From a virus (Duplodnaviria > Caudoviricetes): a stretch of DNA of 39,060 nucleotides. Position 1 is the stretch's first letter; the number at the start of each line of letters is the position of its first letter. The notes beneath the pieces were generated by a model. That model searched no databases. It was not told the origin of the DNA and was given only the letters and a program-made list of their open reading frames with translations. Position numbers and translations under genes: made by a program. The stretch lies in the IMG/VR virus record IMGVR_UViG_3300024283_000098, positions 1-39,060 of that record. The stretch is one strand, 5' to 3'. Positions 1-39,060 of this stretch are shown here, in pieces.

Positions 1-2
1 TC

Positions 3-476
3 AGTGGTGTGACGGCCGCGCTAGGCACCATGAATGCCTCGACCATCGTTGATGGTGCCAGCAGGGCCAGCGTCACAACCCTCGGCCTGTCACCGGCAAC
101 AACGACCAGCACAGGGCAGGTCTGTGCTGGGTTAGCTGTGCTGATCACGCCAACGTCCAGCGGTATCCTCGACGTGCGGGTTTGCATGAACACGCGCAAC
201 AATACCGCAAGCAATGGGCTGTTCGTGCGGCTCAGATATGGCGCCGGCACCCCACCAACCAACGGCACTGCAATTGCGGGCGTCGGCGCGGGTGTCGGCA
301 CAGGTGTGCAGCAGGTAAACGGGGCAGGCGGCTCCCCGACCGTGCCGGTGACGCTGATCGGCACCATCAGTGGGCTGACGCCAGGCACCACATACTGGAT
401 CGACCTGTCATATTCTGCAATCACTGGCGGTACCGTGCAGTTGTCCGCTGTCGATGTAATGGCGTCGGAGCGATAG
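3..476 (+). CDS. Tail/virion structural protein, C-terminal part (5'-truncated)
   Basis: Frame open from the window edge; Gly/Thr-rich beta-strand-like sequence ending GLTPGTTYWIDL; precedes the tail fibre. Confidence 0.6.
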   Translation, partial: SGVTAALGTMNASTIVDGASRASVTTLGLSPATTTSTGQVCAGLAVLITPTSSGILDVRVCMNTRNNTASNGLFVRLRYGAGTPPTNGTAIAGVGAGVGTGVQQVNGAGGSPTVPVTLIGTISGLTPGTTYWIDLSYSAITGGTVQLSAVDVMASER

Positions 477-492
477 GAAGGAAACGACACGC

Positions 493-711
493 ATGGACAT
501 GCAGCGGATCGAACCCAACCGACCGATTACTGTGCAACTCACACCCGAGCAGTGGAACGTCGTGCTGTTCGCGCTGCGCAACCACGCGCTGCCATTCGAG
601 GTTTCCGCGCCAATCCTTAACGCCCTCACCGAGCAGTTCCGTCAGCAGGCACAATCGCAGCGGCCACTATCGACGGAAGATATGGCGGGCCAAATCGTGC
701 CAGGGACATAG
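493..711 (+). CDS. Small hypothetical protein (possible tail fibre chaperone)
   Basis: AGGAAGG RBS; lies between two tail genes. Confidence 0.6.
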   Translation: MDMQRIEPNRPITVQLTPEQWNVVLFALRNHALPFEVSAPILNALTEQFRQQAQSQRPLSTEDMAGQIVPGT

Positions 712-719
712 ATCAAGCC

Positions 720-2003
720 ATGCTTGATTTTCCCAACCACCCGACCGTGGGCCAAGTCTTTGGCGACGTTGGTCTAAGCTGGACCTGGGACGGCGTTAAG
801 TGGACTTCCGTGCCGACCGACATGACGGGGCCTTTCCTGCCGATCGCCGGCGGCACGATGGGGGGTCCGCTGTACTGGACCGCAACCGGCAGCACGGCCT
901 CGCGCGCGGCGCAGGACCGCTCTGACGATAGTGTCAATGCGCTGGACTACGGTCTTAAACTGGACGGCACCACCGACAACACGTCGGTCCTGAACGCAGC
1001 CAGGGTTGCAACGCAGCGTAATGGCTCGGTGTTCCTGCCCTCCGGACGCATTCACGGTCCGATTGCCACCACGGCTGGTCCGACGACTGCCGTGCTATGG
1101 AAACTGGATGGCACGACGTTCCCCGATGGCGCCACGCCTGTCACGCAGATCGGTGCGCCCGGTGATACCGTCGAAAGCTATTACAACGGATACAAGTTCT
1201 TTGGGAAACAGCAGAACCCGGTGGGGGCATTTGCCCCGGTGGTTCGGATTGACCTCTTACAGAACCTGACCGGCGCCGGTGGTGGCGGCATTGCCAACGC
1301 GCTATCGGTCAATGCCACGCAGAGTGCCGGCGACACAAGCCTCCTCTACGCACTTGCCGTGACATGCACCAACTCCGCTGCTGAGAACTCCGGTGGTATG
1401 GCGGGTATCCAGTCGACGGTCACCAAGGCAGGCGGCGGACAAGCCTGGGCAATCCAGACGGTGACGCGCGACACGACCGGACTGGCCAGTAGTGCCAATG
1501 GTCATGGCATGGTCGGCGTGGAAGCTGCTATCCGCGCCACCAATGTCGATGATGCCGCTAATGCCTTGACGTGGGGCGGCGTCGGCAATCGTATATGCCT
1601 CCATCTGTCGTTGACGCTCCCGGTCGGGACCGCCGCCGGCACCGAGGCCGGGTTCACCAGTGCCATTCGGGTGAGCGGCGATCCGGCAGGGACGCAATGC
1701 TATACTGCCAGCGTCTACGCTGTGGATACGAACGTCGATACGTATCAGGTGTTTGATGCGCGCGGTGCAAGCGCGCCGTTCAATTACGGCACGAACCCGG
1801 TCGCGGCACTGCGCATGGCAGCAAATCAGATCATCGACTTCAACGGCGGCCCGGCACTGAACAGCGTCGGAGGTGCATACCTGCAATATCGCTCCGCGAC
1901 ACAGCGGCTCTACTACGTCGTGGCTGGTGTCGATCAGTGGAGCATCGATGCGTCCGGCAACGTGCGAGCACGCGGCACGATCACCGGCAGCACCGCACCA
2001 TGA
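720..2003 (+). CDS. Tail fibre / tailspike
   Basis: N-terminal DFPxxPTVGQ..WTWDGVKW, FLPIAGGTMGGPL and VNALDYGLKLDGTTDNT motifs typical of phage fibres/spikes. Confidence 0.8.
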   Translation: MLDFPNHPTVGQVFGDVGLSWTWDGVKWTSVPTDMTGPFLPIAGGTMGGPLYWTATGSTASRAAQDRSDDSVNALDYGLKLDGTTDNTSVLNAARVATQRNGSVFLPSGRIHGPIATTAGPTTAVLWKLDGTTFPDGATPVTQIGAPGDTVESYYNGYKFFGKQQNPVGAFAPVVRIDLLQNLTGAGGGGIANALSVNATQSAGDTSLLYALAVTCTNSAAENSGGMAGIQSTVTKAGGGQAWAIQTVTRDTTGLASSANGHGMVGVEAAIRATNVDDAANALTWGGVGNRICLHLSLTLPVGTAAGTEAGFTSAIRVSGDPAGTQCYTASVYAVDTNVDTYQVFDARGASAPFNYGTNPVAALRMAANQIIDFNGGPALNSVGGAYLQYRSATQRLYYVVAGVDQWSIDASGNVRARGTITGSTAP

Positions 2004-2015
2004 TGGAGCGCGGTT

Positions 2016-2048
2016 ATGGCTGATACGCTGACCGGCTACTGGTCGATG
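2016..2048 (+). pseudogene. Abandoned 5' end of the tail-collar gene ([11 protein letters not shown])
   Basis: GGAG RBS at 2005-2008; peptide aligns with [11 protein letters not shown] at 2812. Confidence 0.55.
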
Positions 2049-2710
2049 GATTTGCATACGAGTTTGCGGCGAACGTGGGCTGACAATCCGGTTGCATCCG
2101 CCGGTTTGGTCCCGGACTTGCTGCTCTGCTGTAGATACGCAATGAGCTTATGCAGAATCCGTACGTCGTCGTTGACGTGGCCAAGCGCTGCGTTGCAGCC
2201 GCCGCACAGCCAACCACGGAAGTGGCCGCGCTGATGGCAATGGTCGAAATGCAGCCTGCGGTTGGCCTGATTCGGCCGACCACAGACCTCACAAAGAGTA
2301 GGGCGGGGACGGCCGGCGAGAGCCTCAAGCTCAGCGCTTTCTTTGGCGAGCCGGTCGCGCCTGTACTGTTCGCGCTTTTCGGGATGCTCAGCGAACCATC
2401 GTTTGGTGTTCTTGGCATGGCGCTCCTTGTTTTCTGGCTCAGCGCGGTAGGCGCGGATTTTGTCCTTGTTGGCTGCGGCGTAGATACGCCCTTGAGCAGC
2501 GGCCTTGTCGCGATGTTTGAGGCGGAGGCTGGCCCACTTTTCCGGGTTAGCTGCGCGCCACGCTCGCATTTGTTCGTTAATCTTCTCGCGGTTCTTGGCG
2601 TCCCAGGCACGTCTGACGGCTTGCGCGTGCTCCTTGTTGTTTGCCCTGTGCGTTCGCGCGTAGGCGCGCCACGCCTCGCGCCGTTCTTCGACGGTCATGT
2701 TACGTCTCAT
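2036..2710 (-). CDS. Endonuclease VII-family (His-Me finger) homing endonuclease
   Basis: CEVC...[25 protein letters not shown]...L..LIAYL; N-terminal RAWxAxNxEK-type helical repeats; antisense to flanking genes. Confidence 0.88.
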
Positions 2711-2811
2711 GCAGCCACGGTCCTTTGTCGCGAAGGATTGCGGTTAGGGGCGGCGGCGATGTTTCGAGCATCGCCGTCGTTCCGTTATTGCACGGAAGGG
2801 GCCACCTGACA

Positions 2812-3681
2812 ATGGCGGATATGTATACACAAGCGTGGGGGCTGACAAAACCCGAGGTGGGGCAAAGTCGTGACACTTGGGGAACGAAATTAAACACAGA
2901 CCTGGATGCGATCGACACGCTGCTGCAAGCGCTGCAACCGATCGGCGCGATGATCGATTTCGCGGGCGCCAATGCCCCGACCGGCTGGTTGCTGTGCGAT
3001 GGCACGCTGTACACCAAAACCGCCTATCCGCTGTTGTTCGGTGTGATCGGCAACCGCTTCGGCGGCGATGGCGTCACCACGTTCATGGTCCCTGATGCGC
3101 GTGGGCGTATGACGGCCGGCGCCGGCAGCACGACAGGTGATTACAGCTACTCTTTCGGCATTGGTCTCGCCCAGAAAATCGGCGACTGGCAAATCCCGAT
3201 CACGCTGAACAACCTGCCAAACGCCAGCATCATCACCGATACGGTGGGCGGGCACACACATGCCGGGAGCAGCGTTTCAGGCGCGGGTGACCATCAGCAT
3301 ACCGGCAGGACTGACATTAACGGCGAGCACAGTCACGGTTATGGCGCTGTCCTGTTGCACAACGGCGACCAGCAAATCGCTGGCGGGTTCGATAGCGGCT
3401 TCGGCGGCCAGCAAACCGACGTGCAGGGCTCTCACGTGCATACGTTCAACACCGACTACGCTGGCAATCACTCGCACGCCCTCGCGATCACCTCTGACGG
3501 ATCGCACGCGCATACGTTCAGCCTGGGCGGCGGCGGCGAAACGCTCCGGGTGCTGCCGGCAACGCTCGGCATGACGAAAATCATCTGCTGCGGGCCGCCC
3601 TCGATGCAGGCCGCGATCGCGGTGCTGACGTCCGGCGGCATGGCGCGGCTGATGGCCTCGCCGCTGCGCGGCGTGAACTGA
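2812..3681 (+). CDS. Tail collar-domain fibre protein
   Basis: [19 protein letters not shown]-terminus; [37 protein letters not shown] collar motif; six GxHxH repeats. Confidence 0.88.
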
Positions 3682-3686
3682 GCCGT

Positions 3687-5222
3687 ATGCCGAAGAACAA
3701 CATCACCATCTTTCCGAAACCCGGCATCTACCGGGGCGCCACGCCGAACGCTTCGGTCGGGCGGTGGTATGACATGAACTTGGTGCGCTGGCGCGGCGGC
3801 CAGGCGCAGCCGGTCGGTGGCTCGATGGCGTTGCCGGCTGCGGTGGGCGACTCGGCGGGGCGCGACGTGCTGACCTGGCACGACAACAGCGGGCGCCGTT
3901 GGGCCGCACTCGGCACTGACGTTAAGCTTTGGGTCTATAACTTTGACACGCAGGGATTCTGGGACATCACACCGGCCGGCGTCGGGCCGCTGGAACAGGC
4001 CGGTCCGCGCGTCGGCTACGGCCTGGCTGATTACGGCGAAGCGGCCTACGGCACAGCGCGCGATCCAGCGGATATCGGTCCCGAGGATGCCAGCGCGGTG
4101 CTCGGCGACATCTGGTCGATGGACCTGTTCGGCGAAAACCTGGTGTTCGTGCCGACGCAGCACGGCGGCCTGTTCCAATGGGTGCCGAATGTTGACGGGG
4201 GTCCGGCGACCGCCGTGGCCAATGCGCCGCCGCTGAATGGCGGCGTGCTGGTGACCGAGGAACGCGCCATCGTGCTGTTCGGCGCCAACGGCGATCCGCG
4301 TCGGGTGCAATGGTGCGATCAGGAAAACCCGACCGTCTGGACGCCGGCCGTCGACAATCTCGCCGGCAGCAAGCAGTTAGAAACCGAAGGCCGCGCGCTG
4401 CTGTCCTGCAAGGCGCCCGGCGGCAATCTGATCATGACCGACAACGATGCGCACCTGCTGGCCTATGTCGGGCCGCCGTACGCGTACGGCATCAAGCGGG
4501 TCGGCGCCAACTGCGGCCCCTGTTCGCGGCGTGCCGTGGCCTATGCCGGCGATACCGTGCGCTGGATGGGACAACAGACGTTCTGGCAGTATTCCGGCGC
4601 GGTGACCCCGATGGCCTCGGACGTGTCCGACTGGCTGTTCTCGCTGCTCAATCGCGGCTTCATCGGCAAGGTGTTCGCCGCGCCAAACCCCACATTCTCC
4701 GAGCTCTGGTGGTACTGGCCGAGCGAGGCGGCGCAGGAGTGCAACCGTTACGTGGCGCAGGATTACGGCGACCCGAGCGTGCCGTGGATCATCGGTCAGC
4801 AAAACCGCACCGGAGCCGACACGCGCGGCAGCATGCTGCGCCCGGTGCTCGCCGGTCTCGATGGAAAACTCTATCTGCACGAATACGGCTGGACCGACGA
4901 CGGCGCCACGCGGGTCGGGCAAATCTATCTGGAAACCGCTGACTTCATGCTGTCGCCGGAAACCAACACGCGGTTCCATGTGCGGCAGATCAAACCGGAT
5001 TTCGTCGGGCCGGCGAATCGCGTCGGCTATCGGTTTTTCCTCTGGGAACAGCCCGATGGTCCGCAGTGGGATACCGGCTCCTATCCGGTGATCAATGACT
5101 CCGGTCTGGTCGATGCGCGGTTTTCCTGCCGGGGCCTGCGCATGCGCATCGAGGCGTTGTCCGATGGACCGTTCGCGATCGGCCGCACGCGGCTGGATTG
5201 CCGGCCCGGCGGGAGCCGATGA
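3687..5222 (+). CDS. Tail nozzle / DNA stabilization protein (P22 gp10-like)
   Basis: 511 aa, Trp/Gly-rich beta-propeller-like sequence (RWYDMNLVRW, VQWCDQEN, SELWWYWPS); precedes ejection genes. Confidence 0.75.
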   Translation: MPKNNITIFPKPGIYRGATPNASVGRWYDMNLVRWRGGQAQPVGGSMALPAAVGDSAGRDVLTWHDNSGRRWAALGTDVKLWVYNFDTQGFWDITPAGVGPLEQAGPRVGYGLADYGEAAYGTARDPADIGPEDASAVLGDIWSMDLFGENLVFVPTQHGGLFQWVPNVDGGPATAVANAPPLNGGVLVTEERAIVLFGANGDPRRVQWCDQENPTVWTPAVDNLAGSKQLETEGRALLSCKAPGGNLIMTDNDAHLLAYVGPPYAYGIKRVGANCGPCSRRAVAYAGDTVRWMGQQTFWQYSGAVTPMASDVSDWLFSLLNRGFIGKVFAAPNPTFSELWWYWPSEAAQECNRYVAQDYGDPSVPWIIGQQNRTGADTRGSMLRPVLAGLDGKLYLHEYGWTDDGATRVGQIYLETADFMLSPETNTRFHVRQIKPDFVGPANRVGYRFFLWEQPDGPQWDTGSYPVINDSGLVDARFSCRGLRMRIEALSDGPFAIGRTRLDCRPGGSR

Positions 5223-5444
5223 ATGGCCACGCCACGCTTCCCGACGACCAGCTTCACCGCGCCAAACACCGGCTCGCTGGATCAGCGCATGCGGGTGATC
5301 GCGGACGCCATCTCGCGCAAGGCGGATCAGACGCAGGAGCCGATGTATGCGTCGGTGTTGCTGCTGGCGCCGGGCGGCGCGGTGTGGCGGATCAGCGTGG
5401 ACGATGCGGGCGTGCTGTCGACCGCCGTGGTGGCGCGGTCATGA
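5223..5444 (+). CDS. Small tail-associated protein
   Basis: Abuts the nozzle gene; LLLAPGGAVWRISVDDAGVLST. Confidence 0.6.
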   Translation: MATPRFPTTSFTAPNTGSLDQRMRVIADAISRKADQTQEPMYASVLLLAPGGAVWRISVDDAGVLSTAVVARS

Positions 5445-5788
5445 TCGAACAGCAGATCGCGGCGGCGTTGCTGGCGGCCGGTGATCTGCTGACGGTCGAT
5501 GATCTGCGTGCGCTCGCGGTCGCGCGACGCGTGCAATGGTGGGGTGACGAACGTGTGGCCATCGCCACCGAAGTGCTGACCTACCCGCGCCGCCGCGTGT
5601 TGAATTGTTTCATGGCGGCCGGCGAGCTCGGCGCGATCTTCAATCTCCAGAACGACGTGGTGGACTTCGCGCGCAACATGGATTGCAGCCACATGATCGC
5701 GCACGGTCGGCCGGCCTGGGGGCGGATCGGTCGCGCCTACGGCTGGGCGCCGCGCTCGATTCAATACGTCAGGGAGGTGCCGTCATGA
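5441..5788 (+). CDS. GNAT-fold-like virion assembly protein
   Basis: ATGA overlap; TEVLTYPRRRVLNCFMAAGEL...HGRPAWGR; position equivalent to P22 gp14/T7 gp13. Confidence 0.6.
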   Translation: MIEQQIAAALLAAGDLLTVDDLRALAVARRVQWWGDERVAIATEVLTYPRRRVLNCFMAAGELGAIFNLQNDVVDFARNMDCSHMIAHGRPAWGRIGRAYGWAPRSIQYVREVPS

Positions 5789-6723
5789 CCGGCTTTTGGC
5801 GCCCACCTTATGCGACGGATTTTCATATCGCACGCGGTAGTGGCGGTGGTGGTCAGCAGACCACGACGACGAAAACCGAACTGCCGCAATTCGTGCTGGA
5901 TCAGGTTCAGAATAACATCGGCCGAGCCAATGAACTCGGCGCCGCGCCCTATGTCACCAATCCTTATTCCGGTGTCGCGCCGACCTCGCCGACGCAGACC
6001 CAGGCGTATGGCCAGATCGGCGACCTTCAGGGGCGCGCGCAAACCACCGGCTACGCGCCCGCCGAACAGCAACTGACCGGCCTGCTCGGCCAGGCGGCGC
6101 CGGTCACGGCGGATCAGATCAGCGGCAACGTATCGAGCTTGATGCGGCCCTATTCGGATATCGTGATCGACCCGAGCCTGACGCTGATGCAGCAGCAGTT
6201 GGCGCGCACCAAGCAGCAGATCGGCGCCAACGCCGATGCGGTCGGTGCATTCGGCGGCTCGCGACAAGGCGTCGAGGAAGGCATCGCCGACTCGCAAGAA
6301 GCATTGCAGGCGGGACAACTGAAATCCGGGCTGCTGCAATCCGGCTACAACGCCGTGCTGCCGGTGGCGGCGGGCATCGCCAACCAGAATCAAAACCTCG
6401 GCCAGTGGGCGACCTCGCTGCTGCCGCAGATCGCCACCACGGCATCCGACCAGGGGTTGAAAGAGGCGGGCGCGCTGGCGGGCGTCGGACAGCAGCAGCA
6501 GGAGCAAGCGCAGAACATCATGAACGTCGGCGCAGCGAACTACGAGGCGGCGCGGATGTGGCCGGCGCTCGGGCTCGGCTTGCAGGAGCAGGCCATTAGC
6601 ACCGCGCCGTTCGGTCAGACCAGCACCAGCACCGGGCCGGGAGCACCATCGAACACGGCCGGTATGGTGATCGGCGGCATCGGCGCGGCGGCCAGCGTCG
6701 CGGCGGCGGCAGTGGCGATCTGA
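5785..6723 (+). CDS. DNA ejection / internal virion protein (P22 gp7-like position)
   Basis: GGAGG RBS; GSGGGGQQTTTTKTELP, GAFGGSRQG, Gln-rich, hydrophobic C-terminus. Confidence 0.72.
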   Translation: MTGFWRPPYATDFHIARGSGGGGQQTTTTKTELPQFVLDQVQNNIGRANELGAAPYVTNPYSGVAPTSPTQTQAYGQIGDLQGRAQTTGYAPAEQQLTGLLGQAAPVTADQISGNVSSLMRPYSDIVIDPSLTLMQQQLARTKQQIGANADAVGAFGGSRQGVEEGIADSQEALQAGQLKSGLLQSGYNAVLPVAAGIANQNQNLGQWATSLLPQIATTASDQGLKEAGALAGVGQQQQEQAQNIMNVGAANYEAARMWPALGLGLQEQAISTAPFGQTSTSTGPGAPSNTAGMVIGGIGAAASVAAAAVAI

Positions 6724-6735
6724 GGGAGGCGAGGA

Positions 6736-7095
6736 ATGTCCGGCTATACCGGCGGCGGCTGGGATGATGCCACCAACCTTTGGGCCGGTGGCGCGGGAAG
6801 CTGGGGCGACAGCACGGTGCCGAGCGCATGGAACACCATGGACCCGCCATCGTCATCGTGGTGGACCGACCCCAAGACGAAGACCGAGCTGAGAGGGCTG
6901 GCGCAAGGTCTGGGTGGCGTTAAGCCGCTGGCTGACCCGAACGCCGCCAGCGCCCGGCCGCCGTTTCCGCAGGCGGGCATCCATCAAGGCCAGGCGGTCG
7001 ATGCGCTCGGGCAGTACCTGCAAATACTGCAAGCCCGCCAGCAGGCGTTGCGCACGCAGTTCCTGCCGAAGACGGCGGGCTTGCTGGGAGGTTAG
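6736..7095 (+). CDS. Hypothetical virion protein
   Basis: GGAGG RBS; within the ejection operon; ends AGLLGG. Confidence 0.6.
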   Translation: MSGYTGGGWDDATNLWAGGAGSWGDSTVPSAWNTMDPPSSSWWTDPKTKTELRGLAQGLGGVKPLADPNAASARPPFPQAGIHQGQAVDALGQYLQILQARQQALRTQFLPKTAGLLGG

Positions 7096-7098
7096 CCG

Positions 7099-9441
7099 AT
7101 GGCCGGTCTGCTCGATCTGAATGACGCCAGCGACCAGTGGACCATCGATCCCACCACGTTGGCGGAAATGGCGGCGGCGACCGGTACGCCAACCTGGACG
7201 CCGGGCGCGAGCGATACGACGCTGGCGCCGACCAGCGCGGAGTCGGTGCCGGCCGCACCGCCGCCGACCACGATGGCCGATAGCGGCGGTGGCGGCGGCT
7301 TCTGGCACGGTCTGACCAGCGGCATCGGCGACGTTGGCCTGGCGCTCGGCGGCGGCATCGATCCGTCGATCAGCGGCGAGGCCGCTGGTGTGGCGGGGCG
7401 GCGGGCGCTGCTGAATTTCAGCCTCGCGATGCTCGCGAACAGCGGGCCGAGCTACACGCCGCGCAACTTCGGCCAGATACTGGCGTCCGGTCTGTCGGCG
7501 GCCGGCGAATCGACGCTGCAAACTGAACAGAACCGGCTGAAGGCGCAGCAGGTGGCGGCGACCTACGCACTCAAAGCCGGGCAACAGAAAATTCAGGAAT
7601 ATCTCGCGACCATCACCGGGGCCAAGGCGGCGAAAGAGCTCGGCGTTGCGGCCAAGGTGTCCGCAGCAGCAGGGGGTGGCGGCGAGACCGCACCGGCCAG
7701 TAGTGCCGCACCAGCGGCGCCCGGCGCTGCGCCCGCGTCGGCGGCGGATTTCGTGGCGCAGAACACCGAGACGTTCAGCGACATTTCAGCGAAAACCGGA
7801 CTGCCGGTCGAATTCATCGCCGGGCAGGCCGGCAATGAAAGCGGCTGGGGCACATCGCGCGCCGCCGTCGAGGGCAACAACCTGTTCGGCCTGTCGGATG
7901 CCAACGGCAAGCCGCTGTCGTTCCCCACCCGGCAGGCCGGCATCGCCGCCTACGTCAACCTGCTGAACACCCGCTACAAGGATGTGCCGCGCACCGGCTC
8001 GCCGACCGATATCGGCATCGCACTCGGCAAGGCCGGCTACAACATGACGGTGCCGGACTACGGCCAGCGGATCGGCAATTTTGCGGCCCAGGCGGCGCCG
8101 TTGCTGGCGCGCCCGGCCCGCACGCAGCTTGCTGGACCTGGCGTCGGTGGCGCGCCATCTGGCGGCGCAACGGCGCCCGCGCCGTCCAGCCCCCCTCCAA
8201 GCCCCGGCACGGGGGTGGTCGGGCCACCGGCCGCCACGCCGCCGGCAACCGTCAACGCGGCGCCGCCGACCGCGCCGCTGATCCCAAGGGCCACCTTGGC
8301 GCCGCCCGATTTCAGCGATGTCCCTGGCCGCCGCGCCGCGCTCGCAACGACCTATCAGCATCAGCTCGCGAACGTCGCCAACGCGGGCGACCCGAACCTG
8401 CGGGAGAAAGCCGAGACGGAGTTGCGGGCCGGAAACGCGGCGATCGATAAGGAGGTGGCCGACCGCAAGGCCGCCTACGCCAAGGAGGCCGCCGAGTTCG
8501 AGGCGAAGCAGAACGCGGAGGAAGCGAAGCTTCGCGAGGAGAACGCCCGCGCCGCTGCAACGCTCGCAGCGGAGAACGCCCGCGCCGAAGCCGAGCGGCA
8601 GAACAAGCTGGACGTTGAGGCTGCGAAGGCCAAGGCCGCGATCGACACCGCGCACGCCACCAACATCGGCCACATCATGGCGAAGCGGCTGGAAGTCTCC
8701 GGCGCCGATGCGGAGGCGGCGCGCCAGCTTGCCAGCAAGGTGGACCAACTCGATCTGGTGGCGCCCGTCATCATGCAGGGCGGTCCGGATTTTGTGGCGG
8801 ACAAGCATCCCGAGGTGCGGGACGTGCTGCGGCAACTCGGCGCCGGCACCGAAAGCCAGTGGGCGAGATGGAACGCGCAGGATACCTGGCAGCAGGTCAT
8901 GAAGCAGCTCCAGGTGGGCGCCAACGCCGCATTCAAAGGCTCGGTGTCCGACTATGAGGAACGCATCGCCGGCGCCAGCTTCCAGACCCTATCGCAAGAC
9001 CCGCAGAACATCCCGATCGCGCTCGGCATGCTGCGCGCCGCCATCAACCGGAAACAGCAGATCGACGCACTGCGCAACGACTACGCCAGCTCGCCGCAAG
9101 GCAAGGCGAACGGCACCGCCGGCATGGAGCAGTGGGTGAATTCGCAACTCCCCGGCTTCGACCCGAAGCATCCTCTGGACCCGCCACCGCTGTTCCAAAA
9201 ACCGGCGCCATTGACCGCGCCGGCATTTCGGCCAGGCACACCGGAGCGCGCGGCAGCGGAGGCGGCCGACACCGCCGCGACGCAGGAGTACGTCAACGAT
9301 CCCGACAAGGCGCGCGGCATCCCGTTCCAACTCTGGCAGACCATCAAGGGGGCGGACGGCAAGGATCAGCGCGTCCTGGGGTGGGCGGTCAAAGGGCCTG
9401 ACGGGCGCTGGCACACGCAAGCGTTCCAGCGGGGTGGATGA
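7099..9441 (+). CDS. Ejection protein with FlgJ/GH73-like glucosaminidase domain
   Basis: FIAGQAGNESGWGTS..GNNLFGL...GY motifs; Pro-rich linker and coiled coil. Confidence 0.8.
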   Translation: MAGLLDLNDASDQWTIDPTTLAEMAAATGTPTWTPGASDTTLAPTSAESVPAAPPPTTMADSGGGGGFWHGLTSGIGDVGLALGGGIDPSISGEAAGVAGRRALLNFSLAMLANSGPSYTPRNFGQILASGLSAAGESTLQTEQNRLKAQQVAATYALKAGQQKIQEYLATITGAKAAKELGVAAKVSAAAGGGGETAPASSAAPAAPGAAPASAADFVAQNTETFSDISAKTGLPVEFIAGQAGNESGWGTSRAAVEGNNLFGLSDANGKPLSFPTRQAGIAAYVNLLNTRYKDVPRTGSPTDIGIALGKAGYNMTVPDYGQRIGNFAAQAAPLLARPARTQLAGPGVGGAPSGGATAPAPSSPPPSPGTGVVGPPAATPPATVNAAPPTAPLIPRATLAPPDFSDVPGRRAALATTYQHQLANVANAGDPNLREKAETELRAGNAAIDKEVADRKAAYAKEAAEFEAKQNAEEAKLREENARAAATLAAENARAEAERQNKLDVEAAKAKAAIDTAHATNIGHIMAKRLEVSGADAEAARQLASKVDQLDLVAPVIMQGGPDFVADKHPEVRDVLRQLGAGTESQWARWNAQDTWQQVMKQLQVGANAAFKGSVSDYEERIAGASFQTLSQDPQNIPIALGMLRAAINRKQQIDALRNDYASSPQGKANGTAGMEQWVNSQLPGFDPKHPLDPPPLFQKPAPLTAPAFRPGTPERAAAEAADTAATQEYVNDPDKARGIPFQLWQTIKGADGKDQRVLGWAVKGPDGRWHTQAFQRGG

Positions 9442-11534
9442 TGGCAGACGACGCCTGGACACCGCCGGTCAGCTTCCTTGACAGCAATGGCGCGGTGATC
9501 CCGCCGGGTGAGGGCGGCGCGGGCCATGTCGGCGATGCGCAATGGTCACCGCCGGTGACCTTCCTTGACGAAAATGGCCAACCAACGCAGCCGGTCGGGG
9601 CGCCCGCCGCCGCGCCGCCATCGATCCTCAACAGCGGCTGGCGGGTGGCCGGGCAGCAGCTCTGGGACGCCGGCGCGCGCGGCGTCGGGCTCGGCGTGCG
9701 GGATGTGCTGGCGGGCGCCAGCGCGCCGCTGACCGGGCTGGCTGACCTGGTGACGTGGCCGACGCGCGTCGCGCAACGGGCCGCCGGTATTCCGACCACA
9801 GCGCCGTCCGACCTCGCCGCCAAGGTGATCGATGCCACCAATCTGCCGACACCGCAGACACCGACCGAAAAGAACATCTCGACGTTCAACCAGGGCGCCG
9901 CCGCCACGCTGCCGAGCCTGGTCGTGGGCGGCGTGCCGGCGCTGGCGGCGCGGGTGCCAACGGTTGCGGCGCCGTTGGTGGCCTCCCCGACAGCGAGCGC
10001 GCCGCAGGCGGTCCGGGCGCTGGCGACGGGCGGGGGTGGGGCGGTGGCCGGCGAGAAAGCCGCAGAGTCGCCGTACGTTCCGACCTATCTCAAGCCGTAC
10101 GCCAACCTGGCGGCCGGCATCGCCGCTGCCAGGTTCGCCGACGTGGGTCTGAACCTCGGCGGTAAAACCGTGAACGCCATCGCCGGCAACATGAGCCCGA
10201 CCTATGAGGCGTTCCGGCGGCAAGGCGTCGATACCAGCTTGCCGGGCACCGTGGCGGGCGGCGAAGCCGCGCAGTCCGTCGAAGGGTCAGCCACGCGGAT
10301 ACCGTTCGTGGCGTCGGCGCTACGGCCGGTGCAGCAACGCGTCATCGGGCAATTCGGCAATGCGGTGGAGCGCACCGCTGCTCAGTTGGACCCGGCCGGG
10401 ATTGGCGTCACGGCGCAGACGACCGGCGAGCATGTGCAGAACACCTATCGCAACTGGGTGGACAACATCTTCAACGGGCCGCAAGGCCGGCAAGCGGCGG
10501 CCTGGACCCCGCTCAATCAACGCATGGCCGGGGCCTCGGTCGATACGGCGCCATTCCGCACCGCGCTGACGGAGGCTGCGGCGCCGCCCGCCCTCAACAG
10601 CCTACCGGCAACCCAACAGGCGTGGGCCTCCGGGCAAGCACAACGGTGGCTCGCTGCACTGGACGCCGACATCGGCAGGAGCAACCTGAGCTGGGAACAG
10701 GCGCAGGCGATCCGCACCCGCATCGGCGACGCGATGGGCACGCCTGGTATCGTTGACGCGATCGGCATGCAGCAGTTGCGACGGATGTACGCCGGCCTCG
10801 CCGATGGCATGCAGCGAAGCGCGGTCGCGCACGGCCAGGGCGCGCTATTCGATAACGCCAATGCCGTCACCACGGCCGGCCACAATTTCATCGAGACTGT
10901 GGGGAGCAAGATCGCTAAGGCGAACAACCCGTTGCAGGAGACGGTGGCGCCCGAGCAGGCGACCAACAACATCCTGAACAGCGGCGATACGACCATGCAG
11001 GCGATCCGGCGGGAGCTGCCGGACGCCGCCGATGTGCTGGGAGCCTATAAGCTACGGCAGGCGCGGGCCGCCAAGCCATCGGTGGCAACCGCCTATGACG
11101 ACACCTCGACCGGCAGCTTCCTGTCGAACCTCAATCGCATGCGGCAGACCACGCCGGGCGGCTATGACGCGCTCTACAACACCCGCGCGATCCAGCAGCA
11201 CGTCGACGATCTGGCGACGATCGCGGGCCGGCTACGGCAAACCGAGAGGCATGTGAACACGTCCGGCACCAGCGAGCAGCAGGCATGGCAGAGCTACCTG
11301 ATGGCGCTCGCGGCGGCGGCTGGCAGCGGCAGCGGTACGGCCTTGGCTGGCGTCGCCGCCGGGGTGCCGGCGGCTGGGTGGGGCGTCGGCCGCGCGTTGA
11401 CCAGCCCCACGCTGACCCGCTTCGCCGCCGCTCGCGGACTGCCGCCGCCGATCCTGGCAAGTCCGGTGACGGGCCTGCTGGGCAGCGCCGCGAACATGCC
11501 GACCATCACAGTGCGGCCAGAGCGGCGTCAGTGA
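9438..11534 (+). CDS. Large ejection / internal virion protein
   Basis: 698 aa, Ala-rich; C-terminal NTSGT and hydrophobic segment; last gene of the ejection block. Confidence 0.72.
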   Translation: MMADDAWTPPVSFLDSNGAVIPPGEGGAGHVGDAQWSPPVTFLDENGQPTQPVGAPAAAPPSILNSGWRVAGQQLWDAGARGVGLGVRDVLAGASAPLTGLADLVTWPTRVAQRAAGIPTTAPSDLAAKVIDATNLPTPQTPTEKNISTFNQGAAATLPSLVVGGVPALAARVPTVAAPLVASPTASAPQAVRALATGGGGAVAGEKAAESPYVPTYLKPYANLAAGIAAARFADVGLNLGGKTVNAIAGNMSPTYEAFRRQGVDTSLPGTVAGGEAAQSVEGSATRIPFVASALRPVQQRVIGQFGNAVERTAAQLDPAGIGVTAQTTGEHVQNTYRNWVDNIFNGPQGRQAAAWTPLNQRMAGASVDTAPFRTALTEAAAPPALNSLPATQQAWASGQAQRWLAALDADIGRSNLSWEQAQAIRTRIGDAMGTPGIVDAIGMQQLRRMYAGLADGMQRSAVAHGQGALFDNANAVTTAGHNFIETVGSKIAKANNPLQETVAPEQATNNILNSGDTTMQAIRRELPDAADVLGAYKLRQARAAKPSVATAYDDTSTGSFLSNLNRMRQTTPGGYDALYNTRAIQQHVDDLATIAGRLRQTERHVNTSGTSEQQAWQSYLMALAAAAGSGSGTALAGVAAGVPAAGWGVGRALTSPTLTRFAAARGLPPPILASPVTGLLGSAANMPTITVRPERRQ

Positions 11535-11701
11535 TGCAGTTGCCACTGATCCCAGATGATCCATGCGGCGACGAACGGCGTGGCGATGACCCAGGTCCAC
11601 GGGGACGCCACGCACATCAGCAGCAGGGCCAGCGGCAACGGGCTGATAAAGATGGTGATGAAGGCCAGCACGACCACCCACCACCAGAACCAGAATTTCA
11701 T
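11528..11701 (-). CDS. Trp-rich two-TM membrane peptide (possible superinfection exclusion)
   Basis: MKFWFWWWVVVLAFITIFISPLPLALLLMCVASPWTWVIATPFVAAWIIWDQW; fills the gap antisense to the ejection genes. Confidence 0.55.
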   Translation of the reverse strand: MKFWFWWWVVVLAFITIFISPLPLALLLMCVASPWTWVIATPFVAAWIIWDQWQLHH

Positions 11702-11736
11702 GCCGGCCGTGTACCTGAAACGACCGGCCGTGCGCA

Positions 11737-11946
11737 ATGACCGATCCAGGCGGCGGCCTCATCGCCAACGTCAGCGACAAGCTGATCAAGGCGCTGCCGC
11801 CGGCCTTCTTGCTTTTGGTGCTGCTGAATATCGGCTTCCTCGGCATGGCGTCCTGGGTGTTCTCCCACAATTCTGAGCAGCGGAATGCGCTGCTGACCAA
11901 GATCGTGGAAAGCTGCCTGTTGGATCGCCGCTCGGCGCCGCCGTAG
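11737..11946 (+). CDS. Small single-TM membrane protein (holin-like?)
   Basis: ALPPAFLLLVLLNIGFLGMASWVF hydrophobic helix. Confidence 0.6.
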   Translation: MTDPGGGLIANVSDKLIKALPPAFLLLVLLNIGFLGMASWVFSHNSEQRNALLTKIVESCLLDRRSAPP

Positions 11947-11973
11947 ACTCGGCCGGCAACCCGGTGCGCCGTC

Positions 11974-12375
11974 ATGCCCCGCCGCATCAACACCGAGAGC
12001 TTCACGCGCGCCGCCAGCGATGGCCGCGCCAGCCAGCACAGCGCAGCGCGGCGGGGCTATCTCGACGCCGCTGCTGGGGCCGGGTTTTCCGGCTGGTATG
12101 AGGCGGCCAGCAAGGATGAGCAGTTGGCGTACGAAATCGGCCGCCACTGGGTCACCAACCTGCGCGCCGCCGGCATCACGCCGCCTCCCTGGCACGGCGA
12201 GGGGCCGCCACCGGAGGCGGTGCAGCGGGCCAATGTGCTGGCCAGCGCGCGCGGCGAGGGCTACGCCACCCCCTGGGGGGTGCTGGCGAACACCGACGAT
12301 CCGGTGGCGCTGGAACCGCTCAGGGTGCGGATCAGGAACCAGAACAGCCGGCGGCGCGGCGGCGGGCGGGCCTGA
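11974..12375 (+). CDS. Hypothetical protein
   Basis: High-GC3 ORF following the previous gene. Confidence 0.55.
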   Translation: MPRRINTESFTRAASDGRASQHSAARRGYLDAAAGAGFSGWYEAASKDEQLAYEIGRHWVTNLRAAGITPPPWHGEGPPPEAVQRANVLASARGEGYATPWGVLANTDDPVALEPLRVRIRNQNSRRRGGGRA

Positions 12376-12491
12376 TCCGGCGGCCGCCGTCCGCAAACCG
12401 CGATTATCGGACGGAACGTTTGGCGTGCCGGTTTCCCGGATTGGACTCCAGCCAACGCCAAAACTCCAAAACCGACCCAGCGGTGAACTGA

Positions 12492-13019
12492 TCATGGGCT
12501 GATCGCTGCAAACCGGCCCTGTTGCTGGCGGGATTTCAGCACTCTATCAGCCATGCGCTGCTGCATGACCTCCCTGGCAAACGCTAACCCCCTTTGCGCC
12601 AGGGTCGGGTCGGCCGCCCCTTGTCCAAAAGCAGCCTCAAGAGACTTCCTTATTCTTTTCTTACTTACTTTTGGCGTTGGCGCCGGAAACTTGCTGTAAT
12701 TGTCAGGCAGAAATCGATACTCGTTTGCGAGCTGGACCCAGCGTTTACCCTGTCGCCATTCGACCATCTCGAAGCGGTGACGCCGTTCAAGCAGTCCCAG
12801 GTTAATCAGCAGCGTGAGGCAGCGGGAGACCGTCTTGCGGGCGATCCGCAGGGCGCCGGTCAGATCATCATAGGAGCAGATCAGCCTGTCGGCGTCCGTC
12901 TCGCGCCCCTGTCCGTGGGCCAGGCTATCGAAGATCAGGAAGGCTTCTTTGGGCAGCACACGCATAGCGACGAGCCGGCGGCATTGGTCGATGCGGCGTT
13001 GGAGAAAGTTTGGTGTCAT
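12492..13019 (-). CDS. Plasmid-type replication initiator with winged HTH
   Basis: GGAGAGG RBS; CSYDDLTGALRIARKTVSRCLTLLINLGLLER HTH followed by RWVQLANEYRF; AT-rich tract in the 3' half. Confidence 0.65.
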   Translation of the reverse strand: MTPNFLQRRIDQCRRLVAMRVLPKEAFLIFDSLAHGQGRETDADRLICSYDDLTGALRIARKTVSRCLTLLINLGLLERRHRFEMVEWRQGKRWVQLANEYRFLPDNYSKFPAPTPKVSKKRIRKSLEAAFGQGAADPTLAQRGLAFAREVMQQRMADRVLKSRQQQGRFAAISP

Positions 13020-13024
13020 CGGTT

Positions 13025-13043
13025 CCTCTCCGTGATGGAGAGG
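13025..13043 (-). promoter_or_regulatory. Hairpin sequestering the rep Shine-Dalgarno
   Basis: Perfect 7-bp inverted repeat cctctcc-gtgat-ggagagg; one arm is the SD 5 nt before the ATG at 13019. Confidence 0.7.
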
Positions 13044-13106
13044 CGGCCCAAGAAAAAGATTGCACGACCCCGCAGCCAAACCGGCTTGATTTTAGGCGCT
13101 GGTTGT

Positions 13107-13205
13107 CCGATGTTTGGGGCAGCGGTAGGTGCTGTTTCATCCTGTTTCCGCAGGATGCCGAACATCGGTTACGGGGCGGTCCATGTGGCCGCCTCAACTG
13201 TTTCT
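13107..13205 (+). ncRNA. Candidate antisense (counter-transcribed) RNA upstream of rep
   Basis: TTGATT at 13086 with GATGTT 17 nt later; hairpins catcctg/caggatg and ggggcgg..ccgcctc followed by a T-rich tail; stem imperfections are G-U only on the + strand. Confidence 0.5.
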
Positions 13206-13630
13206 AGCTCATTCCTTCACTCCCGAATCGCCACGACAAAAGCGCGGCTGATCCGCGCTGGTGTCGGCGAGATTGCTACGATTCGCAACGCTCTGTCCCA
13301 CGGTTACGTACCGCTTCGCGAGGCGCGTGTATTTGTGCAACCTATGCACAGCCATGGGGCAGTCCTCAGTCTCGCTTCATGGTTAGGATCGCAGCCGGGG
13401 CGGAATCCCGGCTGCGGTCCGCCCCCAGTCTGCAACTAGAGCGCTCGTAGCCGCAACCCTCAGACGCATGCCGGTAAGAATTATTCGTTATTCAGGTGCG
13501 AGTCGGCCTATCCGCACGGCGCGTTTGCCGGAAATGGATAAGGTCAATTTGGTATGCCAACCGGCTTCGACTTCCTGAAACGGGCGAATCGACGTATCTT
13601 CATCGGTAAGCCTTGGGTCGTGACTCGGTT

Positions 13631-14080
13631 CTAGGTGCCTATGGCTAGACCCTTGTCCCCTCTGGTCAGGACCGTAGTCTGGGATTCCGCCTCGCTACGG
13701 TCCGCCCCCTCGCTAAGCGACAGGCGTACGCCCCGCAGCACCATCAACGCCGTTGCATCGATCGCCTGGCGCGTCGCTTTTGGCACGCCCCGCGTGCCAG
13801 CCAAGGCGCCGATCGCCGTTGCCACCGTGGCTAGGGTATCTGCCGGCGTGGGGCCAGAACTCGGTGGTTTGCTCGGTATGCGCTGGTCAGACAGCACCAG
13901 GGGGAGTGGTTTGCTCGGCATGTGCTGGTCTAACCGTAACGCCAGCGCTTCGGCGACCACCTGGGCGACGGGTATCTGGTGCCGCCGGGCGTAGGCGACC
14001 GCCTTGGCGCTCATGTCGCGCGGCATATCCTTGATCGTCCACGGACTCAGGACCGCACCATTCGGTTCGTCATCAGCCAT
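13631..14080 (-). CDS. Plasmid-like ribbon-helix-helix DNA-binding protein
   Basis: PWTIKDMPRDMSAKAVAYARRHQIPVAQVVAEAL RHH-like pattern; GGAG RBS. Confidence 0.6.
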   Translation of the reverse strand: MADDEPNGAVLSPWTIKDMPRDMSAKAVAYARRHQIPVAQVVAEALALRLDQHMPSKPLPLVLSDQRIPSKPPSSGPTPADTLATVATAIGALAGTRGVPKATRQAIDATALMVLRGVRLSLSEGADRSEAESQTTVLTRGDKGLAIGT

Positions 14081-14092
14081 TGTTTTACTCTC

Positions 14093-14122
14093 CGGTTTGC
14101 TCAGTCGCGACTTAGCAAACCG
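14093..14122. promoter_or_regulatory. 30-bp palindrome (probable operator)
   Basis: CGGTTTGCTCAGTCGCGACTTAGCAAACCG, one mismatched pair, directly upstream of the RHH gene. Confidence 0.6.
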
Positions 14123-14207
14123 TTACGTTGCCGCGTCAAGCCTGCTATTCAAAAGGCTGATTCTGGAGAGTAGCGTCCAAGCCGCCGGGCGATGGAGCGC
14201 GTGAGAT

Positions 14208-14393
14208 ATGCGGAGAAAGCATCTGACGGACGCCGAGTATCAGCAACTCGTGGCGGACAACGGTCGCCGCCTCGTGGACTACGTTCGGCGGCTGGACGAG
14301 CGCATCCAGCAAGCGAAAGAGCGCGAGCGGCAGCAGCGGCAGGCCAGGCGTGCGGCGGCGCTGGTGGCCCAGGCAGCACCACCCAGTGGCTGA
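14208..14393 (+). CDS. Hypothetical coiled-coil protein
   Basis: GGAG RBS, ORF track. Confidence 0.5.
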   Translation: MRRKHLTDAEYQQLVADNGRRLVDYVRRLDERIQQAKERERQQRQARRAAALVAQAAPPSG

Positions 14394-14643
14394 TGAGCGA
14401 CCGTCCCGGCGCGAGATGGAGGCGGCGGTTGAGCACCGGATCGTGGTGCAGATCGAAAAGCATTTTGGCCCGCTGCTCGATCTGCTGGCCACGCTTGACC
14501 CGCTGGAGTCCTATGCGTTGCTCGGCAACCTGATGGTCGAGACGGTGGCGCGCTTCCCGCCCGACCAGCGTCTGCAACTGGCGACCGCCTGGACGCGCAC
14601 GTTCCGCGAGGCGGTGCGGGATGGCCTGAACGCCCCCCCCTAG
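14386..14643 (+). CDS. Hypothetical protein (start 14386 GTG or 14416 ATG)
   Basis: Overlaps the previous stop; high GC3. Confidence 0.5.
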   Translation: MADERPSRREMEAAVEHRIVVQIEKHFGPLLDLLATLDPLESYALLGNLMVETVARFPPDQRLQLATAWTRTFREAVRDGLNAPP

Positions 14644-14870
14644 CGGGGCCTCTTGCGTGGCTTATCGAGACCCCAACGCTGAGCAATAGGAACGAGGGAA
14701 GCCGGGCGCCGCCCGGCTTGGGGGCGGGCTGTTATCATCAAGCCTCGCTCGATCAGCAGGCGGGCCATGGATGTGATGTGGCGGCCGTCGTTTTTCGCCA
14801 GTTTGTCGATCGCGTCCCAGAGGTCTTTGGTAATCCTGAGTTCCAACCGTTCTGTCGGCTCGTCGGACAT
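14640..14870 (-). CDS. Arc/CopG-like ribbon-helix-helix regulator
   Basis: RLELRITKDLWDAIDKLAKNDGRHITSMARLLIERGL; GGAGG RBS. Confidence 0.8.
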   Translation of the reverse strand: MSDEPTERLELRITKDLWDAIDKLAKNDGRHITSMARLLIERGLMITARPQAGRRPASLVPIAQRWGLDKPRKRPR

Positions 14871-14914
14871 GCCTTCAACCTCCCCTCATTTCAGCTCGGA
14901 AAAACGGACACGCG

Positions 14915-14946
14915 AAAAATCCCCCGCCACTGTCCAACGGCGGGGG
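14915..14946 (-). terminator. Probable intrinsic terminator downstream of int
   Basis: cccccgcc/ggcggggg stem followed by ATTTTT on the minus strand. Confidence 0.55.
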
Positions 14947-15154
14947 TAAGGCTGACTCAGTTCTCGGTAACCCGGTCACTCTAGCCGGCTGCTGACGGGC
15001 TGTCTTCCGCCCTGGCCGCCCTTTTCTCCTGCCACTCGGCGCCGGCAACGAACGCAGCGCGCAGCGCCCAGCCGAACCACATGAGGTTAGCCTTGTCGTC
15101 GGCGCGTGGGATCATCGACTGGACGAAGGCATAACCCGCCTCCGTCTTGGCCCA

Positions 15155-16345
15155 TCAGCGTGTCCCGGTGGCGCCGGGTTGGCGTGCGAACAGCCGGTCG
15201 ATCGCCTCGGCCGCCGCCTTGTCGTCGGCCGGCACGGCATGCGCATAGAGCGACAGCGTGGTTGCCAGGCTGCTGTGGCCGAGCCGGCGCGACACCACAT
15301 GGGCGCTGACGCCGCCCTCGCCGCCGAGCAGCAGGGTAGCGTGGGCGTGGCGCAGCGTGTGCAGGCTGCCGGGCAGACCGAGCGCGCGTAACGCCCGCAG
15401 CGCCGCCTGTGACGCCGCCTCGGGCGCCCACCAGCTACCGTCGTCGTTGGCGAACACCGGCACCGCCTCGATGCGCCGGCCGGTCGCGGGCGCCGCCAGC
15501 CGCGCCAGGCGCAGCGCGGCCAGCGCGAGCGCCGGCAGCGCGATGGTGCGCCGGCCGCTCGCCGTCTTGGGCTCTTTCAGCGCCGGCAGTTGGCCGCGTT
15601 GCTGGTCCAGCGAGGCGCCGATGGTCAGCGTGCCGCCCTTGAGGTCGATATTCTCCCAGGTCAGCCCGAGCAGCTCGCTGCGCCGCGCCCCGGTATAGGC
15701 GGCGAGCACCAGCAGCAGCCGCACGCGGGGTTGCGGGCACTCGGCCAGGCGGGACAGATCGGCGCGGCCGGGGGTGGCCGGCGGCCGGCGGATGGCGCGC
15801 GGCAGCTTGACGTGTGCCCACGGGTTGCGGTCCAGCATGCCGAGGCTGACCGCCTGGTCCAGCCCGGCGCGGACGAACACCACCGCGTCGCGCACGGTGC
15901 GCATCTTGTGCGGCGGCCGGTAGCCGCCCTTGTGGCGGCAAGGACCATAGGGCGTGGCGCAGCCGCAGCCGTCGGCCAGCCAGGGGATGAAGGCGCCGCC
16001 GTCGGCGGCGGTCAGCTCGCGCAGCCGGATCGCGCCGAGCGAGAACTGGCCGGGGTTGGCGTGATCGATCCAGGCGTCCAGATGGGTGCGGTAGGTGGCG
16101 ATGCTGCGCGGCGCCAGGTCGTGTGCACTGCTGACCAGATGGCGCAGCCAATCGCCCAGCGTGCAGTTCGGATCGAGCGGGCGCAGGTCGCTTTGCCGCA
16201 GCCAGCGGCGGGCGGCGGTCTCGGCCTCGGCGCGGCTGGCCGGCTGCGCCTTGCTGCCGACGCTGAAATAGAACGGTTGCAGCTTGCCGCGCCGGATGCG
16301 TACGGCGAACTGGCCGGGGGATCGTTCAGTGATCGTGAAACTCAT
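15155..16345 (-). CDS. int: Tyrosine recombinase / integrase
   Basis: TGARRSELLGLTW, PKTASG, HTLRHAHAT, RLGHSS, YAH catalytic motifs. Confidence 0.93.
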   Translation of the reverse strand: MSFTITERSPGQFAVRIRRGKLQPFYFSVGSKAQPASRAEAETAARRWLRQSDLRPLDPNCTLGDWLRHLVSSAHDLAPRSIATYRTHLDAWIDHANPGQFSLGAIRLRELTAADGGAFIPWLADGCGCATPYGPCRHKGGYRPPHKMRTVRDAVVFVRAGLDQAVSLGMLDRNPWAHVKLPRAIRRPPATPGRADLSRLAECPQPRVRLLLVLAAYTGARRSELLGLTWENIDLKGGTLTIGASLDQQRGQLPALKEPKTASGRRTIALPALALAALRLARLAAPATGRRIEAVPVFANDDGSWWAPEAASQAALRALRALGLPGSLHTLRHAHATLLLGGEGGVSAHVVSRRLGHSSLATTLSLYAHAVPADDKAAAEAIDRLFARQPGATGTR

Positions 16346-16579
16346 GTGAATCGGCCTTCGGGCAGCGGGCGGTGTCACAGGTGGACAACCTAGGTGACTC
16401 ATACCGCTTGCGTATTCTGTGCGCAACACCGCACAGCCGCGCACACCCGCGCACAACTCCCGGCTTTAAATTGTTACCCAACGGTTGCACACATTTCCGC
16501 CCCCAGCCTACCGTGGCAGCTTCCGCCACGAGGGACACCCCAAACCACTCATCCGGAACGAACAGGGGGGCTGCTCGGG

Positions 16580-16801
16580 ATGCATGATCTGATCGAGTCG
16601 CGCCAAGCCGCGATTCGGATGGCCCAATCGCCACTGGTGACGCAAAACCACGCCGCCACCCTCGCCCACCTGACCCGCCGCCAGATCGCCGAACTGGTCC
16701 GCGACGGCCAACTCGCCTCAATGCAGGTCGGCCGGCTGCGCTACGTGCTGCGCTGGTCGCTCGATGATCTGCTGCGCGCGCTCGATGGCCGCCCGGCTTG
16801 A
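16580..16801 (+). CDS. Excisionase-like HTH protein
   Basis: AATLAHLTRRQIAELVRDGQLASMQVGRLRYV; divergent from int. Confidence 0.7.
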   Translation: MHDLIESRQAAIRMAQSPLVTQNHAATLAHLTRRQIAELVRDGQLASMQVGRLRYVLRWSLDDLLRALDGRPA

Positions 16802-17825
16802 TCCCGACCAGGTGAAGGCGCTGCTGGCGGCATCCGCCGATGACGTGCTGGCGCGCGTGCTGCCCGGCGGCAAAATCACCGGCAACGAATACCGCGCCAG
16901 CGGACCCGACGGTTCCACCTGGGCCGTGGTGGTGCGCGGCAGCAAAACCGGCGCCTGGCAGTGCTACGGCGCCGCCGGTGTCGCCGGGCGCTCGTTCCTC
17001 AGTCTGATCCGCGACGCCGCTTGCCAGGGCGATCATGTCGCGGCGTTCAAGTGGGCACTGTATTTCGTCGGCGGCGACGACAACCGGGCACGCCTGCCGC
17101 CGCCGCGCTCGGTGCCGATCGCCGCCGCGCCGACCACCGAAGCCGCGCCGGACAACGGCATGGGGATGTATTTGCACGCGAAAGAGTTCGACTGGGATAA
17201 CCCGGTCGGGCTCTATCTGCGCGGGCGCGGCATCGATCCGGCCGCGATCGAACCGCCGGCCGCGCTGCGCTTCCACCCGGAGCTCTGGTGCGCCGAGCGA
17301 CAAAAGCGACTGCCGGCGATGCTCGCGCCCATCATTCACTGCACAGCGGGACAACAGACCGCGATTCATCGCACCTGGCTGGAACCGTTTTCCCCGTTTG
17401 GCTGGCGCAAGGCGCAGTTGGAAACCCCGAAGAAAGTGCGGGGGCCGTACAAGGGAGGCATCATCCCGCTGCTGCGCGGACCCTCGCGCAAGCGCTGGCG
17501 CCAGGCGCCCGAGGGCGATCATCTGTTGCTCGCCGAGGGCATCGAGAACGCGCTCTCGGTGGCGCAACTCGAACCCGACTGGCGCGCCATCGCCTATGTC
17601 GCGGCGAACAATTTGTTGGAGCTCCGCTTGCCCGCCGTGTTCACCAGCGTCTGCCTGGTGGCCGATCGCGACGGCGAGAACTGGTCGGTCACCGAGGACC
17701 GCGATATCGCCCGCGAGCAATGGCGCGGCGAGGGCCGCGCGGTGTTCGACTGGACGCCGCCGGAAGGCGCGAAAGACGCCAACGATTTCATCAGGGAGAC
17801 GCGCCGTGAACAACTCGACGCTTGA
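16785..17825 (+). CDS. Toprim-domain primase
   Basis: YLRGRGI..LRFHP..AIHRTWL; LLLAEGIENALS; VADRD; KDAND. Confidence 0.85.
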   Translation: MAARLDPDQVKALLAASADDVLARVLPGGKITGNEYRASGPDGSTWAVVVRGSKTGAWQCYGAAGVAGRSFLSLIRDAACQGDHVAAFKWALYFVGGDDNRARLPPPRSVPIAAAPTTEAAPDNGMGMYLHAKEFDWDNPVGLYLRGRGIDPAAIEPPAALRFHPELWCAERQKRLPAMLAPIIHCTAGQQTAIHRTWLEPFSPFGWRKAQLETPKKVRGPYKGGIIPLLRGPSRKRWRQAPEGDHLLLAEGIENALSVAQLEPDWRAIAYVAANNLLELRLPAVFTSVCLVADRDGENWSVTEDRDIAREQWRGEGRAVFDWTPPEGAKDANDFIRETRREQLDA

Positions 17826-18135
17826 AGGACTGCTTGGCATGATCGTGTTCGGGCCGAACACCGACACGCTCGAAGGCAAGGCATTCACCATCGACCGGCT
17901 GCGCGAGGCGGCCCGCTTTCTCGAATTCAGCTTCGCCGAGCAACGTCGTAAGGGGCCGATGGCCATGACGGTTGCGACGGAGGACAACGGCCAGCAGGGG
18001 CAGCCGCTCCAGCCGCCGGCCAAGCCGAAGCGCAATCGCGGCCGCCCGGCGAAGGCCGCCGCCAACGGCCAAGCGCCGCATGCGCCGGCGCCCGCCGCTG
18101 AGCCGCTGCTCGTTGAAATCCCGTCCGGTCTGTAG
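17806..18135 (+). CDS. Hypothetical protein
   Basis: AGGGAG RBS, GTG start; basic C-terminus KRNRGRP. Confidence 0.55.
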   Translation: MNNSTLEGLLGMIVFGPNTDTLEGKAFTIDRLREAARFLEFSFAEQRRKGPMAMTVATEDNGQQGQPLQPPAKPKRNRGRPAKAAANGQAPHAPAPAAEPLLVEIPSGL

Positions 18136-18138
18136 CCC

Positions 18139-18462
18139 GTGGCGCGGCAGGCCGGCGCCGTCGCCGGGCGGCAGAAAAACCCGTTTCACTCGGTCACCAT
18201 CGGCGACGGCGCCAAGCAACAGGTGATCGGCGTGTCCGGCCCGCAATTCGCCTTGTTGGCGCGCGCCGCCGGCACCGGCTGCAAGCTGGTCAAAGGTGGC
18301 AACGAAAAAGACTTGGGCGTGCTGCACCGGCTCGGGCTGGTGCGTTTCAGCTTCAGCGATGACGACGGCTGGCCATACGCCGTCGCTGTGCTGACGCCGG
18401 CCGGCGCGCAAGCGCTGGCGCAAGAGCCGTTCGGCCACGCCAAGGCCACGACGGGAGGGTGA
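18139..18462 (+). CDS. Hypothetical protein (winged-helix-like?)
   Basis: LHRLGLV...LTPAG pattern; operon spacing. Confidence 0.5.
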   Translation: MARQAGAVAGRQKNPFHSVTIGDGAKQQVIGVSGPQFALLARAAGTGCKLVKGGNEKDLGVLHRLGLVRFSFSDDDGWPYAVAVLTPAGAQALAQEPFGHAKATTGG

Positions 18463-18466
18463 CGCG

Positions 18467-19105
18467 ATGCCGGGCTTGCTCGATCCAACTGACGATGCTG
18501 CCGACCAGTGGGACGCGGCGCCGTTTGGTGCGCCAAGTTACGTCATCGCTCAGGGCGCACTCGGTTCCCGTGTGCCGCGAGACACGATGCCGGACAGTCC
18601 GCGGTATCTGGAAGACTTGGATGTAGCGCCTGGTCCCCGACCGCAGAGTGAGGAAGACCAGGCGCTGGATGCCGTGTTTGTGCAGAAACAGCAGCTTAAA
18701 AATCAAATCGATATGGCTGAACAACAGATGAAACAACTGCCTTTAGGCTCGCCTGAGCGGGATAAGGCTTACGATCAGTGGGTCGGCATGATCAAGCAGT
18801 TTGGTCAGTTGAATGATCAGTTCAAAAACACACTCCCTGGGGCATGGTCCCAGCGCCTTGTCGGCGTGAATCAGAACCGAGGTCCTGATGTGAACACGAT
18901 GATGGACGCGATCCAGAACCGCCAGGCGCAGCCGCGCCAGCCATTATCGCCCCCGGCGCCGGGGGGTGTGCCGTACGCCCCGACGCCGATCGCGCCGCCG
19001 CCGGCAACCTCGGGGCTAACCTCATTCAACGATGATCCAACGGCCATCATGTCGCACTACCTCCGCACGACACTGGCGCAGCTCAAGAACGGCCGCCGCG
19101 TGTGA
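18467..19105 (+). CDS. Hypothetical protein with ejection-protein-like N-terminus
   Basis: GGAGG RBS; MPGLLDPTDDAADQW resembles the start of 7099. Confidence 0.6.
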   Translation: MPGLLDPTDDAADQWDAAPFGAPSYVIAQGALGSRVPRDTMPDSPRYLEDLDVAPGPRPQSEEDQALDAVFVQKQQLKNQIDMAEQQMKQLPLGSPERDKAYDQWVGMIKQFGQLNDQFKNTLPGAWSQRLVGVNQNRGPDVNTMMDAIQNRQAQPRQPLSPPAPGGVPYAPTPIAPPPATSGLTSFNDDPTAIMSHYLRTTLAQLKNGRRV

Positions 19106-21012
19106 CCGACGAGCCGCCGAAACCGCCAACGGAGGAAAAACCGGAAAACGTCGAACGGCTGGCCGATCATCGCCGCCGCCGGCCGTCGCGCCTGGTCAAC
19201 GTCACCAACGACCAACCCGCCGTGGCCGCCCGACTGGCCCAGGTGCATGCCCTGCTCGGTCCCGACGTGCCCTATGAGCCGGTCGGGTTCGACGGAACGC
19301 ATTACTGGGTGATCGACAGCGAGCGACACCTTCGCGCCAGCGCCGCGCGTGATCTCGGTGGCGCGCAGCTTGATTCGATTTGCGGTGCCGCGCCGTTCCT
19401 GCGCAACCGCTATCCCCGGATGCGCAACGGCAAGCCGGTGGAGGGCTTCGTCGCCGATCGCGCGCGGCGTGAGCTGATGAACGCCTGTCACCTGATGGGC
19501 TATTGGGAGCCACGCAATATCCGCTCGGTGGGCGCCTGGCTCGGCGCGGACGGCGATCTGATCCTGCACCGGGGTGACCATCTGTTTATCAACGGCCAGA
19601 TGCGCCCGCTCGGCCGGGTTGGCGAATTCGTCTACATCCCCGGCCCGCCGCTGCCGCCGCTACCCAAAGTGATCAAGACGATGGACCCGGCCGGCGAATT
19701 GCTCGACCGGCTGGAAACCTTCGGCTTCGCGCGCGGCACGTTCGACGCGTCGATGGTGCTGGCGCTAATCTGCGCCGCGATGTTGAGCGGGGCGCTGAAA
19801 TTCCGCCCGCATGGTTTTTTTGTCGGCGAAATGGGGCTTGGCAAATCGACCCTGCAAGCGTTCATTCTGGCGGTACTCGGTGCCAACGGCATCGTCGCCA
19901 TTACCGACGCCACGGCGGCCGGTATCTGGCAGGCGTTGCGCAATCGCTCAATTGCCGTGGGTTATGACGAATTCGAGGCTGAGGCGGACCCGAAAAAACA
20001 AGACCGGGTGATCGCGCTGGCGCGGCAAGCCAGTACCGGCGGCGTGCTGCGCCGGGGCTCCAGCCAGCACGTCGGCAGCGAGTTCCCGATCCTGTCCAGC
20101 TTCCTGCTGTCCGCCATCATCGCGCCGCCGCTGAAATCCGAGGACGCGTCGCGGTTCGTGCCTATCACCATGGTCAAGGCAAGCTTCCCGCGCGCGCCGT
20201 TCTCACTGGACCGGCTGGAACGGCTCGGGCTGGAACTGACCGCTGTCCTGGCCGCGCGCTGGCGATTGCTGACCGATAGCGTGCTGCCTGAGCTGCGCGC
20301 GCTGATGGCGGCCCAAGACAAGGGCGGCCGGCTGACCGATCTGTATGGCACGCTGCTCGGGCTGGTGTCGGTGGCGCTGTACGATGACCTCGGGCGGATG
20401 AACCTGGCCGGCCGGCTGGCCAGCCACCATATGACGCGGCTGCTGGCCGATGCGGCGGAGGATCAATTGCCGGAATACCGCCGCTGCATCGATCGGTTGC
20501 TGGCGCATCGCACGGAAAAGAATCGCCCTACCAGCACGCAACTCGGCGAGCTCATTGCCATGGTCGCGGGCGTGCTGGCCAATCCTGCCACCCGGATGCA
20601 GGCGTCGCTGTTGGGTGACGATGAGGACGTGAGCGATGACAGCGAGCCCGACCGGATGGCCTTTGCCAGGCGACAGTTGGCGGCCTTCGGGCTCAAGGTC
20701 GTGGCGCTGAGCGGCGACAACAGGGCCGCCAACATCGTGCTGCAAGTGGCGCACAATAATCCGCAGTTGGCGGAGGTGTTCGAGGATACCCGCTGGCGCA
20801 GCATGCCCGAATCGGCGACGGGTGGCGGTTGGACTCAGGCGCTGAAACGGGCGCCCGAGGCCAGTCTTGGCAGGACGCGGTTTCGCGGCGTGCTGTCACG
20901 CTGCGTCAATGTGCCGATGGCGCTGGTGCTCCAGCCGGGCAACGCGCCCCGGCCGGGCGAACAGCGGCCGGCAGACGAACAGCCCGGCGACGCGGCCGGG
21001 CTGCTGCATTAG
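19102..21012 (+). CDS. Primase-associated P-loop NTPase / replicative helicase
   Basis: Walker A GEMGLGKST, Walker B VGYDEFE, DASRF; follows the primase. Confidence 0.8.
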   Translation: MTDEPPKPPTEEKPENVERLADHRRRRPSRLVNVTNDQPAVAARLAQVHALLGPDVPYEPVGFDGTHYWVIDSERHLRASAARDLGGAQLDSICGAAPFLRNRYPRMRNGKPVEGFVADRARRELMNACHLMGYWEPRNIRSVGAWLGADGDLILHRGDHLFINGQMRPLGRVGEFVYIPGPPLPPLPKVIKTMDPAGELLDRLETFGFARGTFDASMVLALICAAMLSGALKFRPHGFFVGEMGLGKSTLQAFILAVLGANGIVAITDATAAGIWQALRNRSIAVGYDEFEAEADPKKQDRVIALARQASTGGVLRRGSSQHVGSEFPILSSFLLSAIIAPPLKSEDASRFVPITMVKASFPRAPFSLDRLERLGLELTAVLAARWRLLTDSVLPELRALMAAQDKGGRLTDLYGTLLGLVSVALYDDLGRMNLAGRLASHHMTRLLADAAEDQLPEYRRCIDRLLAHRTEKNRPTSTQLGELIAMVAGVLANPATRMQASLLGDDEDVSDDSEPDRMAFARRQLAAFGLKVVALSGDNRAANIVLQVAHNNPQLAEVFEDTRWRSMPESATGGGWTQALKRAPEASLGRTRFRGVLSRCVNVPMALVLQPGNAPRPGEQRPADEQPGDAAGLLH

Positions 21013-21227
21013 TCGTCACGTAGGCGACGGTCGGTCAGTTCCGGCACGGGCACGTTTTCAATCGCCTTGGCGACGCGTTCCAGATACCGCGCAATAACCG
21101 GATTGACCGAGCGGCGGCCGGTCCGCATGTCGCCAATCACGCCATGCGACACGCCGAACAACTCGGCGACGGAGCGGCCGGACCATCCCGTCCGCTTGAT
21201 CAACGCGGCGAATTCAGCGCCAGTCAT
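21009..21227 (-). CDS. Small HTH (XRE/Cro-like) protein
   Basis: MTGAEFAALIKRTGWSGRSVAELFGVSHGVIGDMRTGRRSV. Confidence 0.75.
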   Translation of the reverse strand: MTGAEFAALIKRTGWSGRSVAELFGVSHGVIGDMRTGRRSVNPVIARYLERVAKAIENVPVPELTDRRLRDD

Positions 21228-21423
21228 CGGGAAGGTACTCGCTGGCGGCCGTTTCGGCTTCCTCCTGCGTCGCGTAAACGCCCCGGAAATGCGCCAGGTT
21301 GTTCCATACGTCGCCAATCTGACGTAGCGCGTGACAAGCCGCGTCTGTTTTCACATAGGAAACGCGATACGCGGCATGGTCGCGCGACGCGCGGCTGGTG
21401 TCGTAGCTGATAAGAATTTCCAT
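21214..21423 (-). CDS. Hypothetical protein
   Basis: GGAG upstream; GVYATQEEAETAA motif. Confidence 0.55.
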   Translation of the reverse strand: MEILISYDTSRASRDHAAYRVSYVKTDAACHALRQIGDVWNNLAHFRGVYATQEEAETAASEYLPDDWR

Positions 21424-21504
21424 ATTGGTCACTAATCTTACTCCAGAGGGACGCGGCCGGCATGCTCTGCCGGCCGCACGGTTAACGGTAAGCGGTCAAT
21501 TTGG

Positions 21505-21693
21505 TCAATCGTCCGTCAGCAGCGCCCGTGCCAGCATGGCGGCCTCGTCACGGCTCATGACGACGCGGAACGTGACGAGCTCGCCGCCCGGCGCGAAGCC
21601 TTGCGACTCCACGCCGATTGACCAGCAATCGCGGCTGGTGACTTTCATCGTGGAGCCCGACAGCAGCGGGATACCGTTGCGCTGAATGATCAT
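21505..21693 (-). CDS. Hypothetical protein
   Basis: TGATG coupling with the upstream ORF; GGAGG RBS. Confidence 0.5.
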   Translation of the reverse strand: MIIQRNGIPLLSGSTMKVTSRDCWSIGVESQGFAPGGELVTFRVVMSRDEAAMLARALLTDD

Positions 21694-22046
21694 CACGCGG
21701 CCTCCGCGAAGCGCACGGGCGCCGGTTCGGCATACTCAGGGCCAATGGGCAACGTGCCGGCTGGCCAATAGCGCGCGGCCGGCAAGCGGCGGTCACGCGG
21801 CGCGTGCGACACGCGGCCATAGACCTTGCACGCCGCCCAGGCGGACGGGATGCGCGCCCATTGGCTGGCGCCGGGCACCAGATACCAACGCTCGCCAAGG
21901 GCGGCGATCGCGGCATGCCTTGCGGCATTGTAGGCCGGCACAAAATCATCATAGCCGCGAAAAGATGCGCCAGCCTTGCGGGTGGCACGCTGGCGCAGCG
22001 GCTGGCCGCAGCACTCACACACGGGAATTGCGGAAACGGTGGACAT
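21693..22046 (-). CDS. Hypothetical protein with N-terminal CxCCG motif
   Basis: GGAG RBS; VCECCGQPL. Confidence 0.55.
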   Translation of the reverse strand: MSTVSAIPVCECCGQPLRQRATRKAGASFRGYDDFVPAYNAARHAAIAALGERWYLVPGASQWARIPSAWAACKVYGRVSHAPRDRRLPAARYWPAGTLPIGPEYAEPAPVRFAEAA

Positions 22047-22081
22047 GGTTTTAGACTCCGGTTTGTTGGTTCGGGTGAAGC

Positions 22082-22125
22082 CCCGGCGCCGCGCTGTCGC
22101 CTGGAAGCCAAGGCGCGGCGCCGGG
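22082..22125. other. 13-bp GC-rich inverted repeat after ardC
   Basis: cccggcgccgcgc-N18-gcgcggcgccggg. Confidence 0.55.
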
Positions 22126-22128
22126 TGG

Positions 22129-23052
22129 TCACGCGGCAAGCAATGCCGCGCTTGGTTGTGCGTCATGCAAGAATGACGCGGCGCGGTCCGCCGCACTGGC
22201 GGCCGTGAAAATCGCCCGGTTGTCGGTTTTCAGGACCGCGAGCCAATTGGCCAGATAGTCGGCATGGTCCGCGCGCGGTGCGTCCGATATGGCCAAGTCA
22301 GCGCACAGGAAGGCACTGCCTAACTCTGCAACGAGCTCTTCCATTGCATAAGCGTTATCGCCGAACCGCTTACCGAACGGCCTAGCGCACCGTGACTCAT
22401 GGCCCGTCCAATGGATCGCCTCATGCGCCAGCGTGGCATAGTAGGACTCGGCCGAGTTGAACGCGGCGAGCTCAGGCATGCGCACCGCGTCAAGCGAGGG
22501 GGCGTAAAATGCCCTGTCGCCACCGTGCGCCAACCGCACGCCAGCGTCAGCGAAAAATGCGTCCACGACACCGTTGCGCGCGTGCGGGCAGACTGGCGCC
22601 GGCATATCAACCGGCGCCGCGATGGGCGCGAAACGTGCCGGCAAACCGTCAATCTCACTGGCATTAAAGACGTGGTAGCATTTCAGAAACGAGATTGTCT
22701 GACCGTCGCTCGTTTCGCCCGGTGTCGCCGGTGTGTCCGCGCCCTTGATCGTGGTCTGACCGACATAAAACGCGAATTCGCCCCGCGCGCCCTTGCGCAC
22801 CTGACCACCGAGCTCTTGCGCGCCCTTGTAGGTCATCCAATGGCGTGACGTGAGTCCGCGCATCTGCGCCGCGCACCATAGATTGATCACGTTCATGCCC
22901 TTGTAAGCCTGACCGTTGGCGCGCAGCGGCCGCTGCATCGCGCCGGTAATGGTTGGGAAACTGCCATCCCATGACTTTTGCCAGGGCTTGGTGCCCGCCT
23001 CTAGCATTGCCACGATACGGTCCGTGACTTGCTGGTAAACCTCGGTTTTCAC
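22129..23052 (-). CDS. ardC: ArdC-family anti-restriction ssDNA-binding / zincin-like protein
   Basis: YQQVTDRIVAMLEAGTKPWQKSW, YKGMN, WMTYKGAQELGGQVRKG, HEAIHWTGHESR, YAMEELVAELGSAFL. Confidence 0.92.
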   Translation of the reverse strand: MKTEVYQQVTDRIVAMLEAGTKPWQKSWDGSFPTITGAMQRPLRANGQAYKGMNVINLWCAAQMRGLTSRHWMTYKGAQELGGQVRKGARGEFAFYVGQTTIKGADTPATPGETSDGQTISFLKCYHVFNASEIDGLPARFAPIAAPVDMPAPVCPHARNGVVDAFFADAGVRLAHGGDRAFYAPSLDAVRMPELAAFNSAESYYATLAHEAIHWTGHESRCARPFGKRFGDNAYAMEELVAELGSAFLCADLAISDAPRADHADYLANWLAVLKTDNRAIFTAASAADRAASFLHDAQPSAALLAA

Positions 23053-23102
23053 GCTCTTTACTCCGTTGCCTTGTTGACGAACAAACATTTAGGGAATTGT
23101 CT

Positions 23103-23181
23103 AAGCGGACACAATGACCGCTTATGCATAGCAGCCATGCAAAGCGGACGTATTGACCGCTTATGTGCGAGCCATTAGATA
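23103..23181 (+). promoter_or_regulatory. Two palindromic operators overlapping a sigma70-like promoter
   Basis: AAGCGGAC-N4-TGACCGCTT at 23103 and 23142; TTGACC-17-TAGATA. Confidence 0.65.
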
Positions 23182-23212
23182 CCGCTCCGTCAACAACAAG
23201 CGGAGCACGACA

Positions 23213-23437
23213 GTGTATGACTTGGCACATGAAAACGAAGCGCCCGGCCAGTGCGGCAAGTGTCGCGGCACGGGGGTTTATTCTTGGGGCGCGTGCGTCA
23301 ATGGCAAGATGGAGAAGTCTGGCCGCTGCAATTCCTGCGGCGGCACCGGGCGGCAGACCATGCGCGACATGATGCGCAATCGCACCTATAACATGCACAA
23401 GATTGCACGCATGTGCGACGGATGGGGAGGCCGCTGA
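23213..23437 (+). CDS. DnaJ-type zinc-finger small protein
   Basis: CGKCRGTG and CNSCGGTG motifs; GGAG RBS. Confidence 0.7.
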   Translation: MYDLAHENEAPGQCGKCRGTGVYSWGACVNGKMEKSGRCNSCGGTGRQTMRDMMRNRTYNMHKIARMCDGWGGR

Positions 23438-23438
23438 T

Positions 23439-23717
23439 ATGCCGCAAGCAATCGAGCTCCGTGGCGACCGTGAGCCCCGTTGGGTATCGCCGCGCCGCGA
23501 GTATCAGCGCAATCTATACCGCGCGCAGTTCTATATCTGGTCAGTGCTCCGTCGCCACGCCGATTGCACGTTGCGTGATCCTATTACCGGGTTGACCTTG
23601 GCGAATGGTCCGGCCGAATCGCGCGCGCTCGCCGCTATCACGCACAAGGCGCTGGCGCGCCACTACATCGCCAGGGCGCGCGCGATGCGGGATCATTTCG
23701 TAAAGAGCCAAGCCTGA
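23439..23717 (+). CDS. Hypothetical protein
   Basis: GGAGG RBS. Confidence 0.55.
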   Translation: MPQAIELRGDREPRWVSPRREYQRNLYRAQFYIWSVLRRHADCTLRDPITGLTLANGPAESRALAAITHKALARHYIARARAMRDHFVKSQA

Positions 23718-23744
23718 CCAGCGATCTGTACATGGCTGCCATGC

Positions 23745-23784
23745 AAGCGGACGTATTGACCGCGTGTATGGCAGTCATTAGATT
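23745..23784 (+). promoter_or_regulatory. Third operator/promoter copy
   Basis: AAGCGGACGTATTGACCGCGT; TTGACC-17-TAGATT. Confidence 0.65.
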
Positions 23785-23814
23785 GGGCGCATCGAAACAA
23801 ACGGAGTAACCGAC

Positions 23815-24018
23815 ATGATGAAGCTTCCCGCCCGCCTCGCCTATGGCTTGACCGTCGCCTACGGCCGCACCTGTGAGATTTCGCAATTCGAGTATGCCGA
23901 ACTCGCCGATGCACTGGCGATGTTCGAATCGTTCGCAAACGACTGCTGGACCATGGCCGCTACACTTTGCGGTCCGGAGGATGAAGTGATCGCGGAATAT
24001 GAGATGGGAGACCGGTGA
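23815..24018 (+). CDS. Hypothetical acidic protein
   Basis: GGAG RBS downstream of the promoter copy. Confidence 0.55.
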   Translation: MMKLPARLAYGLTVAYGRTCEISQFEYAELADALAMFESFANDCWTMAATLCGPEDEVIAEYEMGDR

Positions 24019-24212
24019 GGATGCAAATCACAGTTCAAGTCCGTCAAGTGTATGGCGTGGAAACAATCTATCCCGCGTGCAAGACGAGCGTTTTTTTCTG
24101 CGGTCTGGCGCGGACCAAGACAATCACGGAGGACATGATGCGCATGATCCTCGCGCAAGGTTATGAGGTAGCAGTGGAAGCGCCCGCGCTGCGCTTCGTG
24201 GGGAGGAATTGA
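24015..24212 (+). CDS. Hypothetical phage protein
   Basis: ITVQVRQVYGVETIYPAC..LARTKT..GYEVAV; coupled to neighbours. Confidence 0.6.
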   Translation: MRMQITVQVRQVYGVETIYPACKTSVFFCGLARTKTITEDMMRMILAQGYEVAVEAPALRFVGRN

Positions 24213-24213
24213 A

Positions 24214-24675
24214 ATGGCAAAGCTGTCCGCGCACGGTCAGATCATTGGCACCGTCGAATATATCACCAAAGCAAAGCGCTATATGTCCGATGGTGTCATT
24301 CTCAAGAATGACGGCATGGGCTGGAAACTCTATGGCAAGGTGAAATTCCATCTCACGCCAGCCCAAGCTTACCAGCATGCGCGCGACAAGCTTGCGGCGC
24401 GACTGGCAGCGCTACCAGCGCTGGCCACTTACATTCGCGAGCTCCACGATATGGCTGGCCAGTGCAAGCGCTGGAAACTGCATATGGCAGTCAGCATGAT
24501 GCCGGATGACGCTGATGGTGTCTGGTCGGAAGCGTGCGACGGTTATGGCGACAACGTGCATGCTGACGTGGATGACGTGGCCAAACTGTGCGCGCTATTT
24601 CGCGCGGCGGAACGCGAGCGCGTGCAATATGGTGCCAGCCTGGCGCCGGATGCGTCGCGCGTGACTGGCGACTGA
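24214..24675 (+). CDS. Hypothetical protein
   Basis: GGAGG RBS, 153 aa. Confidence 0.6.
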   Translation: MAKLSAHGQIIGTVEYITKAKRYMSDGVILKNDGMGWKLYGKVKFHLTPAQAYQHARDKLAARLAALPALATYIRELHDMAGQCKRWKLHMAVSMMPDDADGVWSEACDGYGDNVHADVDDVAKLCALFRAAERERVQYGASLAPDASRVTGD

Positions 24676-24698
24676 TTACCCCCAAGCCCAATAGCAAG

Positions 24699-24730
24699 CC
24701 CGCACTGGTCACCAGTGCGGGTTTTCTTTT
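24699..24730 (+). terminator. Intrinsic terminator
   Basis: cccgcactggt-c-accagtgcggg followed by ttttctttt. Confidence 0.8.
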
Positions 24731-24800
24731 GCCCGTTCCCCATGCGCCCGAGTGTGGTAGGATTAGCGCGCTGGCTATCGGTGCTCCGATCGAACGGGGC

Positions 24801-25062
24801 GTGACAGTGTGACAGTCGAGGGTTTCCGACCGTCACGCTTTTCTTAGCCAGACTACCAAAAGCGTGACGATGTGACGGTTGTGACAGTGAATTTGCGCGC
24901 TCAGTGCAAACCAACGGCCTCGCGCGGGAGTCTATACCCCGCGCGCGTGCGTACGCGTGAGAGCACGAAAACACTGTCACACCTGTCACACTGTCACGCT
25001 TTTTATCACACAGTGAAATCCGGCAATTCCTACTGTCACGCTTCCTCGTCACACCTGTCACA
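24801..25062. repeat. GTGAC(A/G)/(T/C)GTCAC iteron cluster, probable replication origin
   Basis: About 12 copies; mostly GTGAC on the left (24801-24886) and GTCAC on the right (24975-25061). Confidence 0.65.
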
Positions 25063-25108
25063 CTCTCTCTTCTCTCTCCTCTCTTTTGAGGGAGAGAGAG
25101 AGAGAGAG
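25063..25108. repeat. CT-rich/GA-rich inverted repeat
   Basis: ctctctcttctctctcctctc-tttt-gagggagagagagagagagag. Confidence 0.7.
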
Positions 25109-25142
25109 TAATGAGCTCAAAGGCTTAGGAGGGGTGCAACCG

Positions 25143-25799
25143 ATGGTAGCAGAAGAAAGTGAAACGAAAATTCCAGCAGTCGGGGACGCTGAAACGGCCG
25201 AAAACCCCTTGCCGGCCGGCGCGGCTGGCGACTCGCGCGCGCAAATCGCGCTCGCGTTTGACAGTCAGGGTGACCACCAAATGGTCACGGAGGCGCCCGA
25301 TTCGCACGATGGGCGCAAGCCAAGGCGGAAACAGCCGCGCTATGACACGCGGCGGACGGCCGAATACCTGTCCGAGCGCGGCCGGTTGCCGGCCGAAGCG
25401 TTGCACCTGATCACGCGCCGCACGCTGCCCGAGGCGATCGCCTACATCCGCAAGGCCGTGCCTGGTGCCGATCACATGTGGTGCGCCAACTACTACATGC
25501 GCGCCATCGAGCTCTTGTTGCCCTACTGCCACCTCCGCCAGAGCGATCTAGATACGGCCGGTGGTCTCGACGGTGTGCATAGCCTGGTGGCAGCGCATTT
25601 TCTCGCCGCGTCGCAGTTTGGCGCGCGGACCACGATTGACGCGCCGCGCGGGAGTGGGGGTGCGCTGTCGCATAGTGGTAGACTATTTGACAGCGGGAGG
25701 CCGGCCGTGCAGGCTGACGATCAGGGAGGCAACACCATGCCGAACACCAATTCCGCCGTTGGTTCGGTCGTCACGTTGCCGCCGCGCGGCCGCGATTGA
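25143..25799 (+). CDS. Putative terminase small subunit-like protein
   Basis: GGAGGGG RBS; GRKPRRK..TRR..P and AIELLLPYCH motifs; first gene of the late strand. Confidence 0.45.
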   Translation: MVAEESETKIPAVGDAETAENPLPAGAAGDSRAQIALAFDSQGDHQMVTEAPDSHDGRKPRRKQPRYDTRRTAEYLSERGRLPAEALHLITRRTLPEAIAYIRKAVPGADHMWCANYYMRAIELLLPYCHLRQSDLDTAGGLDGVHSLVAAHFLAASQFGARTTIDAPRGSGGALSHSGRLFDSGRPAVQADDQGGNTMPNTNSAVGSVVTLPPRGRD

Positions 25800-26554
25800 T
25801 GCCGCCCGCTGCACTCGGGGCCGCCACCGACGCGCCGCGCGCGCCCCCCCCCGGCCCCGCCGTGGGCCCGCCCCCGTCATATCCGTGCGGACCTAGCAGC
25901 GCCGTCGAAGGGATTATCTGGCAGAACGGCCGAACCACGGATGACATGCGCCGAGTGTGGGCGGCGGGGGCCAGGGGCGCGGCGGTCAACCGCTGCGGGC
26001 TCTGCACCGCGCCGCTGTATCTGAGCCGGGGCGAGCTGATCTGTTTCGGCTGCCGCAGTCATCTGCCGATCCGCTGGCGTCGCAAGGTGACCGAGCTCTG
26101 GCTGAGCGGCATGCCAGCCGCCGACATTGCCAGGGTGGCCGGTGGCACCAAGTCAGCGGTGCTGTCCTATCGCCGTCGCGCCATGTTGCCGGCGCGCGGC
26201 ACGCCGCTGGTGGGCCTGTCCGACAGTGAACGCGCCGAACGCAACCGTCGCGCCGCGATCGGGCGCACGCTGCCGGTGAAACGGACCAAGCCGCCGCCGG
26301 CCGCGAAGCCGGTCGCGGCCAAGCGCGCCGTCGTGCTGCCGGCAGAGTCCGGCTCGGCGACGCCCGGCGGGGCGGCCAGCGTGGCGGAAAACGTCGGCCG
26401 CCCCAAAGGCTTGCCCCGGCATGCGCCGCGCGCCGGATTTGCGAGCTGCCAATACATCACCGGCCGGCGCGCGTTCTGTGACGACCCGGTGGCCGAACTA
26501 TCGCCGTACTGCGCCGCGCATACCCGGCTTTGTTATCAGGCGCGCGCGGCGTGA
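25799..26554 (+). CDS. gcrA: GcrA-family transcription regulator with N-terminal extension
   Basis: ELWLSGMPAADIARVAGGTKSAVLSYRRRAML and CQYITG..FCDDP..SPYCAAHTRLCY; start uncertain. Confidence 0.8.
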   Translation: MPPAALGAATDAPRAPPPGPAVGPPPSYPCGPSSAVEGIIWQNGRTTDDMRRVWAAGARGAAVNRCGLCTAPLYLSRGELICFGCRSHLPIRWRRKVTELWLSGMPAADIARVAGGTKSAVLSYRRRAMLPARGTPLVGLSDSERAERNRRAAIGRTLPVKRTKPPPAAKPVAAKRAVVLPAESGSATPGGAASVAENVGRPKGLPRHAPRAGFASCQYITGRRAFCDDPVAELSPYCAAHTRLCYQARAA

Positions 26555-26605
26555 TCCCGCCTGACGACCGTTTACATATCAACACATACATGGAGTATAT
26601 ACGAT

Positions 26606-27094
26606 ATGGCAGCATTCCCCGTTCCCGCTGGCTCGGTCATCGTGGTGCCGGGCGGCCCGGACAACACGCTTCCCGGACAGCCGCCCGGCATCTGGGGTGG
26701 CGCGCCGCCCTTCATCGACAATACCCTGCCGCCGCCGCCCCCTGGCATCTGGCCGCCCCCCGTTGGCATTTGGCCGCCAACACCACTCCCGCCAAATCAC
26801 CCGATGCCACCCGGCAGTATCTGGCCGTCGCCTGGTGTGCCGACGCATCCGATTGCGCCTGGTGGTCCGCCGCCTGTCGTCGGGGGTGGTCCGGCTGTGC
26901 CACCGCCTATGCCGGGGCATGATTTGCCCTCGCAGAAATTCCTTGTTGCGATCGTCGCGGTGAGTGCGGCCGGTGGTGCGCGGGTCGTCGGTTATACGGT
27001 CGTTGATCCCTCCCTGTCGGTTGGTTATCCGCTGCCGTCCGTGCCAGGTGCGCCGAACCAAGATTTGCCGCCAACCGCGCAGCCACGGCGGTAG
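26606..27094 (+). CDS. Proline-rich repeat protein
   Basis: GGAG RBS in an AT-rich leader; DNTLP and PGIWP repeats. Confidence 0.7.
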   Translation: MAAFPVPAGSVIVVPGGPDNTLPGQPPGIWGGAPPFIDNTLPPPPPGIWPPPVGIWPPTPLPPNHPMPPGSIWPSPGVPTHPIAPGGPPPVVGGGPAVPPPMPGHDLPSQKFLVAIVAVSAAGGARVVGYTVVDPSLSVGYPLPSVPGAPNQDLPPTAQPRR

Positions 27095-27100
27095 TGAGCG

Positions 27101-27820
27101 ATGATCCCGGCCGACGTGCTCAACGAGGCGTCACGCCTGGCGCTCGCGGCCGGGGTCAAAATTCTGCAAGGCTTCCGCCTCGCTGACACCGATGCGGCGC
27201 ATGTCGCACGGTTGTTGGATTACATGCAGCCCGAGGCGGGCGAGACCTGGGTCGATATCGGCTGCGGTTTCGGCGAGGTGGCGCGACTGATGCACGCGGC
27301 CTGTCCCGACCTCAACTTCATCTTGGTCAACAATAACTATTTCCAACTGTCGCACGCGCCACGCGATTTCCTGCAACTGCACGCCGACATGCACGACCTG
27401 CCGCTGGAGGACGAAAGCGCCGATGGCTGCATGCTGCTGTATGCGCTGTGCCATGCCGAGCCGTTTGAGATGGCGCTGCGCGAAGCCGCCCGCGTGACAC
27501 GGCGCGGTGGGCGCTTACTGGTGTTCGATTACGAGCGGTTGCCCGACCAAACGCGGCCGACACATCCCGGCGGCGCGGCGCATGTGCCGGACTATGGGCT
27601 GGCTGACCCGAACCGGTTGATGCGCGAGCGGCTATTTGCGCGGGCAGTTCCGTTCGATGAGATGGTGGCAATTGCCGACATTGCCGGCTGGACGGTCGAC
27701 TGGCACGAAAACCCCGATGGCTGCGATGACGTGTTTCGCATGCTGTACGGCAACGATGAGGAATACGCCCGGATATTCGATGATCTACGGCCGGTGATCT
27801 GGACGGCAGTGCGGCGATGA
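27101..27820 (+). CDS. Class I SAM-dependent methyltransferase
   Basis: WVDIGCGFG motif I; ADMHDLPLEDESADG; REAARVTRRGGRLLVFD. Confidence 0.88.
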   Translation: MIPADVLNEASRLALAAGVKILQGFRLADTDAAHVARLLDYMQPEAGETWVDIGCGFGEVARLMHAACPDLNFILVNNNYFQLSHAPRDFLQLHADMHDLPLEDESADGCMLLYALCHAEPFEMALREAARVTRRGGRLLVFDYERLPDQTRPTHPGGAAHVPDYGLADPNRLMRERLFARAVPFDEMVAIADIAGWTVDWHENPDGCDDVFRMLYGNDEEYARIFDDLRPVIWTAVRR

Positions 27821-27838
27821 GTCCGCCCGAGGTGTCCC

Positions 27839-28072
27839 ATGTGTTTTAGTGTTGCGTGGCTGGTGCAACTCCTGGTCTGGTTGGTCGTGGTGTGCGGGCT
27901 TGTGGCGATCGCCATGCTGCTGCTGCCCATCCTGCTCGGTTGGCTCGGCTGGGCCGGCAGCATCGCCATGCAGGTCATCCGCATTGTGGTTGCGGTGATC
28001 GTCATCGTGTTCATCATCTATTTCTTATTCGACTTATACCAATGCGCCTTGGGCCGGCCGCTGCTGAGATGA
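27839..28072 (+). CDS. Two-TM membrane protein
   Basis: GAGG RBS; two long hydrophobic helices. Confidence 0.7.
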   Translation: MCFSVAWLVQLLVWLVVVCGLVAIAMLLLPILLGWLGWAGSIAMQVIRIVVAVIVIVFIIYFLFDLYQCALGRPLLR

Positions 28073-28809
28073 GCCCGATCGATCTGTCGCCGCTGGACCG
28101 GCACGAAAAGATTTGCCTAGCCTGGTCAGGCGGGAAAGATTCAACCGCCGTCCTGCACATGCTTCGTCACGAATTGCACCGTATCATTGTTTATCACTGC
28201 GATACGGGCGATCTTCTCCCGGAAATGCGCGAACACATCGCGATGTTTGAGGATGCCATTCCGAATTTCGTGCGCGTGCAGACCAACGTCGCCGCGTGGA
28301 ACATCGAACACGGCCTGCCGACCGATCTGATGCCGCACAGTCAGGATCGCGTCGGCCGGATGATGGGCGAGCACAAAATCCTGCTGACCTCGCGCTATGA
28401 TTGCTGCGTTGCGAACCTGATGGACCCGCTCTGGCAGCGCGTGAAAGCGGACGGCAACACGCTGCTGATCCGGGGTACCAAATCGGTCGACATGAAGCGA
28501 CTGCCGATGCAAAGCGGCGACGTGCAAGAGGGTATCGAGCTCTACTATCCGCTACAGGAATGGTCGCACGCTGACGTGTTCGCCTACCTGCGCGAGCATG
28601 GCATTCCGCTGCCACGGCTTTATCAGCACGTCACGAATGCGCCCGAGTGTGCGCGCTGCACCGCCTGGTGGCGTGAGGGACGTGGCGCCTATCTGGCGCA
28701 GTACTATCCCGATCTGGCGCGCGACTATCAGGCCCGGCTGAAGCTGGTCGCGGCGGAAATCGGCCCATCGATCGACGCGCTCGGCGGCGAACTTAGCGCC
28801 GGGCTCTGA
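28069..28809 (+). CDS. PAPS/APS-reductase-family PP-loop protein
   Basis: AWSGGKDS, CDTGD, CC-X80-CARC, YPLQEWSHADVFAYL. Confidence 0.85.
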   Translation: MSPIDLSPLDRHEKICLAWSGGKDSTAVLHMLRHELHRIIVYHCDTGDLLPEMREHIAMFEDAIPNFVRVQTNVAAWNIEHGLPTDLMPHSQDRVGRMMGEHKILLTSRYDCCVANLMDPLWQRVKADGNTLLIRGTKSVDMKRLPMQSGDVQEGIELYYPLQEWSHADVFAYLREHGIPLPRLYQHVTNAPECARCTAWWREGRGAYLAQYYPDLARDYQARLKLVAAEIGPSIDALGGELSAGL

Positions 28810-28812
28810 GCG

Positions 28813-30246
28813 ATGACCGCACTTGCCGAGGCAATCGCTAATTCCGGTAATCCGTGGGCGCTCTGTATCGAACAATACGGCCGCGCATTGAACGCGTTTA
28901 GTCGCGAAGTTCTGGGCTGTGAACCCGATAAGTGGCAGGAGGACACGAACAGGGCGATTTCCCAAGGCCATACGCGCATCGCTATTCGTTCGGGTCATGG
29001 CGTGGGCAAGACCAAGATGCTGGCAAACCTGGTCGTGTGGTTCACTTGCACGCGGTTGCCCTTCAAGGTTGGCATGACGGCGCCAAGCGCACCGCAGTTG
29101 CATGACGCGCTACTCGGCGAATTGCGCGCGGTGTACCGTTCGCTGCCGCTGGCGTGGGCCAATCTGTTCGACGTGCAATCCGATCGCGTTGAACTCAAGG
29201 CGCAGCCGGACAACTGCTTCGTCACCGCCCGCACGTCGCGCGCGGACAATCCTGAATCACTGCAAGGGCTGCACAGCGAAAATCTGCTGCTGATCATCGA
29301 TGAAGCGTCCGGCGTGCCGGAAGCTGTTTTCGAGGCGGCGATCGGATCGATGTCAACGCCGCGTGCCATCACGGTGATGACCGGCAATCCGACGCGGGCG
29401 ACGGGCATGTTCTGGCGAGCCTTCAACATGGAGCCCGAGCGCTGGTGGCTACGGAAGGTGTCGTGTCACGAAAGCCGGTTTGTCGATCCGGCGTTCATCG
29501 AGGAAGTGCTGAACCGCTGGGGACCGGACAGCAATCAGTACCGGGTGCGCGTGCTCGGGGAATTTCCGCTCGCCGAGGACGATACGTTGATCCCGGCGGG
29601 CCTGGTTGAAAGCGCCATGGAACGCGTCGAACTCCCGATGGTCGGCGCGCCGGAAATCTGGGGCGTTGACGTGGCGCGTTTCGGCAGCGATCAAAGCGTG
29701 CTGGTCAAGCGGCGCGGCAACCGTGTGACCGAACCCCCGCGCCGCTGGCAGGGCATCGATACCATGCAGCTCGCCGGGATCATCAAGAACGAATTCGATC
29801 TGACGCAACCGCAAAACCGACCGCAACTGATCGCCATCGACGTGATCGGCATCGGGGCCGGCGTGGTCGATCGGCTGCTGGAACAAAACCTACCCGTGCT
29901 CGGGGTCAATGTCGGTGAAGCGCCGCCGGTCGCCGGTCGCTTCATGCGGCTGCGCGATCAACTCTGGCTGTCGGTGCGCGAATGGCTGGAAACGCGTGCT
30001 GTCTCGCTGCCGTTCGATGACCAACTGCGCGCCGATCTGTGCGCGCCGCGCGTCACCTTCCTCAGCGATGGCCGCATGCAAGTCGAAAGCAAGCAGCAAT
30101 TGCGCGCGCGGGGGTTTCGCAGCCCAGATGCGGCCGACGCCCTTTGTTGTACGTTCGTTCCGAGTGGGATGGCGCTGCAACTGGGCCTCGGCAATCTGTT
30201 GAACACCCGCGTGCCGATCAGGGCGCCGATGCGAGCGATGGAATGA
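28813..30246 (+). CDS. terL: Terminase large subunit
   Basis: RSGHGVGKT, IIDEASGV, TGNPTR, GVDVARFGSD, SPDAADA. Confidence 0.95.
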   Translation: MTALAEAIANSGNPWALCIEQYGRALNAFSREVLGCEPDKWQEDTNRAISQGHTRIAIRSGHGVGKTKMLANLVVWFTCTRLPFKVGMTAPSAPQLHDALLGELRAVYRSLPLAWANLFDVQSDRVELKAQPDNCFVTARTSRADNPESLQGLHSENLLLIIDEASGVPEAVFEAAIGSMSTPRAITVMTGNPTRATGMFWRAFNMEPERWWLRKVSCHESRFVDPAFIEEVLNRWGPDSNQYRVRVLGEFPLAEDDTLIPAGLVESAMERVELPMVGAPEIWGVDVARFGSDQSVLVKRRGNRVTEPPRRWQGIDTMQLAGIIKNEFDLTQPQNRPQLIAIDVIGIGAGVVDRLLEQNLPVLGVNVGEAPPVAGRFMRLRDQLWLSVREWLETRAVSLPFDDQLRADLCAPRVTFLSDGRMQVESKQQLRARGFRSPDAADALCCTFVPSGMALQLGLGNLLNTRVPIRAPMRAME

Positions 30247-30288
30247 GACCGCTCGGCGACGTGATGGCGACAGTGTTGGAGAAGATCG

Positions 30289-30495
30289 ATGAGCGACGAC
30301 GCAAGCGTAACCGGCATCGAGCAGCTAAGGCAGCAATTCCAGCAGTTTTGCAGCACGCAACCAAACGAGGGCGGCCGATTGAGCCTGGCAAAAAGCAAGT
30401 GGAGCGAAGTGGAACACTTCCTGCGGGTCAACGCCGATCTCCACCGAGAGCGCCTGATGAATGATCTGACAACAACCGGAGAGCAGCACTCATGA
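30289..30495 (+). CDS. Hypothetical protein
   Basis: GGAG RBS; ATGA overlap with the portal gene. Confidence 0.5.
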   Translation: MSDDASVTGIEQLRQQFQQFCSTQPNEGGRLSLAKSKWSEVEHFLRVNADLHRERLMNDLTTTGEQHS

Positions 30496-33200
30496 GCGGC
30501 ATGCTGGCGCCGTCCGCGCCGTCCGGCGGGTTGTTATCATCAGGTATCGGCGGCAACGCGTTCGTCACGCCGGGCCGCATGAGCATTGCCACCATGCTGG
30601 ACCTGTCGCGGCCCGACGATGACCGCATGGCGGCGGCAATGCAGGCGGCGATGCCGGGCCTGCCGCTGGAATTGCAGCGCTACGAGGCCGGCTTGCAGCC
30701 GATGATCCCGCCATCCGGCACGCCCTGGCAGGAAGAGGTGATCTTCGACCGCATCGCCCGCGATGATAATTCGATCCAGGCGCAGATGCGGTCATATTTC
30801 AACGCGGCGCAGAGCTATGACCAGGCGCTGAGCACGGAACGCGTGCTGGCGTCGGAATACTACAGCGCCAAGCCGATGGGCGACGAGGAACCTGGCCGTT
30901 CGCGGCTGGTGTTGAGCACGGTACGCGATACCGTGCGCGCCACGCTGCCGTCCTTGCTCAGAATCTTCATGGGCGTCGAAAATCCGGTGGAATTTGTGCC
31001 GCTAATTGCGGAAAACGAACAACTCGGCCTGCTGCATGCCGATCTCGGCCGTAAAGCCACGCAATACGCCCATTGGAGCCTGTTCGTTGCCAATCCCGGC
31101 TGGCTGATCCTGCACGATATCCTGCTGAACGGTCTGACGCGCAAAGTCGGCTGGGCCAAGTGGCGCTGGGGTGCGCAACGGGCGGTCAGGCATGAGGAAT
31201 GCAACAATCTGCTGCTGCCGCAACTGCAATTCCTGCTGCAAGAGTCCGGTATCACGGCGCGACGCGTGGCGCGGCGGCCGATGCTGCCGCATGAACAGCG
31301 CGCGGTGGCTGCGACCATGGAAGGCGCCGCGTATCTACAAGCGGGTGGGCCGCCAATCCTCTATTCGGCGCAAATCACCCGTCACGCCGCGCGCGCCTGG
31401 CCAATTGTCGAGAGCATCATGCCCGAAGCGGTCTGGGTGGTGGCTGATGCGGATATGCCGGGCACCGCACGGGCGATCTTCCATGTGCGCGACGTGCCGG
31501 CCGGCGATCTGATCGCCGATGGCCTGCCGGCCGATAAAGTGCTGCGCCACGCCAGCGCCAACATCAACACCCGCAATCGTCGTGAGGCGGTGGCGCGCGA
31601 TTGGGCGTCGGGGCGATCGATCCGCTCCACCACGGTGCCGGATGATCCCGGCATGCGGATGGTGCGCTATGTCGAAGGTTGGTGTCAGATGGACACGGAC
31701 GGCGACTACATGGGCGAGTTGATCCATACCCATGCGCTCGGCAACAGCCCCGAACTGATCCGCTGGGACCGTTCCGACGAAATCCCGCTCGCCGCATTCG
31801 TGCCGTACAGGGAACCGGGTCGCATCATCGGCTATTCGCAAGCCGATATGGTGATGGACCTACAGCGCACCGAAACCCGCGTCATGCGCGCGGTGCTCGA
31901 TAGTCTCGGCCAGTCGATTTTTCCGAGAACGGTGATTCAACTCGGCGCCGTCAACATCGAAGACGCGCGGCAGACCGCGATCGGCTCGTTGATCCGCGTC
32001 ACCACGCAAGGCGCGGTGCAAGAGCTGACAAAACCCTTCACGGGGGCGCAGGCGCTGCCGGTGCTGGAACAACTGGAAGCGATTCGCGAAAGCCGCACCG
32101 GCATCACGCGCACCTCGCAAGGACTGACCGCTGACAGCCTGCAATCGACCACGCCGACGGCGGTCAACGCGCAAACTTCGGCCTCGCAAGATCGCATCGA
32201 CATGATCGCGCGCACCATGGCGGAAACCGGCATGGCGCCGCTGTATTCCGGCCTGGTGCGCATGCTGGCGCGGCAACAGGACCGACCGAACGTCTTATCG
32301 ATCCGAGGCGCCTGGACGACGGTTGATCCGCGTGCGCTGTCGATGCAGTGGAGTGTGCAGGTCAATGTCGGACAACGCGGCACGCCGGCCGAGCGACTGG
32401 CCATGCTGGCAACCATCGCCGGCAAGCAGGAACAGATTCTGGCGCCCGCCGTGCAGCAAGGCATGCTCGATACGCCGTTGGTCGGCTTGCAGGAGTATCG
32501 CAACACGCTGGCGCGCATGGTGGAGACGGCAGGATTTTCTGATGTGGTCAGCTACTTCAAGGAATTGCCGCCGGGCTGGCAACCGCCGCCACCACCACCG
32601 CCGAAGCCGACAACGGACGAACTGTTGGCCCAGGTCGAACAGCTCAAGGTGCAGCAGGACGCGGCCGACGATGCCGCGAAGCATCAGTATGATCGCGATA
32701 AGATGGTGCTCGACGACCAGCGCTCGCGGCAGGAGTCGGCGCTGAACGCCTGGGTGGCGGTGTGGCAGACCGCCGCAACGTCCGGCACGCCGGTGCCGCC
32801 AATCAGCGAATTCCAGCAAGCGGTGCGCGTGGATGATCAAGCCGCCGCGCTGACCTGGACGACGCTGGCGGGCACTCAACCCAAGCTGCCGGGGGTGACC
32901 TCCCCGCCGCCGGCCGCGTCCCCCGGCATTGCGGCGCCGCCGACCTTCGGGATACCGGCGCCGGCAACCGCCAGGGGTGGTCCGCCGGCCCGGCCTAAGG
33001 TGCTTCCCGCACTCACGCCGACCGGCGGACCAGTTCCATCGCTGCCGGCCGGACTGCCGCCGAATGCGTCGCCGCCGGGCTCGCCGCTCGGCATTAGCCC
33101 GGCCGCCGCGATTGCGTTGCGGCAACGCCTGATGGGTGGCGGGGCCAGTTCCGCTGCCAGTATGCTGGCCACGCGCGGCGCGCTGCCGCCCGCGTCATGA
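30492..33200 (+). CDS. Portal protein with Pro-rich C-terminal tail
   Basis: DEEPGRSRLVLSTVRDTVRATLPSLLRIF, RESRTGITRTSQGL, LQSTT; follows TerL. Confidence 0.88.
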   Translation: MSGMLAPSAPSGGLLSSGIGGNAFVTPGRMSIATMLDLSRPDDDRMAAAMQAAMPGLPLELQRYEAGLQPMIPPSGTPWQEEVIFDRIARDDNSIQAQMRSYFNAAQSYDQALSTERVLASEYYSAKPMGDEEPGRSRLVLSTVRDTVRATLPSLLRIFMGVENPVEFVPLIAENEQLGLLHADLGRKATQYAHWSLFVANPGWLILHDILLNGLTRKVGWAKWRWGAQRAVRHEECNNLLLPQLQFLLQESGITARRVARRPMLPHEQRAVAATMEGAAYLQAGGPPILYSAQITRHAARAWPIVESIMPEAVWVVADADMPGTARAIFHVRDVPAGDLIADGLPADKVLRHASANINTRNRREAVARDWASGRSIRSTTVPDDPGMRMVRYVEGWCQMDTDGDYMGELIHTHALGNSPELIRWDRSDEIPLAAFVPYREPGRIIGYSQADMVMDLQRTETRVMRAVLDSLGQSIFPRTVIQLGAVNIEDARQTAIGSLIRVTTQGAVQELTKPFTGAQALPVLEQLEAIRESRTGITRTSQGLTADSLQSTTPTAVNAQTSASQDRIDMIARTMAETGMAPLYSGLVRMLARQQDRPNVLSIRGAWTTVDPRALSMQWSVQVNVGQRGTPAERLAMLATIAGKQEQILAPAVQQGMLDTPLVGLQEYRNTLARMVETAGFSDVVSYFKELPPGWQPPPPPPPKPTTDELLAQVEQLKVQQDAADDAAKHQYDRDKMVLDDQRSRQESALNAWVAVWQTAATSGTPVPPISEFQQAVRVDDQAAALTWTTLAGTQPKLPGVTSPPPAASPGIAAPPTFGIPAPATARGGPPARPKVLPALTPTGGPVPSLPAGLPPNASPPGSPLGISPAAAIALRQRLMGGGASSAASMLATRGALPPAS

Positions 33201-33469
33201 GTGACTCGCCCAACATCTCTGAACAGCAGTTGCGTGAGGAGGCGCCGAAAGCGCAACGATTGCTGGACGACGAGTATTTCCAGACCATCACACGGGAAAT
33301 GCAGCTCGCCGCGATGGAGCAGGCGATCGTCGCGCCGACGCAGGAGCTGCGCAGCGATGCGCGTGTTGAAGTGCTGGTGCTGCGCAAGATGGTCGGGTAT
33401 CTGCAAGTGATTGCCGGCGGCGTGCGCGATATGGAAATGGCGCGGCAGAGCATGAAGGCGATGGAATGA
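33197..33469 (+). CDS. Post-portal small protein
   Basis: AQRLLDDEYFQ; ATGA coupling. Confidence 0.65.
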   Translation: MSDSPNISEQQLREEAPKAQRLLDDEYFQTITREMQLAAMEQAIVAPTQELRSDARVEVLVLRKMVGYLQVIAGGVRDMEMARQSMKAME

Positions 33470-33684
33470 AACGTCGACAGCGCACGCTGTTCGACGGCGA
33501 GCCGTTCACCTGCCTCGACTGCGGCTTTGTCAGCTACAATCCGAACGACGCCAAACACCGCTATTGCGCGCGTTGTCATCGCTTCATGGATGATCTGCGC
33601 AGTGACGCCGATGCGCGCTACGCGGCGCGGCGTTTTCAGGAAAGCTATCAGACACTCCTCCCGAAAAAAGGAACCAGGCAATGA
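33466..33684 (+). CDS. Small zinc-finger protein
   Basis: FTCLDCGFVSYNPNDAKHRYCARCHRF. Confidence 0.6.
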   Translation: MKRRQRTLFDGEPFTCLDCGFVSYNPNDAKHRYCARCHRFMDDLRSDADARYAARRFQESYQTLLPKKGTRQ

Positions 33685-34916
33685 GCGACACAGGCGGCAC
33701 GCCAGCCGGCGGCGCACCCGCAGCGGACGGCGGTAGCGCAGCGTCCGGCCCGGCAGCGGCCACACCGCCCAGCGGGCCGCGCCGGTCGGCGCCGGGACTG
33801 ACCAGTGACCGGGGCGGCATGACGCTCTCGCAGGGCGTCGCCGCGCTGCGCCGAGGCGCCGCGCCGAGCCCGGCGCCGGCAGCGGACGGCGCGCCACAAC
33901 CGTCGCCGATCCTGACCACGGAACCGGCGCCGCCACGACGCCGTGCCGCGCCGTCGCAACCGCAAGGCGCGAACGGCGCCGCCGCTGACGGCGGGCAGCA
34001 ACAGCCGCCGCAACAGCAGCAACCGCAGCGGCAGACCGCACCAGCCAGCGCGATCGACGCCGTGCTCGCCGCGCTGACGGGCGCCGACCGTGGCGCTGAT
34101 GGCGGCCAGCAGCAGCAAGGTAGTGAGCCGCAACCGGCGCCGACCAACGCGTATCTCCAGGGCGTGCCGCTGACCATCGAAGGCCAGCAGCGGCATTTCA
34201 CCGTGCCCGAATTGACCGACGCGGTGTCGAAGGCGAGCGACTACACCCGAAAGACACAGCAACTCGCCGAGCAGGCGCGCACGATCAACGAGCGGGCGCA
34301 GACCATCGATCAGTTGCTGCCGATTCTAATTCCCGAAATCGAGCGACAATTGCAGGCGATGGATGGCGGCGGTTTCGCCGAGCCGGACTGGATCGCGTTG
34401 TCCGCCGATCCGGCCGAGTATGCTCGGCAGAACGCCGCCTGGCGCGTGCATCAACAGCAGCGCGAGCAAGAGCGCGGCCGGCTGACGCAGATCATGCAGG
34501 CCAACCAGCAACGCGAGGCGCAGCAGCGGGCGGAACGCGTGCGTGTCAGCCATGCCGAGTTGGTGCGGACCCTGCCCGGCTGGGGCGATGAAAAAACCCG
34601 CAACCAACTGATCGGGGAAATGCGCGCCTGGGGCGCCAAGAACGGTTTCCCGGCCGCCGAGCTCGATCAGATCGTGGAGGCGCGGCATATCCGAACGATT
34701 GCCTGGGCGATGATCGGCCAGCGCATGGCGGAGGGCGCGCGTACCGCGACCTTGCAGGTGCCGCAGGTGAGGCGCGGCGGCGCACCGGCCGCGCCGGCAC
34801 CGGCGGCGGTGCGCAACGCCGAGGAACGCTTCGCCGCCACCCCGAACGTCAAGAGCGGTGTCGGGCTGCTGATGGCGCGGCGCGCCGCGCAGCGCGGCAA
34901 CGGCGCGGCCCGATGA
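33681..34916 (+). CDS. Capsid scaffolding protein
   Basis: DYTRKTQQLAEQ, EPDW..DPAEY, LPGWGD, GFPAAEL; between portal and capsid. Confidence 0.82.
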   Translation: MSDTGGTPAGGAPAADGGSAASGPAAATPPSGPRRSAPGLTSDRGGMTLSQGVAALRRGAAPSPAPAADGAPQPSPILTTEPAPPRRRAAPSQPQGANGAAADGGQQQPPQQQQPQRQTAPASAIDAVLAALTGADRGADGGQQQQGSEPQPAPTNAYLQGVPLTIEGQQRHFTVPELTDAVSKASDYTRKTQQLAEQARTINERAQTIDQLLPILIPEIERQLQAMDGGGFAEPDWIALSADPAEYARQNAAWRVHQQQREQERGRLTQIMQANQQREAQQRAERVRVSHAELVRTLPGWGDEKTRNQLIGEMRAWGAKNGFPAAELDQIVEARHIRTIAWAMIGQRMAEGARTATLQVPQVRRGGAPAAPAPAAVRNAEERFAATPNVKSGVGLLMARRAAQRGNGAAR

Positions 34917-35107
34917 CCAACGAAACGACCGACTTTGACGAAGAGCTTGGCAAGCTGATCTCAGAACTGGCAGCGCGCCCGGTTGAGATCGACAGTCGCC
35001 GCGTGCGCTGGTGCCTTGATCACGACATCCCGCCGTTCGCCAACGTTGCGGACGGCGGGTACGAGGCGTGGCAACTCGTGACGGACAAGGAGCTTGAAGG
35101 TGGCTGA
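34913..35107 (+). CDS. Hypothetical protein
   Basis: ATGA coupling to the scaffold gene. Confidence 0.5.
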   Translation: MTNETTDFDEELGKLISELAARPVEIDSRRVRWCLDHDIPPFANVADGGYEAWQLVTDKELEGG

Positions 35108-35282
35108 CCCGGTATCCAAGACCACCGTCCCTTTTGGTGACGGTTCGCTATGCTCTGGCGGCTTATGGATTGTCCGCGTTAGCGTCACATGCCCAGTGTG
35201 CGGCGCCCCACCGACTGGTGGCTGTCTCCGCGATCTGGAGTTGGTCTCTCGCGAAGAGATTGAAGGCAACGACCATGAGTGA
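35100..35282 (+). CDS. Small Cys-rich protein
   Basis: VTCPVCGAPPTGGC; overlaps neighbours. Confidence 0.45.
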   Translation: MADPVSKTTVPFGDGSLCSGGLWIVRVSVTCPVCGAPPTGGCLRDLELVSREEIEGNDHE

Positions 35283-35439
35283 CAAGACGACCGCACTTGA
35301 GGTCTGGATCGAGAACGAGAAGGAGCGCTTGGACGAGTTCGCTAATTGGTGGCGCCTTGGCCGACCGAGAACTGACTTTCCGTTGGCCATGCCTGATGGC
35401 GAATGGGATGAGCAATATCGCGCTTGGAGCGGAATATGA
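35275..35439 (+). CDS. Hypothetical protein
   Basis: LDEFANWW..FPLAMPDGEWDEQY. Confidence 0.5.
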   Translation: MSDKTTALEVWIENEKERLDEFANWWRLGRPRTDFPLAMPDGEWDEQYRAWSGI

Positions 35440-35651
35440 AAGACAACGAGAGCGCTTCCTCAACGACCCGATCTTACGAGCAACGCTGCATCACCTGTCG
35501 CCATAGCCACTTGCAGAACGAAGCGATCGGAGACTGTCGGGTGTTCCACAAAGATGTGCTCCACGAAAATGTGGAACCCTGCGGCAGTTACGCTGGTCGC
35601 GGCAGCGATGACGGCGCTGGTCAATCTGCTGGATGGGGATGGGAAGCATAA
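35436..35651 (+). CDS. Small Cys-rich protein
   Basis: CITCRH..GDC..PC; GGAG RBS, ATGA overlap. Confidence 0.5.
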   Translation: MKDNESASSTTRSYEQRCITCRHSHLQNEAIGDCRVFHKDVLHENVEPCGSYAGRGSDDGAGQSAGWGWEA

Positions 35652-35693
35652 AGCCGCCAGGGAGCCGGATTCGGTCAAATAGTAATTCGCTAT

Positions 35694-35722
35694 TTGACAG
35701 AGCGGCGCGGCTGCGCTGATAT
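35694..35722 (+). promoter_or_regulatory. Sigma70-type promoter for the capsid operon
   Basis: TTGACA-17 nt-TGATAT preceded by an AT-rich tract. Confidence 0.65.
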
Positions 35723-35729
35723 CGCCGCC

Positions 35730-36050
35730 AGCCGGGCCATGGCAGTCGCAGGACCAAGCAACGCCCGGTGAGCCGGTGGAGTCTTGCCAGACCAACCATC
35801 CCGGCGACGACGTGCCTCTGCGGCGGTGACCAGTGCCGCGCCCTCGCCGGCCAACCGGAGTCGCGTCGCGACCAACCGCACGGCCCGCCTGAAGCGGCAT
35901 CCGGCTCCTATGCGGAACCCCGGTCACGGGCGCGGCTTTGCAATCCGCGTGCGGCGACCAACACGCAGACCCACGGCTTGCAATCGTGGAACGGCGTCAC
36001 GGTTCAACGCGCGCGGTGCATCGCCGGGCGCACGCAACAGGAGTGAGGAA
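35730..36050 (+). ncRNA. Structured leader RNA with repeated stem-loop motifs upstream of the capsid gene
   Basis: Three A-GTC..GAC-CAA stem-loops, two related GACCA hairpins and two TTGCAA-loop hairpins. Confidence 0.65.
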
Positions 36051-37040
36051 ATGGCCCTTCCGGTCATGTCGCCGGCACCGGCAAACACCTATATCGAGAC
36101 CACCGCGCCGAACGTCCGCGAAGACCTCGCGGATATCATCTATCAGATCGACAAAGACGAGACCCCAATGGTGTCGATGCTCGATAGCGTCGGCGCCGAT
36201 CAGGTGCTGACCGAATGGCTGCTGCAAGAACTCAACCCGGCCGCCAATGTGCCGCAGCCCGAGGGTTTCACCGCCGCGATGAGCCCGGCCAAGAAGCCGT
36301 CGCGGTTGAATAACATCTGTCAAATCCTCGCCCGCACCGTGTCGGTGTCCGATACGCTGCGCGTGGTGCAGCAGGTCGGCGAGGAAGAATTCGCCCGTCA
36401 ACTCCTGCTGCGCGGTCAGGAGCTCAAGCGTGATCTGGAACTCGCCATCACGTCGGAGTCGGTAAAAACCATCGCCGACCCGCGCGCGCTCGCCGGGTTC
36501 CCGACCTGGTGCAGCGTCGGGTCGGTCGGCGCCGGGGCGGGCGTGCTGCCGGTCGGCGACGGCACCAACGGGCACACGCCGGGGACGCTGCGCGATCTGA
36601 CCATCACCATGGTGGAAGACTGCCTGCAAGCGAATTTCAACAACGGCCAGGTGCCATCGGCGGCGCTGATGTCGGCCAACATCAAGCGCTATTTCAGCGT
36701 GCTGGCGGCGACCACCGGCGCGCCGACCACCAACCCGATCGTGCAACAGAATATCCTGATGTCATCGTCGGCGCAGCCGGTGACACTGAATGGTGCGGTG
36801 GATGTCTACCGCTCGAATTTTGGCGAGATTCAACTGATCCCCGATCGGTTCATTCCCGCGCACATCATCGAACTGGTCAGTCGGGATTTCGTGGAGCTGG
36901 CGCCGCTGCCGAACCGCGACATGATCGAACAGGACTACGGCAAGACCGGCGATTCCACGCAGGGCGGCATTGTCTGGGAAGGCACGCTGCGCGTCACCGC
37001 ACCGAAGGCACAAAGTTGTGTCTTCGATTTGAACCAATAG
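36051..37040 (+). CDS. Major capsid protein (DUF5309/SU10-like)
   Basis: AGGAG RBS; REDLADIIYQIDKDETP, NICQI, ELKRDLE, YRSNFG, KTGDS, EGTLRV. Confidence 0.9.
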   Translation: MALPVMSPAPANTYIETTAPNVREDLADIIYQIDKDETPMVSMLDSVGADQVLTEWLLQELNPAANVPQPEGFTAAMSPAKKPSRLNNICQILARTVSVSDTLRVVQQVGEEEFARQLLLRGQELKRDLELAITSESVKTIADPRALAGFPTWCSVGSVGAGAGVLPVGDGTNGHTPGTLRDLTITMVEDCLQANFNNGQVPSAALMSANIKRYFSVLAATTGAPTTNPIVQQNILMSSSAQPVTLNGAVDVYRSNFGEIQLIPDRFIPAHIIELVSRDFVELAPLPNRDMIEQDYGKTGDSTQGGIVWEGTLRVTAPKAQSCVFDLNQ

Positions 37041-37062
37041 CGGAACGACAGGACACGGCCCG

Positions 37063-37398
37063 ATGGCTCTGGAAAACACCCTGCTCGATATCCATCACCC
37101 GGACACCGGGCGGCGCACCCGCTACGTGCAGACCGAGAACGGCGCGATCATCGTCAACGATCAGGACCGCAGCGCCATTCTCGCAGCCAACGCCATCGAG
37201 CGGTCGATGTTCGACAAGTGGAACGCCTACAAGGCCAACGTCAGCAGCGGCGGCTGGACCAAGGTCGCGTCCATCCCGGCGGCGGATTTCTGGGCACTCG
37301 ATGCGCGCGGCGTGACCCGCCATCCGGCCTCGCTGCGCGCCTGGCTCAATCGCGACGACACCCGCGCGTTCCGCACCGACGACTGCCGAAAACTCTAA
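37063..37398 (+). CDS. Post-capsid hypothetical protein
   Basis: KVASIP...LRAWLN..RAFRT. Confidence 0.7.
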   Translation: MALENTLLDIHHPDTGRRTRYVQTENGAIIVNDQDRSAILAANAIERSMFDKWNAYKANVSSGGWTKVASIPAADFWALDARGVTRHPASLRAWLNRDDTRAFRTDDCRKL

Positions 37399-37432
37399 GC
37401 CCGTGGCACGGCGCAGCAGAGGGAAACGGCCG

Positions 37433-38113
37433 ATGATCGACCCCGATCAGTTCAAAATGCAGCCACCGCCGGCCGCGCAGGCGACGGCTGATGGCGTGCC
37501 GCTGGAGCTGCTGCAAGCCACCTATCCGCCGGACATTCTGCCCGGCCTGGTCGCCAAGGCGACCGGGCAAGCCTATCTGCCGGTGGACGATCCGAGCCGC
37601 TATCCGCCGCCGCCACCACCGCCCGACGATATCGCTTCGAGCGACGAAGCAGGCGATGACGCGACGCTGCGGGAAGGCGACCCATTGGAACCGGCGGTCT
37701 ATCCGCCGGATATCCTGCCGATGCTGGTCGCGAAAGCGACCGACACGGCGGACAACCCGGCGGACGATCCGAGCCTGTTCCCGCCGCCGCCGCCACCGCC
37801 CTCCGACACCGCGTCGGGCGCTGATCCAATCGCCCCCGCCGAACCGGGGCCGCCCGGCAATATCGACGTGCCGGCGGTAACGCAGGACGGCGACACGCTG
37901 GCATGCACGATGGGCAACTGGAGCGGGGAACCCTACGGCTACGCCTATCAGTGGCAGCTTGATGGCAGCGACACCGGCGCCGACAGCGACACGCTGGTGG
38001 TCACAGCCGGTGACGTTGGCAAGACCGCAACCTGCGTGGTGACCGCGAGCAACGACCTCGGCTCTACCGCTGCGCCGCCGTCCAACGGCGTGGTCATTGC
38101 CGCGTTCACATAA
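37433..38113 (+). CDS. Virion protein with duplicated Pro-rich repeat and Ig-like C-terminal domain
   Basis: YPPDILP repeat twice; GDTLACTMGNW..YAYQW..DVGKTATCVVTASN. Confidence 0.7.
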   Translation: MIDPDQFKMQPPPAAQATADGVPLELLQATYPPDILPGLVAKATGQAYLPVDDPSRYPPPPPPPDDIASSDEAGDDATLREGDPLEPAVYPPDILPMLVAKATDTADNPADDPSLFPPPPPPPSDTASGADPIAPAEPGPPGNIDVPAVTQDGDTLACTMGNWSGEPYGYAYQWQLDGSDTGADSDTLVVTAGDVGKTATCVVTASNDLGSTAAPPSNGVVIAAFT

Positions 38114-38127
38114 AGGAGACGCGCCAC

Positions 38128-38472
38128 ATGGCTGATCCTGTCCTCACGACACCGACGCTGCCGGTCGGCCTGCTGAACAAGTATCTGCATCGCGCGCCGC
38201 CGCGCGGATCGACCTATACCAGCGCCGTCGATACGGCAGCGGCGGCCGTGGTGTGGACGGCGCCGGTGTTCCGGCGCGCCAACTTCGCGGCCGGCGGCTA
38301 TCCCACCGACCCGACCCTGGCGACGCCCGCGCTGCCGAGCGGCATCCACCATACAGTCGAATACGCCGCCATCGCCGATGCCACGTTCAAGGCCGCCGTG
38401 GTGACCGCGCAGAACGCCGTGGTGTGGCCGGCGCCCGGCTATCCGCACAGCAATTACGGCGTCTATCCGTGA
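38128..38472 (+). CDS. Hypothetical virion protein
   Basis: AAGGAG RBS. Confidence 0.65.
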   Translation: MADPVLTTPTLPVGLLNKYLHRAPPRGSTYTSAVDTAAAAVVWTAPVFRRANFAAGGYPTDPTLATPALPSGIHHTVEYAAIADATFKAAVVTAQNAVVWPAPGYPHSNYGVYP

Positions 38473-38473
38473 C

Positions 38474-39060
38474 ATGGCGACGCTGGCGCAACTCAGTGCT
38501 GATGTGGCGGGGTGGTTGGATCGCCGCGACGTGGAGCCGCTGATACCCGGCTGGATCGCGATGGCCGAAGCCGACATGCGGCAGATGCTGCGGGCGCGCT
38601 GTATGGTGGTGAAGGCGACGCAGCAGATCGACGCGCCGCTGATCAGCCTGCCGGCGGATTTTGCCACCATGGCGTCGATCCGCGATCTGACCACCGGCAA
38701 ACTTCTCAAACTGGAAGACGATTTCACTGGGCCGCTGTACGGCGACGGCAGTTGCCCGGTGACCAGCTATCGCTTGCAGGGCGACTGCATCGAATTCCTA
38801 CCGCATCCGTTCATCCCTGATCCGCCGCTACTGTCCTGGGTGCCGCAGCCGGTGGAAATGACCTGGTTCCGTGCGCCGAAGCCGTTGCGCGACCCGCAGG
38901 ATACCAACCCGGTGCTGGAACAGCATTACGCGGTCTATCTGTTCGGCACCTGTAAATACGGCGGTATGTTCGAGCTCGATGACGACCGCGCCACGCAGAT
39001 GAAGACCGCGTTCATCGAGGCGGTGACGGCGGTCAATCTGTGGTTCGAAACGTCGACCTA
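38474..39060 (+). CDS. Head-tail adaptor (3'-truncated)
   Basis: MATLAQLSADVAGWLDRRD..WIAMAEA..LRAR..LPADF; open to the window end. Confidence 0.75.
   Translation, partial: MATLAQLSADVAGWLDRRDVEPLIPGWIAMAEADMRQMLRARCMVVKATQQIDAPLISLPADFATMASIRDLTTGKLLKLEDDFTGPLYGDGSCPVTSYRLQGDCIEFLPHPFIPDPPLLSWVPQPVEMTWFRAPKPLRDPQDTNPVLEQHYAVYLFGTCKYGGMFELDDDRATQMKTAFIEAVTAVNLWFETST

Follow-up and report, generated by a model that had tools for sequence, protein, structure and literature searches.

Organization of the cassette

The stretch of DNA analyzed here (the window, 39,060 nucleotides) is one linear IMG/VR record, 97% complete, of a phage found in soil metagenomes; a contig of 41,268 bases encodes the same proteins. 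The window contains the virion and packaging genes looked for in phage-plasmids (SU10-type portal and capsid, terminase, tail and ejection proteins) and also encodes a tyrosine integrase, a Toprim primase, a helicase-like protein, ArdC and a GcrA-like protein. In its lysogeny region, between the lysis genes and the integrase, lies a three-part block consisting of a winged-helix gene, a structured leader of 611 nt and a gene for an RHH-like protein with a palindrome upstream. The features of this cassette and its surroundings, with L048, G471 and G473 denoting the related phage sequences described below, are:

12492..13019, minus strand: winged-helix protein, 175 aa, likely an HTH_36-like plasmid replication initiator (from the ORF, model, family and plasmid context)
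13025..13043, minus strand: 7-bp hairpin over the ribosome-binding site (GGAGAGG) of the winged-helix gene (rep)
13060..13205, plus strand: predicted antisense RNA of ~110 nt, with TTGCAC box, branched stem and terminator-like hairpin
13334..13350, no strand assigned: pair of DnaA-box-like 9-mers (2 and 1 mismatches), candidate origin element
13386..13420, no strand assigned: GC-rich 14-bp hairpin, its 7-nt loop inverted relative to L048 (1276-1310), the arms kept
13631..14080, minus strand: RHH-like protein, 149 aa, with a variable N-terminal predicted DNA-binding domain and a conserved C-terminal helical part
13866..13918, plus strand: two extra operator half-sites inside the RHH gene, at 13866 and 13908
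14093..14122, no strand assigned: candidate palindromic operator immediately ahead of the RHH gene, 15-nt arms, 93% complementary
14134..14173, no strand assigned: 41-nt conserved stretch at the outer cassette edge, possibly a promoter, 90% identity to L048
14640..14870, minus strand: Arc-like repressor outside the cassette (PHROG 3431, E 8.7e-7)
15155..16333, minus strand: tyrosine integrase (Pfam PF00589, E 2e-16; PHROG 1, E 1e-52; 64-66% to G471)
16580..16801, plus strand: excisionase-like HTH protein, divergent from the integrase (TIGR01764, E 0.0065, below cut-off; 81% to G471)
16764-17825, plus strand: Toprim primase, a separate lytic replication gene, also in G471 and G473
19102-21012, plus strand: helicase-like protein, a separate lytic replication gene, also in G471 and G473

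The original prediction had described the block as a plasmid-like replicon of lower GC content, composed of a winged-helix gene, ~600 nt of hairpin-rich noncoding DNA and an RHH gene with a palindromic operator, separate from the main replication genes and without ParA. Much of this description holds. The winged-helix gene, 12492-13019(-), adjoins a structured gap of 611 nt (13020-13630), and the block is apart from the primase (16764-17825), the helicase-like gene (19102-21012) and a group of GTGACA repeats (~24800-25060). The ParA-type Walker A motif is absent from all six frames of the window and of a 1.3-kb extension in contig L005, a scan that left about 0.9 kb of the 41.3-kb genome unseen, and there is no toxin-antitoxin pair among the ORFs scanned in the window. 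The GC claim stands only in part: the block has a GC content of 0.602 versus 0.653 overall, but the dip is modest, with 5.4% of windows of equal size being as low and the lowest of them (0.574) located near 23350. The RHH gene itself has a GC content of 0.656, and the low value of the block comes mostly from the leader. We rejected low GC as a sign of recent capture, given the modest dip and the composition of the L048 rep and RHH genes (0.63 and 0.64), which is close to that of G471 (0.645).

A chimeric assembly of plasmid and phage, which had been named as a possible refutation, has a negligible probability. Public contigs span the block and both its edges without a difference, at a depth equal to that of the flanks: one contig of 15.6 kb covers 10500-17508 without a difference, another covers 10500-15034, and contigs in X3, X4 and X6 likewise cross both edges. 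Three of the public runs used in this check may be the source of the window; apart from this, we found no point in favor of a chimera, and an independent homolog of the block is present in a sister phage. Contigs that cross the block at flank depth thus argue against both a chimera and a separate plasmid of higher copy number.

The winged-helix protein and its plasmid relatives

The AlphaFold model of the winged-helix protein (mean pLDDT 77) contains a winged helix at residues 3-103, with a long wing and C-terminal helices. A fold search with this model recovered generic winged helices (TFE, Z 9.6; DnaB N-terminus, 8.2; RepA_N, 8.0) and does not part regulators from initiators, a distinction that genome context does make. 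The search of PDB sequences gave weak regulator matches only; weak matches to Crp, GntR and MarR were obtained for the protein or its family, and one homolog weakly matches O-like phage initiators. The comparison with plasmid Rep families that had been proposed as a check gave a divided answer, with no Foldseek match at E <=0.001 but a profile-profile match to HTH proteins of small plasmids (95.5%, E 1.4e-8). Pfam HTH_36 (PF13730) does not match the window protein at the curated cut-off; 3 of 20 family members match it weakly, five distant relatives pass the cut-off, and the Atlas neighbors of the protein are HTH_36 clusters at 0.95. The family comprises 13 matches among 1.84 billion representatives, or 44 when a profile is used. 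In a tree of 40 rows, the window protein and a protein of Lichenicola plasmid 7 fall into one clade of 21 rows (support 99/96), and the identity of the window protein to plasmid proteins is low, about 30-38%.

The relatives are found in plasmid settings. On the complete Lichenicola plasmid NZ_CP053714 (plasmid 7), which has ParAB, a T4SS, a relaxase and ArdC and no annotated Rep, the sole candidate for an initiator belongs to the family (profile E 3e-48). In the record of Lichenicola plasmid unnamed7 (L006), we noticed an unlisted family member of 212 aa that runs over the start of the record and is followed by two facing DnaA-like boxes, probably the missing rep and origin of that plasmid. 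Run over 2701 frames at 11 plasmid loci, which had been selected because family members had matched them, the family profile of 58 rows picks a single gene at each of 10 loci and misses pGE1. Six whole records (three Lichenicola plasmids, pYBL2-1, pAC5 and pGO128) show no other annotated Rep in the PLSDB gene tables, which are incomplete; pGO128 additionally carries a VapE-family gene with a possible part in replication, and on pAC5 the two annotated genes besides the family member encode a transposase and a resolvase. Furthermore, the family gene lies beside parA on two further Lichenicola plasmids, and on Sphingobium plasmids it is located between trb genes and antirestriction/kleE/korA-like genes, which is the place of trfA in IncP-1.

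Distant relatives were detected in 31 of 401 Acetobacteraceae genomes. Within 1.5 kb of 15 of the 28 loci fetched, a scan over a greedy selection of ORFs found genes for ParA, MobA, TraD, toxin-antitoxin, ArdC, resolvase or RepB-primase, with ParA at 6 of the 28. A relative adjoins another annotated RepA in three plasmids and one genome locus, and could thus be an accessory gene; the three closest genome matches are broken genes. According to the available text of PMC3832669, pAES1 and pAES7 have HTH_36 REP modules that were shown to replicate in Alphaproteobacteria, and the available text of PMC6209633 lists two small plasmids whose REP type is HTH_36; the portions of PMC5144681 and PMC8102297 at hand do not tie the Sphingobium or the pAC5/pGO128 genes to a tested Rep. 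The plasmid Rep reading accordingly draws on relatives that are the sole initiator candidate on complete plasmids, and is weakened by the miss of Pfam HTH_36 and by the relatives found beside RepA. We consider the winged-helix protein probably to be an HTH_36-like Rep.

The leader

The sense strand of the leader folds at z -3.67 (0/20 shuffles as good), and the stretch 13085-13215(+) at z -3.43 (0/200 shuffles as good). The hairpin over the ribosome-binding site of rep has an identical stem and a different loop in L048, with a similar hairpin in L049; it is suggestive only, because GC-rich leaders fold easily. On the opposite strand, the candidate antisense RNA would comprise a TTGCAC -35-like box at 13060, a branched stem at ~13107-13171 and a terminator-like hairpin at 13173-13205. 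This is the best-conserved part of the leader, each 50-nt bin retaining 40-45 of its bases in L048. No canonical sigma-70 promoter was called for the candidate RNA, and no Rfam family, ctRNA families included, matches the leader at threshold. The corresponding stretch of L048 takes a different minimum-energy fold, and the two leader sequences are too few for covariation.

The search for iterons found no array in 13020-13630, and a strict pattern found no CtrA box. At the place of the two DnaA-box-like 9-mers, L048 has a perfect DnaA box; since the window contains 16 DnaA boxes at <=1 mismatch, conservation alone counts for 13334-13350. Judging from the two sequences, the loop difference at 13386-13420 is a small hairpin-mediated inversion. 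A degenerate 47-nt copy (70%) of this region is present at 13663-13709, at the end of the RHH gene. An Rfam match of the same hairpin to the R1162 antisense RNA was dismissed as chance (22-25 bits against a threshold of 55; E 0.76 and 2.6 in the two homologs, on the sense strand).

The repC and repABC replicons employ a counter-transcribed RNA mechanism. The cassette resembles them in its predicted antisense RNA and in the stem-loop ahead of the initiator gene, but has neither RepC homology nor an Rfam ctRNA match. By analogy with repC-type replicons, we infer that the leader features would fit antisense rather than iteron control.

The RHH-like protein and its operator

For the claimed RHH gene with a palindromic operator, the gene (13631-14080, minus strand), the palindrome (14093-14122) and a predicted RHH-like dimer are in place, but a Pfam RHH match is missing from all 13 family rows; Atlas RHH rows appear at 0.87 only. 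The monomer model is poor (pLDDT 58). Residues 5-58 were predicted to form a homodimer with a score of 0.53 versus 0.02 for the best control, the runs agreeing in >=88% of contacts with pLDDT >=73; the mark applied is reached by 20 of 30 solved homo-pairs and by 1 of 23 single chains. The contacts are RHH-like, with residues 11-19 paired in antiparallel and helix 38-50 packed on helix 38-50, and likeness to solved RHH dimers may drive this result.

Among twelve homologs of the protein, the C-terminus is largely shared, whereas the N-terminus comes in at least four types. Two of these homologs reside on contigs of the same lengths as those with Rep homologs (2,672 and 10,713 bases), which suggests linkage. 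All four copies of the operator half-site in the window (<=1 mismatch) fall within 13600-14200, two upstream of the gene and two inside it; as 4 of 65 tiles hold any such four-copy motif, this statistic is by itself a modest one. In L048, both the N-terminal type and the palindrome are different, the palindrome again occurring upstream of and inside the gene, so that the predicted binding domain and the operator differ together between homologs. The RHH protein likely represses its own promoter, whereas a role as a centromere-binding or immunity factor is speculative. In distant plasmid relatives, a small gene is located between parA and rep; thus, an ancestral parA-RHH-rep module from which parA was lost may have given rise to the cassette.

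Conservation in related phages

In the proposed test for the block in related phages, L048, a contig from a metagenome scan, proved to carry the whole unit, and the more distant relative G473 is without the block at that spot. The winged-helix proteins of L048 and the window are 74% identical and the RHH proteins 44% over 117 aa, and the leaders share 390 of 477 positions (82%) versus 64% at four-fold sites (66 sites). For rep, dN/dS is 0.32 at dS 0.54, with open frames in both phages. By these comparisons, the cassette is under purifying selection. Homology between L048 and the window ends sharply at 14173 on one side and at the stop codon of rep (12498) on the other.

The left end of L048 matches the end of G471 at 95% over 327 nt, just downstream of the G471 integrase. 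G471 is a sister phage (terminase 92%, integrase 64-66% to the window) and ends at this overlap, its cassette position thus being beyond its end. Because L048 overlaps G471 just past the integrase, the cassette belongs to this phage lineage. G473 (38 kb, 92% complete, terminase 68%) has the gene order of the window; neither the rep nor the RHH profile matches it, and there are only ~550 nt between its lysis-side membrane gene and its integrase. The cassette, present in the window and L048 and absent in G473, is thus an optional module of the lineage. Closer homologs are also found on contigs of 41.6, 42.9 and 65.1 kb, and a contig of 58.6 kb has a close homolog as well. Scans of IMG/VR with the Rep and with the RHH alignment yielded no relative, Rep had no match among 50,697 phage records, and a 16-base leader pattern matched 41 loci, none of them homologous further.

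The integrase, other phage genes and the host

The integrase contains all of the R, K, HxxR, H and Y motifs, which we take to be the catalytic set of tyrosine integrases, and judged by its sequence it looks intact. Integration and dimer resolution are the integrase uses named in the available part of PMC7969092. No tRNA gene was found in the window. Searches for attP on both integrase flanks gave chance-level matches in 201 and 301 genomes, the true host not being among them, and no integrated junction was found in eight runs, whose contigs drop rare forms. In G473, which has a second integrase-like gene, a stretch of 44 bases upstream of the integrase (L119 13205-13248), likely attP, is identical to the 5' portion of tRNA-Pro(GGG) in the Acetobacteraceae genome G010. 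The window has no such tRNA fragment. In the window, a 76-nt element with a terminator-like hairpin (14914-14989), 83% conserved in G471 right after the integrase, is a candidate terminator, small RNA or att site. Directly after the integrase stop codon, a short frame (14981-15154) absent from G471 looks like a gene remnant or insertion.

Elsewhere in the window, the GTGACA-type repeats at 24800-25060 form two groups facing each other (46-nt inverted arms, 80%); they lie ahead of the gene for the probable small terminase and are likely a lytic origin or packaging site. A 39-nt direct repeat (85%) at 23142-23180 and 23745-23783, ahead of small early genes, probably represents repeated promoters. 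The genes for a methyltransferase and a PAPS-reductase-domain protein (27101-28809), just ahead of the terminase, are present in G471 and were not found in G473; they are possibly a DNA modification pair. A plasmid-type anti-restriction gene, ardC (22129-23088), is shared by the window, G471 and G473, and is thus a second plasmid-associated gene of the lineage.

The best matches of ArdC are mostly from alphaproteobacterial plasmids, and together with the G473 fragment identical to tRNA-Pro of an Acetobacteraceae genome they make an alphaproteobacterial host likely. GANTC sites number 63 against 125 expected in the whole window, about half, and such scarcity often goes with CcrM hosts. As a plasmid, the phage is absent from PLSDB and was found in 0 of 401 sampled alphaproteobacterial genomes. 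Capsid relatives in 5 of 401 Acetobacteraceae genomes share only 24-34% identity, with no cassette in the flanks fetched.

Proposed function of the cassette

We consider it probable, with some reserve, that the cassette works as a plasmid-type replicon that keeps the prophage as a low-copy circle, which would make the virus a phage-plasmid with a retained integrase. Theta replication would start with the winged-helix protein binding an origin that lies within the leader or next to it, perhaps together with host DnaA at 13334-13350. Translation of rep would be held down by the ribosome-site hairpin and by the counter-transcribed RNA of ~110 nt, setting the copy number without iterons. An RHH dimer would bind the palindrome 14093-14122 and the two sites in its own gene, repressing its own promoter, and may also have a centromere-binding or immunity role, its specificity being swappable. 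Lytic replication would fall to the separate primase and helicase, and the integrase could still integrate the genome in hosts with a suitable site, or resolve circle dimers. The three modes of the original prediction (integration, controlled plasmid maintenance, lytic replication) may thus all be available to the phage. A bolder version, which we put forward tentatively and regard as somewhat unlikely, is that this lineage of alphaproteobacterial podophages alternates between integration and plasmid lysogeny via an undescribed antisense-controlled winged-helix replicon, with the single RHH protein, bound to sites within its own gene, serving as an ATPase-free partition or incompatibility system of swappable classes.

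The cassette might instead be a regulatory or immunity module, with a winged-helix transcription factor, an RHH repressor and a leader control RNA, in a phage whose lysogeny is by integration only. The generic fold and the weak Crp, GntR and MarR matches fit this reading, as do the relatives adjoining other RepA genes, the four or more N-terminal types that the RHH proteins combine with a common C-terminus (a pattern like that of immunity specificities), the intact-looking integrase and excisionase and the lack of ParA. It is nevertheless unlikely, given that relatives are the sole initiator candidate on pAC5 and three Lichenicola plasmids, that the neighbors of the family are plasmid backbone genes, not regulated operons, and that the phage has other repressor-like genes. 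The replicon could also work and be used only briefly, holding or amplifying the circle after entry or excision with no stable plasmid lysogeny. Such use would be in line with a 41-kb low-copy circle that has no partition ATPase or addiction module, with the kept integrase and with the homolog that weakly matches O-like phage initiators; yet tight copy control should be of little benefit for short amplification, lytic replication already has the primase and helicase, and G473 does without the cassette, so we regard brief use as distinctly unlikely.

The original prediction had also offered capture of a cryptic plasmid. As a one-off event, this is not the best reading, because the cassette occupies the same position in the sister phage and is under purifying selection. 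That a captured replicon is now hitchhiking or decaying appears highly improbable: its absence from G473 at this spot, the sharp homology ends at 12498 and 14173, a dN/dS of 0.32 that is not very low and the broken relatives in genomes are outweighed by the frames kept open in both phages at dS 0.54, the conservation of the leader beyond neutral sites, the shared position in two phages and the GC content of the L048 rep and RHH genes (0.63 and 0.64), near the 0.645 of G471.

Relation to known replicons and phages

Phages with both integrated and episomal states are already known, P4 being an example. The searched literature, with most subscription papers outside the search, gave no description of the window cassette. 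The closest parallels differ in what they share with it. Like the HTH_36 REP modules of pAES1, pAES7, pMARC3 and pMOS2, as far as described in the available text of PMC3832669, the cassette has one small HTH initiator, a noncoding region upstream and an alphaproteobacterial setting; the kinship runs via the profile to the HTH proteins of pAC5 and pGO128. The origins of those modules have iteron-like direct repeats according to the same text (PMC3832669), whereas the cassette is without them, falls below the Pfam cut-off and resides in a phage.

Like phage-plasmids, as portrayed in the available parts of PMC7969092 and PMC12977533, the window is from a temperate dsDNA phage that has all the virion genes and, distinct from lytic replication, an initiator of plasmid type (here likely, by context). 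Phage-plasmids are typically without integrase and with partition systems in the text available for PMC12977533; the window phage, by contrast, has an integrase and excisionase and no ParA, and, unlike phage-plasmids, this ~41 kb podophage has a Rep type that misses the standard profiles. As it falls below the Pfam cut-off, lacks iterons and ParA and retains an integrase, the cassette is placed neither in the HTH_36 iteron REP family nor among typical phage-plasmids.

The elements phiC725A, phi80b and phi84b (PMC7969092, available part) likewise combine an integrase with possible extrachromosomal persistence, which for the window phage is a prediction; they are listed there among elements without recognizable plasmid functions, whereas the window has a discrete plasmid-derived cassette. 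The repA-parABS prophages of Cluster A mycobacteriophages (PMC7157519, available part) resemble it in having a swappable central cassette for prophage replication and an HTH RepA transcribed against the virion genes. In the same source (PMC7157519), however, the Cluster A cassette replaces the integrase and has ParA and ParB, whereas the window cassette lies beside the integrase and has the RHH protein only.

To conclude, screens for phage-plasmids use known replicase profiles, which the Rep of the window misses. If the cassette replicates, it would reveal a class of small phage-plasmids that current screens call ordinary integrating phages, assign a role to a Rep clade that is unannotated on Acetobacteraceae plasmids, and provide a compact 1.7-kb replicon with swappable specificity. 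The related phages with and without the cassette make the gain of plasmid lysogeny directly testable.

What the first reader, a model, noticed from the sequence alone, without database searches (positions are those of the whole stretch)
35694..36053. Modular structured RNA leader with a repeated internal-loop motif before the major capsid gene
Seen: after a TTGACA-17-TGATAT promoter, ~320 nt contain three copies of one architecture, outer stem-A-GTC(n)GAC-CAA-outer stem. They are gc-A-gtc[gcag]gac-CAA-gc (within 35732-35768), tgg-A-gtc[ttgcca]gac-CAA-cca (35772-35805) and cgg-A-gtcgc[gtc]gcgac-CAA-ccg (35856-35878). Stems and loops differ between copies while the A/CAA internal loop is invariant, which is the pattern expected of selection on RNA structure. 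Two more hairpins carry GACCA(A) (35820-35839, 35947-35966), and two carry TTGCAA loops (35932-35948, 35971-35989). Inference: a multivalent protein-binding RNA, for example scaffold/capsid autoregulation (post-transcriptional scaffold autoregulation is known in P22), or an assembly/packaging RNA. I cannot assign it to a named RNA family.
Basis: partly seen in the sequence, partly recalled or inferred. Interest (0 to 1): 0.85.

Follow-up and report, generated by a model that had tools for sequence, protein, structure and literature searches.

The report
Scaffold-read RNA switch for capsid translation
In a clade of uncultured tailed phages the capsid gene is preceded by a conserved leader whose sequence covariation predicts two alternative RNA folds, one hiding the ribosome-binding site, and whose repeated small loops change in step with two neighbouring residues of the scaffolding protein, so the scaffold likely binds the RNA and probably switches capsid synthesis on.

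Summary
The three A/CAA hairpins are real and belong to a new family of ~190-360 nt leaders in front of SU10-type (DUF5309) major capsid genes (90 distinct leaders; no Rfam match). (1) The leader looks like a switch: an anti-SD helix hides the ribosome-binding site (82 of 89), and a mutually exclusive helix starting after a conserved CGUGCC captures the anti-SD strand (86 of 90), with compensatory changes. (2) All loop copies of one leader change together (CAA, CCA, CGA, GUC, GUA; 75 of 83 uniform), and loop type tracks two adjacent residues of a scaffold helix before its DYT-K motif (CCA with Arg at -4, 17 of 17; G-type loops with loss of K/Q/M/R at -3, 13 of 13; 10 of 11 held-out pairs fit), not the capsid protein. 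Best reading: scaffold binds the loops and probably turns capsid translation on; binding and direction are inferred, not shown. Distant SU10-capsid phages lack the leader. This scan noted different repeated internal loops in capsid/scaffold leaders of other phage groups, without a partner.

The parts
35694..35699 (+). -35 box TTGACA
   Evidence: TTGAC lies 200-400 nt upstream of the capsid start in 77 of 90 leaders
35718..35723 (+). -10 box in the family register (18-nt spacer); predicted start of transcription near 35730
   Evidence: position profile of 74 leaders; inferred, no RNA data
35731..35769 (+). Hairpin H1 with A(35744)/CAA(35755-35757) internal loop
   Evidence: covariation of H1 and its outer stem in relatives
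35772..35805 (+). Hairpin H2 with A(35780)/CAA(35793-35795) loop
35811..35816 (+). Conserved junction CGUGCC
   Evidence: GTG invariant in 44 of 44, GTGC in 23 of 23, CGTGCC in 6 of 6 of the window's clade
35817..35822 (+).
35833..35900 (+). Stem P3 (35833-35839 with 35894-35900) carrying H3 at its tip
35856..35878 (+). Hairpin H3 with A(35859)/CAA(35873-35875) loop
35905..35916 (+). Switching strand: anti-SD (35905-35914, pairs with 36033-36043 in OFF) overlapping the 3' strand of the ON helix (35911-35916)
   Evidence: compensatory changes in L007-L009, L147
35915..36008 (+).
36009..36032 (+). G+C-rich hairpin P7 of variable sequence
36033..36043 (+). SD strand CGCAACAGGAG
   Evidence: predicted pairing 1.00 at all four GGAG bases
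36051..37040 (+). Major capsid protein, SU10_MCP (PF17236), 329 aa
   Evidence: relatives align from the first residue
33681..34916 (+). Head scaffolding protein (phrog_3927), the inferred ligand
34149..34349 (+). Scaffold beta-hairpin plus long helix; S183 and K184 (34227-34232) are positions -4 and -3 before D187 of the DYT-K motif
   Evidence: model pLDDT 87; covariation with loop type

Best explanation
The region is a conserved 5' leader of the major capsid gene that is predicted to fold in two mutually exclusive ways, and the phage's scaffolding protein likely binds its repeated 1x3 internal loops and probably shifts it from the fold that hides the ribosome-binding site to the fold that frees it. 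Steps: (1) own sigma70-type promoter in front of the leader (inferred from conservation); (2) hairpins with a 1x3 loop, 2-4 per leader (shown by covariation); (3) OFF helix: anti-SD pairs with the SD strand (supported by conservation and compensatory changes); (4) ON helix: the segment after CGUGCC pairs with the end of the anti-SD strand (supported by co-occurring changes and nascent-chain folding; that the two folds interconvert in the cell is inferred); (5) scaffold reads the loops with the helix before its DYT-K motif (inferred from protein-RNA covariation); (6) free scaffold favours ON, so capsid protein is made when scaffold is available (inferred from OFF being the more stable fold and from assembly logic; direction not tested).
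For: Structure: 15 of 22 pairs (44 leaders) and 16 of 31 pairs (23 leaders) have changes on both sides; 94-95% of cells pair against 31-44% for slid registers. Context: 82 of 86 matches of a 3'-domain DNA pattern in IMG/VR lie directly before this capsid gene (80, plus L272 and L280 whose start my script mis-picked, confirmed); model R1 hits the capsid leader in 20 of 20 genomes; model R2, built without the window's clade, finds window 35730-35944 at E 1.9e-10. OFF: first two SD bases predicted paired (>0.8) in 82 of 89. ON: an alternative helix found in 86 of 90; upstream UCG(C/U) versus downstream GCGA: both 51, neither 16, upstream only 0, downstream only 9 of 76 parsed; independent pairs p about 0.03; matched insertions on both strands in the window's clade (UCUGC/GCGGA) and L151; P(ON)>0.5 in the nascent chain in 36 of 51 against 12 of 153 controls; OFF more stable in 81 of 86 full leaders, median 10 kcal/mol; in the window ON -154.1 and OFF -153.3 with the hairpins fixed. 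Partner: loop type uniform within 75 of 83 leaders (25 expected if independent), 17 and 16 changes for first and last copy but 18 jointly. In 73 leader/scaffold pairs CCA goes with Arg at -4 in 17 of 17 (CAA 3 of 39) and UGUC/UGUA with a residue other than K/Q/M/R at -3 in 13 of 13 (C-type 1 of 58); these two adjacent columns rank first among 297 and 294 scaffold columns (phi 0.89, 0.86; best capsid columns 0.66, 0.64); independent pairs p 0.03 on a scaffold tree with the domain dropped. Held-out pairs from a later scan: 10 of 11 fit; L404 has a GUC-clade scaffold and neighbour gene but S/M at -4/-3 and CAA loops. Six distant SU10-capsid phages have scaffold 9-27 nt from capsid and no leader.
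Against: No binding, probing or expression data. L244/G001 has CAA loops with a scaffold identical over the ~340 residues held to that of a GUC phage; L406 has CCA loops with Asp at -4; 3 CAA leaders have Arg at -4. The rule was found by looking at the data, and tree-based tests are weak: p 0.5 (CCA, capsid tree, 3 pairs) and 0.25 (G-type). In smaller sets other proteins reach similar phi (portal 0.89 with 19 rows, terminase 1.0 with 4 positives of 23, small protein before scaffold 0.90); only the last was shown to be a clade marker. Scaffold and leader are linked on the genome. For the window itself the ON helix has probability 0.00 in the nascent chain, is in the MFE but not the centroid of 35730-35925, and forcing ON frees the SD only partly in the family (mean unpaired 0.41 against 0.16). 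The OFF helix has few covarying pairs (1 of 7). In the window H1-H3 exist in both folds, so how binding tips the balance is not explained; the short-form model R1 does not detect the window's leader (E 0.09).
Confidence: 0.5

Rival explanations
1. Scaffold binds the loops but represses capsid translation (favours OFF), or binding only delays the collapse to OFF.
For: Same covariation; in some leaders (L157, L255 type) a complete loop copy forms with the strand used by the ON helix, i.e. in the OFF fold (read); P22 scaffold is recalled as a repressor of its own gene.
Against: OFF is already the more stable fold in 81 of 86 leaders, so a repressor would add little; in many leaders another copy, in inverted orientation, is continuous with the ON helix (read by eye: L143, L144, L151, L190, L280).
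Confidence: 0.15
2. The ligand is another factor (host protein, host tRNA, metabolite, or an unseen phage product); the scaffold correlation comes from linkage and ancestry.
For: L244 and L406 exceptions; high phi in other genes in small sets; conserved CGUGCC junction would suit a riboswitch; the loop triplets read as codons.
Against: Two separate contrasts point to adjacent residues; L404, L394 and L439 follow the residue rule against their closest scaffolds; no non-structural protein is common to the 18 near-complete genomes; no covarying second site; no tRNA genes in 60 stretches.
Confidence: 0.17
3. The loops recruit scaffold to the capsid mRNA to nucleate co-translational procapsid assembly, or the leader acts as a free assembly RNA; translational control is secondary.
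For: Multiple copies and scaffold covariation fit equally.
Against: The conserved OFF and ON helices centre on the SD; no terminator between leader and gene.
Confidence: 0.1
4. Ligand-free kinetic control: ribosomes load only while the nascent leader is in the ON fold (as recalled for the MS2 maturation gene); hairpins are structural.
For: ON forms in nascent chains (36 of 51) and OFF wins at equilibrium.
Against: Does not explain concerted loop changes or the scaffold covariation.
Confidence: 0.05
5. N-terminal coding extension of the capsid protein (TTG start at 35784) or chance repeats.
For: The frame is open from 35784 in the window.
Against: Only 2 of 90 leaders lack an in-frame stop, lengths fall evenly in the three frames (32/25/33); covariation.
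Confidence: 0.01

Closest known systems
P22 scaffolding protein post-transcriptional autoregulation (Casjens & Adams 1985; Wyckoff & Casjens 1985; titles seen only in reference lists; content recalled)
   Same: Free scaffold as the signal, acting after transcription, to balance head proteins.
   Different: Here the element precedes the capsid gene, not the scaffold gene; multiple internal-loop hairpins and a two-fold expression platform; predicted activation rather than repression.
Phage Mu Com/mom translational activation (recalled; search found no paper)
   Same: Phage protein binds upstream of an SD-sequestering stem and is thought to open it.
   Different: Com is a dedicated zinc-finger regulator with one site; here a structural assembly protein and 2-4 sites in a 200-360 nt leader.
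Translational ON riboswitch architecture (anti-SD / anti-anti-SD; established knowledge) and the MS2 maturation-gene leader (recalled)
   Same: Mutually exclusive helices, ON fold available first during transcription, OFF fold more stable.
   Different: No Rfam riboswitch match; ligand inferred to be a protein.
C-loop RNA 3D motif (definition read in passages of bioRxiv 10.1101/2021.12.02.470923)
   Same: Asymmetric 3x1 loop in a hairpin, first base of the long strand usually C; protein-binding and translational roles are reported there.
   Different: The single A is nearly invariant rather than free; G-type variants (U-GUC, U-GUA) lack the C; triads untested.
Candidate phage cis-RNAs of Fremin et al. 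2023 (PMC10690425), esp. DNAVirus_5700; GP20-a/b motifs
   Same: Structured RNA directly upstream of a phage structural gene; DNAVirus_5700 lies within 25 bp of DUF5309 genes.
   Different: DNAVirus_5700 is 91 nt, 4 sequences, 1 covarying pair, flagged as terminator; this leader is 190-360 nt with no terminator-like tract. Its alignment could not be read, so overlap is not excluded.

Membership tests
Any Rfam 15 family | Match at the gathering score | tested here: not met
   0 in the window; best local match E 6; none in the leaders of 13 relatives
Protein-bound phage translational operator | Lies in the 5' leader, overlapping or controlling the SD of one gene | tested here: met
Protein-bound phage translational operator | Sequence-specific binding by a phage protein | tested here: inconclusive
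   covariation with scaffold positions -4/-3, with exceptions; no binding test possible
Protein-bound phage translational operator | Binding changes translation | not testable with these tools
   needs reporter or toeprint
P22-type scaffold autoregulation | Operator on the scaffold's own mRNA | tested here: not met
   no loop cluster outside the capsid leader in 37 records; scaffold starts follow the upstream gene closely
Riboswitch-like two-state leader | Conserved, mutually exclusive anti-SD and anti-anti-SD helices | tested here: met
   (computational; weaker for the window alone)
Riboswitch (metabolite-binding) | Small-molecule ligand and aptamer | not testable with these tools
   no Rfam match; context is a capsid gene
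C-loop | Asymmetric loop in a hairpin, long strand usually starting with C | tested here: met
   153 of 187 strictly parsed copies have C-first triplets CAA, CCA, CGA, CAG, CAC after C, plus 4 after U; 31 are G-first
C-loop | Two crossed non-Watson-Crick pairs forming two triads | not testable with these tools
   no RNA 3D tool; the primary paper was not held
Fremin DNAVirus_5700 | Same sequence/structure model | tested here: inconclusive
   only table rows readable; length, terminator flag and size differ
phi29-type prohead RNA | Stand-alone RNA with complementary loops, protein-primed phage motor | tested here: not met
   element is fused to the capsid SD; phage has a terminase large subunit; apical loops vary from 3 to over 50 nt

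The most novel reading that the evidence does not exclude
A phage scaffolding protein doubles as a sequence-specific translational activator: its short beta-hairpin/helix domain reads repeated 1x3 RNA loops through a simple two-residue code and flips a riboswitch-like leader, so capsid protein is made only when its own phage's scaffold is free. Loop/residue variants would form orthogonal pairs that insulate co-infecting relatives, and the same DYT-K domain may be the missing partner of the repeated loops seen before head genes in other phage groups.
Probability: 0.45. Interest if true: 0.9.

Novelty: new variant of a known kind. Interest (0 to 1): 0.82.

Why it matters
How phages match scaffold and capsid amounts is known mainly from P22, where the RNA site and binding surface remain poorly defined (recalled). 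This family offers a defined RNA, a predicted switch, a named binding surface and natural specificity variants, so the question becomes directly testable. If confirmed it is a new protein-responsive RNA switch and a small natural protein-RNA recognition code, of use for orthogonal translational control.

Tried and rejected
Rfam at gathering and E-value thresholds: nothing. Whole-region folding z-scores: uninformative. A first DNA pattern scan gave mostly chance hits: 1 of 120 loci held the capsid gene. Capsid as specificity partner: L244 and L280 differ at 1 of 327 residues with different loops; best phi 0.66. Gene after the capsid: no tracking (phi 0.50-0.54); confident model, no fold match. 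Small protein between portal and scaffold: its columns are clade markers. A shared non-structural regulator: none common to 18 near-complete genomes (blastp clustering, distant small proteins could be missed). Trans RNA or second covarying site: none (needs homologous flanks, many records partial). Phage tRNAs: none. Kissing TTGCAA loops: not conserved. Expression: no RNA holder listed; the one run laid is probably DNA. Scaffold domain: no PDB sequence, Pfam or fold match beyond generic coiled coils. A homodimer prediction for the domain was not obtained. Literature searches with no relevant paper; one search gave only Fremin 2023. Host not determined: four hits in bacterial genome bins of mixed taxa. 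Dropped rows: L216 and L192 lack parseable hairpins; L255/256/290/291 left out of scaffold counts as probable chimeras; 12 leaders had no junction parsed and 4 of the parsed ones look mis-picked.

Full report
Setting. The window is a 39-kb temperate podophage-like record with integrase, terminase, SU10-type portal, scaffold (33681-34916), SU10 major capsid protein (36051-37040) and adaptor. A GcrA-like gene suggests an alphaproteobacterial host (inference).

Observation. Each folds locally, but the region as a whole is not unusually stable (z -0.46), so single-sequence folding gives no support. Rfam has no match.

Family. Capsid relatives (248 proteins at E<=1e-20) and their loci gave 90 distinct leaders. 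A strict parser finds at least one hairpin in 88 and two or more in 83. Covariation supports the stems: 15 of 22 pairs in 44 leaders and 16 of 31 in 23 leaders change on both sides, slid registers pair at 31-44% against 94-95%; relatedness inflates the shuffle control. A DNA pattern for the 3' domain matched 86 places in IMG/VR, 82 directly before this capsid gene (some contigs counted twice). Model R1 hits the capsid leader in 20 of 20 genomes, with one further weak hit; it does not detect the window's longer form (E 0.09), but model R2, built from 13 intermediate leaders without the window's clade, does (35730-35944, E 1.9e-10). The leader stays with the capsid gene when 0.2-2.3 kb separate it from the scaffold (61 loci). 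Six distant SU10-capsid phages have a 9-27 nt scaffold-capsid gap and no model hit. A TTGAC-N19-TANNNT promoter (18-nt spacer after the hexamer) precedes H1 in 74 of 90. The leader is not coding: 2 of 90 lack in-frame stops.

Two folds. The SD strand pairs with an upstream anti-SD strand (82 of 89; window 35905-35914 with 36033-36043), with compensatory changes in the window's clade though only 1 of 7 pairs covaries in the short forms. The near-invariance of that strand is explained by a second partner: the segment after the conserved CGUGCC is antiparallel-complementary to it (mean duplex -16.9 against -11.8 for shuffles, 82 parsed). Its terminal helix is present in 86 of 90. Upstream UCG(C/U) and downstream GCGA occur together in 51, are both absent in 16, never upstream alone, and downstream alone in 9 of 76 parsed (12 not parsed, 4 probably mis-picked); where they are absent both strands are altered in register (UCUGC/GCGGA in the window's clade, GCAUC/GAUGC, GCAG/UUGC, UCUCGC/GCGUGA). 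In chains cut just after the helix, P(ON)>0.5 in 36 of 51 against 12 of 153 controls; in full leaders OFF wins in 81 of 86. For the window the two folds are within 1 kcal/mol when H1-H3 are fixed, but the nascent probability is 0.00 and the helix is in the MFE yet not the centroid of 35730-35925. The switch is therefore a family-level inference.

Partner. Loop type is uniform within 75 of 83 leaders (25 expected from pooled frequencies), and first and last copies change 17 and 16 times but only 18 times jointly on both a capsid tree and a low-resolution leader tree. Two copies share the whole apical part in only 12 of 83, so simple duplication does not explain it. Capsid, the gene after it, the small gene before the scaffold, non-structural genes, tRNAs and second sites did not account for it. 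The scaffold did: in 73 pairs, Arg at -4 before the DYT-K motif goes with CCA (17 of 17 against 3 of 39 CAA) and loss of K/Q/M/R at -3 with UGUC/UGUA (13 of 13 against 1 of 58); these adjacent columns rank first in both scans. Loci from a later scan gave 11 new pairs, 10 fitting; several are kin of training rows, but L404, L394 and L439 follow the rule against their closest scaffolds. The domain is predicted as a beta-hairpin and long helix (pLDDT 87) with no known match. Against: L244 and L406 break the rule; tree-based sign tests reach p 0.03 in one setting and 0.25-0.5 in others; portal and terminase reach phi 0.89-1.0 in sets of 19-23 genomes and were not followed up; linkage remains possible.

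Mechanism. Most likely the promoter makes a capsid mRNA that defaults to OFF, and free scaffold, binding several loops, holds or restores the ON fold, so capsid synthesis follows scaffold supply (0.5). Direction is inferred from OFF being the stable fold and from an inverted loop copy continuous with the ON helix in many leaders (read by eye; absent in the window). Rivals: scaffold as repressor (0.15), another ligand (0.17), assembly nucleation (0.10), kinetics alone (0.05).

Known work. P22 scaffold autoregulation: titles seen in reference lists, content recalled. Mu Com and MS2 maturation leader: recalled. C-loop: passages of one preprint. Fremin 2023: passages and supplement rows; its DNAVirus_5700 before DUF5309 genes is a 91-nt, 4-sequence, terminator-flagged model; three supplement files were too large and two archives unsearchable, so partial overlap with one of its 10,006 models is not excluded. 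Searches found no description of this RNA or of scaffold-activated capsid translation; the library lacks most subscription papers. Earlier notes of this scan describe other repeated loops before head genes in other phage groups, none on this DNA.

Verdict. Real, conserved, apparently undescribed RNA; works like a protein-responsive translational switch; new variant of a known kind; interest 0.82.

Noticed in passing
L190:3408-3638, L311:11544-11774, L314:13596-13829, L320:18882-19115: Group I intron (RF00028) inside the major capsid gene near codon 298; six records have the split gene.
   Followed up: partly
window 34913-35682: Cassette of small unknown ORFs between scaffold and promoter; close relatives lack it and a contig in run X1 joins 34914 to 35674. 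The site takes insertions of up to 2.3 kb in relatives.
   Followed up: partly
window 33466-33684: 72-aa ORF with two CxxC pairs (zinc-ribbon-like, spacing recalls Mu Com) between the portal-linked small gene and the scaffold; not a conserved family in the other genomes.
   Followed up: partly
L290:1501-2378 and L255: Two leaders about 800 nt apart, each followed by a capsid start; probably chimeric assemblies.
   Followed up: no
upstream of the gene after the capsid in G005-G008, G012, G014, G034, G044, G048, G049: Shared hairpin with variable arms ending in a conserved CCGCTTATAG-like tail where an inserted gene follows the capsid gene; possibly the end of a mobile element or another RNA motif.
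   Followed up: no
window 37063-37398: Conserved 111-aa gene after the capsid (phrog_3982) is more variable than its neighbours between close relatives (70-79% against 95-100% for capsid); confident model with no fold match.
   Followed up: partly
window 15155-28809: Integrase/primase module shared with only three other near-complete genomes; the head-tail module with the leader is combined with unrelated replication modules. Also ArdC-like anti-restriction, GcrA-like, methyltransferase and PAPS-reductase-like genes.
   Followed up: no
L002:1-475: A GcrA-like coding sequence (recognised by eye, recalled motif) ends just before the leader's promoter in this relative.
   Followed up: no
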